Part shown: one piece after another, positions 1 through 37,205 of the stretch
How the letters are laid out: each line of letters begins with the position of its first letter
How positions within the stretch are numbered: the first letter of the stretch is position 1
Virus record (IMG/VR): IMGVR_UViG_2711768063_000004
Span: 1 to 37,205 of that record
Source: a virus
Lineage: Duplodnaviria > Heunggongvirae > Uroviricota > Caudoviricetes
Reading direction: 5' to 3' (one strand)
DNA: 37,205 nucleotides
Notes under the pieces: generated by a model
What the model saw: the letters and a program-made list of their open reading frames with translations, nothing else
Database searches by the model: none
Told to the model about the DNA's origin: nothing
Position numbers and translations under genes: made by a program

Positions 1-1053
1 TTACGGGGTAATGCCAACCGCTGCCGCCACTTTGTCGCCACTTGGCAGCGTTGCCAGAGGATTGAAACGGAGCGCCGTTTCCAGATGATCCGGTGCCAGA
101 TGAGCGTAACGCATAGTCATTTTTATATCGTGATGTCCGAGGATTTTTTGCAAAGCAAGGATATTTCCACCCGACATCATGAAATGCGCCGCAAACGTAT
201 GGCGCAGAACGTGTGTCAGTTGACCGCGAGGGAGCACGATAGACGTTTTTTCCATCACGGATAAAAATTGAAAATAGCAGTCTGTGAAGAAATTGAACCC
301 ATCAAGCGTCATGATCTCTTCGTAAAGCTCTTTACTGATAGGGATGCTTCTGTTTTTCTTCCCCTTCGTTCTTACAAAGGTAATTCGGTATTTGGTCACC
401 TGTGAACGAGTAAGATTTACGGCTTCTCGCCAGCGTGCGCCTGTGCTTAAGCATATCTTAACTACCAGTGCCAGAATTGGGTCCTGACGTTTGCAATCAG
501 CCAGCAATTCAACAATCTGCTCATGGGTAAGCCATGCCATCTCTTTTTCTGCGATGGTGAATTTTCGCATGTTCTCCAGTGGGTTCGGATACGACCATTC
601 GCCCAGGCGGGATAGTTCGCTAAAAACACTACTTAGATAGCTTTGCTCCAGATTAATGGTGACCGGGCTTGCTCCTTTCTTCCATTTCTCGCTGAAGTAG
701 ATCTCTCCTGTCAGGCGTTTATCTCGATAGTGGGCAAACATTTTAGAGGTGAGATCTGTTGCAAGGGGATTGCCCAGAGCGTCAACCATCAACAGCAATT
801 TGTCACAGACATGCCGCCCAGCGGTTAGAGATTTACCATGTAGCTTGAACCATAGCTCAACCACGTCTTTCAGTGTTCGACGATCCACTGATTCACCAAG
901 CCAGGGCTTTGCTTCGGTTTCTTCCATCGTGTGGCGCTCAAAAGCCAGAGCTTCGCCTTTGGTGGCAAATTGTTTACGCACACGGCGTCCGCTACGTCCG
1001 GCGGGGTAACATTCGCAAAGCCATTTCCCTGTGGTGAGTTTTCGTACTGCCAT
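1..1053 (-). CDS. int: Tyrosine integrase (P2/186 Int family)
   Basis: 350 aa; C-terminal catalytic region has the R...HxxR...Y pattern (LRHTFAAHF...HHDIKMTMRYAHL). Sits at the prophage end, co-oriented with the repressor as in P2/186. Stop codon is at 1..3. Confidence 0.85.
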   Translation of the reverse strand: MAVRKLTTGKWLCECYPAGRSGRRVRKQFATKGEALAFERHTMEETEAKPWLGESVDRRTLKDVVELWFKLHGKSLTAGRHVCDKLLLMVDALGNPLATDLTSKMFAHYRDKRLTGEIYFSEKWKKGASPVTINLEQSYLSSVFSELSRLGEWSYPNPLENMRKFTIAEKEMAWLTHEQIVELLADCKRQDPILALVVKICLSTGARWREAVNLTRSQVTKYRITFVRTKGKKNRSIPISKELYEEIMTLDGFNFFTDCYFQFLSVMEKTSIVLPRGQLTHVLRHTFAAHFMMSGGNILALQKILGHHDIKMTMRYAHLAPDHLETALRFNPLATLPSGDKVAAAVGITP

Positions 1054-1131
1054 AAAAAATGCCCTCCAGTGGAGAGCATTTTTACTGTATATATAACCAG
1101 TGTCAATGTATGATGCTTAAGGTTACATACA

Positions 1132-1503
1132 TCATAAGTACCGATATGATTGCGGGGCCGTTATGTTATCACCTAATGAACTTAGATGAAGTGGTTGGTC
1201 ATAGATTTTTAGATTACCAATTTCTATAGCAAAGGCTTTTTCTTTGCTATGAAAATAAGAGTCAAAAAATTGTTTACTGATACCTGCGTATTGGCTTGTT
1301 TTTTCCCATACAATACTCGGCTTATCTTCTATAACATCTGCAATGTCAAATTCAGCAACAACTTTACCGACAGGCATTGTTGAATAAATAACCACAGATT
1401 TTACATCCGTTTTTTTAAAAATACCTTTCCTGAATTCAAACTTCTTCGTCCCATTAAGGATTTTTTCAACAAATTCAGGTTTTATTGACAATAATACTTT
1501 CAT
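1132..1503 (-). CDS. ASCH (PUA-like) domain protein, accessory
   Basis: 123 aa; N-terminus MKVLLSIKPEFVEKILNGTKKFEFRK is typical of ASCH domains. AT-rich; overlaps the upstream gene by 29 nt; same strand as cI and int. Confidence 0.6.
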   Translation of the reverse strand: MKVLLSIKPEFVEKILNGTKKFEFRKGIFKKTDVKSVVIYSTMPVGKVVAEFDIADVIEDKPSIVWEKTSQYAGISKQFFDSYFHSKEKAFAIEIGNLKIYDQPLHLSSLGDNITAPQSYRYL

Positions 1504-2554
1504 CTACAGCACCAAGTTTAATTATATCGTCAAATTGCTCATCGGTTAATTTAACAACACCCCAACGGTTTTTAGGATTTAAACCAATTTCTTTGATTAG
1601 TTTAGCACGGTTTATTCTTTTAGGTAAAGCTAGATTATATGTAAAACTAATAATGTAAGGGTATCTTTTTGTTTGATAGAATTTTTTTAATTCATTTTCA
1701 GAGAATACACTGTATCGTGTACAATACTGTATGAATTCTTTTTCACTATAAAAAGAATCAATATGTCTAATATCTTCAACTACACATAATGACGTTGCGA
1801 CAGAGCGATAATACGCTCTGTTTTCTTTGTCACTTGTTCTGTAAATAACTAAAATGTCATGTCTTTTTATTTTTTTTACGTCATGCATTCTGCATATATA
1901 TATTTTTCTAATGCTATTCGCATGAGATACATCCGTGATTATATCAGGGGACTCTGTGGTGAGTATCGAATCAGGAAACAGTTTTGTATGGAATTCAGGA
2001 TATATGGATAACAGATATTTGTTTTCATCGTTTCTATTATTTATATACGGATAATCAGACAAAATATCCCCTGTAAGATGATTTTTATTCATCTCTCTTA
2101 CTAAGACTTGTTCACTCCCATTAGCAGTTTGTTTTGTAGCAACATGAATAAAACCATAAATTTTGAATAGTCTAATTAAATAATCATGTTTTTCAAAAAC
2201 AGTCACATAGATATCATCTACTTTTTCTTTTAGTGCATGATCAAAAATCTTTTTGAGGAATCTTTGTCCTCGTAGAGTCCCCTTTGGGTTGAATTTAAAT
2301 GTGCCTATTTTTAGATGTTTAGCACGAGTCAAAGGTGGTATTACGTCGTCAATAATACCACGCTCAATTTTCAAGTATAAAAAACCATCAATTGTGTTGT
2401 CATCATTATATAAGACATAAGCTTTTTCTTCGATAGAATTACATTTTTTATTGAACCAATCGATAAATCCATGTTGATAGTCTTTTTTTAAGGAGTCAAA
2501 AAAAACATCGTTAAAATTAACTTCATTAAACTGAATGTGTTTTAATTTTTCCAT
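1475..2554 (-). CDS. Putative GNAT-like acetyltransferase N-domain fused to an ASCH-like C-domain, accessory
   Basis: 359 aa. N-half shows a GNAT-like pattern (IDGFLYLKIE...KIGTFKF...LRGQRFLKKIFDHA...IYVTVF...YGF). C-half restarts with an ASCH-like motif (KYLLSIYPEFHTKLF...RHDILVIYRT). Domain calls are by eye only. Confidence 0.5.
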   Translation of the reverse strand: MEKLKHIQFNEVNFNDVFFDSLKKDYQHGFIDWFNKKCNSIEEKAYVLYNDDNTIDGFLYLKIERGIIDDVIPPLTRAKHLKIGTFKFNPKGTLRGQRFLKKIFDHALKEKVDDIYVTVFEKHDYLIRLFKIYGFIHVATKQTANGSEQVLVREMNKNHLTGDILSDYPYINNRNDENKYLLSIYPEFHTKLFPDSILTTESPDIITDVSHANSIRKIYICRMHDVKKIKRHDILVIYRTSDKENRAYYRSVATSLCVVEDIRHIDSFYSEKEFIQYCTRYSVFSENELKKFYQTKRYPYIISFTYNLALPKRINRAKLIKEIGLNPKNRWGVVKLTDEQFDDIIKLGAVDESIIVNKT

Positions 2555-3687
2555 TTTTTCACCAGTGCAATAAAGTTGGATAATTTTTGTGGTTTAATAA
2601 AGTGAGCGGCAATGTAAGCTACAATAAATGCAATGGTGCAAATTAGATAAATGTCTTTATGCACACCATCTGTTGGAATAAATTTCATTATGTATGCTAT
2701 GGCTGCAGCATAGAACATATATGTAAATATTTTACTAATTTTTGATTTAGTAGTCTTGAACTTCACTACTACAGAGAAGTCACCTAGCCGTGCGCCATCA
2801 TCCTTTTTAGCTTTCCAGTGGTAAATCATAGGATCGTTCTTACCAAAATTGACATTATTTGAAAAGTATTTTTTCCATGTCTCTGATTCAAGAATACGAC
2901 AACCTTGATAGCTTGAACCTGATGCCGATGCTTCGTCAACCATATCTCGTATAACGAAAAAATGATATTTGCTTGGAGTGCAAGAGGCGCTGGCCAGTGT
3001 GGTTGCGACTTCGTTTGGCAAATTTCTTTGTTCGTTAATTCTGAAATCTATAATATCAGAACGTTCAATATTGCTTTTTAAGAATAAATCTTTGGGATAG
3101 AATGTTTTAACAATTGCTTCAACATCAGATTCATTTAGGTTAATTCTGAATCTGATGTAGTAATTGCAATCATTGCAATTATTGCAATTATTGCAATTAT
3201 TGCAATTAGACAAACAATCCTGCAGATGGAAAAATACATATGTCCCATCATTCCTCTTTCTCAATGTGATTCTTTTGTCGAATGCCCCCCCTTGAAAATC
3301 AAGTTTTGTATTAACTATTAGTTTACCTTTTCGTGTTAAATTTAATAATAAGTGTTTCTCGTTTATTGAGTCTTTATTTATGACGTATTCATTAAAAACC
3401 GCGGTGATCAGTTCTTTGCTGCTATCTAGGTTCGTGCTTAAATCAATGAAGTCATCTTTTTCTTTTACAAACGGTAAAAATAAACAGATTGCACCCTGTT
3501 CTGAAATTTCATTATTTTGGGGGCGAGAAAATGATATGCCAAAATCTAGATGATAGCATTTTTGGGATGTGATATTCCAAAAGTTGATGTGTAGTTCGTT
3601 TATAAAATCTGCTTGAGTCTCATTATAATCCTCTCCTGGGCCTTTAGCGTAGTTTCGACATCCCCAAATAGCAAAACTTCTAGACAT
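2542..3687 (-). CDS. Membrane-anchored hypothetical protein with Cys-x-x repeat, accessory
   Basis: 381 aa; two hydrophobic helices at the C-terminus (IFTYMFYAAAIAYIMKF, IYLICTIAFIVAYIAAHFI); internal CNNCNNCNNCNDCN encoded by a 9-bp tandem repeat; AT-rich; starts 31 bp downstream of the cI stop. Confidence 0.55.
   Translation of the reverse strand: MSRSFAIWGCRNYAKGPGEDYNETQADFINELHINFWNITSQKCYHLDFGISFSRPQNNEISEQGAICLFLPFVKEKDDFIDLSTNLDSSKELITAVFNEYVINKDSINEKHLLLNLTRKGKLIVNTKLDFQGGAFDKRITLRKRNDGTYVFFHLQDCLSNCNNCNNCNNCNDCNYYIRFRINLNESDVEAIVKTFYPKDLFLKSNIERSDIIDFRINEQRNLPNEVATTLASASCTPSKYHFFVIRDMVDEASASGSSYQGCRILESETWKKYFSNNVNFGKNDPMIYHWKAKKDDGARLGDFSVVVKFKTTKSKISKIFTYMFYAAAIAYIMKFIPTDGVHKDIYLICTIAFIVAYIAAHFIKPQKLSNFIALVKKWKN
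3163..3207. repeat. Five tandem copies of 9-bp unit ATTGCAAT(T/C) inside the CDS
   Basis: attgcaatc then attgcaatt x4, read directly. ATTGCAAT is itself an 8-bp palindrome. In-frame (3 codons per unit), encoding a Cys-Asn-Asn repeat on the minus strand. Confidence 0.9.
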
Positions 3688-3718
3688 AACAACACCATTC
3701 GTTATCGGTCAAATAAAT

Positions 3719-4669
3719 TTATATTATAGTCATTAGGTTGAACTGGCATTTTGCAACCGGTTTGAGTTCATTAATTGCACAGTCAAAAGTAATATTTGAG
3801 TTTGAGCTCGTTACTCTTACTTTACCTACCGGTATTCTTATTACCTCGCGAACACTGATTTTTCCTTCAATTTCAACAAACCACAATCCATCGCTAATTT
3901 CGTCAAATTTCCCCTCAGCTAAGTATATCCTGCTGCCATCAAATATTAACATTGGATCTTTAATCGACTTAGGTACAAAGGACTTATCAAAAATGTAGTT
4001 ACCCTTCCTTTCGAGTGCACCATCGGCAAGCACGTACTTGTTTATGCACACAATGTTTTCATTTTGTGAACTTTTATTAAGTCCTTGCCCATCAACAAGC
4101 CATTTCAATGAGAATCCAGTTTCAAGGGCACACTGTATTATCCAATCAGCAGGGAATGAGTCACGCATATAGCGTGTAGCTAATGTACTTTTTGATATAC
4201 CAAGATGATCTGCCAGTGCTTGACGAGTTTTAAAGCCATAAGCCTTAACTATCCGTTCTATTGCCGCTTTTCCTCCCTGATTGAAATCGACTTGATGATC
4301 ATTATGAAAATTAAAGGAAGGTATATGATTGTCACTTTCAACGTCATCTCGCTGGTCGTCTTCGTTGTCTCCATTTGGAACAGTTGAGAGTATTTCTTCT
4401 GCCGCATCAGAACCAAACGCCAGCCATTCCAAAGATGCTCCTGTTTCCATTGAGCATATAACAACCCAATCAGCAGGAAATGTATCGCGAGCATATCTAT
4501 TGGCCATCGTACTTTGTGAAATACCAAGATGGTTACAGAACGCTTGGCGTGACTTGAAGCCATAAGCTTTGAGTATTCGCTCAATGACTTTCTGTCCCCC
4601 ACGATTCTGCATAACAATGGCTTTCGCATCCTCTTTGATATGGCGAAATGTGAATTTTTGAGTTGACAT
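3719..4669 (-). CDS. cI: 186 CI-type immunity repressor with duplicated N-terminal DNA-binding domain
   Basis: 316 aa. Two paralogous N-terminal modules (ERILKAYGFKSRQAFCNHLGISQSTMANRYARDTFPADWVVICSMETGASLEWL and ERIVKAYGFKTRQALADHLGISKSTLATRYMRDSFPADWIIQCALETGFSLKWL), then a C-terminal region with the 186 CI-like motif SDGLWFVEIEG. Divergent from the apl/cox-like gene. Confidence 0.75.
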   Translation of the reverse strand: MSTQKFTFRHIKEDAKAIVMQNRGGQKVIERILKAYGFKSRQAFCNHLGISQSTMANRYARDTFPADWVVICSMETGASLEWLAFGSDAAEEILSTVPNGDNEDDQRDDVESDNHIPSFNFHNDHQVDFNQGGKAAIERIVKAYGFKTRQALADHLGISKSTLATRYMRDSFPADWIIQCALETGFSLKWLVDGQGLNKSSQNENIVCINKYVLADGALERKGNYIFDKSFVPKSIKDPMLIFDGSRIYLAEGKFDEISDGLWFVEIEGKISVREVIRIPVGKVRVTSSNSNITFDCAINELKPVAKCQFNLMTII

Positions 4670-4757
4670 GTTCGTTATGTGAACCTATTCTCCGTTTTGT
4701 GATGTTGTTATCACGATTAAAACCAGCTCACCACAAGCTAAAAGGAGATGTTGCATC
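4670..4757. promoter_or_regulatory. Lysis-lysogeny switch region between divergent cI and apl/cox-like genes
   Basis: 88-bp intergenic region between divergent start codons; contains the dyad tgtgat-N6-atcacg (4698..4715) and an AGGAG ribosome-binding site ahead of the 4758 start. Promoter positions not resolved. Confidence 0.45.
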
Positions 4758-4979
4758 ATGACACCTAACATTTCAATAACTCTGAATACGCCACACGTCA
4801 CAATCGAGCGTTATAGCGAACTTACTGGCCTTTCAATCGACACAATCAACGATATGCTGGCAGATGGTCGCATCCCTCGCCATCGCCTTCGGAAAGACAA
4901 GAAAAGGGAAAAGGTAATGATCAACCTTGCTGCTCTTACCGTTGATGCACTTACTGATTGCAATGTTGTATTCAACTAG
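4758..4979 (+). CDS. Apl/Cox-like small DNA-binding regulator or excisionase
   Basis: 73 aa, first gene of the rightward early operon, divergent from cI. Positional analogue of 186 apl / P2 cox. Confidence 0.55.
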
Positions 4980-5011
4980 TTCCATTTTGGGGTACATCAA
5001 GAGGGGCGACT

Positions 5012-5521
5012 ATGTTTGATTACCAAGTTTCCAAACATCCACATTTTGATGAAGCCTGTCGTGCATTCGCACTGCGCCACAACCTGGTGCAACTGGCAGA
5101 ACGTGCAGGCATGAATGTGCAGATCCTGCGGAACAAGCTGAACCCAGCTCAACCTCATTTATTAACCGCACCAGAAATCTGGTTGCTTACCGATCTGACT
5201 GAAGATTCGACGCTGGTAGATGGTTTTTTGGCTCAGATTCATTGTCTGCCATGTGTGCCGATTAATGAGGTGGCAAAAGAGAAACTGCCACATTACGTCA
5301 TGAGTGCAACCGCAGAGATCGGGCGTGTTGCTGCAGGTGCGGTATCTGGCGATGTAAAAACCAGTGCAGGTCGTCGTGATGCCATCAGCAGCATTAACTC
5401 TGTAACACGACTGATGGCGCTGGCTGCTGTTTCATTGCAGGCCCGTTTACAGGCTAACCCTGCGATGGCGAGTGCGGTTGATACCGTAACTGGCCTCGGT
5501 GCTTCATTCGGTTTGCTGTGA
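5012..5521 (+). CDS. cII: Phage 186 CII-like transcriptional regulator
   Basis: Start taken at the internal ATG ([25 protein letters not shown]...); closely resembles 186 CII as I recall it; position after apl matches 186. Confidence 0.75.
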
Positions 5522-5528
5522 GGTGCTT

Positions 5529-5825
5529 ATGCTGTCGAAAGAACCATCATTTGCATCGCTGCTGGTAAAACAAAGCCCGGCAATGCACTACGGTCACGGC
5601 TGGATCACGGGTGAGGATGGAAAACGCTGGCATCCATGTCATTCACAAGATGAATTGCTGTCTGAATTGACCACGAGGAAACGGAGAAAGTCCAAATGTA
5701 TGCGGCAGAAAGTGAAATGGTTTATCAGTTTCGTTACAGAGGGGAGAGTTATTCAGTACCTGAAGATGATTTGCTCTGTTGCTATCCGTCATTGTCGGGC
5801 GATGGCAGTTACTTTTTCACGTTAA
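5529..5825 (+). CDS. Hypothetical early protein (boundaries uncertain)
   Basis: ATG with GAGGTG ribosome-binding site just after the cII stop; N-terminal part looks protein-like, but the last ~40 codons overlap the next ORF in another frame. Confidence 0.35.
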   Translation: MLSKEPSFASLLVKQSPAMHYGHGWITGEDGKRWHPCHSQDELLSELTTRKRRKSKCMRQKVKWFISFVTEGRVIQYLKMICSVAIRHCRAMAVTFSR

Positions 5826-5920
5826 AGGATGGGACGTTTTTACGGGGAGAGCAGGTTAAAGAGACGATACGAAAAAATGTATCTCCTCTTGAGCGTTACC
5901 GTAAGAACAAAGAACGATAG
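5696..5920 (+). CDS. Hypothetical early protein
   Basis: 74 aa ORF with protein-like composition (MYAAESEMVYQFRYRGESYSVPEDD...); overlaps the previous ORF by about 130 nt. Confidence 0.45.
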   Translation: MYAAESEMVYQFRYRGESYSVPEDDLLCCYPSLSGDGSYFFTLKDGTFLRGEQVKETIRKNVSPLERYRKNKER

Positions 5921-5942
5921 CTGCGTTTGGGGGATATGAAGT

Positions 5943-6284
5943 ATGGCAATTAATGGCGCTGCAGCAACTGTTCCATTAAGCCCCGGTGAACGCCTGAATG
6001 GACTTAATCACATTGCGGAGTTAAGGGCGAAAGTTTTTGGCCTGAATATTGAGTCAGAGCTTGAGCGGTTTATTAAAGATATGCGTGATCCACGGGATAT
6101 CAATAATGAACAAAATAAACGGGCACTGGCTGCCATATTCTTTATGGCAAAAATTCCAGCTGAACGTCATAGCATCAGCATTAATGAGCTGACCACTGAC
6201 GAAAAGCGGGAGCTGATTAAAGCAATGAATCATTTTCGTGCAGTGGTGAGCTTATTTCCCAGACGGCTAACCATGCCGAATTAA
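5943..6284 (+). CDS. Hypothetical early protein
   Basis: 113 aa ORF in the early operon between cII and dam; no motif recognised. Confidence 0.5.
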   Translation: MAINGAAATVPLSPGERLNGLNHIAELRAKVFGLNIESELERFIKDMRDPRDINNEQNKRALAAIFFMAKIPAERHSISINELTTDEKRELIKAMNHFRAVVSLFPRRLTMPN

Positions 6285-6351
6285 CCAACTAATGAAATTA
6301 ATGGCGTAAACCCGCCGGGCATCCCTTTATCTAAATTCAGGAGAATTGATT

Positions 6352-6585
6352 ATGCGTAATATTGATACCCTCACGACTAAAACCGGACCGGATGACGCAG
6401 GGCTTAATATTTTACTGACAGAGGCTCGTCTGGAAGAACGCCGGGCAAGGGCTGAAGCAATGGCAGCTCGCCTTGATCGCCTGGCGTGTCATATCACATC
6501 CCGCCAGTTAAACCACGTCGAAGCGGCAGAACTGCTGCGTGTGACTGCTGAAGCAATCCAGAACGAAGCGCAGGAGATCCACTGA
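6352..6585 (+). CDS. Hypothetical early protein
   Basis: ATG at 6352 preceded by AGGAG at 6339..6343; 77 aa; stop overlaps the start of the next gene (ATGA). Confidence 0.5.
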   Translation: MRNIDTLTTKTGPDDAGLNILLTEARLEERRARAEAMAARLDRLACHITSRQLNHVEAAELLRVTAEAIQNEAQEIH

Positions 6586-6812
6586 TGGCTGATGCAATGG
6601 ATCTCGTCCAGCAGCGCGTTGAAGAAGAACGCCAACGTCATATCCGTGCTGCCCGTGCCAAAACGCCGGGCATGTCCCGCGTGCTTTGCATTGAGTGTGA
6701 AGCGCCAATTCCGCCAGCACGCCGTCGTGCCATTCCGGGTGTGCAGCTTTGCATTACCTGTCAGGAAATCGCAGAGCTGAAAGGCAAACATTACAACGGA
6801 GGTGCTGTATGA
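6585..6812 (+). CDS. TraR/DksA-family C4 zinc-finger protein
   Basis: 75 aa with CxxC-N17-CxxC (CIECEAPIPPARRRAIPGVQLCITC); positional analogue of P2 orf82. Confidence 0.7.
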   Translation: MADAMDLVQQRVEEERQRHIRAARAKTPGMSRVLCIECEAPIPPARRRAIPGVQLCITCQEIAELKGKHYNGGAV

Positions 6813-7666
6813 GCACCATCCTGAAATGGGCGGGAAATAAAACCGCCATTATGTCCGAACTGAAAAAACACCTTCCTGCTGGCCCGCGACTGGTTGAACC
6901 TTTCGCGGGTTCCTGTGCTGTGATGATGGCGACGGATTACCCCAGCTATCTGGTTGCTGATATTAATCCTGATTTAATCAACCTCTATAAAAAGATTGCC
7001 GCTGATTGTGAATCGTTTATATCTCGTGCCAGAGCTTTATTTGAGGAAGCAAACAGGGAGGTGGCTTATTACAACATAAGGCAGGAGTTTAACTGCTCAA
7101 CTGAAATTACTGACTTCATGAAAGCAGTATATTTCCTGTATCTCAATCGTCACGGTTACCGTGGGTTATGTCGCTATAACAAGAGCGGGCATTTCAACAT
7201 TCCCTACGGTAATTATAAAAATCCGTATTTCCCTGAAAAAGAAATTCGCGTATTTGCAGAGAAAGCCCAGCGAGCAACGTTTATCTGCGCCAGCTTTGAT
7301 GAAACGCTGGCGATGCTGCAGTTGGGGGATGTGGTGTATTGCGATCCGCCTTATGACGGTACGTTTTCCGGCTATCACACTGACGGCTTCACTGAAGATG
7401 ACCAGTATCACCTGGCATCTGTTCTTGAATATCGATCATCAGAAGGTCATCCAGTCATTGTTTCTAACAGTGACACATCCCTGATCCGTTCGCTGTATCG
7501 AAATTTCACTCACCACTACATCAAGGCAAAACGCAGCATCGGCGTGTCGGCTGGCGAGAGTAAATCTGCAACAGAAATCATTGCTGTTTCCGGGGCGCGC
7601 TGCTGGGTGGGATTTGATCCTTCGTGTGGCGTGGATAGTTCTGCTGTGTACGAGGTGCGTGTATGA
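6809..7666 (+). CDS. dam: DNA adenine (N6) methyltransferase, Dam family
   Basis: N-terminus LKWAGNK...LVEPFAGS and catalytic DPPY motif (VYCDPPYDG) match E. coli Dam; start overlaps the upstream stop; GGAGG ribosome-binding site. Confidence 0.8.
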
Positions 7667-10077
7667 GTCATGACGATATGAGCAACTCTAGCGGCTTTAA
7701 CGAGGCCGCTGCAGCATTTTCATGGAACGGCCCGAAAAAGGCCATTAACCCTTATCTGGACCCGGCGGAAGTTGCGCCGGAGTCTGCACTTTCAAACCTG
7801 ATCACTCTGTACGCTGCCGATAATGAGCAGGAACAGCTGCGCCGCGATGCACTGAGTGAGCAGGTCTGGGAGCGTTATTTCTTTAATGAATCTCGTGATC
7901 CTGTCCAGCGCGAAATGGAGCAGGATAAGCTCATTAGCCGGGCAAAGCTGGCGCATGAACAGCAGCGTTTTAACCCGGACATGGTCATTCTGGCGGACGT
8001 CAGCGCCCAGCCCACCCATATTAGCAAGCCGCTGATGCAACGTATCGAATACTTCAGCAGCCTGGGCAGGCCAAAGGCTTATTCCCGCTATTTGCGTGAG
8101 ACGATTAAGCCATGTCTGGAGCGACTGGATTGTGTACGTGACAGTCAGCTGTCTGCTTCTTTCCGTTTTATGGCAAGCCATCAAGGGCTGGAGGGCCTGC
8201 TGATCCTGCCTGAAATGAGTCAGGATCAGGTGAAACGCCTGTCCACCCTGGTAGCTGCGCATATGAGCATGTGCCTTGATGCAGCTTGTGGCGATTTGTA
8301 TGCCACTGATGACGTTAAGCCAGAAGAAATCCGCAAGACATGGGAAAAGGTGGCGGCGGAAACCCTGCGTCTGGATGTCATCCCACCTGCGTTTGAGCAA
8401 CTCCGTCGGAAAAGAAACCGCCGTAAACCCGTGCCCTATGAACTCATTCCGGGTTCGCTGGCGCGTATGTTGTGCGCCGACTGGTGGTATCGGAAATTAT
8501 GGAAAATGCGTTGCGAATGGCGGGAAGAGCAGTTGCGTGCTGTCTGCCTGGTCAGCAAAAAAGCATCTCCCTATGTCAGCTATGAAGCCGTGATGCATAA
8601 ACGTGAGCAGCGCCGTAAGTCGCTGGAGTTTTTCCGTTCTCATGAACTGGTGAACGAAGACGGCGAAACGCTGGACATGGAGGATGTGGTAAACGCCAGC
8701 AGCAGCAACCCTGCGCATCGCCGCAATGAGATGATGGCCTGTGTTAAAGGTCTGGAGCTTATCGCGGAAATGCGCGGTGACTGCGCCGTTTTCTACACTA
8801 TCACCTGTCCGTCACGTTTCCATTCCACGCTCAACAACGGCAGACCCAACCCGACCTGGACAAATGCGACGGTAAGACAAAGCAGCGATTATCTGGTCGG
8901 CATGTTTGCTGCATTTCGTAAGGCAATGCATAAAACCGGGTTGCGCTGGTATGGCGTGCGGGTGGCTGAGCCGCACCATGACGGTACTGTGCACTGGCAT
9001 CTCATGTGCTTCATGCGTAAAAAAGACCGCCGCGCCATCACTGCATTACTGCGTAAGTTTGCCATCCGTGTAGACCGCGAGGAGCTGGGCAACAACACGG
9101 GGCCACGCTTTAAGTCTGAGCTGATTAACCCGCGCAAAGGAACACCGACAAGCTACATCGCGAAATACATCAGTAAGAACATTGACGGGCGTGGTCTGGC
9201 TGGCGAGATCAGCAAGGAAACGGGTAAATCCCTGCGTGATAACGCCGAATACGTTAATGCCTGGGCGTCTCTGCATCGTGTTCAGCAGTTCCGCTTCTTT
9301 GGTATTCCGGGACGTCAGGCTTACCGTGAACTTCGCTTGCTGGCTGGTCAGGCGGCAAGGCAACAGGGTGACAAAAAAGCAGGTGCGCCAATACTGGATG
9401 ACCCGCGCCTTGACGCCATCCTGGCTGCTGCTGATGCTGGTTGTTTTGCCACCTACATCATGAAGCAGGGCGGCGTACTGGTTCCCCGTAAATATCACCT
9501 TATCAGAACCGCTTATGAAATCAACGAAGAGCCGACCGCCTATGGCGATCACGGCATTCGTATTTATGGCATCTGGTCACCCATTGCAGAGGGCAAGATC
9601 TGCACTCATGCAGTGAAGTGGAAAATGGTTCGTAAGGCCGTTGACGTTCAGGAGGCGGTAGCCGACCAGAGCGCTTGCGCCCCTTGGACTCGTGGCAATA
9701 ACTGTCCCCTTGCTGAAAATTTGAACCAACAAGGGAAAGACAAATCAGCTGATGGGGATACTAGGACGGACATTACCCGCATGGATGACAAGGAGTTGCA
9801 CGATTACCTGCACAGTATGAGCAAAAAAGAGCGCCGGGAACTGGCTGCAAGGTTACGCCTGGTGAAACCGAAACGGCGTAAAGACTACAAACAGCGAATT
9901 ACAGACCATCAGCGACAGCAGCTCGTCTATGAACTGAAGTCCAGAGGATTTAATGGCAGCGAGAAAGAGGTCGATTTACTCCTTCGCGGCGGCAGTATTC
10001 CGTCAGGAGCAGGCCTGCGTATCTTCTATCGGAACCAGCGTTTGCAGGAAGATGATAAGTGGCGAAACCTGTATTAA
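7663..10077 (+). CDS. A: Replication initiation endonuclease, P2 gpA family (rolling-circle HUH nickase)
   Basis: 804 aa; HUH-type motif [13 protein letters not shown] and a tyrosine pair in YIAKYISK; last large early gene as in P2/186. Confidence 0.8.
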
Positions 10078-10169
10078 TTACGCGGGTTAACAATTCGTGC
10101 TCTTAATAATACCAGGCATATCAGGCTAATGAACGTAAAAAAACGTTTTACATCAGTAAGATTATTATA

Positions 10170-10189
10170 TACTGTAAATATAAACAGTG
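10170..10189. promoter_or_regulatory. LexA (SOS) box
   Basis: TACTGTAAATATAAACAGTG matches CTGT-N8-ACAG, about 40 bp upstream of the 10231 start; overlaps a TATACT -10-like hexamer. Confidence 0.7.
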
Positions 10190-10230
10190 GTTATGTATAC
10201 AGTATTGCTTGTGGTGTCATAGGAGGAAAG

Positions 10231-10419
10231 ATGCAGGACTATTTTTTGGAGTCTTTGAAGCTCCAGCGCATTGATTTTTTTCTTAAGCTTGTAGCGGCTA
10301 GTGAGTGTAGTGATGAAGAGAAGGGGCTGGCTTTGCAGTGGGTTTCTGAACTGACAGATGAACTCATGGCAAAAATCAGAACCCACGAATACAACCGCTC
10401 AATGGATGTCATCAGCTGA
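10231..10419 (+). CDS. Small hypothetical protein, first gene of the SOS-controlled operon (possible Tum-like antirepressor part)
   Basis: 62 aa; AGGAGG ribosome-binding site at 10221..10226; immediately downstream of the LexA box. Confidence 0.5.
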   Translation: MQDYFLESLKLQRIDFFLKLVAASECSDEEKGLALQWVSELTDELMAKIRTHEYNRSMDVIS

Positions 10420-10429
10420 GGTGACCTTT

Positions 10430-10663
10430 ATGCGCATTGAAATAATGATCGATAAAGAGCAGAAGATTAGCCAGTCTACCCTGGACGCCCTTGAATCCGA
10501 GCTTTACCGCAATCTGCGCCCCCTGTATCCCAAAACGGTAATTCGCATCCGCAAAGGTAGCTCTAACGGTGTGGAACTGACCGGACTGCAACTGGACGAA
10601 GAAAGAAAACAAGTGATGAAGATTATGCAGAAGGTGTGGGAAGACGACAGCTGGCTGCATTAA
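10430..10663 (+). CDS. DinI-family protein (186 Tum C-domain-like)
   Basis: 77 aa; MRIEIMIDKEQKIS...LDALESEL...VRIRKGSSNGVEL...VMKIMQKVWEDDSWL follows the DinI pattern as I recall it (MRIE...AL..EL...V...WE..D.W). Confidence 0.7.
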   Translation: MRIEIMIDKEQKISQSTLDALESELYRNLRPLYPKTVIRIRKGSSNGVELTGLQLDEERKQVMKIMQKVWEDDSWLH

Positions 10664-10822
10664 GAAAAGTTGCTGGCGTCTGAACTTGGTTCTGGCGTCA
10701 GCAAGGTTGAACAACGAGTACAGTGAGGCGTTAGGTGTGGCGTTTATTTGATGAGTGAACGCCCGTTCTGCGACAGGTTCGGAGATTAAGGTTGAAACTA
10801 CGGGCAAAATACCATCTTTTTC

Positions 10823-11248
10823 CTACTTAATTGAGTCCAGTAACAAGTTACAGTTACTCTCATTGTAGAGAGAACGAGCAATTAGTGTTACCTGCTTTCC
10901 ATTCATTCCCGGCTTATCCCATAACACAGCTTCTTGCGACGCCACAAATTCAGCATAATCAATTATGCGTTGTTCGTGATCTGGTTCCTCATAGCCAAAG
11001 TATGAGAGCGCATCGTTGTAAGCGTGGTAAGCTGCTTTCTGTAATATCTTGATATCGGCTGTAGGTACTTGCTCCGTGTAGCTAGGATCTAATTGTGTGC
11101 TACTGCCATAGAATGCACATGAAAGGTAAGATATTGATTTCTGTTGAGCTTTAGTTCCTTTCTCATAGTTTTTAGCTGTTACCGCCTGAACTGGGACGCT
11201 AACAAAGCTTGCAACCAGAATTAAAATTAATACGTAAAAGCTTTTCAT
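10823..11248 (-). CDS. Secreted/periplasmic hypothetical protein (moron at the tin/old position)
   Basis: 141 aa with an N-terminal signal peptide (MKSFYVLILILVASFVSVPVQA then VTA); alone on the minus strand between the Tum/DinI module and the cos-like site; AT-rich. Confidence 0.55.
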   Translation of the reverse strand: MKSFYVLILILVASFVSVPVQAVTAKNYEKGTKAQQKSISYLSCAFYGSSTQLDPSYTEQVPTADIKILQKAAYHAYNDALSYFGYEEPDHEQRIIDYAEFVASQEAVLWDKPGMNGKQVTLIARSLYNESNCNLLLDSIK

Positions 11249-11522
11249 TTTGACCTCAGCCGAAACGTTAGAGAGACTATCGAAATTTGTAAAACCCGTG
11301 GCGATTCAGTTTGAGATCCTCCCCCTTACATGATTTTTAATCAAATATATGCTTTTGTAAGCATACCTGTTAACCGAATTATTCATTTTTAGAGATCTTC
11401 CTACATACTGATTATGCCCGCTGAGGAGTTCACCTTGCGTAAAGTCCGATTCGCTTTACTCGTCTGTGCATGTCTATGCTGCATGAGATTGCATGATCGT
11501 TTGAGGATCGTTTTTGCTAAGG

Positions 11523-11546
11523 CCCGCCAGAACTGGCGGGCTTTTG
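11523..11546 (+). terminator. Rho-independent terminator-like hairpin
   Basis: Perfect 9-bp stem gcccgccag / ctggcgggc with loop aa, followed by TTTT. Confidence 0.55.
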
Positions 11547-11589
11547 CGTTGATCATGCACCTGCATGAAAACCACTACATAAAGCGGGC

Positions 11590-11608
11590 AGGCGTGGCGG
11601 GGATACGA
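11590..11608. other. Candidate cos (cohesive end) site
   Basis: ggcgtggcggggatacgag: the first 13 nt match the GGCG(T/A)GGCGGGGA start of the 19-nt cohesive ends I recall for 186/P2. Position (after the early region, before Q) fits. Recalled from memory, not verified. Confidence 0.4.
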
Positions 11609-11723
11609 GCGCGCGTAAACCAAGTAGTATGTATCATCTAACTTTTACGAACAAGGTGTCCAAAATCTACGATAAATAGGTTAGACTTGTAGTACTTACA
11701 GTAATAATGCAAAAGGAAATAGC

Positions 11724-12419
11724 ATGAATCAGGTTCATGAGTCACATCAAATTAATCTTTTCACAACCAATGAAGAAATATCGCCTAGTCCTGCTATAAT
11801 TTTTCCAGTTCTACAGGAGTTAAGCGGATTTAGCCTCATCCCAACATTTGGACAGGAAGTAAATGCTTTATCTGGTGAGATGAAACAGATATTGATTATG
11901 ACAAATCCAGAGCAAACTTATCGTATTGAATTTGCAAGCCATGCAATCGTTATAAATGCTATGTCTACAAATCATGATGAATTTGTTGAGAAATCTGTAA
12001 ATGTTATCAGTGCAATGTTAAAGATATTTCCCAATAAGAAATTTAATAGAATTGCATTATTAAATGCACAGATTTTTACTGCTTCTTTGGATAAATATCA
12101 ACAGTTGTATGATAAATTATTCACATACAATGAAGTTTCTCCTTTTGAGTGGGATAACAGAATTGCGCTTCGTAAAAATATTGAATTTAATAATGAGGCA
12201 ATAAATAGCATCAATGCTATCAGTCGCAAAGAAGTTGCTGTTATGAATCATAATTCAGGCAAGCCATTTGATGCGATAATGTTTGAAATCGACTCTAATA
12301 CGTTGCCAACAAATACCGATTATAGATTTGATTTTAATCAGGCGATTCAAGTGTTGCGTAATTTGAATGATAATAACAGAAATTCACTGAGTGTACTGCG
12401 TCGTTATATTGAGTTATAG
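11724..12419 (+). CDS. Hypothetical protein, gene 1 of cos-proximal accessory cassette
   Basis: 231 aa, AT-rich, no recognisable motif or P-loop; AAGGAAA ribosome-binding site. Confidence 0.6.
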   Translation: MNQVHESHQINLFTTNEEISPSPAIIFPVLQELSGFSLIPTFGQEVNALSGEMKQILIMTNPEQTYRIEFASHAIVINAMSTNHDEFVEKSVNVISAMLKIFPNKKFNRIALLNAQIFTASLDKYQQLYDKLFTYNEVSPFEWDNRIALRKNIEFNNEAINSINAISRKEVAVMNHNSGKPFDAIMFEIDSNTLPTNTDYRFDFNQAIQVLRNLNDNNRNSLSVLRRYIEL

Positions 12420-12427
12420 GAACTATT

Positions 12428-13075
12428 ATGGCAGGTTATAGCGATTATATATTTAATATAGCGGCAAAGGTTATCAGCAATGCTGTGCCTATTAATGAGT
12501 TTAATGTAATAACTAATCGTTTTTTTAACAATCTCCATGATGAATTTAAAACGTCGCGTTTTCATGTGCATGATTCAGCCTCAAGTAATATGATTGCTGA
12601 GTCTGGTAACGTTGGAAGGATTAATTCACAAAGTAGTGAGATAGCCTTCGATATACAAGTGCAGCGTTGTTTAAAAAACGCGTTGCTATATCTTAAGTCT
12701 GAAAACTATATTGAAGGCGAGATAACTAAAACTCAAATTTATCTTGAATCTTTGTCTGAAAAAAACAAGTCATTATTTTTAGAAGTCTTTCAACGTGTCT
12801 GGGTTTCAATCTATTACTCACCAGAGTATCTTCGAAATTTTTTATACATAGCCGCATCTATGGACTATGAATTGATGAAGGATCGCGCAGATGTCCTTAT
12901 ATTAGGATGTTCTGCACATGAAGATGTTTTAGTTCAGGAGGCAGCTATTAGGGCTTTCGAATCTTGGGAAAATCCAGAGCATGCTTCACATTTGCGTGCA
13001 ATGAGAAAGTTTAATGAAAAATGGATTGAAGATTATAGACAAAGTACTATAAATTTTTTGGAGAGTCTAAAATGA
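12428..13075 (+). CDS. Hypothetical protein, gene 2 of cos-proximal accessory cassette
   Basis: 215 aa, starts 8 bp after gene 1; no recognisable motif. Confidence 0.6.
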   Translation: MAGYSDYIFNIAAKVISNAVPINEFNVITNRFFNNLHDEFKTSRFHVHDSASSNMIAESGNVGRINSQSSEIAFDIQVQRCLKNALLYLKSENYIEGEITKTQIYLESLSEKNKSLFLEVFQRVWVSIYYSPEYLRNFLYIAASMDYELMKDRADVLILGCSAHEDVLVQEAAIRAFESWENPEHASHLRAMRKFNEKWIEDYRQSTINFLESLK

Positions 13076-13587
13076 CATTCCTATTAAGGAAGTTTTCATA
13101 CCCAAAATGGGAGAAAAACAAAGGATTATCTCCAGATGAGTTTTCAGCTGATTCAATTACTGGCTGTACGCGCACAACTGCGAATAAGCTTTCAGTTTGG
13201 AGATCAGAAACCACTGATTTTAAATCTGATTATGTAGAAAAACTTATTGTTGCTTTAGCTACGACGATGCCGTCACCTGCTACTATAGACCTTGTTTGGT
13301 TGAAAGAAGAATGGTTTTTTGAACATGGAATTACATTGGAAGATAATCCAGGTGATACTAAATATGAAAGTGTGAATAATCTTCATAGCGACATTGCAAA
13401 TCTAAATCATAGGCGTCTAGCTATGGTAGGTTCACATATGCTTGAACAATTAGAGGGGGCAGGTAATTATCTCAGGGTTAGTAAAAGAGAACTGATTTCA
13501 CTTGTGGTTAAGTGGATGGAAAAAGAAGGTGAGTTTACTATAGAGGATTTGGAGGAAAAATGGCAGGAACAGTTGAATAAATTATAA
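13072..13587 (+). CDS. Hypothetical protein, gene 3 of cos-proximal accessory cassette
   Basis: 171 aa; ATGA start/stop overlap with gene 2 suggests translational coupling; no recognisable motif. Confidence 0.6.
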   Translation: MTFLLRKFSYPKWEKNKGLSPDEFSADSITGCTRTTANKLSVWRSETTDFKSDYVEKLIVALATTMPSPATIDLVWLKEEWFFEHGITLEDNPGDTKYESVNNLHSDIANLNHRRLAMVGSHMLEQLEGAGNYLRVSKRELISLVVKWMEKEGEFTIEDLEEKWQEQLNKL

Positions 13588-13617
13588 ATTATTCAACCTA
13601 TTGCGCTAGCCGATTAA

Positions 13618-13652
13618 CCCCATTTAAGTATATCAAATGGGGTATTATGTTT
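13618..13652 (+). terminator. Rho-independent terminator after the accessory cassette (possibly bidirectional with Q)
   Basis: 8-bp stem ccccattt / aaatgggg with a 9-nt loop, followed by T-rich tattatgttt; lies between the cassette stop and the Q stop. Confidence 0.5.
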
Positions 13653-13666
13653 CCTATATTTGTATT

Positions 13667-14701
13667 CTATGGTGTTAATTCATAGCTTCTAAAATTAATT
13701 ACTTCTTTAGCACACCATTTGTTTAGCTCTTTCATTTGTTCTTGTAAAGGAAGTAGTTCGTTTCTAACAAAAACCTTACTCGCCTTCTCCACATCCCCAA
13801 ACCCCCCAACATTATTCGGCATGATCCCCATCATCTGCGGCGGCACGCGGTGTGCCGCCATCATGTCATCGCGACTAACATTTTTGATATTCAAAAACTC
13901 ATCCTTCGCCGCGACTTCTGACAGAGGAATAATCTGAAGGCCGTCTTTTTTGCCGTTAGGCGAGTACATAAACAGGTTGCGGAAGTTGCCAGGGCCTTTG
14001 GCGCTTTTCATCGCATTGCGGAGGTTGTTCACATCCTCCTGGTTCTGCGCGGCATCGGTCATGTACATGATGAAGCCTGCATGGCTGCCGTTAATGTAAT
14101 ACTTCCGGCGGAACAGCGTGGCGGACTCGTTGAGCAGGGCTGACGGAATGGCAGAAAGATAACCTGGTAGGCCGTAGATCTCCTGGTTGATGTCAGGTTC
14201 CATCAGATGAAAAATGCTGCCTTTCGTGAACTGATACGGCTGGGTTGTCATACCGTATTGCACAAACCAGTAGGTATCCAGGTCTAACCCGCGTCGGGTG
14301 TATTTTGCCAGAGCAGGCTCAAGGGCGATAACTTCACCGAAGCGGTTCGTGCGTTTCTCCAGGTAGGCGTTACCAAATACCAGATAGTCCTGCACAAAAC
14401 GTGAAAAAGCCTGCTGGCTGAGCAGCGGGTGAGGGATGTAGGTACTGGTCAGAATGTTGCATTTCACCGCAATTGGTGAGCTGTGATGCACGGCGGCGCG
14501 GAAGGTTCGTGCCAGTCCGTCAAAGCTGACGGGCGGCTCATACCAGCGATCCATCTGTACGCATTCCACATAGTCCAGCAGTTCACGGCGGTCCAGAACA
14601 GGAACGGGATCGCCAAAGCTGAATGCTTCGGCTGAAGTTTGGCTTTTATGCTTGAGCTGATTCGTCGCCGCAGCGCGGTTTTTCTTACTCTTTCCCATCA
14701 A
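13667..14701 (-). CDS. Q: Portal protein (P2 gpQ family)
   Basis: 344 aa, the P2 gpQ length as I recall it; precedes the large terminase on the same strand. Confidence 0.8.
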   Translation of the reverse strand: MMGKSKKNRAAATNQLKHKSQTSAEAFSFGDPVPVLDRRELLDYVECVQMDRWYEPPVSFDGLARTFRAAVHHSSPIAVKCNILTSTYIPHPLLSQQAFSRFVQDYLVFGNAYLEKRTNRFGEVIALEPALAKYTRRGLDLDTYWFVQYGMTTQPYQFTKGSIFHLMEPDINQEIYGLPGYLSAIPSALLNESATLFRRKYYINGSHAGFIMYMTDAAQNQEDVNNLRNAMKSAKGPGNFRNLFMYSPNGKKDGLQIIPLSEVAAKDEFLNIKNVSRDDMMAAHRVPPQMMGIMPNNVGGFGDVEKASKVFVRNELLPLQEQMKELNKWCAKEVINFRSYELTP

Positions 14702-16464
14702 AAAATCTCCACAATATTGCTGGTATTGGCGGACTCGCCCTGCAGCGGTTCATTAAACAGTGCGTGCATTGTTGCCCAGGCCAGATCGGCGTGGCTGGCT
14801 TCTTCGCTGCGGCTGGCTTCATAGGTCGGGCGGTTGCCGCTGGCAGTGGTGGCGCGACGGATTGCCATAAAGGACTGCGCTATGTCGGTGTGCCCTGCGT
14901 CAAACTCCAGGCGGCGGTGGCTAATAATGTCGTAGGCCTTGAGTACCAGGGCGTTTTTAACGTTGGGGTTGTAGACAAACTCCCGGACGGCAGGAAAAAA
15001 CGCTTTCACGTTCTCGTAAACCCCGTGACCGACGCCGGTTGAGTCGATACCGATGTATGTCACGTTGTACTGTTCGGTCAGTTTTTTGATGGCGTCAGCC
15101 TGGGCGCGGAAGTCCATCCCGCGCCACTGGTGACGTTCAAGAATGCGAAACTTACCGCCTGGCACGGCTGGCGGTGCCACCACCACGCATCCGGCGCTGT
15201 CGCCGTTCTGCGTACCTTTTGCCGGGTCATAACCGATCCACACTTCGCGCCAGCCAAACGGGCGCAGGGCCAGTGCATGAAAGTCGCTCCAGACTTCCCA
15301 ACTGTCCACCATGCACGCCTGCAGCTCGCTGAGCGGGAACACGGACGCGAGATCGTCCACAAACTCGCACATCAGCAGGTTCTGGTATTCGTCCGGGCTG
15401 TACTCCATGCGCAACTGATCGAGGTCGAAAAGGTTACATCCGCCGCGCACTGCATCTTCCACGGTGACTATCTGGCGGTATTGCCCGTCTGCGCACAGCA
15501 GGCCGGGGGCCAGATTGCTGTGGGACAGGTCGATGTCCACCTTATCGGCTTTGTTGCGCCCACGGTTGAACAGCGCACCAGACCAGAACGGATAAGCACT
15601 GTGTGTCAGGCTGGATGGCGTGGAAAAATAGGTTTGTCGCCATTTTTTGTGAATAGCCATACCGGAAGCCACTTTGCGCAGCTCCTGGAATTTCGGTATC
15701 CAGAAATATTCATCCAGATACAGGTTGCCGTGATAACTCTGGGCAGTGCGGGCATTGGTGCCGAGGAAGTAAAGCGTGGCCCCGTTAGGAAGCACCATCG
15801 GATCGCCTTTCAGCTCCACCTCGACTTCTTTGGCGAAGTCGATGATGTATTGCTTAAAGACGTGAGCCTGTGCCTTACTGGCAGAAAGGAAAATCTGGTT
15901 ACGTCCGGTAAGCAGGGCGTCAATCAGGGCTTCACGGGCAAAGTAAAAGGTCGCGCCGATCTGGCGTGACTTCAGCAGATTACGGATGCGGTTGGTTTTT
16001 CCAGCTTCCCACCAGTGGCGCTGGTAGTTGAACATGGAGGAATGGAAGATTTCTTCCAGCTTCTCAATCTGTTCATCGGTGAAAACATTCTTTTCCGGCT
16101 GACGGCGCGGCCCTTTGTTGCGGTTGGCGACGTTAGGGTTTAAGTCGGCTTCGTTGCCGCCATTGTTAAACTTGCCGATCCGCGCGTGGCGCTCCGACTG
16201 GCGTGCCAGCAGGTCAATTTCTTTGAAATCTTTCCCTTCTTTGTGCTCCTTCATAATGAGCTGGCAATAGCGTGCGGCGGTGGTGAGCTGCATCTGATCC
16301 AGCGGCCCATAGTCACCCCACTTGTCGCGTTTTTTCCAGCTGTGAACGGTTGCAACTTTCTCGCCCAGCATTTCAGCAATGCGGGCTACGCGGTATCCCT
16401 GAAAGTACAGCAGCATGGCCTGCCGACGGGGATCGAGATCTGCGGGTGTCAGTGTGGTGTTCAT
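14698..16464 (-). CDS. P: Terminase large (ATPase) subunit (P2 gpP family)
   Basis: 588 aa; overlaps the Q start; divergent from O as in P2. Confidence 0.8.
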   Translation of the reverse strand: MNTTLTPADLDPRRQAMLLYFQGYRVARIAEMLGEKVATVHSWKKRDKWGDYGPLDQMQLTTAARYCQLIMKEHKEGKDFKEIDLLARQSERHARIGKFNNGGNEADLNPNVANRNKGPRRQPEKNVFTDEQIEKLEEIFHSSMFNYQRHWWEAGKTNRIRNLLKSRQIGATFYFAREALIDALLTGRNQIFLSASKAQAHVFKQYIIDFAKEVEVELKGDPMVLPNGATLYFLGTNARTAQSYHGNLYLDEYFWIPKFQELRKVASGMAIHKKWRQTYFSTPSSLTHSAYPFWSGALFNRGRNKADKVDIDLSHSNLAPGLLCADGQYRQIVTVEDAVRGGCNLFDLDQLRMEYSPDEYQNLLMCEFVDDLASVFPLSELQACMVDSWEVWSDFHALALRPFGWREVWIGYDPAKGTQNGDSAGCVVVAPPAVPGGKFRILERHQWRGMDFRAQADAIKKLTEQYNVTYIGIDSTGVGHGVYENVKAFFPAVREFVYNPNVKNALVLKAYDIISHRRLEFDAGHTDIAQSFMAIRRATTASGNRPTYEASRSEEASHADLAWATMHALFNEPLQGESANTSNIVEIF

Positions 16465-16510
16465 GGCACAAACCTACAGCCTTGAATGAAGGCTTTCCCC
16501 GCCTGCGGTT

Positions 16511-16528
16511 TGTGTGGTTGTCGGTACA
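16511..16528. promoter_or_regulatory. Ogr/Delta-type late promoter activator site (TGT-N12-ACA) in the P/O divergent region
   Basis: TGTGTGGTTGTCGGTACA, centred about 88 bp upstream of the O start. Confidence 0.5.
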
Positions 16529-16606
16529 AATACCGCGCATTGTTTCACTGCCCCCATCACCGCAACCATAAGGCTCCAGTAAGTTTTTTCTAACGGAGCA
16601 CAGCTC

Positions 16607-17440
16607 ATGACAGTGAAAGCAAAGCGTTTTCGCATCGGGGTGGAAGGTGCCACCACCGACGGACGCGAAATCCAGCGTGAATGGCTGGAACAGATGGCAG
16701 CCAGCTACAACCCGACGATGTACACCGCGCTGATTAACCTTGAGCACATCAAGTCTTATCTGCCGGACAGCACCTTTAACCGCTACGGCAAGGTGACGGC
16801 GCTGTTTGCTGAAGAAATCACGGAAGGTCCGCTGGCAGGCAAGATGGCGCTGTATGCCGACGTTGAGCCAACGGAATCACTGGTGGAACTGGTGAAAAAA
16901 GGCCAGAAATTATTCACCTCTATGGAAGTCAGCCCGAAGTTTGCTGATACGGGCAAAGCCTACCTGGTCGGCCTGGCTGCCACTGATGACCCTGCCAGTC
17001 TGGGCACTGAAATGCTGACATTCAGCGCCAGTGCAGCCCATAACCCGCTGGCAAACCGCAAGCAGAATCCCGCCAATCTCTTTACCGCCGCAGAGGAAAC
17101 GGTGATCGAACTGGAAGAAGTCCAGGACGACAAACCGTCCCTGTTTGCCCGCGTCACGGCGCTGTTTACCAAAAAAGAGCAGTCCGATGACGCCCGGTTC
17201 TCTGATGTGCATAAGGCCGTGGAGCTGGTCGCCACTGAGCAGCAGAACCTGAGCGCACGCACCGAAAAATCCCTGTCTGAGCAGGAAGAACGTCTGTCTG
17301 AGCTGGAGACTGCCCTGCAGGCACAGCAGACCGCCTTTAACGAACTGGTGAATAAGCTGAGTCATGAAGACAGCCGCCAGGACTACCGCCAGCGTGCAAC
17401 AGGCGGTAACGCCCCCGCTGACACTCTGACCAATTGCTGA
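16607..17440 (+). CDS. O: Capsid scaffolding protein (P2 gpO family)
   Basis: 277 aa; synteny P-O-N. Confidence 0.75.
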   Translation: MTVKAKRFRIGVEGATTDGREIQREWLEQMAASYNPTMYTALINLEHIKSYLPDSTFNRYGKVTALFAEEITEGPLAGKMALYADVEPTESLVELVKKGQKLFTSMEVSPKFADTGKAYLVGLAATDDPASLGTEMLTFSASAAHNPLANRKQNPANLFTAAEETVIELEEVQDDKPSLFARVTALFTKKEQSDDARFSDVHKAVELVATEQQNLSARTEKSLSEQEERLSELETALQAQQTAFNELVNKLSHEDSRQDYRQRATGGNAPADTLTNC

Positions 17441-17456
17441 TGGAGCACAAAACCCG

Positions 17457-18515
17457 ATGAAGAAGAATACCCGCTTTGCTTTTAACGCTTACCTGCAGCA
17501 GCTGGCGCGTCTGAACGGTGTGGCAGTTGAAGAACTGTCCAGCAAATTCACTGTGGAGCCGTCTGTGCAGCAGACGCTGGAGGACCAGATCCAGCAGTCC
17601 GCCGCTTTCCTGACGCTGATTAACGTCACGCCAGTGACTGAGCAGTCCGGTCAGCTGCTGGGGCTGGGTGTTGGCAGCACCATTGCCGGAACCACTGACA
17701 CCACCGCGAAAGAGCGTGAACCCGTCGATCCGACCCTGATGGTCGATGTGGAATATAAATGCGAGCAGACCAACTTTGACACGGTGCTGACCTACGCGAA
17801 GCTGGATCTGTGGGCGAAGTTTCAGGATTTCCAGGTGCGCATCCGTGACGCCATCGTGAAACGTCAGGCACTGGACCGCATCATGATCGGCTTTAACGGC
17901 GTGAAGCGTGCGAAAACCTCCAACCGTAGCGAAAACCCGCTGCTGCAGGATGTGAACAAAGGCTGGCTGCAGAAAATCCGTGAGGATGCACCGGATCACG
18001 TCATGGGCAGCACCACCACGGGCGGTGAAACCACTCCGGGTGCGGTGAAAGTCGGGAAAGGTGGCGAATATGCCAACCTGGACGCTGTGGTGATGGATGC
18101 CGTCAATGAGCTTATCGACGTGGTTTACCAGGGCGATGACGATCTGGTGGTGATTTGCGGTCGTGAACTGTTGTCTGACAAGTATTTCCCGCTGGTCAAC
18201 AAAGAGCAGGAAAACAGTGAAAAACTGGCTGCCGATATGATCATCAGCCAGAAACGCATGGGTGGCCTGCAGGCCGTGCGTGCGCCGTTCTTCCCACCGA
18301 ATGCGCTGCTGATCACCCGTCTGGATAACCTGTCCATCTACTGGCAGGAAGACACCCGCCGCCGTTCAGTTATCGACAACCCGAAACGTGACCGGATTGA
18401 AAACTTTGAATCCGTTAATGAAGCCTATGTGGTTGAGGACTACCGCTGCGCCGCACTGGTGGAAAACATCCAGATTGGTGATTTCAGCGCCGCCGCAGCC
18501 GAAACCGGAGCGTAA
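17457..18515 (+). CDS. N: Major capsid protein (P2 gpN family)
   Basis: 352 aa; FxFNAYL near the N-terminus and extensive motifs shared with P2 gpN as recalled (KLDLWAKFQDFQVRIRDAIVKRQ, MIGFNGVKRA, VGKGGEYANLDA). Confidence 0.85.
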   Translation: MKKNTRFAFNAYLQQLARLNGVAVEELSSKFTVEPSVQQTLEDQIQQSAAFLTLINVTPVTEQSGQLLGLGVGSTIAGTTDTTAKEREPVDPTLMVDVEYKCEQTNFDTVLTYAKLDLWAKFQDFQVRIRDAIVKRQALDRIMIGFNGVKRAKTSNRSENPLLQDVNKGWLQKIREDAPDHVMGSTTTGGETTPGAVKVGKGGEYANLDAVVMDAVNELIDVVYQGDDDLVVICGRELLSDKYFPLVNKEQENSEKLAADMIISQKRMGGLQAVRAPFFPPNALLITRLDNLSIYWQEDTRRRSVIDNPKRDRIENFESVNEAYVVEDYRCAALVENIQIGDFSAAAAETGA

Positions 18516-18518
18516 TCC

Positions 18519-19169
18519 ATGAGCCTGAGTCCCGCACGGCAGCATCGCCTGCGCGTTCAGGCTGAACAGGCCGCCCGCGAGGGCGGCAGTGTTCGCCACG
18601 CATCGGGCTATGACCTGATGCTGCTGCAACTGGCGGAAGACCGCCGCCGTCTCAAGGGCGTTCAGTCCACGGTCAAAAAAGCGGAAATCAAGGTGGAGCT
18701 GCTGCCGAAGTACGCCGCCTGGGCAGAGGGTGTCCTGGCTGCCGGAGGCGCTCAACAGGATGACGTGCTGATGTACGTGATGCTGTGGCGCATTGATGCC
18801 GGATATTATGCCGGGGCGCTGGAGATCGGGCGTCATGCCCTGCGTCATGGCTGGGTGATGCCGCTGGGTAACCGCAACGTGCAGACCGTGCTGGCAGAGG
18901 AAATGGCAGACGCCGCGCAGAGCGCAATGCTTGCCGCCACCGGCTTTGATGCCGATCTGTTGTTGCAGACGCTGGAGCTGACAGACGGTCTGGATATGCC
19001 GGACCAGTCACGGGCGCGTCTGCATAAAGCGATTGGCGCTGTCCTGAGTGAAAGCAATCCGGCTTCCGCCCTTAATCATCTCAACCATGCGTTACAGCTT
19101 GATCCCCGCTGTGGCGTGAAAAAAGACAAACAGCAGCTGGAGCGCAGACTGCGCAATGACAGCCGCTGA
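18519..19169 (+). CDS. M: Terminase small/endonuclease subunit (P2 gpM family)
   Basis: 216 aa; position after N. Confidence 0.7.
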   Translation: MSLSPARQHRLRVQAEQAAREGGSVRHASGYDLMLLQLAEDRRRLKGVQSTVKKAEIKVELLPKYAAWAEGVLAAGGAQQDDVLMYVMLWRIDAGYYAGALEIGRHALRHGWVMPLGNRNVQTVLAEEMADAAQSAMLAATGFDADLLLQTLELTDGLDMPDQSRARLHKAIGAVLSESNPASALNHLNHALQLDPRCGVKKDKQQLERRLRNDSR

Positions 19170-19264
19170 CAGAACGTGCCCCCGCGCACGGGCGGCACGG
19201 GGTGGCGAAAGGCACTACCACATCAAAACCCCGTCCACCGCCCTCTATTTCAGGAGAAAGCAGC

Positions 19265-19729
19265 ATGAAGTTTGTTGCGCCAGAACAGGCACCGGAACAG
19301 GCGGAAATCATCAGAAATACGCCGTTCTGGCCTGATGTGGACCTGTCGGAGTTTCGCAGCGTGATGCGCACTGACGGCACGGTGACGCAGCCGCGTTTAA
19401 AGCAGGTTGCGCTGTCGGCAATTTCGGAGGTCAACGCAGAGCTGTATGAGTTTCGCAGACGTCAGCAGATGCTGGGGTATGCCTCGCTGGCTGAGGTTCC
19501 GGCTGAACAGCTGGACGGCAAAAGTGAGCGCATTCATCACTATTTCAACGCGGTTTACTGCTGGGCACGCGCCATGCTCAACGAGCGTTATCAGGACTAT
19601 GACGCCACGGCATCCGGTGTGAAGCGGGGCGAGGAACTGGCGGAAGCAAGCGGTGATTTGTGGCGTGACGCCCGCTGGGCCATCAGCCGGGTGCAGGATG
19701 CGCCGCACTGCACAGTGGAGCTTATCTGA
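19265..19729 (+). CDS. L: Head completion/stabilisation protein (P2 gpL family)
   Basis: Start taken at the internal ATG after an AGGAG ribosome-binding site; 154 aa. Confidence 0.7.
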   Translation: MKFVAPEQAPEQAEIIRNTPFWPDVDLSEFRSVMRTDGTVTQPRLKQVALSAISEVNAELYEFRRRQQMLGYASLAEVPAEQLDGKSERIHHYFNAVYCWARAMLNERYQDYDATASGVKRGEELAEASGDLWRDARWAISRVQDAPHCTVELI

Positions 19730-19932
19730 TGAAAGTGCGTGCGTATCAGTATGACACGGTGGACGCGCTTTGCTGGCGTCATTACGGGCGCACGCAGGGT
19801 GTCACGGAGCAGGTACTGAAGGCAAATCCGGGGCTTGCCGAATACGGCCCCTTTTTACCTCACGGGCTGCAGGTGGAGCTGCCGGACATACCGACAACCA
19901 CTACCGTGCAGACCGTCCAGCTATGGGACTGA
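19729..19932 (+). CDS. X: Tail protein X (LysM-like)
   Basis: 67 aa; MKVRAYQYDTVDALCWRHYGRT...ANPGLAE...LPHG..VELPD matches P2 gpX as recalled. Confidence 0.8.
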   Translation: MKVRAYQYDTVDALCWRHYGRTQGVTEQVLKANPGLAEYGPFLPHGLQVELPDIPTTTTVQTVQLWD

Positions 19933-19935
19933 ATT

Positions 19936-20151
19936 ATGACGCTTGAGCGAATCAGCGCCTTTATCACGTATTGCATCGCCGTCGTGCTGGCCTGGCTGGG
20001 CGATTTGTCCATCAAGGATGCCTCAACGCTGGGCGGCCTGATGATTGGTGTGCTGATGCTGGCTATCAACTGGTACTACAAACACAAAGCCTACCAGCTT
20101 CTGCGCGACGGGCAGATCTCGCGGGAGGACTATGAATCCATCAATCGTTAA
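19936..20151 (+). CDS. Y: Holin (gpY-like)
   Basis: 71 aa with two hydrophobic helices, immediately upstream of the endolysin. Confidence 0.6.
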   Translation: MTLERISAFITYCIAVVLAWLGDLSIKDASTLGGLMIGVLMLAINWYYKHKAYQLLRDGQISREDYESINR

Positions 20152-20644
20152 ACGCTGCCTTGTCGGGGCCGTGCTGGCTATTGCTGCCACGCTGCCGGGT
20201 TTTCAGCAGCTTCACACCTCCGTGGAGGGGCTGAAACTGATTGCTGATTACGAAGGCTGTCGTCTGCAGCCGTATCAGTGCAGCGCGGGTGTCTGGACCG
20301 ACGGCATTGGTAATACATCGGGCGTCATCCCGGGCAAAACCATTACGGAACGACAGGCAGCAAAAGGGCTGATCTCCAACGTGCTGCGTGTGGAGCGGGC
20401 GCTGGAAAGGTGTGTGAAGCAACAGCCGCCGCAGAAGGTGTATGACGCTGCGGTGTCGTTTGCCTTCAACGTGGGAACGGGCAATGCCTGCAGTTCCACA
20501 CTGGTGAAATTACTCAATCAGCGGCGCTGGGCGGATGCGTGCCGACAGTTGCCGCGCTGGGTTTATGTAAAAGGTGTTTTTAATCAGGGGCTGGATAACC
20601 GCCGTGCGCGGGAGATGGCCTGGTGCTTACAGGGAGCAAACTGA
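20132..20644 (+). CDS. K: Endolysin, lysozyme family (gpK-like), probable signal-anchor-release (SAR) N-terminus
   Basis: 170 aa; Gly/Ala-rich hydrophobic N-terminus (CLVGAVLAIAATLPGF) followed by EGCRLQPYQC...GVWTDGIGNT. Confidence 0.75.
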   Translation: MNPSIVKRCLVGAVLAIAATLPGFQQLHTSVEGLKLIADYEGCRLQPYQCSAGVWTDGIGNTSGVIPGKTITERQAAKGLISNVLRVERALERCVKQQPPQKVYDAAVSFAFNVGTGNACSSTLVKLLNQRRWADACRQLPRWVYVKGVFNQGLDNRRAREMAWCLQGAN

Positions 20645-20645
20645 A

Positions 20646-21023
20646 ATGAAAAAGAAATTAATCAGCGGACTGTTTCTGATGTTATGGATGGCGCTGTTAA
20701 TCGCAGCAATGGTGTATCCGCAGGGGATTTTTCCGGTCATGGCAGCGTCCGGTGTTTGGGTAGCCTGTCTGCTGACATGGGGGGCAATTACGGTAGCACT
20801 GGCTGCGTTAATTAAGAATGGCCCGCTCTGGCAGGAGTTAAGGGCATCTTTGCTGAAGACAATTACCCGAAAAGAAAACGTATTTATCAGCTGGGTGATG
20901 CGATTGCTGATTGTCGTCAGTCTCGCCTGGACGGGGTGGGCTATTACCCTTGTCTTTTATCTACTGACCGTTATTGCCTTCTGGATCACCCGTAATCAGA
21001 TGGCGCAACAGGTAGCAGCATGA
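20646..21023 (+). CDS. lysA: LysA-like lysis accessory membrane protein
   Basis: Start taken at the internal ATG just after the K stop; 125 aa with multiple transmembrane helices. Confidence 0.6.
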   Translation: MKKKLISGLFLMLWMALLIAAMVYPQGIFPVMAASGVWVACLLTWGAITVALAALIKNGPLWQELRASLLKTITRKENVFISWVMRLLIVVSLAWTGWAITLVFYLLTVIAFWITRNQMAQQVAA

Positions 21024-21448
21024 ACCGGTTGCTGCTGGTTGTGCTGGCGTTATTACTGGCGGCGCTGGGCTGGCAGACGTGGCGGCTGGCTGATGCCAGC
21101 CAGACCATCAGCACGCAGGCAGACGAGCTTCGGAGCAAAAGCCAGGCACTGGCAAAGAGCAACAGCCAGCTTATCAGCCTGTCCATTCTGACTGAAGCCA
21201 ATAACCGGGAGCAGGCGCGGCTCTATGCCGAAGCAGAACAGACCAGTGTACTGCTGAGACAACGACAACACCGGATTGAGGAACTGAAACGTGAGAACGA
21301 GGATTTACGCCGCTGGGCTGATACTCCTTTGCCTGCTGATATTATCCGGCTGCGGGAACGCCCCACACTCACCAGAGGTGCAGCTTACCGTCAGTGGTTG
21401 TCCGCGAGTGACGCCGTGTCGGCTGGGGCAGGCAGCGCCGCGCACTAA
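21020..21448 (+). CDS. lysB: LysB, Rz-like inner-membrane spanin
   Basis: 142 aa; N-terminal transmembrane helix followed by a charged, coiled-coil-like region. Confidence 0.7.
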   Translation: MNRLLLVVLALLLAALGWQTWRLADASQTISTQADELRSKSQALAKSNSQLISLSILTEANNREQARLYAEAEQTSVLLRQRQHRIEELKRENEDLRRWADTPLPADIIRLRERPTLTRGAAYRQWLSASDAVSAGAGSAAH

Positions 21449-21581
21449 CGGTGACCTGAACGCGTTGCTGGATGAAACGGAGGCCGCCTGGGCGGTCTGT
21501 GCAGACAAAGTGGACATGATTATTGCGTGTCAGGAGCGAAACAGTGAACAAACCAAAATCCCTGCGCCACGCCCTCAATAA
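21291..21581 (+). CDS. lysC: LysC, Rz1-like outer-membrane lipoprotein spanin, overlapping lysB in another frame
   Basis: 96 aa; lipoprotein signal with lipobox (LLILSGC); starts inside lysB and extends past it, the P2 lysB/lysC arrangement. Confidence 0.65.
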   Translation: MRTRIYAAGLILLCLLILSGCGNAPHSPEVQLTVSGCPRVTPCRLGQAAPRTNGDLNALLDETEAAWAVCADKVDMIIACQERNSEQTKIPAPRPQ

Positions 21582-21975
21582 AGCGGTGCCTTATGTCCGC
21601 AATAACCCGGACAAACTGCATCTGTTTGTGGATAACGGTTCGCTGGTTGCCACGGGGGCCTGCTCCATGTCATGGGAGTACCGCTATACCCTGAACGTGG
21701 TGATAGAGGATTTCAGCGGCGACCAAAATCTGCTGATGGCCCCGGTTTTACTGTGGCTTCGGGATAACCAGCCCGATGCCATCAATAACCCGGCGTTACG
21801 GGAAAAGCTATTCACCTTTGAGGTGGATATTTTGCGCAACGATGTCTGTGATATCAGCCTTAACCTGCAACTGACGGAACGTGTGCTGGTCAGTACTGAC
21901 GGCAGTGTGTCGAGCGTTGAAGCTGTAGCAGAACCCGATGAATCTGAAGAAATGTGGACGGTGAAACGTGGCTGA
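21523..21975 (+). CDS. R: Tail completion protein (P2 gpR family)
   Basis: VFVDNGSL...RYTLNVV...WLRDNQPD resembles P2 gpR; the true start may be GTG at 21544. Confidence 0.7.
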   Translation: MRVRSETVNKPKSLRHALNKAVPYVRNNPDKLHLFVDNGSLVATGACSMSWEYRYTLNVVIEDFSGDQNLLMAPVLLWLRDNQPDAINNPALREKLFTFEVDILRNDVCDISLNLQLTERVLVSTDGSVSSVEAVAEPDESEEMWTVKRG

Positions 21976-22414
21976 ACTGCAGAAGGTGGACGACTGGCTG
22001 AGTGCCTTGCTGGCGAATCTGGAACCAGTCACGAGAAGCCGCATGATGCGCCAGCTGGCGCAGGAACTGCGCCGGACACAGCAGCAGAATATCAGGATGC
22101 AGCGCAATCCAGATGGCAGCAGTTATGAACCGCGCAGGGTAACAGCACGCAGCAAAAAAGGCCGCATCAAACGTCAGATGTTTGCAAAGCTGCGCACCAC
22201 AAAATACCTGAAAACTGCCGCCAGCGCCGGCTCTGCCAGCGTACAGTTTGAAGGCAAGGTGCAGCGTATTGCCCGTGTTCACCATTACGGCCTGCGTGAT
22301 CGCGTCAGTCGCAAAGGACCGGAGGTCCGTTACGCAGAGCGCCGCCTGCTGGGTGTAAATGATGATGTTGAGGCAATGACCCGCGACATGATTCTGCAAT
22401 GGCTGGCGGGGTGA
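21968..22414 (+). CDS. S: Tail completion protein (P2 gpS family)
   Basis: 148 aa; overlaps the R stop. Confidence 0.7.
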   Translation: MAELQKVDDWLSALLANLEPVTRSRMMRQLAQELRRTQQQNIRMQRNPDGSSYEPRRVTARSKKGRIKRQMFAKLRTTKYLKTAASAGSASVQFEGKVQRIARVHHYGLRDRVSRKGPEVRYAERRLLGVNDDVEAMTRDMILQWLAG

Positions 22415-22418
22415 TCTT

Positions 22419-22436
22419 TGTATCAGCACTGATACA
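22419..22436. promoter_or_regulatory. Ogr/Delta-type late promoter activator site upstream of V
   Basis: TGTATCAGCACTGATACA, a near-perfect 18-bp palindrome of TGT-N12-ACA form, in the S-V intergenic region. Confidence 0.6.
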
Positions 22437-22482
22437 AGTTGCAGCACTGCCGCCTTTCTTCCCCTGATGGCAACCTTTCCCT

Positions 22483-23061
22483 ATGAACGCACAATTAACC
22501 GAAATCATGCGCCTTATCACCAACCTGATCCGCACTGGGGTAGTCACCGAAGTGGACAGGGAAAACTGGCTTTGCCGGGTGAAAACGGGCGAGCTTGAAA
22601 CCAACTGGATCAGCTGGCTGACGCTGCGTGCCGGGAATGCCCGCACATGGTGGCGACCATCGGAAGGTGAGCAGGTGGTGCTGCTGAGTCTGGGCGGCAA
22701 TCTGGAAACCGCCTTTGCGTTACCCGCCATCTATTCGAATCAGTTCGCGCCACCGTCGACGTCGGCGGACGCCTGCGTGACAGAACATCCTGACGGTGGC
22801 TGGTTTGAATACGAACCCGCCACCGGGCGCTGGTATATCAGTGGCATCAAATCAATGGTCATTGAGGCCGCTGACAACATCACCCTGAAAACCAGTGAGT
22901 TTGTACTGGAGGCTGACCGCACGCGCATTAACAGCGAAGTGGTGATCAATGGTGGCGTTACCCAGGGCGGCGGAGCGATGAGTTCTAACGGGATCGTGGT
23001 TGATGCGCATCAGCATACTGGCGTCCTGAAAGGCGGCGACACAACCGGAGGCCCGGTATGA
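22483..23061 (+). CDS. V: Baseplate spike protein (P2 gpV family)
   Basis: 192 aa; several motifs shared with P2 gpV as recalled (C-terminal HxH...GGxTGxP). Confidence 0.75.
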   Translation: MNAQLTEIMRLITNLIRTGVVTEVDRENWLCRVKTGELETNWISWLTLRAGNARTWWRPSEGEQVVLLSLGGNLETAFALPAIYSNQFAPPSTSADACVTEHPDGGWFEYEPATGRWYISGIKSMVIEAADNITLKTSEFVLEADRTRINSEVVINGGVTQGGGAMSSNGIVVDAHQHTGVLKGGDTTGGPV

Positions 23062-23417
23062 CGCTTTATAGCGGGATGAACAATACCAGCGGTAAAGCCA
23101 TTACTGATATTGACCATCTGCGCCAGTCGGTGCGGGACATTCTGCTGACGCCGCAGGGTAGCCGCATTGCTCGTCGTGAATATGGTTCCCTGCTGTCGGC
23201 ACTGATAGACCAGCCACAAAATCCGGCGTTACGCCTGCAGGTCATGTCGGCAGTGTATGTGGCGCTGAGTCGCTGGGAGCCACGGCTGACGCTGGATTCC
23301 ATCACCATCAACAGCAATTTTGACGGTTCAATGGTGGTGGCGCTGAGCGGGCGGCGTAATAACGGTGTGCCTGTTTCCCTTTCCGTATCAACAGGAGCAG
23401 AGAATGGCAGTGATTGA
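23058..23417 (+). CDS. W: Baseplate wedge protein (P2 gpW, gp25-like)
   Basis: 119 aa; synteny V-W-J. Confidence 0.7.
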   Translation: MTLYSGMNNTSGKAITDIDHLRQSVRDILLTPQGSRIARREYGSLLSALIDQPQNPALRLQVMSAVYVALSRWEPRLTLDSITINSNFDGSMVVALSGRRNNGVPVSLSVSTGAENGSD

Positions 23418-24312
23418 CCTTTCGCAGTTGCCTGCGCCGCAGATTGTGGATGTGCCGGACTTTGAGACGCTGCTTGCTGAACGCAAGGCAGAATTTGTGG
23501 CGCTTCATCCGAAAGATGAGCAGGAAGCAGTAATGCGTACGCTGGAGCTTGAATCTGAACCCGTCACTAAATTGTTGCAGGAGAACGCTTACCGTGAATT
23601 GCTTCTGCGTCAGCGCATTAACGAAGCCGCGCAGGCGGTGATGGTGGCTTACGCGATTGGCGGAGACCTTGACCAAATTGCTGCCAACTACAACGTGAAA
23701 CGCCTGACGGTGACACCTGCTGATGATGACGCTGTACCGCCTGTTGCGGCTGTGATGGAAAGTGATGAAGCGTTACGCCTGCGTGTGCCTGCAGCCTTTG
23801 AAGGACTTTCAGTTGCGGGGCCAACTGCAGCTTATGAATTTCATGCCCGAAGCGCCGACGGTCGGGTGGCGGATGCCAGTGCAACCAGTCCGGCACCTGC
23901 AGAGGTGGTGCTGACTGTCCTGAGTCGCGAAGGCGACGGAACTGCAGAAAAAGACTTACTGGACGTGGTGGAGAAAGCCCTGAACAGTGAGAACGTCCGC
24001 CCGGTGGCTGACCGTCTGACGGTTCGCAGCGCAGAAATCATCCCGTACCGTGTGGAAGCCACCATTTTTCTCTATCCGGGACCGGAAGCAGAGCCGGTAA
24101 TGGCAGCGGCAAAAGCCAGCCTGCAGAAGTACATCGCCAGTCAGACGCGTCTTGGTCGGGATATTCGCCGTAGCGCCATCTTTGCCGCCCTGCATGTTGA
24201 GGGTGTGCAGCGTGTGGAGCTGGCTTCTCCTCTGGCGGATGTGGTCCTGAACAAAACACAGGCGGCATCATGTACGCAGTGGAGCGTAACCAACGGAGGA
24301 ACGGATGAATAG
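23404..24312 (+). CDS. J: Baseplate wedge protein (P2 gpJ family)
   Basis: Start taken at the internal ATG after an AGGAG ribosome-binding site; 302 aa, the P2 gpJ length as recalled. Confidence 0.75.
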   Translation: MAVIDLSQLPAPQIVDVPDFETLLAERKAEFVALHPKDEQEAVMRTLELESEPVTKLLQENAYRELLLRQRINEAAQAVMVAYAIGGDLDQIAANYNVKRLTVTPADDDAVPPVAAVMESDEALRLRVPAAFEGLSVAGPTAAYEFHARSADGRVADASATSPAPAEVVLTVLSREGDGTAEKDLLDVVEKALNSENVRPVADRLTVRSAEIIPYRVEATIFLYPGPEAEPVMAAAKASLQKYIASQTRLGRDIRRSAIFAALHVEGVQRVELASPLADVVLNKTQAASCTQWSVTNGGTDE

Positions 24313-24910
24313 TCTGCTGCCACCGGGTTCAACACCACTGGAGCGCCGACTGGCGCAAACCTGCAGCGGGATTTCTGATCTGCAGGTGCCGCTTCGTGAC
24401 TTGTGGAATCCGGCAACCTGTCCGGTCAGTTTCCTGCCTTATCTCGCCTGGGCGTTCTCTGTGGATCGCTGGGACGAGGGCTGGACAGAAAGCGTCAAGC
24501 GCCAGGTGGTGAAGGATGCTTTTTATATTCATCAGCATAAAGGGACCACCAGTGCCGTGCGGCGGGTGGTGGAGCCGTTCGGCTTTCTGATCCGCATTAT
24601 TGAGTGGTGGCAAACCGGAGAGGCACCGGGCACGTTTCGCCTGGATATCGGCGTGCAGGACCAGGGCATCACTGAAGATACCTATCTGGAACTTGAGCGA
24701 CTGATAAGCGATGCCAAACCATGTAGCCGCCACATGATCGGCATGTCCATCAATCTGCAGACCAGCGGCCCGCATTGGGTGGGAGCCGCCAGCTATCTTG
24801 GCGAAGAAATCACGATCTATCCGTATATCAACGAAACGATTATTTCCGGTGGCACCGCGCATGAAGGCGGGGCGGTCCATGTTATTGACACAATGAGAGT
24901 GAATCCATGA
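24305..24910 (+). CDS. I: Baseplate protein (P2 gpI family)
   Basis: 201 aa; synteny J-I-H. Confidence 0.7.
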   Translation: MNSLLPPGSTPLERRLAQTCSGISDLQVPLRDLWNPATCPVSFLPYLAWAFSVDRWDEGWTESVKRQVVKDAFYIHQHKGTTSAVRRVVEPFGFLIRIIEWWQTGEAPGTFRLDIGVQDQGITEDTYLELERLISDAKPCSRHMIGMSINLQTSGPHWVGAASYLGEEITIYPYINETIISGGTAHEGGAVHVIDTMRVNP

Positions 24911-26637
24911 GCACAAAATTTTATACCCTGCTGACGGATATTGGCGCGGCGAAACTTGCCAGCGCCGCCGCGCTCGGTGTGCCGCTAAAAATTACCCATA
25001 TGGCGGTGGGCGATGGCGGCGGAGCATTGCCGACGCCGGACGCAAAGCAGACGGCATTGGTAAATGAGAAACGCCGGGCTGCGCTGAATATGCTCTATAT
25101 CGACCCGCAGAACAGCAGCCAGATTATTGCTGAACAGGTGATCCCTGAAAACGAGGGCGGTTGGTGGATACGTGAAGTGGGCCTGTTTGATGAGTCAGGG
25201 GCATTGATTGCCGTGGGGAACTGCCCGGAAAGCTATAAACCGCAACTGGCTGAAGGCAGCGGGCGTACCCAGACCGTGCGCATGGTGCTGATTACCAGCA
25301 GCACGGACAATATCACCCTGAAAATCGACCCTGCTGTCGTGCTGGCAACCCGTCATTATGTAGATCAACAAATAGAGATTCATGAGCAATCGCGCCGCCA
25401 TCCTTCTGCGTCTTTGACAGAAAAGGGATTTGTACGTCTGTATAGCGGTGTGGAAAGCAATGATGAAACAGTCGCTGCAACGCCAAAAGCAGTGAAAATA
25501 GCGATGGATAATGCCAGCGCCAGACTGGCAAAAGACCGCAATGGTTCTGATATTCCCAATCCGGCACTGTTTGTTCAGAATCTGGGATTGAAAACGACTG
25601 TTGATAAAGCTGCATCAGCGATTCAGCCAGGAGATTATGGAATTGGCCTGGCTTATCTGAAAACCATGGGAACCAAATCGCAATTTTTTGCTTATGGTAC
25701 AGCTGTCGGCTATCCAGAAGTGCCAACACATGGTGCTGGTTTCCAGGCCTGTTACAACGACAATCGACGTGCACAAATTTATGTCGCTAATGATGGCAAG
25801 ATGTACTGTCGATTCAGCATGTTATCGAAAATTGCCGATGATGAAACACCGTGGAATCAGGTGTTCACCAGTGCACATTATCCAGAAGCATCAGTGAGTG
25901 TTAAAGGAATGGTGCAACTGGGGAACGATGTAAACAGCGTGTCAGAAAATGTTGCGGCGACATTGAAAGCGGTAAAAATTGCGATGGACAACGCCAGCGC
26001 GAGACTGGCAAAGGACCGCAATGGTGCTGATATTCCTGACCCGACTTTGTTTATTCAGAATCTGGGACTTAAACCGACGGTTGATAAGGCTGAAAGTGCT
26101 CTACAACAGGGAGCATACGGAATCGGTAGCAATAATAACTACGAAATGGGTGAGGTTTCACAGTTTCTTGCATATTCAGGTAATGCAGATGAAGTACCAT
26201 CGAATGGTGCAGGTTTTCAGGCTGCGTATAACAAGAACAGACGCGCGCAGATTTTCATCACCGGAGCAGGGGAAATGTATCACCGTTTCAGCGGCTCTGA
26301 TACGGTTAAAGACAATACAACACTATGGCGTCGGGGTGTTTGTGAAGATGAATTTTCATTTGGCAGCAATTATCACCGAATAACTGGCGGTGTGCTGAAG
26401 CAGTTTTTTAACAGTTATTTTTCCGGGGCAACGGGTGTGGTGAATAAAGAGTATCAGGTGAATTTTCCGACACCATTTGCCCGTCAGTGCTGGTACGTGA
26501 TCCCCGTTTTCCGTTCGTCACACGGTGGGAGTGTTGAGGGTGTCGCCATTACAGCTATTACTGCAACTGGCTTTACTCTGAGCATCACCGGAGATAACGG
26601 TGGATGGAATATTGGGTTTATTGCGGAGGGGGTCTGA
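24907..26637 (+). CDS. H: Tail fiber protein (P2 gpH family) with internally duplicated distal module
   Basis: 576 aa; N-terminal region matches P2 gpH as recalled (MS.KF.T..T..GAAKLA...MAVGDGGG...SYKP.LAEGSGR); two diverged copies of a ~115-130 aa module beginning AATPKAVKIAMDNASARLAKDRNG. Confidence 0.8.
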   Translation: MSTKFYTLLTDIGAAKLASAAALGVPLKITHMAVGDGGGALPTPDAKQTALVNEKRRAALNMLYIDPQNSSQIIAEQVIPENEGGWWIREVGLFDESGALIAVGNCPESYKPQLAEGSGRTQTVRMVLITSSTDNITLKIDPAVVLATRHYVDQQIEIHEQSRRHPSASLTEKGFVRLYSGVESNDETVAATPKAVKIAMDNASARLAKDRNGSDIPNPALFVQNLGLKTTVDKAASAIQPGDYGIGLAYLKTMGTKSQFFAYGTAVGYPEVPTHGAGFQACYNDNRRAQIYVANDGKMYCRFSMLSKIADDETPWNQVFTSAHYPEASVSVKGMVQLGNDVNSVSENVAATLKAVKIAMDNASARLAKDRNGADIPDPTLFIQNLGLKPTVDKAESALQQGAYGIGSNNNYEMGEVSQFLAYSGNADEVPSNGAGFQAAYNKNRRAQIFITGAGEMYHRFSGSDTVKDNTTLWRRGVCEDEFSFGSNYHRITGGVLKQFFNSYFSGATGVVNKEYQVNFPTPFARQCWYVIPVFRSSHGGSVEGVAITAITATGFTLSITGDNGGWNIGFIAEGV

Positions 26638-27071
26638 TGAGTTATTTTTACAGTCCATCAAGAAATGCATTTTATAACAGTGAACTGAAATCTGATTATT
26701 ACGATGCTCTCGATGCGTGGCCGGATGACTGTATTGAGGTAAGTGATGCAGTCTATCAGGAGTTTTATCTTGGTTATCGGGAAGGGTACAAAATGGTTGC
26801 AGGCACTGATAACCAGCCATCATGGGAAGAACGTCCACCATTGACCTATGAGGAACAGGTGGAACAGGCAGAAATGATGAAACAGATGCGCATTAATGAG
26901 GCTAACAACCTGATTAATGAAAAACAATGGCCATCAAAATTACAGCTTGGCAGGCTGAACGAAATGGAGACAGCCAGATTTAATGCGATGCTGGATTATC
27001 TTGAGTTACTTGAAAATATTAATGTAAGTGATGCCCCGGATATAGTCTGGCCTTTATCACCAGAAGTCTGA
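26637..27071 (+). CDS. G: Tail fiber assembly chaperone (P2 gpG family)
   Basis: Start overlaps the H stop (TGATG); 144 aa; positioned after H. Confidence 0.65.
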   Translation: MSYFYSPSRNAFYNSELKSDYYDALDAWPDDCIEVSDAVYQEFYLGYREGYKMVAGTDNQPSWEERPPLTYEEQVEQAEMMKQMRINEANNLINEKQWPSKLQLGRLNEMETARFNAMLDYLELLENINVSDAPDIVWPLSPEV

Positions 27072-27075
27072 ATAC

Positions 27076-27095
27076 ATCCCCGCGTCTGCGGGGAT
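27076..27095 (+). terminator. Hairpin after G (weak terminator or attenuator)
   Basis: 8-bp stem atccccgc / gcggggat with loop gtct; no strong T-run follows. Confidence 0.3.
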
Positions 27096-27110
27096 TCCTG
27101 TATCCGCCGT

Positions 27111-27128
27111 TGTGCCATTTTTCATACA
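27111..27128. promoter_or_regulatory. Ogr/Delta-type late promoter activator site upstream of FI
   Basis: TGTGCCATTTTTCATACA, centred about 85 bp upstream of the FI start. Confidence 0.55.
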
Positions 27129-27203
27129 AACCACATAACGTGCATCCTGCTCGTATCAACAAGAACATAGGCAGACCCCCTCTACTACCGGAGAGACTGC
27201 CTT

Positions 27204-28376
27204 ATGGCTCAGGATTACCACCACGGGGTGCGCGTTGTTGAAGTCAACGAAGGCACCCGATCTATTACCACGGTGAGCACCGCCATCGTGGGTATGGTCT
27301 GCACGGGCGATGATGCCGATGCAAAAATGTTTCCTCTTAATAAACCCGTTCTGATCACTGACGTGCTGACCGCCAGCGGTAAAGCGGGTGAGTCCGGTAC
27401 GCTGGCCCGTTCGCTGGACGCCATCGCTGACCAGGCAAAACCCGTGACCGTTGTTGTGCGTGTGCCGCAGGGTGAAACGGAAGAAGAAACCACGACCAAT
27501 ATCATCGGCGCAGTGACTGCTGAAGGTAAAAAAACAGGCATGAAAGCCCTGTTATCTGCCCAGTCACAGCTCGGCGTTAAACCGCGCATTCTCGGCGTGC
27601 CAGGTCACGACACGAAGGCGGTAGCTACTGAGTTGCTGAGCGTGGCGCAAAGCCTGCGTGGGTTTGCTTACCTGTCAGCGTATGGTTGCAAGACGGTGCA
27701 GGAAGCAATCACTTACCGTGAAAACTTCAGTCAGCGTGAAGGAATGCTGATCTGGCCCGACTTTACTGGCTGGGACACGGTGCTGAATGCCGAAGCAACG
27801 GCTTATGCCACCGCCCGTGCGCTCGGTCTGCGCGCCAAAATTGATGAGCAGACCGGATGGCACAAAAGCCTGTCCAACGTGGGCGTGAACGGTGTCACCG
27901 GAATTTCTGCTGATGTGTTCTGGGATCTGCAGGACCCGGCAACCGATGCAGGTCTGCTGAACCAGAACGACGTCACCACGCTTGTGCGCAAGGATGGTTT
28001 CCGCTTCTGGGGTTCCCGCTGTCTGAGCGATGATCCGCTTTTTGCTTTCGAAAACTACACCCGCACGGCGCAGGTGCTGACGGACACGATGGCAGAAGCA
28101 CACATGTGGGCGGTAGACAAACCGCTGAACCCGTCGCTGGCCCGCGACATTATCGAAGGTATCCGCGCCAAAATGCGCAGCCTGGTCAGTCAGGGCTATC
28201 TCATTGGTGGTGATTGCTGGCTGGACGAGTCGGTGAACGACAAAGACACGCTTAAAGCCGGAAAACTCACCATCGACTACGACTACACGCCAGTGCCGCC
28301 ACTTGAAAATCTGATGCTGCGCCAGCGCATCACCGATCAGTACCTGGTGAATTTCGCCAGCCAGGTCAGCGCGTAA
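27204..28376 (+). CDS. FI: Contractile tail sheath protein (P2 FI family)
   Basis: 390 aa; synteny FI-FII-E-T. Confidence 0.8.
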
Positions 28377-28385
28377 GGGGACAAC

Positions 28386-28901
28386 ATGGCTTTACCACGC
28401 AAATTAAAACATCTGAACCTGTTTAACGACGGGAACAACTGGCAGGGAATCGTTGAGTCGCTGACGCTGCCGAAATTCACCCGCAAATATGAGAAGTATC
28501 GCGGCGGCGGTATGCCGGGGGCGGTGGATGTGGATCTGGGACTGGATGACAGTGCACTGGATACAGAATTTTCCATTGGTGGTACCGAACTGCTGCTGTT
28601 TAAGCAGATGGGCAAATCCACGGTGGATGGCATCCAGTTGCGCTTTACTGGCTCTATCCAGCGTGACGATACCGGGGAAGTGCAGGCCGTGGAGCTTGTG
28701 GTGCGTGGACGTCACAAAGAAGTGGATTCCGGCGAGTGGAAGACGGGCGAAAGCAACACCACCAAAGTGACCAGTACCAACAGCTACGCGAAGCTGACCA
28801 TCAATGGTGAGGTGCTCTATGAAGTGGACCTTATCAACATGGTGGAAATTGTGGACGGTGTGGACCTGATGGAAGCGCACCGCAACGCCCTCGGCCTCTG
28901 A
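28386..28901 (+). CDS. FII: Tail tube protein (P2 FII family)
   Basis: 171 aa, one residue shorter than P2 FII as recalled. Confidence 0.8.
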   Translation: MALPRKLKHLNLFNDGNNWQGIVESLTLPKFTRKYEKYRGGGMPGAVDVDLGLDDSALDTEFSIGGTELLLFKQMGKSTVDGIQLRFTGSIQRDDTGEVQAVELVVRGRHKEVDSGEWKTGESNTTKVTSTNSYAKLTINGEVLYEVDLINMVEIVDGVDLMEAHRNALGL

Positions 28902-28955
28902 TGTATCTGAACGGCGCGGGATACCGCGCCAGAACCCAATTTACAGGACAACAAA

Positions 28956-29258
28956 ATGAGCGATAAGCAGACTGAAAAGACCATTCAACTGGATACCCCT
29001 ATCAAGCGCGGTAAAACGGAAATCACCGAAATTGTGCTGCGTAAGCCGCAGTCCGGTGCGCTGCGCGGCACGCGCCTGCAGGCCATTATGGATATGGATG
29101 TGAACGCGATGATGACCGTGATCCCCCGCATTTCCAGTCCGGTACTGACTGCACAGGAAATCGCAGAGATGGACCCGGCAGATCTCACCGCTATGTCGGT
29201 TGAGGTTGTCACTTTTTTGTTGAAGAAGTCGGTGCTTGCCGGTTTACCGACAGCCTGA
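28956..29258 (+). CDS. E: Tail assembly chaperone gpE (zero-frame product)
   Basis: 100 aa ORF directly upstream of the tape measure gene; contains the slippery heptamer T TTT TTG near its 3' end. Confidence 0.75.
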   Translation: MSDKQTEKTIQLDTPIKRGKTEITEIVLRKPQSGALRGTRLQAIMDMDVNAMMTVIPRISSPVLTAQEIAEMDPADLTAMSVEVVTFLLKKSVLAGLPTA

Positions 29259-29392
29259 CGGTTGACGATCTGGTGGCAGACATCGCCACCATTTTTCACT
29301 GGCCGCCATCCGTTACTGACGTTATGCCGCTGACCGAAGTGCTGGAATGGCGGTATAAAGCGATTCAGAGAAGCGGGGCCAACGATGAGTGA
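28956..29392 (+). CDS. gpE+E' fusion produced by programmed -1 ribosomal frameshift at 29213..29219
   Basis: The -1 frame is open from 29219 to a TGA at 29390..29392 (57 codons, translated by hand) and has no start codon of its own; it ends where T begins. Same arrangement as P2 E/E'. Confidence 0.65.
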
Positions 29393-32300
29393 TAACAACC
29401 TGCGGCTGCAGGTCATTCTTAATGCGGTTGACAAACTCACCCGCCCATTCCGTGTTGCACAGGCCAGTTCGAAAGAGCTGGCTGGCGCAATCAGAAACTC
29501 CCGTGACGCATTAAAGCAACTCAATCAGGCGGGTAATAGCCTGGAAAAATTTCGCAAGCTGCAGGCTGATAACAAGAAGTTAGGCGACAGGCTGAACTAT
29601 GCCAGACAGAAGGCTAATTTGCTTAGCTCTGAGCTGGAGGCGATGGAACAACCATCACAACGGCACCTTGTGGCTTTAGGTCGGCAAACGCTGGCAGTCC
29701 AACGCCTGGAAGAACAGCAAAAATATTTGCAGAAGCAAACGGCGCTTGTGCGTGCAGAACTGTACCGGGCGGGAATTTCTGCGAAAGATGATGCGGGAGC
29801 AACCGCCCGTTTAGCCCGTGAAACATCACGTTATAACCAGGAATTGTCGAAACAGGAGGCGCGGCTGAAGCGACTGGGGGAAGCTCAGCGCAGGATGAAT
29901 GCAGCACGTGCCAGTTATGCCCGTTCGCTGGAGGTGCGCGATCGTATTGCAGGTGCCGGAGCCACCACCACGGCTGCAGGGCTGGCAATGGGCGCACCAG
30001 TGATGGCGGCAGTAAAAAGCTATACCAGCATGGAAGATGCCATGAAAGGTGTGGCAAAGCAGGTCAATGGTCTGCGTGACGATAATGGCAACCGCACAGC
30101 ACGTTTTTATGAAATGCAGGATGCCATCAAGGCTGCCAGCGAACAGTTGCCGATGGAAAACGGTGCGGTGGATTTCGCTGCACTGGTTGAAGGTGGTGCG
30201 CGCATGAACGTCGCAAACCCTGACGACAGCTGGGAAGACCAGAAACGTGACCTGCTGGCCTTCGCCAGTACGGCAGCAAAGGCGGCAACAGCCTTTGAGC
30301 TGCCAGCGGATGAACTGTCAGAAAGTCTGGGGAAAATCGCCCAGCTCTACAACATCCCTACCCGCAATATTGAACAGCTCGGTGATGCGCTGAACTATCT
30401 GGATGATAACGCCATGTCGAAAGGGGCAGATATCATTGATGTCATGCAACGCCTGGGTGGTGTGGCTGACCGTCTGGATTATCGTAAAGCGGCGGCACTG
30501 GGTTCCACCTTTCTGACACTGGGTGCTGCGCCAGAGGTTGCAGCCAGTGCAGCAAACGCGATGGTGCGTGAATTGTCCATTGCCACCATGCAAAGCAAGA
30601 GTTTCTTTGAAGGAATGAATCTGCTGAAGCTCAATCCTGAAGTGATTGAAAAGCAGATGACGAAGGATGCGATGGGAACTATCCAGCGTGTGCTGGAGAA
30701 GGTGAACGCACTGCCGCAGGATAAGCGCCTGTCTGCCATGACCATGTTGTTTGGTAAAGAGTTTGGCGATGACGCGGCGAAACTGGCAAACAACCTGCCG
30801 GAACTGCAGCGCCAGCTAAAACTGACTGCGGGCAATGATGCGCTCGGTTCCATGCAGAAAGAATCCGACATCAACAAAGACTCACTTTCTGCTCAGTGGT
30901 TGCTGGTCAAAACCGGAGCGCAGAACACCTTCAGCAGCCTGGGCGAAACGCTGCGCCAGCCGCTGATGGATATTCTGTACACGGTGAAAAGCATCACGGG
31001 GGCGTTGCGCCGCTGGGTGGAAGCTAACCCGGAACTGACAGGCACACTGATGAAAGTAGCCGCTGTGGTGGCTGCGGTTACCGTAGGCCTCGGCACCTTA
31101 GCGGTGGCGCTGGCTGCAGTGCTGGGGCCGCTGGCAGTGATCCGTCTGGGATTATCTGTGCTGGGTATCAAAACGTTACCTTCCGTTACGGCAGCAGTAA
31201 CTCGAACCAGCAGCGCGTTGTCCTGGCTGGCTGGCGCACCACTGGCACTGCTGCGACGCGGGCTTGCTTCATCGGGCAACGCCGCAGGTTTACTTACTGC
31301 GCCGTTGTCGTCTTTGCGCCGCACGGCATCACTGACGGGAAATGTCCTGAAAACTGTAGCAGGTGCGCCGGTTGCACTTTTGCGGTCTGGATTATCCGGT
31401 TTACGTGCTGTTGCTGTGATGTTTATGAATCCTCTGGCGGTACTGCGCGGTGGACTGGCCGCCGCAGGCACGGTGCTGCGAGTACTGGCATCTGGTCCAC
31501 TGGCGATGCTGCGCGTTGCCCTGTATGCCATATCTGGTCTGTTAGGTGCTCTGCTCAGTCCGATAGGTCTTGTGGTTACTGCACTGGCGGGTGTGGCGCT
31601 GGTTGTCTGGAAATACTGGCAACCCATCACCGCATTTCTCGGTGGCGTGGTGGAAGGATTCAAAGCGGCGGCAGGTCCCATCAGTGCTGCATTCGAACCA
31701 CTTAAGCCTGTGTTTCAGTGGATTGGCGACAAAGTACAGGCGCTGTGGGGCTGGTTTACTGATCTGCTGACGCCCGTTAAGTCGACCTCTGCCGAACTGC
31801 AGAGTGCAGCGGCAATGGGGCGGCGATTCGGGGAGGCACTGGCGGAAGGGCTGAATATGGTCATGCATCCGCTGGACTCCCTGAAATCCGGTGTTTCCTG
31901 GTTGCTGGATAAACTCGGCATTGTCAGTAAAGAGGCTGCAAAGGCGAAACTGCCTGAAAGCGTGACGCGTCAGCAACCTGCGACGGTGAATGCTGACGGT
32001 AAAGTGATGATGCCATCGGGTGGTTTTCCGTCATGGGGATATGGCTTTGCGGGGATGTATGACAGCGGCGGCTATATCCCGCGCGGGCAGTTTGGCATCG
32101 TCGGTGAAAACGGGCCAGAAATTGTTAACGGCCCGGCAAATGTGACCAGCCGGAGAAATACAGCTGCACTGGCTGCCGTTGTTGCCGGAATGATGGGCGT
32201 TGCTGCCGCGCCTGCAGAGCTTCCACCGTTACATCCTTTGGCACTTCCCGCGAAAGGCGGCGAAGCGATGGTGAGTCGTGCAGCCACTGTGCCGCCCGTT

Positions 32301-32462
32301 CAACGGCTTGAGGCACCGACGCAGATCATCATTCAGACGCAGCCAGGACAAAGTGCGCAGGATATTGCGCGGGAGGTGGCCCGCCAGCTTGATGAACGTG
32401 AACGCAGGCTGAAGGCAAAAGCCAGGAGTAACTACAGCGATCAGGGGGGATACGACGCATGA
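29385..32462 (+). CDS. T: Tail tape measure protein (P2 gpT family)
   Basis: 1025 aa, the largest late ORF; coiled-coil-rich N-terminal half and Ala/Gly-rich hydrophobic segments. Confidence 0.8.
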   Translation: MSDNNLRLQVILNAVDKLTRPFRVAQASSKELAGAIRNSRDALKQLNQAGNSLEKFRKLQADNKKLGDRLNYARQKANLLSSELEAMEQPSQRHLVALGRQTLAVQRLEEQQKYLQKQTALVRAELYRAGISAKDDAGATARLARETSRYNQELSKQEARLKRLGEAQRRMNAARASYARSLEVRDRIAGAGATTTAAGLAMGAPVMAAVKSYTSMEDAMKGVAKQVNGLRDDNGNRTARFYEMQDAIKAASEQLPMENGAVDFAALVEGGARMNVANPDDSWEDQKRDLLAFASTAAKAATAFELPADELSESLGKIAQLYNIPTRNIEQLGDALNYLDDNAMSKGADIIDVMQRLGGVADRLDYRKAAALGSTFLTLGAAPEVAASAANAMVRELSIATMQSKSFFEGMNLLKLNPEVIEKQMTKDAMGTIQRVLEKVNALPQDKRLSAMTMLFGKEFGDDAAKLANNLPELQRQLKLTAGNDALGSMQKESDINKDSLSAQWLLVKTGAQNTFSSLGETLRQPLMDILYTVKSITGALRRWVEANPELTGTLMKVAAVVAAVTVGLGTLAVALAAVLGPLAVIRLGLSVLGIKTLPSVTAAVTRTSSALSWLAGAPLALLRRGLASSGNAAGLLTAPLSSLRRTASLTGNVLKTVAGAPVALLRSGLSGLRAVAVMFMNPLAVLRGGLAAAGTVLRVLASGPLAMLRVALYAISGLLGALLSPIGLVVTALAGVALVVWKYWQPITAFLGGVVEGFKAAAGPISAAFEPLKPVFQWIGDKVQALWGWFTDLLTPVKSTSAELQSAAAMGRRFGEALAEGLNMVMHPLDSLKSGVSWLLDKLGIVSKEAAKAKLPESVTRQQPATVNADGKVMMPSGGFPSWGYGFAGMYDSGGYIPRGQFGIVGENGPEIVNGPANVTSRRNTAALAAVVAGMMGVAAAPAELPPLHPLALPAKGGEAMVSRAATVPPVQRLEAPTQIIIQTQPGQSAQDIAREVARQLDERERRLKAKARSNYSDQGGYDA

Positions 32463-32944
32463 TGATGGTGCTGGGATTGTACGTGTTTATGCTGCGCACC
32501 GTGCCGTATCAGGAACTGCAGTATCAACGCAGCTGGCGACATGCGGCTAACAGCCGGGTAAATCGTCGTCCGTCCACGCAGTTTCTGGGACCGGATAACG
32601 ACATGCTGACGCTTTCTGGCGTTCTTATGCCGGAGATAACAGGCGGCAGGCTGTCGTTGCTGGCACTTGAGCAGATGGCAGAACAGGGGAAAGCATGGCC
32701 TCTGATTGAAGGCAGCGGCACGATTTACGGCATGTATGTGATTGAGGGACTGAATCAGACTAAAACGGAGTTTTTCCGCGACGGTATGCCGCGCCGGATT
32801 GAGTTCACCCTGTCGCTCAAACGGGTGGATGAATCCCTGTCCGATATGTTCGGTGATCTCAGTGCGCAGCTGAATAATCTGCAGGGAACGGCAACATCTG
32901 CCTTAAGCGATATCAGTAAAACGGTGGGAGGGCTTCTGTCGTGA
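32459..32944 (+). CDS. U: Tail protein (P2 gpU family)
   Basis: 161 aa; start overlaps the T stop. Confidence 0.7.
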   Translation: MMMVLGLYVFMLRTVPYQELQYQRSWRHAANSRVNRRPSTQFLGPDNDMLTLSGVLMPEITGGRLSLLALEQMAEQGKAWPLIEGSGTIYGMYVIEGLNQTKTEFFRDGMPRRIEFTLSLKRVDESLSDMFGDLSAQLNNLQGTATSALSDISKTVGGLLS

Positions 32945-34041
32945 ATTTCAGCTCTGAACTGCTTAACAAAGGCAACAAAACTCCCGCATTCAGCATCAGT
33001 ATTGAAGGCAGGGATATCACCACTGTGTTGGACAACCGCCTGATGGGGCTGACGCTGACGGATAACCGGGGATTTGAAGCGGACCAGTTTGATCTGGAGC
33101 TGGACGACACCGATGGAAAAATCGTGCTGCCGCGCCGTGGTGCGGTCATTACGCTGGCGCTGGGCTGGAAGGGGCAGCCGCTTTTCCCGAAAGGGGCATT
33201 CACGGTGGACGAGATTGAACACACTGGCGCACCGGACCGCCTGACTATTCGGGCGCGAAGTGCTGATTTTCGTGAAACGCTGAATACCCGCCGTGAAAAG
33301 TCGTGGCACAAGACCACCGTCGGGGAAGTGGTGAAGGAAATAGCCGCGCGGCACAAGCTGAAGATGGCACTGGGTAAAGACCTGTCGGATAAGCCCGTGG
33401 TACATATAGACCAGACCAATGAGAGTGACGGCAGTTTTCTGATGCGGCTGGCGCGCCAGTACGGTGCTATTGCGTCGGTGAAAAATGGCAATCTGTTATT
33501 CGTCCGGCAGGGACAGGGCAAAAGCGCCAGCGGTAAACCTCTGCCGGTGATCACTATCACACGCAAGGACGGCGACAGTCACCGCTTTACCCTGGCAGAT
33601 CGCGGAGCCTATACGGGCGTAATTGCTAGCTGGTTGCATACCCGCGAACCCGCGAAGAAAGAAAGCACCACGGTGAAGCGTAAGCGCAGGACCGCAAAGC
33701 AGAAGAAAGAGCCGGAAGCGAAGCAGGGCGATTACCTGGTGGGTACGGATGAAAACGTGCTGGTACTTAATCGCACTTATGCCAACCGGAGCAACGCTGA
33801 ACGGGCAGCGAAAATGCAGTGGGAACGCCTGCAACGCGGCGTTGCGTCATTCTCGCTACAACTGGCGGAAGGTCGGGCAGATCTCTACACGGAAATGCCA
33901 GTGAAAGTCAGTGGCTTTAAACAGCCGATAGATGATGCGGAATGGACCATTACGACTCTGACACATACCGTCAGCCCGGATAACGGTTTTACGACCAGTC
34001 TGGAGCTTGAAGTGAGGATTGATGATTTCGAAATGGAATGA
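32941..34041 (+). CDS. D: Tail protein / late control gene D product (P2 gpD family)
   Basis: 366 aa; last gene of the tail operon, immediately before ogr as in P2. Confidence 0.7.
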   Translation: MNFSSELLNKGNKTPAFSISIEGRDITTVLDNRLMGLTLTDNRGFEADQFDLELDDTDGKIVLPRRGAVITLALGWKGQPLFPKGAFTVDEIEHTGAPDRLTIRARSADFRETLNTRREKSWHKTTVGEVVKEIAARHKLKMALGKDLSDKPVVHIDQTNESDGSFLMRLARQYGAIASVKNGNLLFVRQGQGKSASGKPLPVITITRKDGDSHRFTLADRGAYTGVIASWLHTREPAKKESTTVKRKRRTAKQKKEPEAKQGDYLVGTDENVLVLNRTYANRSNAERAAKMQWERLQRGVASFSLQLAEGRADLYTEMPVKVSGFKQPIDDAEWTITTLTHTVSPDNGFTTSLELEVRIDDFEME

Positions 34042-34131
34042 TTCTTCGCAATGGAGAACTTTTAAGTTTGCAAAATGGAATAATGCGGTATCATTATTGT
34101 GAATTTAGCAAAAATGGGGAGAACTCGAAAA

Positions 34132-34350
34132 ATGATGATTTGCCCACTGTGTGGAAGTGCCGCCCATACTCGCAGCAGTTTTCAGGTATCTTCATTGACC
34201 AAAGAGCGTTACAACCAGTGCCAGAATATTAACTGCAGCCATACTTTTGTTACCCATGAAACTTTTGTTCGTTCGATTGCAACGCCAAACGAGTCAAATC
34301 CGGTTCAGCCGCATCCAATGAAATCAGGACAGGTGGCGCTCTCTCTTTGA
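34132..34350 (+). CDS. ogr: Late gene transcription activator Ogr (zinc-finger)
   Basis: 72 aa from the internal ATG; CPLCG...C.N.NCS motif and overall similarity to P2 Ogr as recalled. Confidence 0.85.
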   Translation: MMICPLCGSAAHTRSSFQVSSLTKERYNQCQNINCSHTFVTHETFVRSIATPNESNPVQPHPMKSGQVALSL

Positions 34351-34436
34351 CGCTGCCGCCATTTTGTCGCCATCGATAAAAAACAGTGTTTCTAACATCA
34401 TGATTTTAAAAGGCATAAATTTCAGGCAACAAAAAA

Positions 34437-34473
34437 CCCATCAACCTTGAACCGAAATGGCGGGGTTGATGGG
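34437..34473 (-). terminator. Rho-independent terminator-like hairpin, probably for host ybjL
   Basis: 10-bp arms cccatcaacc / ggttgatggg on the plus strand, preceded by AAAAAA (a T-run after the hairpin on the minus strand); about 110 bp downstream of the ybjL stop. Confidence 0.45.
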
Positions 34474-34585
34474 CTCCACAAAATGGGGACATCAAAGAAA
34501 AGCAGTGGCACTAATTAAGACTGATGCCGTGCGGAAAAGTTCTGCGGTTGTGCAAAAAAATTTCATTTTCAGGGCAACTTCAGTT

Positions 34586-36271
34586 TTATCCTAATCCTGG
34601 CCATACCATGACGATGATTGTCCCTGCCAGCGTCAGCAGGACGTTGGCGATTGCGTAGGTGCCCGCATAGCCCAGTGCAGGGATGTTACTGCGAGCTGTA
34701 TCACTGATGATCTCCATTGCCGGCGCGCAGGTGCGTGCGCCCATCATTGCGCCGAACAACAGTGCGCGGTTCATTCGCAATACATAAGCACCGAACAAGA
34801 AACAGATAACCACGGGCACAAGACTGACAATTAATCCGGCAATCAACATCTGACCGCCAATCGCGCCCAGGCCGTTATTAATACCGCTACCGGCGCTCAG
34901 ACCAACGCCTGCCATAAACACCATCAAGCCGAACTCTTTCACCATGCTTAATGCACCTTGCGGAATGTAACCGAAGGTCGGGTGGTTAGCACGCATAAAG
35001 CCCAGCATAATTCCGGCGAATAACAACCCGGCAGCGTTCCCCATGCCGAAACTGAATGTGCTGAACTGGAAGGTGATCATCCCGATCATCAGCCCAATAA
35101 CAAAGAAGGCGCAAAATGCCAGCAGGTCAGTGACCTGGCTGTGAATCGAGATAAAGCCGATGCGATCGGCGATGGTTTTTACGCGACGGGCATCACCGCT
35201 GACTTGTAAAACGTCACCTTTGTTAAGCACGACGTTGTCATCTATCGGCATCTCAATCTGGCTACGAATGACGCGGTTAAGGAAGCAACCGTGATCGGTC
35301 AACTTCAGTTGTGCGAGACGTTTACCTACAGCGTTATGGTTTTTAACGACCACTTCTTCAGTGACGATACGCATGTCGAGAAGGTCACGATCGAAAACTT
35401 CTTTACCGTTACGGAAGCTGGGATCGAGTCGGGCATGGGCGTCGGGATAGCCTACCAACGCTATTTCATCGCCCATTTGTAGCACGGCATCACCGTCTGG
35501 ATTTGCCAGAATCCCGTTACGTCGAATACGTTCAATGTAGCAGCCGGTTTGTCGATAAATACCCAGTTCACGCAGATTTTTGCCGTCGGTCCAGGCCACC
35601 AGCTCCGGGCCGACGCGATAGGCGCGGATCACCGGTAAATAAACCTTACGGTTGGCATCAGTGTCCAGGCCACGTTCGCGGGCGATTTGCTGGGCGCTGG
35701 TCTGTAAGTCCTGATGCTGCAATTTCGGCAAGTAACGCGCACCAACAATCAAACTCACCAGACCGATTAAATAGGTTAAGGCATACCCGAGGCTCAGATT
35801 ATCCAGTGCCAGTGAGAGCTGCCTGCTTTCCATGCCGGAATGACGCAGTGTATCGCCAGCACCGACCAGAACCGGTGTCGACGTCATAGAGCCTGCTAAC
35901 ATACCGGCCGTCAGGCCAATATCCCAGCCAAACAGCTTACCTAACCCTAAGGCGATCACCAGCGCACTGCCAACCATCACCAGTGCTAACATTAGGTAAT
36001 TTTTCCCATCGCGAAAAAAAATGGAAAAAAAGTTCGGTCCGGCTTCGACCCCGACGCAGAAAATAAACAGCATAAAGCCAAGATTAAGCGCATCGGTGTT
36101 AATGCTGAAATGTTGTTGGCCTAATAACAGCGATACGACTAAAACGCCAATGGAATTACCCAGTTGGATCGAACCAAGTCGTAACTTTCCGAGACATAGC
36201 CCAAGCGCGAGGACCACAAATAATAACAGAATGTAATTCCCATTTAACAATTCGGCGACGTTTATATTCAC
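34586..36271 (-). CDS. ybjL: Putative transport protein YbjL (YidE/YbjL family; host gene)
   Basis: 561 aa polytopic membrane protein with duplicated halves; length and sequence match E. coli YbjL as I recall it. Confidence 0.8.
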
Positions 36272-36540
36272 GGAGGCTAACTTCTTGTTTACTAGTAAGC
36301 TGTTGAAAGAAATGGTAATTTACGATAATGTTTTTTACCAGAATTCAGGGCGCAGATTCATTCAGCGCACCTAAACGATAGTAAAGTAACAATATATTTT
36401 ACTAGTGTAATCACATTAGGTATCAACGGCTATATGAATTGCGTTGGCCTATATTAGCATGGAATGCGAAGCGGCTTTATCTTACTGAACGCCACACTGG
36501 CGAAAAATGTGTTCGATAGACGCAGTGTCAGGAGGAACGA

Positions 36541-36918
36541 GTGAAACATAAACAACGTTGGGCGGGGGCAATCTGCTGTTTTGTCCTCTTCATTGTGGTG
36601 TGCCTTTTTCTGGCGACGCACATGAAAGGCGCTTTTCGGGCTGCCGGGCATCCTGAAATCGGCTTGCTATTTTTCATTCTTCCTGGAGCAGTCGCCAGCT
36701 TCTTTTCACAGCGTAGAGAAGTCCTGAAACCTCTGTTTGGCGCAATGCTGGCGGCACCCTGTTCGATGCTCATTATGCGGCTGTTTTTTTCACCGACGCG
36801 CTCATTCTGGCAAGAGCTGGCATGGTTACTAAGCGCGGTGTTCTGGTGTGCGCTGGGGGCACTGTGTTTCTTATTTATCAGTAGTTTGTTTAAACCACAG
36901 CACAGAAAAAATCAGTAA
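36541..36918 (+). CDS. ybjM: Inner membrane protein YbjM (host gene)
   Basis: 125 aa hydrophobic protein with GTG start, between ybjL and grxA as in E. coli. Confidence 0.7.
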   Translation: MKHKQRWAGAICCFVLFIVVCLFLATHMKGAFRAAGHPEIGLLFFILPGAVASFFSQRREVLKPLFGAMLAAPCSMLIMRLFFSPTRSFWQELAWLLSAVFWCALGALCFLFISSLFKPQHRKNQ

Positions 36919-36938
36919 AGCCCTCAACGCGAGGGCTT
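36918..36938. terminator. Bidirectional terminator-like hairpin between convergent ybjM and grxA
   Basis: 8-bp stem aagccctc / gagggctt with loop aacgc, between the two convergent stop codons. Confidence 0.5.
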
Positions 36939-36947
36939 GTCAGACGA

Positions 36948-37205
36948 TCAGGCGTCCAGATTTTCTTTCACCCATGCAGCAAAATCGGTATAGCCGCCGA
37001 TATGTTGCTGATCGACAAAAATCTGCGGCACGGTTTCTACGGGTTTACCTGCCTTTTGTTGTAGATCTTCTTTAGTGATCCCTTCCGCACGAATATCTAC
37101 ATACTGATACTGAAAATCATCGCGTTCATTGCTCAATTTCTCAGCCAGATCTTTTGCACGCACACAGTAAGGGCAACCCGAACGACCAAAAATAACGGTT
37201 TGCAT
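36948..37205 (-). CDS. grxA: Glutaredoxin 1 (host gene)
   Basis: 85 aa; MQTVIFGRSGCPYCVRAKDLAEKL... with CPYC active site; start codon is the last three bases of the window. Confidence 0.9.
   Translation of the reverse strand: MQTVIFGRSGCPYCVRAKDLAEKLSNERDDFQYQYVDIRAEGITKEDLQQKAGKPVETVPQIFVDQQHIGGYTDFAAWVKENLDA

Follow-up and report, generated by a model that had tools for sequence, protein, structure and literature searches.

It was Iyer et al. 2013 who first drew attention to operons of the (PIN-)GNAT-EVE plus ASCH type, as related by Bell, Wolf and Koonin, who predicted them to be toxin-antitoxin systems and remarked on their location in prophages (Bell, Wolf & Koonin 2020, PMC7641849). 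The same pair of proteins is modelled in PADLOC as PDC-M11, where PDC stands for "phage defense candidate", and is called GevT/GevA in Escherichia phage PhiR47_2, with the labels toxin and antitoxin coming from a single GenBank annotation (PV340567.1). In the literature searched there was no experimental paper on PDC-M11, GevTA or GNAT-EVE/ASCH, no paper describing GevTA, and no validation of PDC-M11, for which the sole match was a listing in a strain survey. Two other groups of systems bear comparison. The toxin-antitoxin systems TacAT, AtaRT, ItaRT and KacAT also have a GNAT-fold protein as the presumed toxin, and aminoacyl-tRNA acetylation is the precedent for GNAT toxicity (Bell et al., PMC7641849). 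The lambda rexAB genes, an exclusion operon that the lysogen expresses and that lies downstream of cI, are cargo apparently co-transcribed with the repressor and provide a cytoplasmic and a membrane component.

Here we describe a three-gene cassette in a viral record from IMG/VR (IMGVR_UViG_2711768063_000004), of which the whole stretch of 37,205 nucleotides that was analysed is referred to as the window. The original prediction held that the combination of genes had no name, which is not the case for two of them: genes A and B match the candidate pair already known as PDC-M11, GNAT-EVE + ASCH or GevTA. What is new is gene C.

A cassette in a variable slot of the lysogeny operon

[quoted passage not shown] Neighbouring reading frames overlap by 29 nt (A/B) and 13 nt (C/A), C starts 31 nt from the cI stop at 3719, and int starts 78 nt from the stop of B. 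The GC content is 0.27-0.38 over positions 1050-3750 compared with 0.45-0.52 for int and for the early region, and since the three frames are long and intact despite this AT-rich composition, with many homologues each, they are not chance open frames. No terminator-like site was detected on the minus strand from cI to int, which together with the overlapping genes argues for an operon structure; promoter- and terminator-like sites did not exceed their frequency in shuffled sequence, and there were no Rfam matches in positions 1-6000 and no tRNA in the window. By analogy with phage 186, we infer that the lysogenic promoter drives A, B and C together with cI.

Table 1. Coordinates of the cassette genes, their domains and the flanking features in the window
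Feature	Coordinates	Strand	Remarks
P2/186-type tyrosine integrase (flank)	1..1053	-	Pfam Int_N 1e-31, Phage_integrase 5e-22
B-int spacer	1054..1131	-	int-proximal part to ~1113 common to cassette-less relatives
Gene B, stand-alone ASCH	1132..1503	-	123 aa; PDC-M11B, "GevA antitoxin" type; Pfam ASCH 1e-5, above cut-off
Gene A, GNAT acetyltransferase + PUA-like (ASCH/EVE-type) domain	1475..2554	-	359 aa; PDC-M11A, "GevT toxin" type
A, PUA-like (ASCH/EVE-type) domain	1478..2047	-	residues ~170-359
A, GNAT domain	2090..2554	-	residues 1-155
Gene C, membrane-tethered, unannotated family	2542..3687	-	381 aa; partner of ASCH + GNAT genes
C, two hydrophobic helices (predicted membrane hairpin), then basic amphipathic tail	2599..2739	-	residues 317-363
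C, predicted cytoplasmic beta-sandwich	2743..3687	-	residues 1-315; many invariant polar residues
9-bp tandem repeat inside C	3163..3208	.	5.1 copies, (N-C-N)n, low-confidence loop; TRF
CI repressor (flank), two tandem Phage_CI_repr HTH + CI_C	3719..4669	-	316 aa; Pfam 5.3e-60 (2 stretches), 1.7e-25

The host flank was 99.9% identical to E. coli ybjL/ybjM/grxA, the integrase had about 99% amino acid identity to integrases at the E. coli rcdA site, and among 5426 complete E. coli genomes, 1134 had the same integrase. Four sampled relatives, with integrase DNA about 96% identical to that of the window, had nothing but an ORF of 63 aa between int and cI, the latter encoding 189 aa, and the cassette is thus an insertion in a variable slot; the Megablast matches of cassette-less relatives stopped at query position 1113, which places the cargo junction at approximately 1113-1131. 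Comparison of the int-cI interval across relatives, a check put forward in the original prediction, revealed conserved flanks (int about 99% identical) and four different contents between the int and CI genes: 1) the 63-aa ORF of the four relatives, 2) C-A-B, 3) a 260-aa DUF3644-like gene with A-B (locus L002), and 4) a 349-aa protein of unknown nature in Klebsiella phage 4LV2017. A cI-int hotspot is known from Vibrio K139-like, P2-related phages (Rousset et al. 2022), and the features that define a hotspot of this type, conserved cI and int with variable content, were both found for the window slot. The A-B pairs themselves were located in three prophage cargo or defence hotspots, namely the cI-int slot (the window and 10 IMG/VR contigs), the position directly after cI in lambdoid phages, and the region between phage genes A and Q (tin/old) of SopEPhi. 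The cassette is also a recombination mosaic, with breakpoints inside it. The 2.6-kb AT-rich insert is best explained as a moron, cargo that the lysogeny operon of this 186-like E. coli prophage gained by horizontal transfer.

The GNAT fusion and its ASCH partner

Both expected domains were confirmed: A is a GNAT domain fused to an ASCH/EVE-type PUA-like domain, in agreement with the two halves originally proposed for it, and B is the stand-alone ASCH protein that had been claimed. A PADLOC search, suggested at the same time, matched A to the PDC-M11A model (PDLC04419; E 4.6e-139, residues 3-357 on profile positions 11-357 of 357) and B to the PDC-M11B model (PDLC04425; E 1.9e-49, full length). 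As in PDC-M11, the two genes are adjacent on one strand, but that system has models for two proteins only and none for C.

The operons of Bell et al. resemble the window in the fusion of GNAT to a C-terminal PUA-like domain, named EVE there and of a broader ASCH/EVE type in A, in the adjacent ASCH gene and in their gamma-proteobacterial prophage location, and the GNAT fold and a separate ASCH gene, here overlapping A, are both present. Our data also contain counterparts of their longer relatives, which have an additional N-terminal domain and lie near restriction-modification (RM) systems, and of their optional AAA_17 neighbour. The mark of their PIN subclass is absent, as A begins directly with GNAT and has no N-terminal PIN domain. 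The 500-aa relatives of A carry an extra N-terminal domain of about 150 aa with LLDTN...D.LITED-like motifs, and a profile of this domain found no match among PDB sequences, so that it is at most a putative PIN domain. The GevT/GevA pair of PhiR47_2 (57% identity to A over 359 aa, 1.5e-125; 62% to B over 123 aa, 1.5e-51) shares with the window the gene order, the overlap of the genes and transcription in the repressor direction just downstream of cI, but the lambdoid locus consists of two genes and lacks C. Among complete E. coli genomes, the A-B pair was present in about 6%, with A in 310 genomes and C in 7, and most A-B pairs do without C.

Type II GNAT toxin-antitoxin systems differ from the window in their antitoxin, which is an RHH/DUF1778 DNA-binding protein there and an ASCH protein here. 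With Pfam at E<=1, neither RHH nor DUF1778 was found in A, B or C, and the toxin candidate of the window carries an extra PUA-like domain and stands first in the operon, with its ASCH partner downstream.

The best PUA-like structural match for the C-terminal half of A was Zymomonas ZmASCH (PDB 5guq), an ssRNA-binding, Mg-dependent ribonuclease which, among solved proteins, is also the nearest to B (phmmer 4e-9, residues 3-119). The GxKxxExR and APQSxxY motifs are conserved in B, and the functional Tyr and Ser of ZmASCH (IY.T and PQS motifs) are matched, but the functional Lys is shifted by one residue (PVGK vs PVKS), and ZmASCH is named a helix-turn-helix domain-containing protein in the PDB whereas B has no HTH. 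In the phmmer search of B against the PDB (E<=10) ZmASCH was the only match, and YqfB (1te7, 9kyf) was not matched though it was in the library. Moreover, Glu23 of B, in the canonical GxKxxExR motif, aligns with YqfB Thr24, which we take to be a member of the catalytic triad. A reading of B as a YqfB-type N4-acetylcytidine amidohydrolase, the link drawn in the original prediction, was set aside, as these two results lend it no specific support. B was 97.6% identical beside A proteins just 71-85% identical to that of the window, and so near-constant a B next to a divergent A is not what one usually sees when an antitoxin binds its toxin and co-evolves tightly with it.

Gene C and its neighbours

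C had been described from the sequence as a membrane-anchored protein with an unrecognised N-terminal domain of about 320 aa, and the structural model bears this out, predicting a cytoplasmic beta-sandwich of about 315 aa on a C-terminal two-helix membrane hairpin with helices at residues 317-335 and 344-363. Of 207 family members, 185 had a hydrophobic stretch of 19 residues without charges close to the C-terminus. The family comprises at least 1,186 representative clusters at 50% identity, yet C had no match in Pfam, NCBIfam or PADLOC, 48 diverse relatives had none among the PADLOC models, and the predicted structure had no meaningful match in BFVD. The fold matched non-catalytic scaffolds only and suggests no activity. 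Within C, the copy number of the tandem repeat is polymorphic, with one unit fewer in a 99% identical relative (P0121), and the pLDDT was below 50 at residues 164-166.

The likeness to lambda rexAB is one of position, and the slot downstream of cI that rexAB takes in lambda is taken by the A-B pair in lambdoid relatives. There is no sequence or domain kinship, no Rex family having been found in the three proteins with Pfam or PADLOC. RexB is a polytopic membrane protein, unlike C with its large beta-domain on a two-helix hairpin.

The genomic surroundings of C were more informative. We analysed 109 C loci, which fall into 77 clusters when C is grouped at 90% identity, 51 at 70% and 31 at 50%; scan patterns came from a subgroup alignment (A5), and the more distant relatives were sampled through a metagenome scan only. 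Of these loci, 39 were flanked by 2.3 kb or more on each side, and an ASCH gene adjoined C in all 39. The GNAT-PUA fusion was present in 30 of these 39, and a stand-alone GNAT in all eight that were examined of the nine without the fusion; indeed, a stand-alone GNAT followed C in 10 of 10 fusion-less loci examined, which include these eight and locus L118. The genes occurred in six different orders, often with the stop codon of one overlapping the start codon of the next, in Enterobacterales, in Bacteroidota-type contigs and in diverse environmental contigs. Among the neighbours were SspCD, type I and type III RM systems, HNH/Mrr genes and conjugative transposons, with AAA_17 P-loop kinase-like genes beside many of the loci. 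In the sampled loci, the C family is therefore a constant neighbour of ASCH and GNAT genes across phyla, and the pattern suggests that the constant hub of such systems is ASCH and not the GNAT-PUA fusion.

Possible roles of the cassette

Our main reading, to which we give a probability of about 0.5, is that the cassette is a lysogen-expressed, three-component module of toxin-antitoxin type acting in abortive infection or exclusion. The three genes would form one system expressed with cI in the lysogen, in which A would be a growth-arresting acetyltransferase. Like other GNAT toxins it would most likely act on tRNA or aminoacyl-tRNA, this being the modified nucleic acid to which its PUA-like domain probably guides it. 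B would restrain A through direct binding or through an action on that RNA. C would tie the A-B pair to the inner membrane as an infection sensor or a second effector, and the net effect would be abortive infection or superinfection exclusion to the gain of the lysogen. A wider version, which we put forward tentatively and rate as rather improbable, is that C, GNAT and ASCH constitute a widespread, previously unrecognised, membrane-associated immune system. Its effector chemistry would be acetylation of an RNA base or aminoacyl-tRNA, with GNAT as the writer, the fused PUA-like domain as the reader and ASCH as an eraser or nuclease serving as an enzymatic antitoxin; C would again be an infection sensor or a second, membrane-directed effector, and the two-gene GevTA/PDC-M11 would be a reduced form.

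It is unlikely that the genes serve purely to stabilise the prophage through addiction, with A and B (and C) killing or arresting cells that lose it and no role against other phages. The toxin and antitoxin labels of the homologous pair and the prediction by Bell et al. of a toxin-antitoxin function (PMC7641849) would fit, as would the position near int and cI, where loss by excision would matter, but the same modules lie in non-phage defence islands beside the SspCD, type I/III RM and HNH/Mrr genes, they occupy known prophage defence hotspots, and PADLOC counts the A-B pair as a phage defence candidate.

We consider doubtful a role in modification or counter-defence, whereby the GNAT would acetylate a (modified) DNA or RNA base and the ASCH and PUA-like domains would act as its readers, for self-marking, protection of phage DNA or a block of restriction. 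Acetylation of DNA bases was proposed by Iyer et al. 2013, according to Bell et al., whose own alternative reading is that GNAT-EVE is a phage tool against host restriction and may shield phages from host RM (PMC7641849), and the AAA_17 genes in many loci and the frequent linkage to RM systems are in keeping with it. Against this, the genes are in the lysogeny operon and not among lytic genes, the homologous pair is annotated as toxin and antitoxin, ZmASCH acts on ssRNA, and no methylase-like logic of self-marking is evident. Two unrelated cargos, A-B as one unit and C as an independent membrane protein (for superinfection exclusion, for example) that landed alongside, are most improbable, for although A-B pairs mostly lack C, L002 has an unrelated gene in its place and recombination breakpoints fall between C and B, C was never seen without ASCH and GNAT in the sampled loci, and its adjacency to ASCH persists through changes of gene order and across wide taxa, often with overlapping codons.

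The finding on C redefines the unit to clone and test as three genes, not two, and its linkage to ASCH and GNAT genes places an unannotated family in a concrete functional setting. The A-B pair is common and resides in several prophage cargo hotspots, and the literature searched holds no functional study of it. Should the pair prove to be a defence or toxin-antitoxin module expressed in the lysogen, it would count as a widespread determinant of the phage host range of E. coli and related bacteria.

Cassette layout and the cI-int slot

The three AT-rich, same-strand genes (here A, B and C) that the original prediction placed between repressor and integrase were confirmed, with open reading frames, coordinates and GC content all as claimed. 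Neighbouring genes overlap by 29 nt (A/B) and 13 nt (C/A), a Shine-Dalgarno-like GGTGA lies 7 nt before the ATG of A, the ATG of C is 31 nt from the cI stop, and the GC content of the cassette is 0.27-0.38 versus 0.45-0.52 in its flanks. No terminator-like site was found on the minus strand from cI to int, and an Rfam scan and tRNA search returned neither an Rfam family nor a tRNA. In phage 186 the lysogenic promoter reads cI and int; given the overlapping genes and the lack of an intervening terminator, a lysogen should express the cassette.

Coordinates of the cassette, its flanks and a second AT-rich island in the window
Feature	Position	Strand	Product	Remark
Integrase	1-1053			P2/186-type; flank of cassette
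Gene B	1132-1503	-	123 aa	ASCH
Gene A	1475-2554	-	359 aa	GNAT-PUA-like fusion
Gene C	2542-3687	-	381 aa	Membrane-tethered family
CI repressor	3719-4669	-	316 aa	Opposite flank of cassette
Second island	11700-13700			GC 0.30-0.37
Island ORF	11724-12419	+	231 aa
Island ORF	12428-13075	+	215 aa
Island ORF	13072-13587	+	171 aa

The far end of the window matches E. coli ybjL-ybjM-grxA at 99.9% identity, which on sequence grounds identifies the window as a prophage of the 186-like (Peduoviridae-type) group, integrated at rcdA/ybjL in E. coli. Its CI repressor has two tandem Phage_CI_repr HTH domains followed by CI_C; in the common E. coli relatives integrated there CI is 189 aa long, and the long form also occurs in L002, a sister prophage of E. 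coli WP5-W18-ESBL-11, and in Klebsiella phage 4LV2017.

Variable cargo between int and cI had been envisaged, and comparison across relatives showed that the content does vary, marking the slot as a cargo site. Of 5426 complete E. coli genomes, 1134 carry the same integrase, and four sampled relatives carry a 63-aa ORF alone between int and the 189-aa cI. An ASCH gene and a 359-aa protein are present both in the slot of strain A30, where a C homologue accompanies them, and in L002-type slots, where the third protein is an unrelated one of 260 aa that weakly matches PADLOC DUF3644; the slot of 4LV2017 holds one 349-aa protein of unassigned function. By sliding identity, the window and A30 are ~97% identical from int to ~1800, beyond which identity drops stepwise to ~50-70% across the GNAT half of A, across C and across cI; in the comparison with the L002 type, the break comes where B meets A. 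At the sequence level, the int-cI region thus shows itself to be a recombination mosaic. It is the E. coli 186-like counterpart of the cI-int defence hotspot of P2-related Vibrio phages (Rousset et al. 2022).

The 260-aa protein, at C's position in L002 (7501-8283), has an RNKVIH (Rx4H, HEPN-like) motif, C-terminal CxxC pairs and a DUF3644 match of 2.4e-5, and is possibly another defence gene riding beside the A-B pair. Extra ORFs between the rcdA flank (attachment site) and int in E. coli relatives (L034 4547-4816; L035 4501-5223) mark a further small cargo slot, empty in the window. The second AT-rich island separates the replication endonuclease gene from the portal/terminase genes, a position that is the P2 tin/old defence hotspot; its three ORFs matched nothing in Pfam or PADLOC and are likely more cargo of unassigned function.

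A and B as a known candidate system

Protein A had no Pfam match but matched the PADLOC model PDC-M11A (4.6e-139), and its AlphaFold model (pLDDT 88.2) has two domains; the invariant residues R95, G96, R98, G134 and F135 sit where GNAT enzymes usually have acetyl-CoA-binding motifs. Protein B matched Pfam ASCH above cut-off and PDC-M11B (1.9e-49), its family retaining the canonical GxKxxExR and C-terminal APQSxxY motifs. The nearest solved structure by sequence is a Zymomonas ASCH protein (5guq, E 4e-9) that binds nucleic acid and cleaves ssRNA with contributions from Tyr47, Lys53 and Ser128; in the alignment the Tyr (IY.T) and Ser (PQS) are matched, whereas the Lys is shifted by one position (PVGK against PVKS). 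YqfB-type deacetylase activity, raised for B earlier, is conceivable and drew no specific support from the PDB sequence search or motif alignment. We regard the protein identities as very probable.

Together A and B are the phage-defence candidate PDC-M11, and the annotation of Escherichia phage PhiR47_2 calls the pair "GevT toxin / GevA antitoxin", so the view that the combination is not a named system did not hold. No paper on GevTA came up in a literature search; the combination thus has a name but, to our knowledge, no functional description. In PhiR47_2 and a UPEC 536 lambdoid prophage the pair lies directly after cI and so occupies the rexAB slot of lambda itself, which upholds the proposed positional analogy. 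By tblastn, A homologues occur in lambdoid E. coli phages and also in SopEPhi, Lactobacillus Lj965 and Methanothermobacter psiM100. In SopEPhi the pair lies between a replication gene and the portal gene, which in P2-like phages is the tin/old hotspot. The pair of the Lactobacillus prophage Lj965 (L038 2750-4845) comes immediately downstream of a cluster of four phage tRNA genes (Ser, Glu, Tyr, Phe); this may hint at tRNA as the target or may be coincidental.

Bell, Wolf and Koonin (2020; PMC7641849), who credited the first description to Iyer et al. 2013, reported that (PIN-)GNAT-EVE fusions almost always lie beside an ASCH gene and are often accompanied by an AAA_17 ATPase, and predicted toxin-antitoxin systems, none experimentally characterised at that time. 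They made no mention of a C-like protein.

Protein C and its linkage to ASCH and GNAT genes

Protein C had no match in Pfam, NCBIfam or PADLOC. Its model (pLDDT 81.9) shows a beta-rich domain (1-315) and, after it, helices at 317-335, 344-363 and 366-380, and because there is no N-terminal hydrophobic segment and the hairpin is flanked by basic residues, we infer an N-in, C-in topology with the large domain cytoplasmic. A hydrophobic C-terminal segment is present in 185 of 207 family members, and in members just 20-29% identical H33, N35, D48, N99, Y177, R179, R181, D214, R216, N218, R221, H242, R264, E267, H290 and W291 are invariant or nearly so. A word-indexed search gave 30 and later 65 clusters, all unannotated, and an exhaustive profile search gave 1,186 representative clusters at 50% identity (E<=1e-3), 368 of them at E<=1e-30; among 48 diverse members no consistent Pfam family and no PADLOC model was matched. 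A 9-bp tandem repeat (ATTGCAATT, 5.1 copies) within the gene (3163-3208) is translated as an (N-C-N)n run within a loop modelled at low confidence, and its copy number varies, a 99%-identical protein from another sample having one unit fewer.

We analysed 109 loci with a C homologue (77, 51 and 31 clusters at 90%, 70% and 50% C identity), scored with locally built HMMs. In 39 loci the sequence extends at least 2.3 kb to either side of C; an ASCH gene adjoins C in every one of them, and 30 also carry the GNAT-PUA fusion, in the orders C>A>B, A>B>C, A>C>B or C> <B<A. In all ten fusion-less loci examined (8 of the remaining 9, L118 and one further), a stand-alone GNAT of ~160 aa directly follows C, with Pfam Acetyltransf_10/1/7 above cut-off in four of five tested (weak in L119), and in seven an AAA_17 gene of ~175 aa lies beside the ASCH gene. 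Where C lacked ASCH or GNAT, a contig ended near C or A was visibly decayed (as in L032). Therefore C is the constant partner of ASCH and GNAT across the sampled loci, the PUA fusion, an extra N-terminal domain and AAA_17 being optional. The reverse does not hold: most A-B pairs lack C, which occurs in 7 complete E. coli genomes versus 310 of 5426 for A (blastn).

C occurs in 186-like prophages of Enterobacterales, in conjugative-transposon regions (TraM/TraO/TraQ, PcfJ/K), and next to SspCD, type I and type III RM, HNH/Mrr and AAA_15-helicase genes. Environmental contigs (L041 4038-6637, L058 4026-6672 and similar loci among L040-L064) carry a conserved four-gene module without the PUA fusion, with B and C divergent (AAA_17 P-loop gene < ASCH < > C > stand-alone GNAT). 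On a short contig (L028 3-3023) a GNAT-PUA gene stands on either side of C, suggesting tandem or duplicated systems.

Proposed function

By analogy with other GNAT toxins (Bell et al. 2020, PMC7641849), A would be a growth-arresting effector, directed by its PUA-like domain to modified nucleic acid, for which tRNA or aminoacyl-tRNA is the most plausible candidate. Restraint of A would fall to B, an RNA-binding protein of the ZmASCH type; since no other component is shared by all loci, B may control C as well. Even where the neighbouring A proteins are just 71-85% identical to the window's A, B is 97.6% identical, which fits an antitoxin acting on a conserved surface or substrate and not through a fast-co-evolving interface. 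C may tether or sense at the inner membrane, or be a second effector.

A defence or abortive-infection function is somewhat short of an even chance. The cassette could instead be a pure addiction module, or a nucleic-acid modification or counter-defence system, as proposed by Bell et al. and, as they report, by Iyer et al. 2013 (PMC7641849). That C is unrelated cargo is unlikely given its constant linkage to ASCH and GNAT, and we put the probability that it is a functional part of the system at about 0.75.

The original observation therefore stands and its interpretation is borne out in part: A and B are a known candidate system of uncharacterised function, and what is new is the three-gene form, in which an unannotated membrane-tethered family is always linked to ASCH and GNAT among the sampled loci. 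This form defines the unit for experimental test.

What the first reader, a model, noticed from the sequence alone, without database searches (positions are those of the whole stretch)
3163..3207. In-frame 9-bp tandem repeat of a palindromic unit encoding a Cys-x-x repeat
Five copies of ATTGCAAT(T/C) sit inside the membrane-protein gene and encode ...CNNCNNCNNCNDCN.... Each unit contains the 8-bp palindrome ATTGCAAT. Because the unit is 3 codons, slipped-strand changes in copy number would alter the length of a cysteine ladder (potential metal-binding or disulfide element) without breaking the frame. This could be a variable region of a lysogen-expressed protein.
Basis: seen in the sequence. 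Interest (0 to 1): 0.45.

Follow-up and report, generated by a model that had tools for sequence, protein, structure and literature searches.

The report
Variable palindromic 9-bp repeat in prophage gene
A real, fast-changing 9-base repeat (3 to 5 copies among E. coli isolates) adds a Cys-Asn-x ladder to a floppy loop of a prophage membrane protein; relatives of the protein lack the ladder, so it looks like an ordinary mutation-driven repeat polymorphism, not a conserved metal or disulfide site.

Summary
Five head-to-tail ATTGCAAT(T/C) units lie at 3163-3207, in frame in a 381-aa minus-strand gene, and encode NCN-NCN-NCN-NCN-DCN (residues 161-175).

Near-identical E. coli prophages carry 3, 4 or 5 units, giving 10 alleles. 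The 4.6 kb around the array differs by only about 2.8 SNPs per pair.

The functional reading does not hold.
- Relatives at 81% identity or less have a single unit (KSNHCNHY).
- The wider family (931 representatives, no Pfam model) has a loop of 7-44 residues here, with no conserved cysteine.
- The loop has low confidence in the AlphaFold model and probably faces the reducing cytoplasm.

Because the unit is an 8-bp palindrome plus one spacer base, the array is a 48-bp quasi-palindrome that folds into a strong hairpin. Two natural alleles are perfect palindromes of 37 and 46-48 bp. This probably promotes slippage. Template-switch "palindrome correction" is possible, but the alleles do not require it.

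The gene heads a low-GC cassette (gene X, then PDC-M11A, then PDC-M11B) between cI and int of a 186-like prophage. The trio recurs in distant bacteria.

Verdict: a new example of a known kind, an in-frame variable-number repeat. Interest is modest.

The parts
3163..3207 (-). In-frame 9-bp tandem array, 5 units. On the coding strand it reads AAT TGC AAT [xAT TGC AAT]x4 and encodes N161-N175 (NCN NCN NCN NCN DCN).
3161..3208 (.). 48-bp quasi-palindrome made by the array plus one flanking base pair on each side. It consists of 8-bp palindromic cores separated by single spacer bases.
   Evidence: 24-nt arms, 92% complementary. (single-stranded DNA hairpin -15.5 kcal/mol, z -4.2). (RNA -23 kcal/mol, z -2.7).
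2542..3687 (-). Gene X, 381 aa. It has a beta-rich N-terminal domain (residues 1-312) and C-terminal hydrophobic helices. It belongs to a large family with no Pfam, PADLOC, NCBIfam or PDB-sequence match.
2596..2733 (-). Predicted membrane hairpin of X, residues about 319-337 and 345-364.
   Evidence: helices 317-335, 344-363. (hydropathy).
1475..2554 (-). PDC-M11A homologue, 359 aa. Its start overlaps the end of X by 13 bp.
   Evidence: PDLC04419, E 4.6e-139..
1132..1503 (-). PDC-M11B homologue, 123 aa, with an ASCH domain. It overlaps gene A by 29 bp.
   Evidence: PDLC04425, E 1.9e-49. (ASCH, E 1e-5).
3719..4669 (-). 186-type CI repressor, 316 aa, 31 bp upstream of X on the same strand.
   Evidence: Phage_CI_repr E 5.3e-60; Phage_CI_C E 1.7e-25.
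1..1053 (-). Phage integrase, 350 aa, 78 bp downstream of the cassette on the same strand.
   Evidence: PF00589 in the identical locus L001.

Best explanation
The feature is a young in-frame minisatellite, a coding variable-number tandem repeat. It changes length by gain and loss of 9-bp units during replication.

Relatives carry one copy of the unit (AAT-xAx-TGC-AAT). In one E. coli prophage lineage a few substitutions made a second adjacent copy, and slippage then expanded it to 3-5 units.

Each unit is an 8-bp palindrome plus one spacer base. The single-stranded array therefore folds back on itself into a long, nearly perfect hairpin. Such a hairpin should stabilise slipped intermediates and make the site especially unstable (inferred).

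The unit is three codons, so every change stays in frame and only lengthens or shortens a Cys-Asn-x ladder. The ladder sits in a surface loop between two beta strands of the cytoplasmic domain of protein X. In this family that loop tolerates almost any length and sequence. The variation is therefore most likely mutation-driven and tolerated, not a conserved functional device.

X is the first gene of a low-GC cassette, X then PDC-M11A then PDC-M11B. PDC-M11 is an untested candidate anti-phage system. The cassette is inserted between cI and int of a 186-like prophage and is probably co-transcribed with them in the lysogen (inferred).
For: Shown:
- The array and its reading frame.
- Ten alleles with 3, 4 or 5 units among proteins of one 90% cluster. 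Most were seen in several independent assemblies: P0031 in 56 index blocks, P0032 on 19 contigs, P0034 on 9, P0036 on 7, P0001 on 4, P0038 on 3.
- Flank diversity is very low. There are 9 SNP columns and a mean of 2.8 pairwise differences in 4,608 bp (pi 0.0006). Yet 8 array alleles occur in 11 loci, and ten pairs with at most 1 flank SNP differ in the array.
- All 8 core bases are identical in every unit of every allele. Only unit number and the spacer base vary.
- Relatives from Klebsiella, Raoultella and Enterobacter, and from Citrobacter, at 78-81% identity have one unit: AAT CAT TGC AAT CAT or AAT GAA TGC AAT CAC.
- Predicted hairpin strength rises with array length and symmetry: -0.2 kcal/mol for the single unit, -7.7 for the AAAT 3-unit allele, -15.5 for the window, -19.0 and -22.4 for the two perfect palindromes. 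None of 200 shuffles folds as well as any array allele.
- The loop from C158 to Y177 is 7-44 residues long (median 12) in 71 family members, with no conserved Cys. Model pLDDT is 57 there, against 86-92 in the blocks either side.
- Operon layout and the absence of a minus-strand terminator-like site between cI and int. Cassette GC is 32% against 50% for the window.
- The same cI-X-A-B-int layout occurs in Klebsiella, Citrobacter, Raoultella, Scandinavium and Brenneria.

From the literature: hairpin-forming repeats stall polymerases and are unstable (PMC7441554), and in-frame repeat copy number can be phase-variable in bacteria (PMC12817950).
Against: - No rate was measured. All evidence is comparison of assemblies, mostly short-read drafts.
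- The role of the hairpin in instability is inferred from predicted folding only.
- Neutrality is inferred from the absence of the ladder in relatives. A lineage-specific function such as metal binding cannot be excluded.
- No allele with fewer than 3 or more than 5 units was seen among those listed. That could reflect selection on length. Only 15 of the 36 cluster members were shown.
- Co-transcription with cI and int was not tested.
Confidence: 0.7

Rival explanations
1. Adaptive variable region. The length and composition (N/D/H/Y) of the Cys ladder tune the function of protein X, and the repeat is kept as a contingency device. The ladder could act as a cytoplasmic metal or Fe-S binding loop, or as a surface recognised by phage proteins.
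For: - Many alleles sit on near-identical backgrounds.
- All alleles are in frame, with 3-5 units only.
- The variable third residue is N, D, H or Y, and D and H are metal ligands.
- CxxCxxC spacing resembles Fe-S and zinc motifs (own knowledge).
- X diverges faster than its partners: 56-79% identity against 70-79% for A and 81-89% for B. That pattern fits a specificity component.
- An unrelated phage ORF carries a long, codon-diverged CxxC ladder (L028).
Against: - The ladder is absent from all homologues at 81% identity or less.
- The loop is hypervariable family-wide, with no conserved Cys.
- No Pfam or PDB metal-binding family matches.
- The third-residue variants are exactly the four possible bases at one spacer position. 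Unit shuffling, an ancestral His codon and the flanking T largely explain them.
- In-frame length is automatic for a 9-bp unit.
Confidence: 0.15
2. The array is a functional element at the nucleic-acid level. It could be repeated binding sites for a protein, an mRNA hairpin that modulates translation or stability of the X-A-B message, or an internal promoter created by the periodic TTGCAA and AATAAT motifs that drives the downstream PDC-M11 genes.
For: - The scan finds a promoter-like site inside the array on the coding strand: TTGCAA, 16 nt, AATAAT, preceded by TG; 9 of 12 matches.
- The mRNA hairpin is predicted at -23 kcal/mol, z -2.7.
- A similar three-unit array lies in an intergenic region of an unrelated viral contig (L027).
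Against: - Promoter-like hits in this AT-rich region are not significantly enriched (23 against 16.7 +/- 3.8).
- Relatives run the same operon without the array.
- The only other ATTGCAAT in the window is a single site, consistent with chance.
- Alleles with Asp codons change the putative -10 hexamer.
Confidence: 0.07
3. The copy-number and spacer differences are sequencing or assembly artefacts at a hairpin-forming repeat.
For: - Most source assemblies are short-read drafts.
- Several partial proteins of the cluster end at contig edges inside this gene, one of them inside the array (P0043).
Against: - The array is only 27-45 bp, shorter than a read.
- The same alleles recur in independent samples and sources, both NCBI and Logan assemblies.
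- Alleles follow the flank SNP haplotypes.
Confidence: 0.03

Closest known systems
In-frame coding tandem repeats (variable-number repeats, contingency-type loci) in bacterial genes, for example the phase-variable repeat copy number in M. tuberculosis (PMC12817950)
   Same: Head-to-tail units whose length is a multiple of three. Copy number differs between very close strains while the frame is kept. The presumed mechanism is replication slippage.
   Different: Here the unit is itself a palindrome, so the array is also a long inverted repeat. The gene is a prophage cargo gene, not a surface antigen. No switching rate or phenotype is known.
Quasi-palindrome mutational hotspots resolved by template switching (Ripley model; E. 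coli thyA hotspot and lacZ QP reporters, PMC7202029)
   Same: An imperfect inverted repeat whose only mismatches are the spacer bases. All polymorphic bases are those spacers. Two natural alleles are perfect palindromes (L009 at 37 bp, L011 at 46-48 bp).
   Different: Outgroup polarisation puts one perfect-palindrome allele (L009) on the ancestral flank haplotype and the less symmetric window allele on the most derived one. The C spacer matches an ancestral His codon, and a T spacer can come from duplicating the last unit with its flanking T. Templated correction is therefore not required. A permutation argument gives only about p = 0.05 at best.
Hairpin-forming triplet repeats (CTG/CAG type) and structured short tandem repeats that stall polymerases (PMC7441554; bioRxiv 10.1101/2024.06.04.597286)
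   Same: A repeat whose single strands fold into hairpins, which are thought to promote expansion and contraction.
   Different: The unit is 9 bp with perfect 8-bp stems and single mismatches. The array is very short (3-5 units). It is bacterial and coding.
CxxC-based metal sites (zinc ribbons and knuckles; ferredoxin-type CxxCxxC)
   Same: Cys-x-x-Cys spacing repeated four times. The location is probably cytoplasmic.
   Different: The cysteines are not conserved in homologues, there is no family match, and the structure prediction is low-confidence.
PDC-M11, a two-gene 'phage defence candidate' in PADLOC-DB, derived by guilt-by-embedding and untested (bioRxiv 10.1101/2024.01.29.577857)
   Same: The two genes downstream of X match the PDC-M11A and PDC-M11B models strongly.
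   Different: The PADLOC definition has no model for X. X precedes A and B in all Enterobacterales relatives examined, and also in distant non-prophage loci where X is about 28% identical. A different E. coli prophage lineage has an unrelated 260-aa gene in that slot.

Membership tests
In-frame coding variable-number tandem repeat | Head-to-tail copies of a unit whose length is a multiple of 3, lying inside an ORF | tested here: met
   Period 9, 5.1 copies, 97% matches, inside ORF 2542..3687 on the minus strand.
In-frame coding variable-number tandem repeat | Copy number differs among closely related genomes while the flanks stay the same | tested here: met
   3, 4 or 5 units. 8 array alleles in 11 loci, with flank pi of 0.0006.
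In-frame coding variable-number tandem repeat | High, reversible switching rate within a clonal population | not testable with these tools
   This needs fluctuation tests or deep sequencing of cultures.
ON/OFF phase-variable contingency gene | A repeat unit not divisible by 3, or a repeat in a promoter, so that slippage switches expression on and off | tested here: not met
   The unit is 9 bp and all alleles give full-length proteins of 375-381 aa.
Quasi-palindrome template-switch hotspot | An imperfect inverted repeat able to form a hairpin | tested here: met
   24-nt arms, 92% complementary. Single-stranded DNA fold -15.5 kcal/mol, z -4.2.
Quasi-palindrome template-switch hotspot | Mutations that convert mismatches into complements of the opposite arm | tested here: inconclusive
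   Every C or T spacer is complementary to its mirror spacer (L008-L011). However, polarised haplotypes, the ancestral CAT codon in Klebsiella and duplication of the flanking T explain these without templating.
Quasi-palindrome template-switch hotspot | Dependence on replication and on exonucleases (ExoI, ExoVII), as in the reporter assays | not testable with these tools
   This is a genetic experiment.
CxxC metal-binding motif (zinc or Fe-S) | Ligand cysteines conserved across homologues | tested here: not met
   The ladder is absent at 81% identity or less, and the loop has no conserved Cys in 71 family members.
CxxC metal-binding motif (zinc or Fe-S) | A match to a known metal-binding domain family or solved structure | tested here: not met
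CxxC metal-binding motif (zinc or Fe-S) | Bound metal in the purified protein | not testable with these tools
   This is a biochemical experiment.
PDC-M11 candidate defence system (PADLOC) | Adjacent genes matching the PDC-M11A and PDC-M11B models | tested here: met
   E 4.6e-139 and E 1.9e-49. The genes overlap.
PDC-M11 candidate defence system (PADLOC) | Demonstrated anti-phage activity | not testable with these tools
   The source paper describes the PDC systems as untested candidates.

The most novel reading that the evidence does not exclude
The palindromic unit makes this array a self-templating diversity generator. Unit slippage changes the ladder length. Intra-hairpin template switching rewrites the single spacer base, which is the first base of the third codon and gives N, D, H or Y. 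Together they diversify a loop of the sensor or effector protein of a three-gene anti-phage system (X with PDC-M11A and PDC-M11B), and selection by phages maintains the device.
Probability: 0.1. Interest if true: 0.55.

Novelty: new member of a known kind. Interest (0 to 1): 0.3.

Why it matters
As it stands this is a clean natural example of how a coding minisatellite is born from a single palindromic 9-mer and then varies among isolates. It could serve as a fine-scale typing marker for this prophage lineage.

It would matter more in two cases. The first is if the ladder proved to bind metal or to alter defence specificity. The second is if the perfect-palindrome alleles proved to be products of template switching; that would be a natural case of combined slippage and quasi-palindrome mutagenesis acting on one protein loop.

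The surrounding result may be more useful than the repeat itself. A large family with no annotation (931 representatives at 50% identity) is repeatedly found as the first gene of the PDC-M11 candidate operon.

Tried and rejected
1. Family assignment of protein X failed. Pfam, PADLOC, NCBIfam, PHROGs and PDB sequence profiles gave nothing, for X or for 71 family members.
3. tblastn of X against 50,697 phage records found no match. None of the 5,426 complete E. coli genomes carries the array-bearing gene; 7 genomes have a relative at 72% identity over 39% of the gene.
4. The search for more alleles yielded little. One JGI/ENA metagenome contig carried a 3-unit allele already known, and IMG/VR had none.
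5. I first read the spacer pattern as stepwise palindrome-perfecting template switches (note). I downgraded this after three findings. Outgroups place the ancestral flank haplotype with alleles L009 and L010 and make the window clade the most derived. The C spacer equals the Klebsiella His codon. The T spacer of L010 arises simply by duplicating the last unit with its flanking T.
6. The search for related loci with the deep alignment failed for lack of a conserved stretch. The closer alignment gave only three species-representative loci.
7. One literature search failed on a too-short term.

Full report
**1. The observation**

Tandem Repeats Finder reports 3163-3208, period 9, 5.1 copies, 97% matches and score 85, the strongest array in the window. 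The plus strand reads ATTGCAATC followed by four copies of ATTGCAATT.

The 8-bp palindrome ATTGCAAT occurs six times in 37 kb, against 1.58 +/- 1.27 expected. Five of the six are the array.

The array lies in ORF 2542..3687 on the minus strand (381 aa). On that strand it reads AAT TGC AAT (AAT TGC AAT)x3 GAT TGC AAT and encodes N161-N175, with Cys at 162, 165, 168, 171 and 174.

Because each unit is a palindrome plus one base, the whole array is a 48-bp quasi-palindrome (3161-3208, 24-nt arms, 92% complementary).

**2. The gene and its neighbourhood**

The window is a 186/P2-like prophage. The layout on the minus strand is:
- integrase at 1-1053;
- a 123-aa ASCH protein at 1132-1503;
- a 359-aa protein at 1475-2554;
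- the 381-aa protein, called X here, at 2542-3687;
- a 186-type CI repressor at 3719-4669.

The early lytic genes (a CP76/cII-like gene, a Dam-type methylase and the gpA replication protein) lie on the plus strand.

The 359-aa and 123-aa proteins match PADLOC models PDC-M11A (E 4.6e-139) and PDC-M11B (E 1.9e-49). The PDC systems are untested 'phage defence candidates' found by guilt-by-embedding (bioRxiv 10.1101/2024.01.29.577857).

X overlaps A by 13 bp, and A overlaps B by 29 bp. The gaps to cI and int are 31 and 78 bp. No terminator-like site lies on the minus strand. The cassette has 32% GC against 50% for the window. From this I infer a horizontally acquired cargo cassette sitting inside the lysogenic cI-to-int transcription unit. 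That phage 186 transcribes cI and int from its lysogenic promoter is my own knowledge and was not tested here.

**3. Protein X**

X has no match in Pfam, PADLOC, NCBIfam, PHROGs or PDB sequences. Yet it belongs to a large family, with 931 representatives at 50% identity and E <= 0.001.

The AlphaFold model has mean pLDDT 78 and pTM 0.74. It shows a beta-rich domain (residues 1-312) followed by helices at 317-335, 344-363 and 366-380. The segment at 345-364 is strongly hydrophobic.

There is no signal-like N-terminus, and basic residues flank both hydrophobic helices. The large domain is therefore probably cytoplasmic (inference).

**4. Does copy number vary?**

Yes. The 90% cluster around X contains E. 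coli proteins of 375, 378 and 381 aa whose only length difference is 3, 4 or 5 Cys units. I fetched DNA for eight of the ten alleles.

Written on the coding strand, the array is A[P]x[P]x...[P]T, where P is ATTGCAAT and x is the spacer base. The spacer strings, including the flanking A and T, are:

| Units | Spacer string | Source |
|---|---|---|
| 3 | AAGT | L003-5, L016 |
| 3 | AAAT | L006-7 |
| 4 | AAGGT | L001-2 |
| 4 | AAAGT | P0035, inferred from the protein |
| 4 | ACAGT | L009 |
| 5 | AAAAGT | the window |
| 5 | AAAGGT | P0033, inferred from the protein |
| 5 | AAATGT | L008 |
| 5 | AAAGTT | L010 |
| 5 | ACATGT | L011 |

The eight core bases never vary in any unit of any allele.

Most alleles recur in several independent assemblies, so artefact is unlikely.

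Across 4,608 flanking bp (cI to int), the 11 loci show 9 SNP columns and a mean of 2.8 pairwise differences. They carry 8 array alleles, and ten pairs with at most 1 flank SNP differ in the array. The array therefore evolves much faster than its surroundings.

**5. Is the cysteine ladder conserved?**

No.
- The nearest relatives, at 78-81% identity, come from Klebsiella, Raoultella and Enterobacter, and from Citrobacter. They read ...CLSKSN[H/Q/E]CNHY..., with one unit at the DNA level: AAT CAT TGC AAT CAT, or AAT GAA TGC AAT CAC.
- More distant Enterobacterales homologues have at most one Cys in the loop, and several have none.
- In 71 members of the wider family, the segment from C158 to the invariant Y177 is 7-44 residues long (median 12), polar, and has no conserved Cys.
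- In the model the ladder has pLDDT 57, against 86-92 in the blocks either side.

The ladder is a recent, lineage-specific expansion in an insertion-tolerant loop. A few substitutions in the relatives' sequence (AAA to AAT, TCT to TGC, GAA to GAT, CAC to TAC) would create two adjacent units, from which slippage could start. This birth path is an inference.

**6. Mechanism**

Unit gain and loss by slipped-strand mispairing accounts for nearly all the allele differences.

The palindromic unit adds hairpin potential. Predicted single-stranded DNA folding energies are:

| Allele | Energy (kcal/mol) | z-score |
|---|---|---|
| Single unit (Klebsiella relative) | -0.2 | +1.2 |
| 3-unit allele (L006, AAAT) | -7.7 | -3.0 |
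| Window allele, 5 units | -15.5 | -4.2 |
| L008, 5 units | -18.4 | -6.0 |
| L009, perfect 37-bp palindrome | -19.0 | -8.3 |
| L011, perfect 46-48-bp palindrome | -22.4 | -8.2 |

Hairpin-forming repeats are known to stall polymerases and to be unstable (PMC7441554), so a contribution of the hairpin is plausible but not shown.

I also considered quasi-palindrome template switching (PMC7202029), because every C or T spacer is complementary to its mirror spacer. Three things weaken this.
- Outgroup polarisation of the four informative flank SNPs puts the ancestral haplotype with L009 and L010 and makes the window clade the most derived.
- The C spacer equals the His codon of the Klebsiella relative.
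- The T spacer of L010 arises by duplicating the last unit with its flanking T.

Only the internal T of L008 and L011 needs either a substitution or two slippage steps. My own permutation estimate gives about p = 0.05 at best. I put template switching at roughly 0.2.

**7. Is X part of the PDC-M11 system?**

The order X-A-B, with overlapping genes, recurs in Klebsiella, Citrobacter, Raoultella, Scandinavium and Brenneria prophages.

It also recurs, with X about 28% identical, in unrelated non-prophage contexts. There the A protein is longer (496-501 aa) and the ASCH protein is 122-131 aa. Both were confirmed as PDC-M11A and PDC-M11B.

However, another E. coli 186-like prophage lineage carries an unrelated 260-aa gene in the X slot. 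X is thus a frequent but replaceable first gene. It also diverges faster than its partners: 56-79% identity for X, 70-79% for A and 81-89% for B.

**8. Comparison with known kinds and verdict**

The feature meets the definition of an in-frame coding variable-number repeat. It does not meet that of an ON/OFF phase-variation tract, nor of a conserved CxxC metal site. It has the anatomy of a quasi-palindrome hotspot, but the diagnostic mutation pattern is inconclusive.

Its metal or disulfide idea is not supported, though it is not excluded for this lineage.

This is a new member of a known kind. Its one unusual feature is the palindromic unit, which yields perfect-palindrome alleles. Interest is about 0.3.

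Noticed in passing
window 1132-3687 (minus strand); loci L012-L026: Protein X belongs to a large family with no annotation: 931 representatives at 50% identity and no Pfam, PADLOC, NCBIfam or PDB-sequence match. It repeatedly sits as the first, overlapping gene of the PDC-M11A/B candidate defence operon, including distant non-prophage loci where X is about 28% identical. PDC-M11 may really be a three-gene system. One E. coli prophage lineage (L029) has an unrelated 260-aa gene in that slot.
   Followed up: partly
window 3719-4669 (minus strand): The CI repressor here is 316 aa with two Phage_CI_repr helix-turn-helix stretches. CI in the Klebsiella and Citrobacter relatives is 190 aa. Residues 9-86 and 127-316 both align to the same region of those loci. 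This suggests a tandem duplication of the N-terminal DNA-binding domain.
   Followed up: partly
window 3122-3133 and 3147-3158: A perfect 12-bp inverted repeat (ACATCAGATTCA / TGAATCTGATGT, 13-nt loop) lies inside the coding sequence, starting 4 bp from the array. It covers the codons for the conserved YIRFR...ESDV segment. Its conservation in relatives was not checked.
   Followed up: no
L028 11060-11515: An unrelated viral contig encodes a 151-aa ORF with a long, codon-diverged Cys-x-x ladder (CNNCINCNNCNNCNQCNDCIDCINCNNCNYCNCCNRCDNCNYCKEC), built largely from the same xAT-TGC-AAT unit. It has no Pfam match. The same palindromic 9-mer has apparently expanded independently elsewhere.
   Followed up: partly
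L027 4756-4815: A three-unit ATTGCAATG/C array, with more degenerate units upstream, lies in the intergenic gap just after a tape-measure gene stop (4755) in another viral contig. There the repeat is non-coding.
   Followed up: no
window 3178-3205 (minus strand): The periodic TTGCAA and AATAAT motifs of the array form a promoter-like site (16-nt spacer, TG before the -10 hexamer, 9 of 12 matches), pointing toward the PDC-M11 genes. Promoter-like hits are not significantly enriched in this AT-rich region.
   Followed up: no
proteins P0037, P0039, P0041-P0044 (cluster of X): Six partial N-terminal fragments of X come from contig ends in E. coli draft assemblies. Five end 40-70 codons before the array and one (P0043) ends inside it. 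This may reflect assembly or coverage problems near the AT-rich hairpin region.
   Followed up: no
L012/L013 2748-4839 and 9631-10437: In Klebsiella the same cI-X-A-B cassette sits in a decayed prophage remnant. It lies next to an AAA_15/AAA_21 ATPase with a DUF4435 gene pair and a putAbiC gene, so the locus has the character of a defence island.
   Followed up: no

Follow-up and report, generated by a model that had tools for sequence, protein, structure and literature searches.

The repressor gene and its domain architecture

The window analysed here, that is, the whole stretch of 37,205 nucleotides, contains a switch region with the layout of the 186 type: cI is read leftward beside int, apl, cII and fil are read rightward, and the promoter pR and a putative pL stand face to face, as judged from the open reading frames, the PHROG matches and the 186 record. 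The original prediction had taken cI to be the immunity repressor of such a switch, and the setting agrees with it, as the gene lies between int plus cargo genes on one side and apl-cII on the other, and the -35 hexamer of pR overlaps its start codon. In addition, a 99% identical E. coli protein carries the annotation 'phage repressor protein CI'. The genes at the switch are the following:

3719-4669, stop codon included, minus strand: cI, 316-aa two-headed 186-type immunity repressor (open reading frame list, Pfam, annotation of a relative)
4758-4979, plus strand: apl, Cox-like excisionase and repressor, 73 aa (phrog_575, E 9.6e-32)
5012-5521, plus strand: cII-like activator, 169 aa (phrog_101, E 7.7e-57)

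Specifically, cI is one uninterrupted open reading frame of 316 codons for amino acids in the program-made list, and its product contains both domains of the 186-type CI proteins, the N-terminal Phage_CI_repr and the C-terminal Phage_CI_C. The Pfam search returned two copies of the helix-turn-helix family PF07022 (Phage_CI_repr), at roughly residues 27-89 and 135-197 (E 5e-60), followed by one copy of PF16452 (Phage_CI_C) at residues 209-308 (E 1.7e-25). An ungapped alignment of residues 22-86 with residues 130-194 gave 42 identical positions out of 65 (65%, E 6e-33), in keeping with the identity of about 60% first estimated by eye; the interval first marked, 4088-4594, runs exactly from the start of the head 2 coding region to the end of that of head 1. 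These data bear out the predicted series of tandem paralogous heads, acidic linker and single C-terminal domain, and confirm, at the level of domain homology, that the immunity repressor carries two DNA-binding heads on one oligomerising tail, departing by Pfam and internal alignment from the one-head-per-subunit plan of 186 CI. The coding region can be divided as follows:

4607-4669, minus strand: N-terminal tail, residues 1-21 (MSTQKFTFRH...), homologous to the N-tail of the single-headed repressors of the head 1 (D1) class
4406-4606, minus strand: head 1 (D1), residues 22-88, recognition helix SQSTMANRYAR (Pfam, alignment to the N-terminal domain of the single-headed CI L162)
4283-4405, minus strand: inter-head linker, residues 89-129, disordered, acidic and fast-evolving (pLDDT, pN/pS, charge)
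4079-4282, minus strand: head 2 (D2), residues 130-197, recognition helix SKSTLATRYMR (Pfam, structure alignment, alignments to the single-headed CI proteins P0073 and P0028)
3734-4054, minus strand: C-terminal oligomerisation domain (Phage_CI_C), residues about 206-312 (PF16452, alignment to 2fkd, model)

The stretch between the heads (residues 87-129) counts 13 acidic residues and 1 basic residue, with a net charge of -12, and across the relatives the linker is 37-48 aa long and net negative in 44 of 45. In the AlphaFold2 monomer model residues 89-128 have a pLDDT below 50, and the C-terminal domain is beta-rich with a pLDDT above 90; the domains are modelled with confidence, the arrangement of the heads being not reliable (pTM 0.41).

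Compared to 186 CI (192 aa; PDB 2fjr, 2fkd), which is built from the same two Pfam families but has one head per subunit, the protein is clearly larger, as had been proposed, and the region matching 186 CI comprises only head 2 and the C-terminal domain (residues 136-307, PDB 2fjr, E 2.7e-28). The C-terminal domain also aligns to the structure of the 186 CI C-terminal domain (2fkd, an entry with 14 chains) and, by analogy with 186, presumably forms a wheel. P2 C-type repressors, dimers of a single domain of about 99 aa that bind direct repeats (PMC2995052), were weighed only because the operators here are direct repeats, and were discarded, as both size and Pfam families differ.

Conservation and distribution of the two-headed form

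The two-headed single open reading frame was intact in 45 distinct close relatives, recovered as coding sequences from viral contigs, and the same architecture was found in a prophage of E. coli CFT073, in Klebsiella phage 4LV2017 and in the classical phage PsP3. Over the 45 distinct coding sequences, pN/pS was 0.12 in head 1, 0.23 in head 2 and 0.82 in the linker; both heads are under purifying selection, and the linker evolves almost freely. The recognition helix of head 1 was invariant in all the distinct two-headed (Type A) loci retrieved. Synonymous divergence was 0.34 in the N-tail versus about 0.66-0.71 in both heads and in the C-terminal domain, with 0.62 in the linker, and the low value of the N-tail suggests a constraint at the DNA level on this portion of the gene, whose DNA overlaps both the -35 hexamer and the first operator candidate of pR described below.

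An artefact or a decayed gene, in which two genes are joined by a sequencing error or a prophage remnant keeps a junk extra head, has next to no chance of being the explanation and is contradicted by the conservation data. Truncated relatives do exist (P0047, 229 aa; L099, 237 aa), as do a few loci with a replaced spacer (L120-L124), and these would fit decay; however, the frame is kept in the 99% identical protein and in the 45 distinct intact coding sequences, pN/pS is low in both heads, and the architecture is shared by PsP3, an isolated phage, and by Klebsiella phages with deposited genomes. Moreover, the window looks like a complete P2-like prophage, being 95.6% identical to phage 4LV2017 over 75% of its first 25 kb. 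A frameshift fusion of two adjacent genes, raised as a caveat in the original prediction, is excluded by the single open reading frame found intact in all these coding sequences and in many genomes.

A second caveat, that two heads could be the standard form of the family, was correct in that they are a common alternative, being found in 20 of the 74 near-full-length sequence cluster representatives (about a quarter), but they are not the majority form. The two-headed repressor occurs in several lineages; it is a minority form but a recurrent one, and is neither rare nor peculiar to this prophage. Among complete E. coli genomes, about 5-8% carry the DNA of head 1. The idea that head 1 also exists as a free-standing protein family was rejected, the short matches to head 1 being contig-end fragments. 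Of the long proteins with 3-8 matching stretches, four were scanned, and these belong to unrelated repeat families or to generic HTH_3 families. The CFT073 and PsP3 repressors were analysed previously (PMC3448106); in the full-text literature searched, which includes that study and leaves most subscription journals outside its coverage, the duplicated head is unmentioned, and the two-headed form of the 186-type repressor is apparently undescribed.

Chimeric ancestry of the two heads

Residues 1-86 of cI are 74% identical to the N-terminal domain of a single-headed CI of 208 aa (L162); the two proteins share the N-tail, and their recognition helices are identical. The SQSTMANRYAR head is the only head in a class of ordinary repressors of about 207 aa (loci L156-L174). 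The remaining portion of the protein has a different relative: residues 116-308 align with 52% identity to the whole of the 198-aa CI P0073, starting from its residue 1, and head 2 plus the C-terminal domain share 77% identity with the 190-aa CI P0028. By these alignments, head 2 plus tail equals a complete repressor of a second class, including a vestigial N-tail of the parental repressor that precedes head 2, and the whole protein looks like the head of one class fused onto the complete repressor of another.

The single-headed SQSTMANRYAR class shares with the present locus head 1, the N-tail, the overlap of pR with the start codon and three operator-like sites. In these repressors the head is followed immediately by a C-terminal domain of their own; the Apl and the right half of the spacer at their loci differ from those found here, and their second site is essentially invariant (one substitution in 19 loci). 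The single-headed P0073/P0028 class (190-198 aa), on the other hand, shares head 2, the C-terminal domain, apl, cII and the right spacer half (TCACGATT...GCTCACCACAAGCC), and differs in its palindromic pR operators (TCCCATTTGGGGA or TCAC-N5-GTGA), which have been lost from the two-headed loci. A second two-headed lineage, Type B (P0039), shows in the same kind of alignments the fusion logic of Type A, since its head 1 and operator region are 86% identical at the DNA level to the single-headed P0160 locus and its head 2 groups with the P0073 class.

Promoters and operator-like sites

The following elements were recognised around the cI-apl spacer and at the apl-cII junction:

4663-4691, plus strand: predicted lytic promoter pR (TTGACA, 17 nt, TATTCT; consensus scan, 10 of 12 matches)
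4641-4654, plus strand: operator candidate site 1 (GGCGAAATGTGAAT), upstream of the -35 hexamer and within the first cI codons
4670-4683, plus strand: operator candidate site 2 (TTCGTTATGTGAAC), between the -35 and -10 hexamers
4690-4703, plus strand: operator candidate site 3 (TCCGTTTTGTGATG), just after the -10 hexamer
4748-4776, minus strand: putative lysogenic promoter pL (-35 TTGAAA, 4776-4771; weak -10 CAACAT, 4753-4748; sequence reading and analogy)
4980-4996, plus strand: conserved imperfect inverted repeat GTTCCATTTTGGGGTAC at the apl-cII junction, in the position of FR/pE in 186

The overlap of TTGACAT with the cI start codon is the same in all the related loci. The putative pL would be convergent with pR and would stand as the 186 pL does relative to the apl start. 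The three conserved candidate repeats over pR are direct and asymmetric, and they are spaced by 29 and 20 bp. Three exact matches to the motif CGWWWTGTGA are present in the window, all at 4644-4702 and on one strand, but the motif was built from these very sites, and the independent support comes from their conservation in other loci rather than from this count.

Specifically, 19 distinct single-headed loci with SQSTMANRYAR as their only helix contain the three sites with the same spacing of 29 and 20 bp. Site 1, which reads TGGCGwwwTGTGAT in the single-headed D1-class loci, is kept in the two-headed loci, synonymous positions included, and site 3 is kept in both groups at the same 20-bp distance from site 2. 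Site 2 is GGCGTTTTGTGATCC in all of the 19 closest distinct single-headed D1-class loci except for one with GGCGATTTGTGATCC, and in the two-headed loci its left half is degenerate and its right half reads GnGA; the two-headed loci, then, preserve sites 1 and 3 and relax site 2. In sequence, position and spacing, the three operator-like sites of pR match the class of head 1.

It had been proposed that a second head would change the operator geometry. This is not supported, as the single-headed relatives with the helix of head 1 show the same sites, in the same positions and with the same spacing. The associated proposal on immunity specificity fails in the sense in which it was meant, and is plausible in another one: the pR operators are those of the class of head 1 and not those of the class of head 2 plus tail.

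Coliphage 186 shows the same gene order (int, cI, pR/pL, apl, cII, fil), with convergent promoters and three sites over pR, here operator candidates. However, the 186 operators are inverted repeats, with the 17-bp ATTCAC-N5-GTGAAT at FL, FR and pB, and no such palindrome is present in the switch region under study, where the cI-apl spacer measures 88 bp and the 29- and 20-bp spacing compares with about 21 bp in 186 (PMC3675496). The palindromes of the parental classes of head 2 (TCAC-N5-GTGA in the P0028 class, TCCCATTTGGGGA in the P0073 class) are likewise absent from the switch region of the window, and TCAC-N5-GTGA, searched for as distal flanking operators of the FL/FR kind, is absent within about 1 kb.

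Two ways of assigning both heads to DNA were rejected. The asymmetric CG-N4-GTGA sites could be composite, with one half per head, but single-headed SQSTMANRYAR phages have the same sites. Alternatively, two operator classes could be located at different promoters, but neither the late-activator promoter nor the apl-cII junction discriminates: the late-activator (ogr/B) promoter region is 98% identical between KP12, which has a single head, and the two-headed phages, and the GTTCCATTTTGGGGTAC repeat is found in nearly all readable junctions, in every single-headed class as well as in Type A and Type B two-headed loci, and is therefore not class-specific.

At site 2 of the two-headed loci, three helix classes sort with GAACC, GnGATCC and GAGATC. 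The variable base of GnGA also varies among single-headed SQST-helix loci in which the helix is unchanged, and the co-variation of site 2 with the helix of head 2 is a hint only, which may reflect shared ancestry rather than recognition.

These comparisons bear on the idea that head 2 is the working operator head, to which a tethered head 1 adds avidity, a reach to extra sites or a built-in dimer. Head 2 is joined to the oligomerisation domain by a connection of the usual short length, like the head of 186 CI, and site 2 of the window ends in GTGAAC, which is the half-site of the palindrome of the P0028 class, the class that shares the helix of head 2. We nevertheless consider this quite improbable, given that it is the class of head 1 that shares sites 1 and 3, the layout of the promoter and its overlap with the start codon, that head 1 is more strongly conserved than head 2, and that asymmetric sites exist also in single-headed phages, making two different heads unnecessary.

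The SOS module

A LexA-controlled module of the Tum type is present in the window, as in 186:

10172-10663, plus strand: SOS module, with the LexA box CTGTAAATATAAACAG (10172-10187), a 62-aa open reading frame (10231-10419) and a DinI-like open reading frame (10430-10663)

The DinI-like product and the C-terminal half of 186 Tum share 41% identity. In Fels-2 and PSP3 tum is split and the upstream gene is the antirepressor, and the antirepressors of 186-type phages block the binding of CI to its operator (PMC3121763). The 62-aa open reading frame is a probable split-Tum antirepressor. The predicted genes of this hallmark of 186-type induction, which proceeds without RecA-stimulated self-cleavage, are present in the window, and SOS induction would take place through the LexA-controlled split-Tum antirepressor.

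The presence of this module, together with the reported action of 186-type antirepressors on CI (PMC3121763), raises the question of whether one head could be a receptor or decoy that does not bind DNA and tunes inducibility by receiving the SOS antirepressor. However, the 62-aa putative antirepressor recurs with 88-100% identity in phages whose repressors have a single head and belong to several classes, among them Fels-2, SopEPhi, KP12 and ST13-OXA48phi12.1, and consequently does not track the second head; in addition, the helix-turn-helix motifs are intact in both heads, and each head type is the sole head of ordinary repressors elsewhere. A receptor or decoy role is, in our opinion, very unlikely, and head 1 as a receptor specific for the antirepressor was rejected in the absence of co-variation with the 62-aa open reading frame.

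Working model of the two-headed repressor

We consider it probable that cI encodes a functional chimeric 186-type CI with two heads per subunit, in which head 1 reads pR and head 2 is functional as well. Residues 116-316 are an ordinary complete repressor of the P0028/P0073 class, formed by the vestigial N-tail, head 2 and the C-terminal domain, to whose N-terminus the N-tail and the head of the SQSTMANRYAR class are fused through a flexible acidic tether of about 40 residues. The promoter pR and the three direct-repeat sites would have arrived together with head 1, so that head 1 is most likely the head that reads pR, at least at sites 1 and 3, setting immunity there. Since head 2 is under purifying selection, it should also do something: adjoining the oligomerisation domain, it most likely binds the middle site 2, which appears to have drifted from the head 1 consensus only in two-headed phages, and/or makes weaker DNA contacts on the oligomer. 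The sequence comparisons establish the architecture, how it is conserved, its chimeric origin, and which operator-like sites are present at what spacing; from them we infer both the pairing of heads with sites and the formation of the oligomer.

A role of head 2 outside its own switch overlaps with this model and does not exclude it. According to such dual immunity, head 1 would serve its own pR, and head 2, with its ancestral specificity retained, would mainly repress superinfecting phages of its parental class and in this way broaden the immunity of the lysogen. The two heads come from different classes, both of which exist as single-headed repressors in the same host genera, and head 2 is under purifying selection even though its parental palindromes are missing from its own switch region; the recurrence of the architecture in several lineages would fit a generic benefit. 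However, binding of head 2 to site 2 or to weak sites explains its conservation equally well, and the recurrence could also result from few duplications followed by recombination. We regard dual immunity as unlikely, although less so than the two alternatives discussed above for the binding or receptor function of single heads.

On a broader level, two-headed repressors might be a general device to change or stack immunity, in which the head of one phage, together with its operators, is grafted onto the complete repressor of a second phage, so that two operator classes are read at once; this is a tentative proposal, and we would not expect it to hold. If it were true, the distal head would serve the phage's own pR, and the proximal head would act on a second operator class, located either in the same genome or in superinfecting phages; lysogens would gain double immunity, and phages could switch immunity without an unrepressed intermediate. 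Likewise, if head 2 looks outward at other phages, prophage immunity would be broader than the repressor classes suggest.

Whatever its role, the second head touches on a well-known system. 186 CI is among the best-studied alternatives to lambda CI. Quantitative studies of cooperativity and DNA wrapping build on its model, in which seven dimers, each subunit with one head, form a wheel that wraps pR and loops to flanking sites about 300 bp away. A widespread natural version with 28 heads per wheel, if the wheel forms, would be a ready-made test of this model. In addition, the chimeric ancestry of the functional two-headed repressor that we favour bears on how P2/186-like prophages exchange immunity specificity, in that head plus operators would move as one module, apart from the oligomerisation domain and the downstream defence cargo.

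Comparison with other paired-head repressors

Engineered single-chain 434 repressors carry two related DNA-binding domains in one polypeptide. M. tuberculosis Mce3R (PMC11667970) has a double TetR motif and binds a non-palindromic site. Both resemble cI by analogy only, in the pairing of related DNA-binding domains per chain, and differ from it in their unrelated folds and families and in being without an oligomerising wheel domain.

A closer comparison is offered by Salmonella phage PsP3, a classical sequenced relative of 186 (genus Eganvirus), whose cI product (NP_958086.1, 286 aa) likewise contains two Phage_CI_repr copies and one Phage_CI_C, and is collinear over the heads and the C-terminal domain. 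In the literature searched, mostly without subscription journals, no description of its double head was found. The PsP3 protein is only 31% identical to the present one, with a shorter gap of about 24 aa between the heads, and in the domain tree head 1 of the PsP3 group forms a separate, fast-evolving clade; the double head of this group therefore probably arose independently.

Prophage setting and gene order around cI

The window is a P2/186-like prophage, whose first 25 kb share 95.6% identity across 75% of the length with Klebsiella phage 4LV2017 (Peduoviridae, Elveevirus). Left of cI are int and two cargo ORFs; on its right apl, a cII-like gene, fil, DUF5347, DUF2732, a TraR-like gene, dam and a replication gene follow one another in the order found in relatives. 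The features of the switch region are:

3719-4669, minus strand: cI, a 316-aa ORF
4663-4691, rightward: predicted lytic promoter pR (TTGACA, 17 nt, TATTCT; sigma-70-like), from a promoter scan
4758-4979, plus strand: Cox-like apl
5012-5521, plus strand: cII-like gene

The cI start codon overlaps the -35 hexamer of the predicted pR. By inference from the annotated 186 record, a weak leftward lysogenic promoter, pL, may be placed at 4748-4776.

CI carries two paralogous DNA-binding heads

The original prediction described the product of cI as a repressor larger than 186 CI, with two paralogous CI-type heads separated by an acidic linker and followed by a single C-terminal domain (CTD), and all these particulars proved correct. 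Specifically, a Pfam search found the helix-turn-helix domain PF07022 (Phage_CI_repr) twice (E 5e-60) and PF16452 (Phage_CI_C) once (residues 209-308, E 1.7e-25), in a protein of 316 aa compared to the 192 aa of 186 CI. Self-alignment of residues 22-86 with residues 130-194 was gapless, with 42 of 65 positions identical (65%, E 6e-33; about 60% had been estimated by eye), and the predicted interval 4088-4594 brackets both heads exactly. The 186 CI structure (2fjr, a 189-residue chain) matches residues 136-307 only, namely head 2 and the CTD. An AlphaFold2 model built on 34 homologues showed two heads of five to six helices (residues 25-85 and 133-193) and a confident, beta-rich CTD (pLDDT above 90), joined by a linker (residues 89-128) with pLDDT below 50; with a pTM of 0.41, the model gives no prediction of relative domain placement. 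The linker holds 13 acidic residues and 1 basic residue in the window, and in 44 of 45 sequences of the two-headed lineage to which the window belongs (Type A) it is net negative, with a length of 37-48 aa. It is thus a length-conserved spacer, free to vary apart from its negative charge. All together, CI conforms to the 186 CI family in sequence, fold and gene context, and the departure seen is in the number of heads per subunit.

The two-headed form is a recurrent minority architecture

Searching 5.8 billion proteins for homologues brought up an E. coli protein with 99% identity. Among the best 120 matches, CI length is bimodal (~185-206 aa with one head, ~291-330 aa with two), and 45 of the 120, two of them truncated, carry both heads; these are annotated merely as 'phage repressor protein CI' in E. 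coli, Salmonella, Klebsiella, Citrobacter, Enterobacter, Kosakonia and Edwardsiella. Deposited Klebsiella phages (4LV2017 and the ST437-OXA245phi4.2 group), a prophage of E. coli CFT073 (308 aa) and the classical phage PsP3 (286 aa, same two heads and CTD) also encode a two-headed CI, and head 1 DNA matches 442 of 5426 complete E. coli genomes, with at least 80% of the length covered in 253. Given the 99% identical protein and the recurrence in deposited phages, the second head is not an artefact of two genes fused by a frameshift.

An exhaustive HMMER search with head 1 against 1.84 billion cluster representatives (50% identity) matched 184 clusters. Two heads were found in 20 of the 74 near-full-length representatives, and all six divergent representatives scanned showed two PF07022 domains and one PF16452; those with names, together with sister clusters, come from Citrobacter, Hafnia, Pantoea, Edwardsiella and Shewanella. 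As to whether this is the standard form of the family, the architecture is recurrent, but two-headed loci number only 2 of 80 in bacterial genomes sampled one per species, and it is therefore a minority form.

An analysis of 18 CI proteins, CFT073 and PsP3 CI among them, reported spacers of 88-125 nt and left the double head unremarked (PMC3448106). No description of the double head was found in the full-text literature searched, a body outside which most subscription journals fall.

Truncated two-headed repressors of 229-237 aa, which keep both heads and have lost the CTD, also occur (L009 from Dryocola sp. BD586, P0047 and L099); they may belong to decaying prophages or be naturally headless-tail variants.

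Candidate operators at pR resemble those of the class of head 1

In phage 186, 17-bp inverted repeats ATTCAC-N5-GTGAAT are annotated at FL, FR and pB, together with three sites over pR. No Type A locus has a TCAC-N5-GTGA site within ~1 kb of cI; perfect copies lie beside the cI start in loci of the single-headed P0028 class, and Type B, another two-headed lineage, has two. In the window, CGWWWTGTGA, a pattern derived from these very sites, occurs exactly three times on a single strand, at 4644, 4673 and 4693 (0.73 expected per window). These candidate sites 1, 2 and 3 lie upstream of the -35 hexamer, between -35 and -10, and just past -10, with spacings of 29 and 20 bp.

At the corresponding positions, the ~207-aa single-headed repressors with the recognition helix SQSTMANRYAR have TGGCGwwwTGTGAT, then GGCGTTTTGTGATCC, then TCCGnnnTGTGAA. 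Spacing is unchanged, and -35 overlaps the start codon here too; the middle element GGCGTTTTGTGATCC (GGCGATTTGTGATCC in one locus) is kept in all 19 closest distinct loci. Type A loci retain sites 1 and 3, while the left half of site 2 is degenerate and its right half reads GTGA, GCGA, GAGA or GGGA. The single-headed P0073 class, which has apl and the right half of the spacer in common with Type A, shows TCTCATTTGGGTA, TCTCTTATGCGAT and the palindrome TCCCATTTGGGGA at these places; Type A has lost this palindrome together with ~7-10 bp. The candidate operator set of the window thus appears, on sequence comparison, to belong to the class of head 1. Since the sites keep the number and the 29/20-bp spacing of single-headed relatives, the proposed change of operator geometry by the second head is not borne out.

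An imperfect inverted repeat, GTTCCATTTTGGG(A/G)TA, maps at 4980-4996, at the apl-cII junction. It is found in nearly every readable junction, single- or two-headed and whatever the repressor class, occupies the FR/pE position of phage 186 and is similar in sequence to the pR palindrome of the P0073 class. In five two-headed loci on IMG/VR contigs (L120-L124), possibly from rearranged or defective prophages, unrelated AT-rich sequence takes the place of the entire spacer right of the start codon, and site 1 carries mutations (ATGGCTAAATTTTAAT).

Two-headed repressors as chimeras

In a tree of head domains, several two-headed lineages are separate:

Type A: includes the window
Type B: Kosakonia and relatives, P0039, P0033
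Type C: Edwardsiella, P0044, P0046
PsP3/Pantoea/Citrobacter/Hafnia group
Shewanella group
P0264: its two heads are sisters

Type A residues 116-308 match the entire 198-aa P0073 repressor from its residue 1 (52% identity), and the 190-aa P0028 repressor is 77% identical to head 2 and the tail part of the window CI; head 2 plus tail therefore corresponds to a complete ordinary repressor, vestigial N-tail included. In L162, a single-headed repressor of 208 aa, the N-tail and head are 74% identical to CI residues 1-86, and the recognition helix SQSTMANRYAR is the same. An IMG/VR scan with head 1 matched 125 contigs, the best 80 of which comprise ~58 two-headed loci and ~22 single-headed ones (206-209 aa) whose sole head carries this helix. 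Type B follows the same logic, with head 1 and operators of one class and head 2 of another: its head 1 and adjacent operator region share 86% DNA identity with a single-headed P0160 locus, and its head 2 clusters with the P0073 class. These comparisons indicate that two-headed proteins are chimeras, in which one class supplied the head, N-tail and operators and another an entire repressor. The process may have begun with an in-frame tandem duplication and later recombination, or with a direct graft.

Head 1, spacer and apl are 97% identical to those of an E. coli prophage (L001, E. coli 504239), with strongly different linker and CTD. Compared to 4LV2017, CI is only 57% identical and the remainder of the phage ~96%. 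These comparisons (over 3719-4115) place recombination breakpoints inside cI, so that the DNA-binding module is uncoupled from both cargo and oligomerisation domain.

Selection on the two heads and the role of head 2

Non-synonymous (pN) and synonymous (pS) divergence was computed over all 990 pairings among 45 distinct coding sequences of Type A; the distances are uncorrected and near saturation, so that only their ranking is meaningful.

Polymorphism by region of Type A cI (region: pN, pS, ratio)
N-tail (first 21 codons): 0.21, 0.34, 0.62
Head 1: 0.083, 0.69, 0.12
Linker: 0.51, 0.62, 0.82
Head 2: 0.16, 0.71, 0.23
C-terminal domain: 0.43, 0.66, 0.64

Both heads are under purifying selection, stronger on head 1, whose recognition helix is invariant among Type A loci. 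The N-tail (4607-4669) has a pS about one half of that elsewhere in the gene, in keeping with coding DNA that would also serve as site 1 and as the upstream portion of pR.

Our best reading, in which we have moderate confidence, is that the CTD oligomerises, as in 186, and that head 1, tethered by ~40 residues, recognises the pR sites belonging to its own class (sites 1 and 3 at a minimum), which would repress the lytic operon and set immunity at pR. Head 2 would also be functional, most economically by contacting the relaxed site 2, weaker DNA wrapped around the oligomer, or both. Among Type A loci, site 2 is the only variable site and head 2 the only variable head, and site 2 variants sort by head 2 helix: ATRYMR with G(T/C)GAACC, ANRYMR mostly with GnGATCC and ANRYLR mostly with GAGATC. 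This pairing hints weakly at site 2 as the target of head 2, because the same base varies in single-headed loci with an unchanged helix and because linkage over the ~450 bp separating site 2 from the head 2 helix could explain the sorting. Head 2 is conserved, yet its parental palindromes were not found in the switch region of the window, as would fit an outward-looking head that represses superinfecting phages of its parental class; we regard this role, compatible with the former, as rather unlikely.

The architecture is common and entered the databases with the PsP3 sequence; the new elements are the recognition of the double head and the evidence for a graft of head plus operators. The finding overturns nothing and is not surprising enough to do so, but offers a natural experiment both on the wheel model of 186 and on the movement of immunity modules between P2-like prophages.

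SOS module

10172-10187: LexA box, preceding a 62-aa ORF and a DinI-like ORF

The tum gene is in two pieces at 10231-10663, the 62-aa ORF (phrog_698) and the DinI-like ORF, which shares 41% identity with the C-terminal half of 186 Tum. The 62-aa ORF gave no Pfam match and does not resemble the N-terminal half of that protein. tum is likewise split in Fels-2 and PSP3, where the antirepressor is the upstream gene (PMC3121763). The 62-aa protein is 98-100% identical among Klebsiella, E. coli and Salmonella phages with differing repressors (Fels-2, 98%). One head could in principle act as a decoy for the SOS antirepressor, but we disfavour this because the 62-aa ORF varies so little (88-100% identity) across phages whose single-headed repressors fall into several classes.

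Cargo regions and right end

1475-2554, minus strand: 359-aa cargo ORF between int and cI (PADLOC PDC-M11A; phrog_6345)
2542-3687, minus strand: 381-aa ORF directly downstream of cI, with a CNNCNNCNNCND repeat and a hydrophobic C-terminus
11724-13587, plus strand: three co-oriented ORFs (231, 215 and 171 aa), overlapping or nearly abutting, lying between SOS module and portal gene
34586-36271, minus strand: 561-aa membrane-protein ORF, just past the ogr-like gene (34132-34350)

The 359-aa ORF matches the candidate defence family PDC-M11A (PADLOC, E 4.6e-139) in the known P2-like phage defence hotspot, and this gene also follows cI in another two-headed locus (L093). The 381-aa ORF, without match in Pfam, PHROG or PADLOC, overlaps it by 13 bp and may thus be its partner. 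The 231-, 215- and 171-aa ORFs match only PHROGs of unknown function (19817, 21208 and 10743, respectively), and their region may be a second cargo or defence island. The 561-aa ORF appears to be host DNA, and the right prophage end with attR should therefore fall at ~34.35-34.55 kb (34350-34480 region).

Follow-up and report, generated by a model that had tools for sequence, protein, structure and literature searches.

A two-gene tumA-tumB module as the probable SOS induction operon of a 186/Fels-2-type prophage

The stretch of DNA analysed here, termed the window, is 37,205 nucleotides in length (IMG/VR virus record IMGVR_UViG_2711768063_000004) and represents a 186/Fels-2-type prophage of the P2 family. 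Just downstream of its replication gene A (7663-10077, plus strand), and on the same strand, lie two small genes behind a double LexA operator, and this locus is very probably the SOS induction operon of the prophage in its two-gene form, tumA-tumB (Table 1). The corresponding module occupies the same position in 186, Fels-2 and PSP3, and the early region around it runs in the order int, cargo genes, CI (of the 186 family), cox/apl, cII, fil, DUF5347, Dam methylase and gene A. The module was found in 1125 of 5426 complete E. coli genomes and in 66 phage records.

The split arrangement of tumA and tumB is already known and very common. In the PSP3 record, tumA is described as 'similar to 5' end 186 tum; UV induction of prophage' and tumB as 'similar to dinI and 3' end of 186 tum', while the Fels-2 record describes STM2726.1 as similar to 'TumB' of PSP3. 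In 2011, Lemire et al. indicated that Tum resembles a fusion of an antirepressor to DinI (PMC3121763), and further noted that the tum region is split in two in Fels-2 and PSP3, with the antirepressor encoded by the upstream gene (PMC3121763). According to that article, the latter assignment goes back to a personal communication by G. Christie that Bunny, Liu and Roth 2002 cite (PMC3121763), and the title under which their study is listed there names Fels-2 as the cause of lexA-null lethality in Salmonella (PMC3121763); the communication concerns PSP3 TumA, which is only ~22% identical to the first ORF of the window. The sequence-only reading of this DNA had left undecided which of the two ORFs carries antirepressor activity, and that question is largely answered, in favour of the upstream gene, by the PSP3 annotation of tumA together with the account of Lemire et al. 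A literature search on TumA and TumB by name returned unrelated papers only. Since the arrangement had already been described for Fels-2 and PSP3, the finding is real but ordinary; what is added to the earlier reading is the double operator, the existence of loci that carry tumA without a DinI gene, and the pairing of near-identical TumA proteins with CI repressors that share just their HTH domain.

Table 1. Positions of the features of the tum module, and of the CI and int genes, in the window
Feature	Position	Strand	Details
int	1-1053	-	ATG at 1053
186-family CI, 316 aa, presumed TumA target	3719-4669	-	Pfam PF07022 (two stretches) and PF16452
Putative -35 of the tum promoter (186 p95 equivalent), TTTACA	10147-10152	+	sequence reading
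Putative -10 of the tum promoter, TACTGT	10170-10175	+	overlaps left arm of LexA box 1
LexA box 1, TACTGTAAATATAAACAGTG	10170-10189		3 mismatches to 20-bp consensus
LexA box 2, CAGTGGTTATGTATACAGTA	10185-10204		overlaps box 1
tumA (ORF1), 62 aa, predicted CI antirepressor	10231-10419	+	ATG 10231, stop 10419
tumB (ORF2), 77 aa, DinI-family	10430-10663	+	ATG 10430, stop 10663
Interrupted hairpin after tumB	10670-10704	+	RNA fold; 15 bp (11-bp outer and 4-bp inner stem)

The tumA and tumB reading frames

The tumA gene encodes an acidic protein (pI 4.6), for which an AF2 model (pLDDT 90.5) predicts a helical hairpin formed by helices at residues 2-23 and 28-61. Pairwise BLASTP comparison of that protein with 186 Tum gave no match, and the view that the two are unrelated, drawn from that null result, was overturned by comparisons at the level of protein families. 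The tumA product matched phrog_698 (E 3.6e-38) as well as phrog_8554 and phrog_1993, and the same three families were matched by the first 70 residues of 186 Tum (5.9e-6, 3.4e-12 and 1.5e-23, respectively); an hhalign comparison of the two families gave a probability of 96.6% (E 5e-10), with residues 1-42 aligned in each. The two subfamilies are bridged by intermediates from ESSI2_ev015, ESSI-2, vB_YenM_324, vB_YenM_201.16 and ENT90. On these sequence grounds, TumA is distantly homologous to the first 42 residues of 186 Tum. A sequence search of the PDB gave no match to TumA, the Tum N-terminal domain being without a structure there, and a Foldseek search of the PDB with the AF2 model returned generic helical hairpins, none of them at E <= 0.001.

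The product of the first ORF corresponds to no family model in Pfam or NCBIfam and is named 'hypothetical protein' in RefSeq, which are the observations that would be expected if it were a chance ORF or a leader, and if the sole real gene of the locus were an ordinary SOS-regulated DinI moron. That reading is so improbable as to be close to negligible, and is already refuted by the pattern of conservation: the first ORF displays a dN/dS of ~0.09 at a dS of ~0.9 and the second a dN/dS of ~0.06 (estimates for both ORFs extending to a dS of up to ~1), and purifying selection on both of them indicates that both are real genes. The same conclusion is reinforced by a strong ribosome-binding site (AGGAGG, 10221-10226), by the 482 homologues of tumA found in databases (with a typical length of 62 aa), by its confident AF2 model, and by the homology to phrog_698 and to the Tum N-terminal domain.

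An extended 96-aa form of tumA, beginning at an ATG at 10129, was considered and rejected, as the promoter and both LexA boxes would then fall inside the gene; the 62-aa form is preferred because of its strong ribosome-binding site and its fit to the length of the family. Database entries for tumA are often 84-109 aa in length, from upstream starts that take in the operator, and some records spuriously name the gene 'levan regulatory protein'. The tumA-like CDS of ENT90 (659-898) has an annotated start that lies upstream of its own LexA box and was probably miscalled, the likely true start being at 701.

The assignment of the second ORF is more direct. Preceded by the ribosome-binding site GAGGTG (10418-10423) and separated from tumA by a gap of 10 bp and a change of reading frame, it matches the Pfam DinI family PF06183 with an E value of 6.6e-23 and a score of 81.3 bits (cut-off 24.2) across profile positions 1-63 of 63, so that the earlier description of a 77-aa DinI-family ORF after a 10-bp gap is upheld. 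It also matches positions 71-148 of the 151 in phrog_189 and is 41-42% identical to the C-terminal half of 186 Tum (residues 71-145). Its score against the NCBIfam DinI equivalog model NF007893 is 42.7 bits, below the cut-off of 111, which argues that TumB is a phage DinI-like paralogue rather than the host DinI. The sequence-only reading had called the whole a two-gene DinI-like module, a description that holds for the second ORF and fails for the first, which is not DinI-like; its central proposal, of an SOS antirepressor similar to 186 Tum and split into two ORFs, is supported by the hhalign result, by the shared PHROG families, by the 41% identity of the second ORF to Tum residues 71-145, by the placement of the module after gene A and by the 186-type CI of the prophage. 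Alignment to Tum and to DinI, which had been suggested as a check on that proposal, pairs the first ORF with the N-terminal part of Tum (by hhalign) and the second with both the C-terminal part and PF06183.

Comparison with individual phages places the module among several related arrangements. In Fels-2 (the Salmonella LT2 prophage, of genus Felsduovirus), STM2728 is 98% identical to TumA and STM2726.1 is 100% identical to TumB, and the window and Fels-2 agree in the 10-bp gap, in having a double LexA operator and in the placement of the module after gene A; the two differ in their CI repressors (~210 aa in Fels-2, against the double-HTH CI of the window) and downstream of tumB, where Fels-2 continues with a same-strand ORF of 243 aa and the window with a cargo gene on the opposite strand. 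In PSP3 (Eganvirus PsP3), tum is likewise split in two behind a LexA box and after gene A, with a TumB 78% identical to that of the window and a long CI (287 aa) to which the window CI aligns over ~90% of its length. PSP3 TumA, however, belongs to the 186-type subfamily; its gene is preceded by one LexA box rather than a double one, with 20 bp between box and start codon, and PSP3 tumA and tumB share a frame in which they are separated by a stop and one codon. Phage 186 shares with the window a LexA-repressed promoter after gene A, homologous N- and C-terminal parts and a CI of the same family, but its Tum is one polypeptide of 146 aa, in which the parts are joined by a linker of ~25 aa, whereas the window encodes two proteins; in 186, furthermore, the DinI part is also made on its own from an internal start, the operator has only one LexA box, and orf97 comes next in the operon.

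A comparable operon logic has been described in the lambdoid phages Gifsy-1/2/3 (with antirepressors GfoA and GftA), which resemble the window in possessing a LexA-controlled operon that encodes a DinI homologue and a small antirepressor of a non-cleavable repressor (PMC3121763). In those operons, dinI comes first, the reverse of the gene order in the window (PMC3121763), and their antirepressors and repressors were presented as distinct from Tum and 186 CI (PMC3121763).

Additional loci illuminate which of the two genes is indispensable. In ESSI2_ev015, ESSI-2, ENT90, vB_YenM_324 and vB_YenM_201.16, which span five other Peduoviridae genera, a tumA homologue and a LexA box are present and a DinI gene is absent, and the existence of such loci argues that TumA is the indispensable part. 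The same loci suggest a fusion as the origin of 186 Tum, and suggest that the two-gene form does not represent the decay of a single gene. They also bear upon the proposal that the DinI-like TumB is itself the effector of induction (for example, by way of RecA activity on the repressor), with tumA being accessory or unrelated. That DinI-family proteins bind RecA filaments (PMC3121763), and that, according to the 186 record, translation from an internal GTG yields a DinI-only truncated Tum which 'modulates SOS induction', are both compatible with such a role; the retention of the LexA box in loci that lack DinI, the assignment of UV induction to tumA in PSP3, and the description of 186 Tum as inactivating CI by reversible sequestration, in which induction is not described as RecA-mediated (PMC7708051), all argue to the contrary, and we regard it as highly improbable that TumB rather than TumA is the effector.

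Operator and promoter of the module

The near-consensus SOS box that had been noted ~40 bp upstream of the 62-aa ORF is present as LexA box 1, the end of which lies 41 bp upstream of the tumA ATG, and its CTGT-N8-ACAG core is perfect. Two matches of this quality to the LexA consensus were found in the window and none in any of 100 shuffles, which places the box far beyond chance expectation. A LexA box was also retained 5' of the tumA homologue in 12 of the 12 loci examined, which represent ~10 genera of Peduoviridae.

The operator is not, as the earlier reading had it, a single SOS box: LexA box 2 overlaps the first, such that the 16-mer cores of the two share 1 bp, an arrangement corresponding to the double overlapping operator of the colicin type. 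The second box has a left arm without CTG and is, for that reason, a poor LexA site by itself. The double box is retained in Fels-2, SopEphi, ST437-OXA245phi4.1 and MLG42, although the flanks diverge, while the 186, PSP3, ESSI, ENT90 and Yersinia types display a single LexA box located 18-35 bp from the start codon.

The resemblance to bacteriocin operators extends to the sequence itself. Positions 10164-10210 are 85-88% identical to regions located ~40 bp upstream of the genes for colicin N, cloacin and a pore-forming colicin on small Col plasmids, with BLAST E values of 4e-5 to 1e-4 against 7.3 Gb. The shared tract of ~43 bp (ACTGTA-ATA-AA-CAGTGGTTAT-T-TACAGTAT) contains the two overlapping SOS boxes, and the window and the colicin and cloacin promoters further share a GTCA-AG-GG motif ahead of the start codon. 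The colicin leaders contain an extra T-rich stretch of ~16 nt, and the promoters in question drive bacteriocins rather than an antirepressor. Matches to the tum operator were found in 147 plasmid records (48 from Yersinia; 114 mobilizable), of which the colicin N, cloacin and pore-former colicin loci were the three inspected; the Yersinia matches may represent another bacteriocin promoter. At colicin operators, two LexA dimers are bound (PMC2994835), and cooperative binding of two dimers, with tight repression and late derepression, has been reported for those operators only (PMC2994835). By analogy, two LexA dimers probably occupy the two overlapping boxes of the tum operator.

The promoter of the operon can be placed by reference to 186, in which the record annotates the -10 element of p95 as TACTGT, the first six bases of the LexA site. 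The layout in the window is the same, and the 17-bp spacing between TTTACA and TACTGT reproduces the geometry of the -35 and -10 elements of p95; the two hexamers listed in Table 1 are, by that comparison, the putative tum promoter. The -10 hexamer is weak, and a scan for consensus promoters did not call the tum promoter. At the other end of the operon, the hairpin that follows tumB is without a U-run, and a terminator scan called no canonical terminator after that gene; the hairpin possibly marks the end of the operon.

The CI repressor and the proposed induction pathway

The window encodes a CI repressor that matches the structure of 186 CI (2fjr) with an E value of 2.7e-28 and consists of a tandem pair of HTH domains, with 65% identity between the two copies, followed by a 186 CI C-terminal domain. 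Its identity to Fels-2 CI is 34-43% overall, with 64% in the HTH domain and only 16% in the C-terminal one. PSP3 and Klebsiella P2-like phages also encode long CI proteins, which can be aligned to most of the length of the window CI. Across phages with TumA proteins that are 98-100% identical, the CI repressors are only 43-57% identical to that of the window, so that near-identical TumA proteins are paired with CI repressors alike only in their HTH domain. This pattern suggests, at the level of sequence comparison, that TumA is directed at the conserved HTH part of CI, and that it may be active across immunity types.

The same pattern can be read in a different manner. If TumA were blind to the divergent double-HTH CI, the locus would be an SOS-regulated operon that does not act as an induction switch in this prophage, and would represent either an SOS-modulating moron or a factor that acts in trans on other prophages. 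The mosaic relation of the immunity region to tum, the low conservation of the CI C-terminal domain relative to Fels-2, and the crosstalk of antirepressors in trans that has been documented for Gifsy and Fels-1 (PMC3121763) would all fit that reading; and because the window CI has diverged from that of Fels-2, its inactivation by TumA is an assumption. The 64% identity of the HTH domains nevertheless implies that a conserved target surface exists, and Klebsiella phages that possess the same double-HTH type of CI carry a tumA that is 100% identical to that of the window. Moreover, the position of the module, its operator and the purifying selection upon it have been kept across many immunity types, as would be expected if it worked with all of them. 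We therefore consider the absence of an induction switch at this locus to be improbable and favour the operation of tumA-tumB as the induction operon of its own prophage.

A mechanism for that operon can be proposed by analogy to work on 186, PSP3 and Fels-2. In phage 186, the LexA-regulated promoter p95 drives expression of Tum, which sequesters CI reversibly (PMC7708051). In a lysogen of the present prophage, LexA bound to the double operator would cover the promoter and keep tumA-tumB silent; upon DNA damage, activated RecA would promote the self-cleavage of LexA, and the two genes would be transcribed. TumA would then bind the 186-family CI and reversibly block its binding to the operator, and the resulting loss of CI function would derepress the early lytic promoter and lead to prophage induction. 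TumB would represent a stand-alone DinI-like protein, the counterpart of both the C-terminal half of 186 Tum and the truncated Tum that is translated from the internal start. It would not inactivate CI, and would instead tune induction, most likely by way of RecA filaments; TumB is predicted to modulate these filaments and the SOS response.

The int promoter, neighbouring genes and wider meaning

A second near-consensus LexA box (TACTGTATATATAACCAGTG, 1083-1102, minus strand) lies upstream of int, where it fills the spacer of a promoter-like TTGACA-17-AAAAAT arrangement (score 10/12). It is followed by a strong hairpin with a U-run (1055-1083; -16.2 kcal/mol, z -4.7), within which the ribosome-binding site of int is located and which stops immediately short of the int ATG. 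The TTGA, LexA box and hairpin before int are kept in 4LV2017, KP12, vB_EcoM-813R9 and ESSI2_ev129, in which the upstream genes differ, and they are absent in 186 and Fels-2, where cI abuts int. This organization suggests that int may be insulated from upstream transcription and may possess its own SOS-controlled promoter. A literature search for LexA-controlled int genes in P2-like phages found no report.

Between cI and int, two cargo genes (1132-2554, minus strand) match PDC-M11, a candidate defence system in PADLOC: a 359-aa protein matches PDC-M11A (E 4.6e-139) and a 123-aa ASCH-domain protein matches PDC-M11B (E 1.9e-49). The adjoining ORF of 381 aa (2542-3687) has no match among the families of Pfam, PHROGs, NCBIfam and PADLOC. 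A further, variable cargo region (10823-13587) is located between tumB and a group of minus-strand ORFs (13667-16464) that are, judging by size and location, presumably the portal and terminase genes; at the corresponding location, 186 and Fels-2 carry orf97-like genes. It begins with an opposite-strand gene (10823-11248) for a 141-aa protein of phrog_7437, the N-terminus of which reads like a signal peptide, and also contains three same-strand ORFs of 231, 215 and 171 aa, none of them assigned to a Pfam, NCBIfam or PADLOC family; the 231-aa product matches phrog_19817, of unknown function.

Taken jointly, the proposals that a Fels-2-type TumA of broad specificity is aimed at the HTH domain of CI, that the LexA cassette has been exchanged with Col plasmids, and that int is under SOS control form a combination that is tentative, and somewhat unlikely to hold in all of its parts. 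If TumA does possess such broad specificity, one SOS-controlled tumA would induce several heteroimmune P2-like prophages, a form of cross-induction; if the double LexA cassette behaves like that of the colicins, induction would require a high threshold of damage.

The value of these observations as a discovery is small, the module being annotated in PSP3, near-unchanged in Fels-2 and discussed in the literature. Their value lies instead in annotation, as the tumA present in roughly a fifth of complete E. coli genomes is labelled 'hypothetical protein'. The double operator, the association of one TumA with divergent CI repressors and the LexA-box promoter of int provide modest leads on induction thresholds and on crosstalk between prophages, and once tumA is recognised, the P2-family prophages that carry it are predicted to be SOS-inducible, including by antibiotics.

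Follow-up and report, generated by a model that had tools for sequence, protein, structure and literature searches.

Phages 186 and P2 have 19-nt 5' cohesive ends, and a 55-bp core is common to P2 and P4 (Ziermann & Calendar 1990, as cited in PMC3931495 and PMC9594776). Closer to the sequence considered here are two phages with reported cos sites. E. coli HS was induced with mitomycin C by Zünd et al. (2021), who mapped its prophage cos by read-start analysis and PhageTerm (PMC8008629), and the cos of HS phage 1 is given as 5'-GGCGTGGCGGGGATACGAG-3' at nt 926016–926034 (PMC8008629, Suppl. Table 4). The genome announcement of SEN8 states the identical cos sequence (PMC5427200). The position between cos and the portal gene was named an insertion hotspot by Dodd & Egan (1996, as cited in PMC5694545), and the cos-proximal region between gpA and gpQ was described as a hotspot of anti-phage systems by Rousset et al. 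2022 (PMC9122126). On the early side of cos, phage 186 carries a LexA-controlled promoter, p95, which drives tum (PMC7708051); in the 186 annotation the p95 transcript ends partly at t95a and finally at t95b, the latter lying between the accessory gene orf97 and cos.

The sequence analysed here (IMGVR_UViG_2711768063_000004, 37,205 nt, hereafter the window) contains most of a P2/186-family (Peduoviridae) prophage. Its nt 11466–11618 very probably represent the functional cos of an apparently complete Fels-2/186-like E. coli prophage inserted at the 3' end of rybB, with an internal hairpin that is most likely a terminator, and with the block serving as an anchor for two cargo slots. As the best explanation of the data, this reading draws on sequence identity, position, conservation, modularity and the published end mapping on the same 19-mer. 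Features are listed in Table 1.

Table 1. Features of the prophage and of the region around cos (positions in the window)
Feature	Position (nt)	Strand	Remarks
Dam methylase gene	6749–7666
Replication gene A (GPA)	7663–10077
LexA box CTGTAAATATAAACAG	10172–10187	+	Perfect; precedes the orf62/DinI-like pair
orf62	10231–10419	+	62 codons; in the 10231–10663 operon
DinI-like gene	10430–10663	+	DinI Pfam match
Variable slot 1, right-end side of cos	10735–11465		141-aa ORF and promoter-like site
141-aa ORF of slot 1	10823–11248	-	PHROG 7437, function not assigned
Promoter-like site for 141-aa ORF	11373–11344
Conserved cos block	11466–11618		Similarity to relatives begins and ends at these borders
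Three direct TGCATG boxes	11467–11472, 11480–11485, 11490–11495	+	Putative cosB-like recognition region
Hairpin GCCCGCCAG-AA-CTGGCGGGC plus TTTT	11522–11545	+	Putative intrinsic terminator for rightward transcripts
Two more TGCATG boxes	11554–11559 (inverted), 11562–11567 (direct)		Adjoin the AAAACC...AAAGCGGGCA core
19-nt cohesive end GGCGTGGCGGGGATACGAG (predicted)	11591–11609	+	Identical to SEN8 cos and to mapped HS phage 1 cos
Variable slot 2, left-end side of cos	11619–13666	+	Three-gene cassette
Cassette gene 1 (231 aa)	11724–12419	+	PHROG 19817
Cassette gene 2 (215 aa)	12428–13075	+	PHROG 21208
Cassette gene 3 (171 aa)	13072–13587	+	PHROG 10743
Portal gene, gpQ-like	13667–14701	-	Pfam
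Terminase large subunit gene, gpP-like	14698–16464	-	Pfam
Terminase small subunit gene, gpM-like	18519–19169	+	Pfam
gpD gene	32941–34041		In capsid/tail region
Host sRNA gene rybB	34428–34506	-	Rfam, 105 bits
Permease gene, probably ybjL	34586–36271		561 aa

The cohesive-end site and its prophage

The left part of the window carries, in order, an integrase gene (truncated at the left border of the window), two minus-strand genes and a 186-type CI repressor gene, and the integrase, CI repressor, GPA and GPD domains are all present. The two minus-strand genes (nt 1475–3687, 359 and 381 aa) overlap each other, and the integrase-CI interval in which they lie is another reported cargo position in P2-like prophages (PMC13586616). 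At the other end, the window has its single copy of the 14-bp att core reported for E. coli HS phage 1 (AACAAAAAACCCAT), located at nt 34428–34441, which is the 3' end of rybB, and by sequence it evidently marks the right end of the prophage (attR). Since the window begins within the integrase gene, a search for direct repeats that might represent att sites was negative. An imperfect 239-nt direct repeat of another kind (nt 25408–25646 and 25888–26126, 71% identity, spacing 480) lies inside a 576-codon ORF of the tail region (nt 24907–26637) and points to an internal duplication.

The first-pass annotation had noted a match to the start of the 186/P2 cohesive end at nt 11590. The match is real, but the position was one base too low, the true start being nt 11591. 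The 13-mer GGCGTGGCGGGGA has a single mismatch-free match in the whole window (nt 11591–11603). The database record of phage 186 begins with GGCGTGGCGGGGAAAGCAT and that of P2 with GGCGAGGCGGGGAAAGCAC; on alignment, the 19-mer of the window agrees with the annotated 186 cohesive end at 15 of 19 positions (bases 1–13 being the same) and with that of P2 at 14 of 19, and the flanks are similar as well. To the left of the cut, similarity continues from ...catgcacctgcatgaaaaccactacataaagcgggca in the window to ...catgcaactgcattaaaaccgacccataaagtgggca in 186 (record ends joined), and to the right of the 19-mer the window has CGCGCG (nt 11610–11615) where 186 has TGCGCGC, so that the overhang and its right flank read GGCG...GAG/cgcgcg in the window and GGCG...CAT/tgcgcgc in 186. 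The site has the 19-nt G-rich cohesive end starting GGCG(A/T)GGCGGGG that typifies a P2/186-type cos, a conserved core on either side of the overhang, and the corresponding position between the early/replication region and a divergent portal-terminase operon, with both terminase genes present.

The site also agrees with those of SEN8 and HS phage 1. The first bases of the SEN8 record are the identical 19-mer, annotated there as a putative cos, and its last base corresponds to nt 11590 of the window. The cos block of HS phage 1 shows 93.4% identity to nt 11468–11618 of the window, and its portal/terminase DNA is likewise 93.4% identical. With the 19-mer, the cos block and the att core all shared, the window holds a close relative of a prophage with mapped ends. 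A set of 120 distinct cos regions of the family was collected by scanning IMG/VR with the cos core, and the 19-mer of the window was the commonest cos type among them (36/120). The comparison supports assignment of the site as a P2/186-family cos, the end mapping coming from a relative with a 93% identical block, and the earlier suggestion that the site is cos is borne out by the identity of its 19-mer to the annotated SEN8 and mapped HS phage 1 sites. By analogy with the 186 annotation, the predicted staggered nicks precede G11591 on the top strand and follow G11609 on the bottom strand.

The cos block (150 bp) is made up of the right arm (about 125 bp), the 19-mer and the CGCGCG, and has the replication/SOS genes on one side and the portal and terminase genes on the other. 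A similarity search found this block of about 150 bp in about 100 Peduoviridae phage records, at 77–96% identity and with unrelated sequence on either side; these include Fels-2, RE-2010 and many Klebsiella, Escherichia and Yersinia phages. Many of the best matches in E. coli genomes end at about nt 11615–11625.

It is highly improbable that the site is an inactive relic, left in a defective prophage as a cos-like sequence no longer subject to cutting or packaging. It is true that the window begins within the integrase gene and that attL is outside view, but such a relic would sit poorly with the conservation of the block in phage records (83–96%), with its 93% identity to the block of an inducible prophage that is cut at the same 19-mer, and with the full-length Pfam domain matches of the portal and both terminase genes, to which the GPA, GPD and CI domains can be added. 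Furthermore, another complete genome, that of E. coli EC21Z-137, carries a prophage 99.8% identical over nt 10600–13700.

Within the right arm, TGCATG boxes are the most conspicuous element. The whole window has 19 copies of the hexamer, far fewer than the 46 ± 7 that shuffled sequences predict, and 5 of the 19 copies lie inside the cos block, within 101 bp of cos. Such window-wide depletion would fit avoidance of stray recognition sites. Across the 120 cos regions, GCAT recurs in a fixed register from the cut, at -123, -110 and -100 in 67–85% of regions and at -28 in 119/120, and ATGC occurs at -36 in 85/120. The columns of TGCATGAAAACC...AAAGCGGGCA to the left of the overhang and of CGCGCG to the right are highly conserved, and the only conserved stretch to the right of the overhang is (C/T)GCGCG(C), which would place the recognition region almost entirely to the right-end side of the cut. 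From their conserved positions, the TGCATG boxes probably constitute the terminase recognition (cosB-like) region.

The block also contains three GATC (Dam) sites (nt 11495–11498, 11506–11509 and 11551–11554), two of which belong to a short direct repeat conserved in the lineage (GATCGTTT...GATCGTTT); the phage has its own Dam-type methylase gene (Table 1). On the minus strand, the cos core beside the cut (nt 11572–11587) forms a short, weak inverted repeat (5 bp) followed by TTTT, and a consensus terminator scan of the region listed only this weak minus-strand hairpin (nt 11587–11572). The corresponding inverted repeat (-19 to 0 in related loci) is stronger in P2 and 186 (CCGCCCGCTTCACGGGGCGG and TTTTAATG). 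It could halt leftward transcripts as a back-up, or could simply arise from the cos sequence itself.

A 75-codon ORF (nt 11414–11641) runs across both hairpin and cos, and if it were a real gene the conservation of the block would be due to coding. Some Klebsiella phages have similar short ORFs spanning cos, entered in their records as hypothetical proteins. This explanation is scarcely credible, as the ORF has no Pfam match, its equivalent in E. coli CFSAN064035 (L136) is a PGAP pseudogene with an internal stop, and the equivalents in L135, L137 and E. coli HS are unannotated. In addition, the ends of virion DNA would split it, and the conserved block begins at nt 11466, within the ORF and not at its start. 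On the Pfam and pseudogene evidence it was rejected as a gene.

A terminator-like hairpin inside the packaging signal

In the spacer separating the two groups of TGCATG boxes lies a perfect 9-bp inverted repeat, formed by G11522–G11530 (GCCCGCCAG), AA, and C11533–C11541 (CTGGCGGGC), and followed by TTTT (nt 11542–11545) and GCGTT. The first-pass annotation had placed a perfect 9-bp-stem terminator about 45 bp upstream of the site; the stem is as described and ends 49 nt before the cut, and its role as a terminator is plausible but a prediction. A 56-nt RNA around the hairpin has a folding energy of -26.8 kcal/mol (z = -4.4), none of 200 shuffled sequences folding as well, and its stem, of 8 bp extended by 3 further pairs, runs into UUUU GCGUU. 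The element has a GC-rich stem-loop directly before a U-tract, albeit a short one (4 T), and is situated downstream of a transcription unit on the same strand (LexA box, orf62 and DinI-like gene). A simple consensus terminator scan did not call it as a terminator. Searches against Rfam gave RybB only for the whole window at the gathering threshold, and only chance-level matches for nt 10600–11800 at E-values up to 5, with no RNA family over cos.

The prevalence of the hairpin was surveyed in the 57 distinct regions carrying this cos type, defined as [ACGT]TACGA[GT]. A terminator-like hairpin is present in the -85 to -40 interval, at -72 to -47, on the plus strand in 38 of these and on the minus strand in none. 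In four others a canonical terminator immediately precedes the block, and in all four the internal hairpin is absent or degenerate, an exclusivity with a Fisher p-value of 0.01 if kinship is ignored. The remaining 15 have no terminator by the criteria used, often through a single mismatch or a TTTC tract. Three T columns 3' of the stem are at least 90% conserved in the lineage, and in other lineages ENT90, L116 and L096 have different stem sequences at the same place followed by 6–8 T, L096 doing so without CCAG/CTGG.

A role at the DNA level offers an alternative, in which the hairpin is mainly a cos element, i.e. a palindromic recognition or architectural site in the box spacer (bound, for example, by the small terminase subunit or a host DNA-bending protein), with its likeness to a terminator secondary. 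This is a tentative reading, somewhat doubtful as the principal function but compatible with termination. The palindromic core gcCAG..CTGGCG.G occurs in fixed register at -65 to -50 across the 120 regions, perfect stems of at least 6 bp are found at -82 to -40 in 46/120 regions against 3/120 in shuffled sequences, and 51 hairpins are centred exactly at -59.5. The distance from boxes to cut is also conserved family-wide. The core CCAGnnCTGGCG is conserved throughout the family, and since this includes 186, where the T-run is lacking, it points to a DNA-level function; 186 and many relatives keep CGCCAGnnCTGGCG without a T-run. Against such a function as the main one, the palindrome is absent in P2 itself and in many P2-type relatives, and so is not required by every terminase of the family. 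Moreover, the T-run is conserved in the lineage and on one strand only, the three phages with other stems (ENT90, L116, L096) retain the combination of hairpin and T-run, and the hairpin is degenerate in exactly the four members of the lineage that have a terminator upstream of the block.

Covariation in the hairpin is weak. Among 48 hairpin variants of this cos type, 89% of cells pair and 3 cells change on both sides, slid controls giving similar values, so that structural proof is not claimed; within the lineage the hairpin sequence is conserved and does not covary. Wobble-type changes favoured the plus strand in 5 variants versus 3 by an eye count. Given this weak covariation, and the retention of CCAGnnCTGG in relatives without a T-run, a DNA-level role stays a live rival to the preferred reading of the hairpin as a terminator.

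Transcription toward the hairpin would probably come from the LexA box, which by analogy with 186 appears to be a source of SOS-induced transcription toward cos. The DinI-like protein is 41% identical (E = 3e-24) to the C-terminal half of 186 Tum, and orf62 shows no similarity to 186 Tum, N-terminal half included. By the same analogy, the LexA box, the orf62/DinI-like pair and the 186-type CI gene together suggest an SOS induction module of the 186 type. The layout is that of p95, LexA box and tum in 186, except that the final terminator-like element of the window is inside the cos block. It is plausible that the hairpin is the terminator of this SOS-inducible tum/DinI-like operon, comparable to t95b of 186. 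In two relatives with an empty slot 1 (L135 and L011), the hairpin follows the DinI-like stop by about 130 nt. In the window a minus-strand gene sits between the SOS operon and the cos hairpin, so read-through would have about 860 nt to cross first, and because this gene intervenes an SOS-terminator role is what we infer here. The only hairpin in the conserved stretch past the DinI-like stop is without a U-tract. It is long (TTGCTGGCGTC...GGCGTCAGCAA, nt 10667–10709), begins just past the stop codon, and may be the counterpart of the partial terminator t95a of 186.

From these features a sequence of events can be proposed. After excision and replication, the large and small terminase subunits would recognise the right arm through the five TGCATG boxes in fixed register and the AAAACC...AAAGCGGGCA core, and would nick either side of the 19-mer to leave 19-nt 5' cohesive ends. 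The left end of virion DNA would then start at base 11591, with the three-gene cassette as its first genes. The hairpin and T-tract would stop rightward transcripts, both those of the LexA-controlled orf62/DinI-like operon and those of any plus-strand cargo in slot 1, and so would block read-through over the cut into the left-end cargo and, in antisense, into the portal-terminase operon. The cos block would at the same time act as a conserved anchor between two independently exchanged cargo slots. Box function, termination at the hairpin and the insulating role are the deduced parts of this scheme. A more elaborate version makes the hairpin dual-purpose, with CCAGnnCTGG serving terminase recognition or cos architecture, and the GC stem and T-run of the Fels-2-type lineage insulating the SOS-driven slot from the left-end slot; the cos block would then be both a packaging signal and a recombination anchor for two defence slots, and the cassette could be an undescribed anti-phage system. 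Taken as a whole, this version is speculative and rather unlikely.

Cargo on either side of cos

Pairwise comparison shows conserved sequence up to nt 10734, followed by slot 1, the cos block, slot 2 (nt 11619 to about 13700) and the portal gene. Sharp borders of similarity, with differing genes at the same place in close relatives, mark both slots as parts of an insertion hotspot. Slot 1 is empty in L135 and L011. E. coli GPEC709 (L135) combines the empty slot 1 with the same cassette as the window, and E. coli CFSAN064035 (L136) has the same slot 1 as the window with different cargo in slot 2. On this sequence evidence the two slots flanking cos evidently assort independently. Cargo in relatives includes a SEFIR-domain protein, an ATPase with an RloB protein, an RNA-directed DNA polymerase (reverse transcriptase), a Cas2-like protein and a Hypoth_Ymh-domain protein. 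The 141-aa ORF of slot 1 in the window has a hydrophobic N-terminus resembling a signal peptide (MKSFYVLILILVASFVSVPVQA), and its product is WP_000834899, a recurrent entry ('hypothetical') in Table S5 of Rousset et al. 2022.

Between cos and the portal gene the first-pass annotation had noted three ORFs, which are indeed present, with the portal gene next on the minus strand. It had further proposed that, if the site is cos, the cassette is an insertion at the extreme left end of the packaged genome, in a place where P2 has only about 130 bp between cos and Q. The latter figure is too low, as P2 has 167 bp from the cohesive end to the Q stop (positions 20–186). The location between cos and portal stands, and would put the cassette at the extreme left end of packaged DNA, but its rarity was over-rated, cargo there being normal in the lineage. 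Among IMG/VR loci, most P2-type phages have about 182 bp between cos and the portal stop, and members of the Fels-2-type lineage mostly have 0.5–3.5 kb, so that left-end cargo is the rule in the latter. In P4, cargo begins directly after the same CGCGCG(C).

The cassette itself has no match to a described defence protein family. Searches gave no Pfam and no PADLOC matches and only sub-threshold NCBIfam matches, and the PHROG families of all three genes (Table 1) are function-unassigned. Homologues of gene 1 form only 21 clusters, each named hypothetical, and the confident AlphaFold model of its product (pLDDT 88) gave only loose PDB matches to TBP-like or AdoMetDC-like folds (TM 0.25–0.4), so no function is drawn from the model. 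The three genes travel as a unit at about 40% identity (loci L138–L144), the relatives being found in cos-portal loci of other E. coli P2-like prophages and, between replication and head genes, in lambdoid Klebsiella prophages. The cassette does not appear among the systems in the accessible part of Table S2 of Rousset et al. 2022, nor do its N-terminal sequences or WP accessions in the accessible part of the supplements. The 'hp+hp+hp' system, which those authors validated, was considered as an equivalent and rejected, as it lies on the other side of cos and on the other strand, and has larger proteins. The cassette is a candidate accessory or defence module.

Relation to known phages and hotspots

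The finding is correct but ordinary, and already known in kind, since a cos with the same sequence has been mapped and published, and earlier work described the hotspot. Modest additions are the division by cos of the A-to-Q hotspot into two independently exchanged slots, the terminator-like hairpin with a family-wide palindromic core within a packaging signal, and the cassette as an uncharacterised mobile three-gene unit. With cos located, the ends of the packaged genome and the order of its genes are fixed. Its position places accessory genes at both extreme ends of virion DNA, beside the only sequence in common with P4-type satellites, which helps to explain the swapping of cargo between phages and satellites. 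In practice, it is of use for annotating these prophages and cloning their cargo.

The closest systems are HS phage 1, SEN8 and Fels-2, with the Felsduovirus-type cos. Their 19-mer is identical to that of the window, their right arms, with TGCATG boxes and hairpin, are 90–93% identical, and cos likewise lies between the DinI-like and portal genes, with cargo between cos and portal; HS phage 1 also shares the att core at rybB. The difference is confined to the cargo, which is a 463-aa hypothetical protein in HS phage 1, a hypothetical protein and an HNH endonuclease in SEN8, a 565-aa protein in Fels-2 and the three-gene cassette in the window.

Phages 186 and P2 share with the window the start of the cohesive end, a core of TGCAT-AAAACC...AAGCGGGC to the left of the overhang and (T/C)GCGCGC to its right, TGCAT boxes at equal distances, and a cos flanked by the early genes on one side and the portal/terminase genes Q/P (W in 186) on the other. 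In 186, however, overhang positions 14, 16, 17 and 19 differ, and the palindrome core is present without the T-run, whereas P2 lacks the central palindrome altogether; both have about 170–180 bp, with no gene, between cos and the portal gene. The terminator t95b of 186 resembles the hairpin of the window in facing rightward and in lying between a LexA-controlled tum/DinI-like operon and cos, but it is about 160–190 nt before the cut and outside the boxes, whereas the hairpin of the window is 49–69 nt before the cut and inside the cos block. As in the hotspot of P2-like phages and P4, the gpA-gpQ content next to cos varies and cargo starts right after CGCGCG(C); Rousset et al. 2022 treated the region from A to Q as one, whereas in the window cos divides it into two slots.

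What the first reader, a model, noticed from the sequence alone, without database searches (positions are those of the whole stretch)
11724..13587. Cos-proximal three-gene cassette of unknown proteins in the P2/186 variable hotspot: top candidate for an undescribed system
Three co-directional genes (231, 215 and 171 aa) with an 8-bp gap and an ATGA overlap form a compact operon with its own terminator hairpin (13618..13652). They are strongly AT-rich against a GC-rich phage backbone and are inserted in the interval between the replication/cos region and the portal gene, the known hotspot for anti-phage cargo in P2-like phages (old, tin and others). I see no Walker A/P-loop and no motif matching any defence family I know (nuclease, ATPase, reverse transcriptase or TIR/Sir2-type signatures not evident by eye). 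The operon lies opposite to Q and is insulated from late transcription, so lysogen expression is plausible.
Basis: partly seen in the sequence, partly recalled or inferred. Interest (0 to 1): 0.85.

Follow-up and report, generated by a model that had tools for sequence, protein, structure and literature searches.

The report
Widespread unclassified three-gene mobile cassette
The three unknown genes next to the cos site of this P2/186-like E. coli prophage are one copy of a strictly conserved, horizontally mobile three-gene operon found in phages, tiny plasmids and chromosomes across bacterial phyla; it belongs to no described family and is most likely an untested anti-phage (abortive-infection type) system.

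Summary
Genes A (231 aa), B (215 aa) and C (171 aa) are real, tightly coupled and AT-rich. They form a ~2.1-kb unit (11622-13713) between cos and the portal gene that is swapped wholesale between near-identical prophage backbones. It is not Rst_3HP or DefensePredictor DS-21, and has no PADLOC, Pfam or NCBIfam assignment.

The C family has 1,722 50%-identity clusters. A-B-C order with ~4-nt overlaps is kept in P2-like and lambdoid prophages, Acinetobacter phages, 4.4-7.5-kb plasmids (where it is the sole cargo) and environmental chromosomes.

- **B:** hypervariable N-terminus plus a HEAT-like domain.
- **C:** weak but coherent resemblance to ADP-ribosyltransferase-fold enzymes, plus a winged-helix-like tail.

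A sister variant is listed untested in Rousset 2022. DefensePredictor scored B and C homologues as predicted novel defence genes, but did not test them.

Best reading: a new three-component defence or abortive-infection module with C as effector. This is inference, not demonstration.

The parts
11591..11608 (+). cos-like site of the P2/186-type prophage. It marks the left boundary of the conserved backbone block (11466-11621) and is context, not part of the cassette.
   Evidence: Pattern match with 2 mismatches; chance expectation 0.06. The block 11466-11621 is ~94% identical in relatives that carry other cassette variants.
11622..13713 (+). The exchangeable unit: ~100 bp of upstream leader, genes A-B-C and the downstream hairpin.
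   Evidence: blastn against L002, L021, L018 and L028: backbone identity stops at ~11621 and resumes at ~13714-13749. GC 0.31-0.39 against 0.53-0.60.
11622..11723 (+). Cassette-specific leader with a GGA ribosome-binding site. Presumed to hold the cassette's own promoter (inferred).
   Evidence: Sequence read. No consensus sigma-70 site was called here. The inference rests on the trio being sole cargo of small plasmids and on the leader being swapped with the genes.
11724..12419 (+). Gene A (231 aa): duplicated beta-alpha-beta4-alpha two-layer fold, TIGR04255-like position. Candidate nucleotide-binding or enzymatic regulator.
12428..13075 (+). Gene B (215 aa): hypervariable Ser/Asn-rich N-terminal segment plus a conserved ~140-aa HEAT-like helical domain (V-x-EAAIRAFE-x-W). 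Candidate sensor or scaffold.
   Evidence: Alignments. The top PDB profile hits are all HEAT proteins, though not significant (E >= 0.085). DefensePredictor gives the homologue WP_000240425.1 log-odds 7.07 with a weak HEAT hit.
13072..13587 (+). Gene C (171 aa): the best-conserved component. N-terminal ~110 aa is ADP-ribosyltransferase-like; the C-terminal half is winged-helix-like. Candidate effector.
13617..13643 (+). Stem-loop (9-bp stem, 9-nt loop) between the convergent genes C and portal Q. Possible terminator.
   Evidence: Fold -12.4 kcal/mol, z -0.76. Not called by the terminator scan.

Best explanation
The cassette is one member of a large, previously unclassified family of self-contained three-gene operons (A-B-C). 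The operon moves horizontally between temperate phages, small plasmids and chromosomes. It most likely acts as an anti-phage or anti-mobile-element immunity module of the abortive-infection (toxin-antitoxin-like) type.

Proposed working, all inferred:
- The three proteins are made from the cassette's own promoter in the lysogen and form a complex. The ~4-nt gene overlaps imply stoichiometric co-translation.
- C is the effector. It combines an ADP-ribosyltransferase-like domain with a winged-helix-like domain. Like DarT, Tpt1 or CmdT, it would use NAD+ to modify, or bind and block, nucleic acid.
- B is a HEAT-like scaffold. Its hypervariable N-terminus is the specificity or sensor element, or a labile restraint.
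- A has a kinase-like fold and takes the place held by TIGR04255 proteins in some loci. It would bind a nucleotide or ligand, or catalyse a step that gates C.
- Infection releases or activates C, stopping phage replication at the cost of the cell.

Shown here: the anatomy, the strict three-gene conservation, the mobility and the fold resemblances. Inferred: the defence function, the roles of each protein and the chemistry.
For: 1. Obligate trio.
- All 60 first-batch sequences with C have B upstream, and A upstream in 59; the exception (L036) has a split A.
- In 78 further loci (74 from the metagenome scan, 4 from contig look-ups), B precedes C wherever more than ~130 nt of upstream sequence exists.
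- An A-position gene is present in all but one of about 50 loci with room.
- Across 45 distinct trios the median A-B and B-C gap is -4 nt, and divergences co-vary with Spearman 0.48-0.55.

2. Mobility as a unit.
- Carriers include the P2-like hotspot, lambdoid post-replication regions, the ends of Acinetobacter prophages, an Aminicenantales chromosome, and small plasmids.
- It is the sole cargo of a 4,375-bp ColE1-type plasmid.
- GC is below the flanks in every background examined.
- Several ~40%-identical variants sit in ~95%-identical backbones.

3. Location. The cassette is in the validated P2 defence hotspot (PMC9122126). In the P4 hotspot, 6 of 8 randomly chosen unknown loci protected against phages (bioRxiv 10.64898/2026.02.27.708500).

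4. Independent prediction. DefensePredictor scored the B homologue at log-odds 7.07 and the C homologue at 4.6. The cluster representative of that C homologue is this window's protein C.

5. Folds.
- B: HEAT-like with a hypervariable N-terminus.
Against: - There is no experimental phenotype anywhere in what I could search.
- There is no macrodomain or other obvious antidote, and no recognisable nuclease, membrane or NADase effector.
- The 97 neighbours of 13 long metagenomic loci show mobile-element genes and housekeeping genes, but only 2 R-M methylases and 1 PADLOC candidate. That is no clear defence-island enrichment.
- The A-TIGR04255 link is sub-threshold, and hhalign with a shallow profile was negative.
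- Being sole cargo on tiny plasmids fits plasmid addiction as well as it fits defence.
- One prophage carries a frameshifted B with intact C (L004). That sits awkwardly with B being an essential antitoxin.
Confidence: 0.5

Rival explanations
1. The trio is a selfish addiction (post-segregational killing or stabilisation) module. It secures maintenance of the prophage, plasmid or island that carries it, and anti-phage activity is absent or incidental.
For: - It is the sole accessory cargo of 4.4-5 kb ColE1-type plasmids and of a 7.5-kb MOBQ plasmid.
- It is carried by many unrelated mobile elements.
- It has tight translational coupling and a toxin-like small ADP-ribosyltransferase-like protein.
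Against: - Three components of 170-250 aa are unusual for classical toxin-antitoxin pairs, and no DNA-binding antitoxin fold was identified in A or B.
- B's hypervariable N-terminus looks like a diversifying recognition element rather than a housekeeping antitoxin.
- The cassette sits in a hotspot that is experimentally enriched for defence, and DefensePredictor gives it positive scores.
- Addiction and abortive-infection defence are not mutually exclusive.
Confidence: 0.2
2. The trio is a mobile-element fitness or counter-defence module, for example one that interferes with host immunity or with rival elements. It would benefit the carrier element rather than protect the host cell.
For: - It is found mostly on phages and plasmids.
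- It sits in moron positions that also hold anti-defence and superinfection-exclusion genes.
- ADP-ribosyltransferase-like enzymes are used offensively by phages such as T4 (Alt, ModA, ModB); this point is from my own knowledge.
Against: - It is also present on large chromosomal contigs next to housekeeping genes, in phyla far from any known carrier phage.
- In the P2 backbone it is placed opposite the late operon, typical of lysogen-expressed cargo.
- Anti-defence systems are rare in P2 elements: 28 of 1,511.
Confidence: 0.1
3. The trio has a non-conflict cellular function, such as a small regulatory or metabolic complex or a stress-response module, and simply hitch-hikes on mobile DNA.
For: - There is no significant hit to any defence family.
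- Several metagenomic neighbourhoods are housekeeping.
- A's kinase or ligase-like fold would also fit a metabolic enzyme.
Against: - GC is below the flanks in every context examined, and the distribution is patchy (6 of 5,426 E. coli genomes).
- Divergent variants are exchanged in identical backbones, and B has a hypervariable segment. These are hallmarks of conflict systems, not housekeeping.
Confidence: 0.15
4. The cassette is the already validated P2-hotspot system of three hypothetical proteins (Rst_3HP, Rousset 2022) or another named system such as DefensePredictor DS-21.
For: - It has the same hotspot and the same description: 'three genes with no clear predicted domain'.
- DS-21 is also three hypothetical proteins.
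Against: - Rst_3HP proteins are 335, 365 and 228 aa, and blastp against A, B and C gives only E >= 0.85.
- DS-21 proteins are 365, 140 and 211 aa, with a PD-(D/E)xK effector and unrelated sequences.
- None of the three N-terminal sequences appears in Rousset's tables, and no family motif appears in DefensePredictor's.
- PADLOC 2.0 gives no hit at E <= 1.
Confidence: 0.03

Closest known systems
Rst_3HP (Rousset et al. 2022, pFR109, E. coli E1114)
   Same: A three-gene cassette of hypothetical proteins in the same P2 gpA-portal hotspot, next to cos, expressed from its own promoter. It protects against P1.
   Different: There is no sequence relationship (blastp E >= 0.85). The protein sizes are 335/365/228 aa against 231/215/171 aa.
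DarTG (DarT DNA ADP-ribosyltransferase plus DarG macrodomain antitoxin)
CmdTAC / PD-T4-9 (ADP-ribosyltransferase toxin, antitoxin, SecB-like chaperone)
   Same: A tripartite operon in which an ADP-ribosyltransferase-type toxin is restrained by two partner proteins, one of which senses infection. This comparison is from my own knowledge.
   Different: No PADLOC hit at E <= 1. A's fold matches kinase, glutamine-synthetase and TBP-like sandwiches, not SecB. The gene order differs: the putative effector comes last.
Tpt1/KptA RNA 2'-phosphotransferase
   Different: The domain order is reversed. E 0.35 and TM 0.38 are below fold-level significance, and there is no sequence similarity. The R-H-R-R catalytic tetrad (my own knowledge) was not identified in C.
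TIGR04255 family (NCBIfam, uncharacterised, sporadically distributed)
   Same: Proteins of about 250 aa. Bona fide members occupy the A position directly upstream of B and C homologues in L122, L129 and L135. Five of 17 A proteins give collinear sub-threshold hits.
   Different: The window's A scores 13.8 bits against a cutoff of 30. hhalign with a two-sequence profile was negative. The family itself has no known function.
Guanidino (phosphagen / protein-arginine) kinase catalytic domain, e.g. McsB
   Different: Sequence identity is 6-11%, and there is no Pfam kinase hit. A is much smaller, and active-site equivalence was not tested.

Membership tests
P2-like hotspot cargo (Rousset 2022) | Variable gene content between replication gene A and portal gene Q, adjacent to cos, in an otherwise conserved P2/186-like backbone | tested here: met
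   gpA at 7663-10077, cos-like site at 11591-11608, portal at 13667-14701. The backbone is ~95% identical in relatives, while 11622-13713 is replaced.
Rst_3HP | Homology of the three proteins to Hp1, Hp2 and Hp3 of pFR109 | tested here: not met
   The best blastp E-values are 0.85-1.7, over alignments of at most 76 residues.
Any PADLOC-DB 2.0 system (including PD-T4-9/CmdTAC, DarTG, RES-Xre and the PDC candidates) | HMM match of at least one component | tested here: not met
   No family at E <= 1 for A, B or C. There was no recurring hit among 75 diverse C-family members.
DefensePredictor DS-21 and other validated DS systems | Sequence identity or homology to the tested proteins (Tables S6 and S8) | tested here: not met
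   The DS-21 proteins (365, 140 and 211 aa) are unrelated. The family motifs ITGCTRT, PFEWDNR, EAAIRA and TLSVW are absent from all tables.
ADP-ribosyltransferase (ART) superfamily (protein C) | Split beta-sheet NAD+-binding fold | tested here: inconclusive
ADP-ribosyltransferase (ART) superfamily (protein C) | Catalytic H-Y-[EDQ] or R-S-E triad on strands beta1, beta2 and beta5 | tested here: inconclusive
   R6/K7 on strand 1 and S41 on strand 2 are invariant or nearly so. The residue on the later strand is an invariant His105, and D107 is not conserved outside Enterobacteria. Model coordinates could not be inspected.
DarTG | Macrodomain antitoxin encoded next to the ADP-ribosyltransferase | tested here: not met
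   Neither A nor B gives a Macro-domain hit. A's fold is kinase- or TBP-like, and B is HEAT-like.
TIGR04255 (protein A) | NCBIfam HMM score at or above the curated cutoff of 30 bits | tested here: not met
   The window's A scores 13.8 bits (E 0.039), and the best of 17 relatives has E 0.0022. True members (130 and 71 bits) replace A in L122 and L129.
Guanidino kinase / glutamine-synthetase-type fold (protein A) | Fold similarity plus conserved ATP- and substrate-binding residues | tested here: inconclusive
HEAT/ARM repeat proteins (protein B) | Tandem helical hairpin repeats recognised by repeat profiles or by structure | tested here: inconclusive
   The top PDB profile hits are only HEAT proteins, at E 0.085-0.38. 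DefensePredictor's table reports an HHblits HEAT hit at probability 50.7.
Anti-phage defence system (functional class) | Reduces phage propagation when expressed in a sensitive host | not testable with these tools
   Only indirect support is available: the hotspot location, the mobility, the machine-learning prediction and the conservation pattern.

The most novel reading that the evidence does not exclude
A-B-C is a new, phylogenetically broad three-component immune system. The C family alone has at least 1,700 50%-identity clusters, none of them in Pfam or PADLOC. Its effector would found a new clade of ADP-ribosyltransferase-fold, nucleic-acid-directed enzymes with an unusual conserved Arg/Lys, Asp, Ser and His set. 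That effector would be controlled by a kinase-fold protein of the uncharacterised TIGR04255 superfamily and by a HEAT-like sensor with a hypervariable recognition arm. If so, it would give the first function to TIGR04255 and to two unclassified families.
Probability: 0.3. Interest if true: 0.8.

Novelty: categorically new. Interest (0 to 1): 0.68.

Why it matters
If the trio is an immune system, it adds a widespread three-protein architecture built entirely from unclassified families. It would give a first functional handle on TIGR04255 proteins. It may also reveal a new branch of NAD+-dependent nucleic-acid-modifying enzymes with non-canonical catalytic residues.

The system is unusually tractable:
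- The unit is only 2.1 kb and carries its own leader.
- It occurs naturally in E. coli.
- Natural variants of about 40% identity sit in isogenic prophage backbones, which is ideal for mapping specificity to B's hypervariable arm.
- It occurs as the only cargo of 4.4-kb plasmids, which allows a clean test of defence against addiction.

It also shows that roughly a fifth of P2 hotspots that look "defence-less" can hide systems that current annotation tools miss.

Tried and rejected
- **Rst_3HP identity:** rejected by blastp and by protein sizes.
- **DS-21 and other DefensePredictor-validated systems:** rejected.
- **Family libraries:** PADLOC, Pfam and NCBIfam gave nothing above threshold. PHROGs gave only families of unknown function.
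- **Sequence-profile searches of the PDB:** nothing significant with shallow or broad alignments of A, B or C.
- **The upstream 141-aa secreted ORF (10823-11248) as part of the system:** rejected. It lies in a separate variable slot on the other side of cos, on the opposite strand. It accompanies many unrelated cargoes in Rousset's Table S5 and is absent from L021-type relatives.
- **hhalign of A against TIGR04255:** negative with a two-sequence profile, so homology is not claimed.
- **AFDB50 fold search:** the library was unavailable.
- **Defence-island enrichment test on metagenomic neighbours:** no clear enrichment.
- **Promoter scan:** no consensus site in the leader.
- **Literature:**
  - Brenes & Laub 2025 is not held.
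  - The metagenomic-selection paper has no supplements held.
  - Accession and keyword searches were empty.
Full report
**1. The observation**

The window is a P2/186-like prophage of E. coli. It is 100% identical to strain EC21Z-137 over the cassette.

- Genes: A is at 11724-12419 (231 aa), B at 12428-13075 (215 aa) and C at 13072-13587 (171 aa). They are co-directional, with an 8-nt gap and an ATGA overlap.
- Composition: GC is 0.31-0.39 in the cassette against 0.53-0.60 in the late region.
- Position: a cos-like site at 11591-11608 lies 115 bp upstream of A, so the cassette lies between cos and the portal gene Q (13667-14701, minus strand).
- Hairpin: the claimed hairpin is real (9-bp stem, 13617-13643) but not distinctive (z = -0.76; not called).
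- Boundaries: I compared relatives that share about 95% backbone identity. Homology runs to about 10734, covers the cos block 11466-11621, and resumes at about 13714. The interval 11622-13713, which holds the leader, A-B-C and the hairpin, is replaced as a unit.
- Neighbouring slot: a separate variable slot (10735-11465) holds an unrelated 141-aa secreted ORF on the minus strand. That ORF accompanies many other cargoes and is not part of the system.
- Frequency: this variant occurs in 6 of 5,426 complete E. coli genomes and a sister variant in 2. The cassette is accessory, not core.

**2. It is not a known system**

- PADLOC 2.0, Pfam-A and NCBIfam give nothing above threshold. PHROGs gives only three families of unknown function.
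- The validated P2-hotspot system of "three genes with no clear predicted domain" (Rst_3HP, PMC9122126) has proteins of 335, 365 and 228 aa with no similarity to A, B or C.
- The cassette is absent from Rousset's tested sets. A sister variant (WP_021823668/69/70) is listed in their Table S5A as "hypothetical + hypothetical + hypothetical" cargo.
- DefensePredictor (PMC13092281) Table S10 lists the B homologue WP_000240425.1 (log-odds 7.07, weak HEAT hit). It also lists the C homologue WP_244582234.1 (log-odds 4.6), whose cluster representative WP_029487422.1 is this window's C. Both are labelled "predicted novel defense gene".
- Neither protein is among DefensePredictor's tested systems. DS-21, their three-hypothetical-protein system, is unrelated.
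- The 2026 P2/P4 preprint tested only unknown loci from P4.
- Brenes & Laub 2025 could not be read. This is the main literature gap.

**3. The trio is a conserved, mobile operon**

The word-indexed homologue search suggested small enterobacterial families of 12-25 clusters. Context look-ups then showed the same A-B-C order in several backgrounds:

- P2-like prophages carrying variants about 40% identical.
- An unrelated Klebsiella lambdoid prophage, between DnaB/MT-A70 and the nin-like region.
- Temperate Acinetobacter phages, at the prophage end.
- An Aminicenantales chromosome contig, with pairwise homology of each protein: A E=9e-12, B E=4e-13, C E=4e-19.

An exhaustive profile search found 1,722 representatives (50%-identity clusters) of the C family at E<=1e-3, and 743 at E<=1e-10. 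All of the 150 best hits listed are stand-alone proteins of about 160-200 aa, apart from a few fragments, with no domain fusions.

Conservation of the three-gene order:

- In the first 60 sequences, B always precedes C, and A precedes B in 59. The exception, L036, has a split A.
- In 78 further loci (74 from the metagenome scan, 4 from contig look-ups), B precedes C wherever more than about 130 nt of upstream sequence is present.
- An A-position gene is present in all but one (L082) of about 50 loci with room.
- Across 45 distinct trios, both intergenic distances have a median of -4 nt and a maximum of 23 nt. The three proteins' divergences co-vary with Spearman 0.48-0.55.

Other features of the family:

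- GC is below the flanks in every background examined.
- Complete trios are the only accessory cargo of a 4,375-bp ColE1-type Klebsiella plasmid and a 5,042-bp Enterobacter plasmid. They are the main cargo of a 7.5-kb MOBQ Acinetobacter plasmid.
- The 97 neighbours of 13 long metagenomic loci include integrases, Rep_trans, IS66 and IS200 transposases, phage GPA and DnaB. They also include two R-M methylases and one PADLOC candidate, alongside many housekeeping genes. These are mobile or variable regions without clear defence-island enrichment.

**4. The proteins**

*Protein A* (model pLDDT 88, pTM 0.85)
- It is a duplicated beta-alpha-beta4-alpha two-layer sandwich.
- Q44, R109, T193 and R201 are invariant across the diverse alignment; E45, E142, D190 and N192 are nearly so. 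They lie mostly on strands, which suggests a ligand- or nucleotide-binding sheet face.
- TIGR04255 is the only recurring weak hit: 5 of 17 members, best E 0.002, collinear.
- In L122 and in L129/L135 a bona fide TIGR04255 protein (130 and 71 bits) sits in the A position upstream of B and C.
- A shallow hhalign test was negative. I therefore claim positional equivalence and possible remote homology only.

*Protein B*
- Its N-terminal segment is unalignable and varies from roughly 0 to 200 aa. It is followed by a conserved helical domain of about 140 aa ending in AL-x-H-x-D-x-EV-x-E-x-x-IRAFE-x-WG.
- Its top PDB profile hits are all HEAT-repeat proteins, but none is significant (E 0.085-0.38). 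This agrees with DefensePredictor's weak HEAT annotation.

*Protein C* (model pLDDT 90)
- It is the most conserved component. The median pairwise identity is 35%, against 28-30% for A and B.
- Most of the remaining hits are LysR-type winged-helix domains that match the C-terminal half.
- Foldseek finds nothing significant, but it ranks Tpt1 first (E 0.35, probability 0.69, TM 0.38) and lists many KptA entries, NarE and DarT.
- Across 75 diverse members the invariant residues are W13, D27, S41, W43 and H105. R6, K7, K12, T30 and T35 are nearly invariant.
- An Arg/Lys on strand 1 and a Ser on strand 2 fit the usual positions in ADP-ribosyltransferases. The usual acidic catalytic residue is not conserved.
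- I rate the fold assignment as likely (about 0.6) and NAD+-dependent catalysis as possible (about 0.35).

**5. Interpretation**

These features match what is known of mobile immunity modules:
- strict three-gene linkage with translational coupling;
- wholesale exchange of divergent variants in identical backbones;
- low GC;
- carriage by unrelated phages, small plasmids and islands;
- a hypervariable arm on one component;
- residence in an experimentally validated defence hotspot;
- an independent machine-learning prediction.

The most economical mechanism is an abortive-infection, toxin-antitoxin-like complex. C (ADP-ribosyltransferase-like plus winged-helix-like) would be a nucleic-acid-directed effector. 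B would be a scaffold or sensor, and A a nucleotide-binding or enzymatic gate. None of this is shown.

The main rival is plain addiction, which the small-plasmid carriage supports equally well. Counter-defence and non-conflict functions are less likely but not excluded.

Two degraded copies (frameshifted B in L004, split A in L036) show that the system can decay. They also show that losing full-length B is not immediately lethal, at least in that context.

**6. Novelty and verdict**

No component belongs to a described family. The operon family is large and cross-phylum. Its only prior traces are an untested catalogue entry and an untested machine-learning prediction.

As a system family I rate it categorically new, while the general category of prophage-hotspot cargo is well known. 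Interest is 0.68: this is a strong, tractable candidate backed by unusually clean comparative evidence, but it has no phenotype and only a tentative mechanism.

Noticed in passing
window 1132-3687 (minus strand): A second AT-rich cargo cluster (GC 0.29-0.35) lies between the integrase (1-1053) and the CI repressor (3719-4669). It holds an ASCH-domain protein (123 aa) and two unknown proteins of 359 and 381 aa with overlapping reading frames. This is the secondary int-CI hotspot of P2-like phages. Relatives such as L002 carry only a 63-aa YdcA-like gene there.
   Followed up: partly
window 10823-11248 (minus strand): A 141-aa ORF with a signal-peptide-like N-terminus (WP_000834899, PHROG 7437, unknown function) occupies its own variable slot between DinI and cos. 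It co-occurs with many unrelated hotspot cargoes in Rousset 2022 Table S5 and is absent from L021-type relatives.
   Followed up: partly
L060 15-1156 (NZ_CP015912.1): In one E. coli prophage the slot upstream of the sister trio carries a ComF-family (phosphoribosyltransferase-like) protein plus a hypothetical protein. This recalls the DprA+PRTase system of Rousset 2022. The hotspot can therefore hold two cassettes side by side.
   Followed up: no
L004 8704-9362; L036 8665-9356: Two naturally degraded copies exist. In one E. coli prophage B is split by a frameshift into 45-aa and 154-aa ORFs. In a Klebsiella lambdoid prophage a divergent A is split into 140-aa and 82-aa ORFs. C is intact in both.
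   Followed up: partly
L122 648-1397; L129 877-1731; L135 699-1553: Bona fide TIGR04255-family proteins (130 and 71 bits) sit directly upstream of B and C homologues in place of the A family. This links an uncharacterised NCBIfam family to the operon.
   Followed up: partly
L004-L006 1-1011: Some P2-like relatives have a 558-aa SNIPE/T5orf172/MUG113-domain protein next to the CI repressor, where others have the integrase.
   Followed up: no
L035 6607-8055: In a GC-rich host (flanks 0.56-0.58) the trio lies next to an SRAP/YedK-like protein and a UmuD/LexA-like peptidase. In Acinetobacter phages it lies next to a UmuC fragment, and in enterobacterial phages next to DinI. The association with SOS-related genes recurs, and its meaning is unknown.
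   Followed up: no
window 25501-27000, 34001-34500, 36001-36500: There are further local GC dips (0.40-0.46) within or after the late region, possibly tail-fibre or other accessory segments. I did not examine them.
   Followed up: no
L015 7088-7657: The Aminicenantales chromosomal trio is followed by a staphylococcal-nuclease (SNase) domain gene and preceded by methyltransferase and aspartyl-protease genes. It is unclear whether these are functionally linked to the trio.
   Followed up: no
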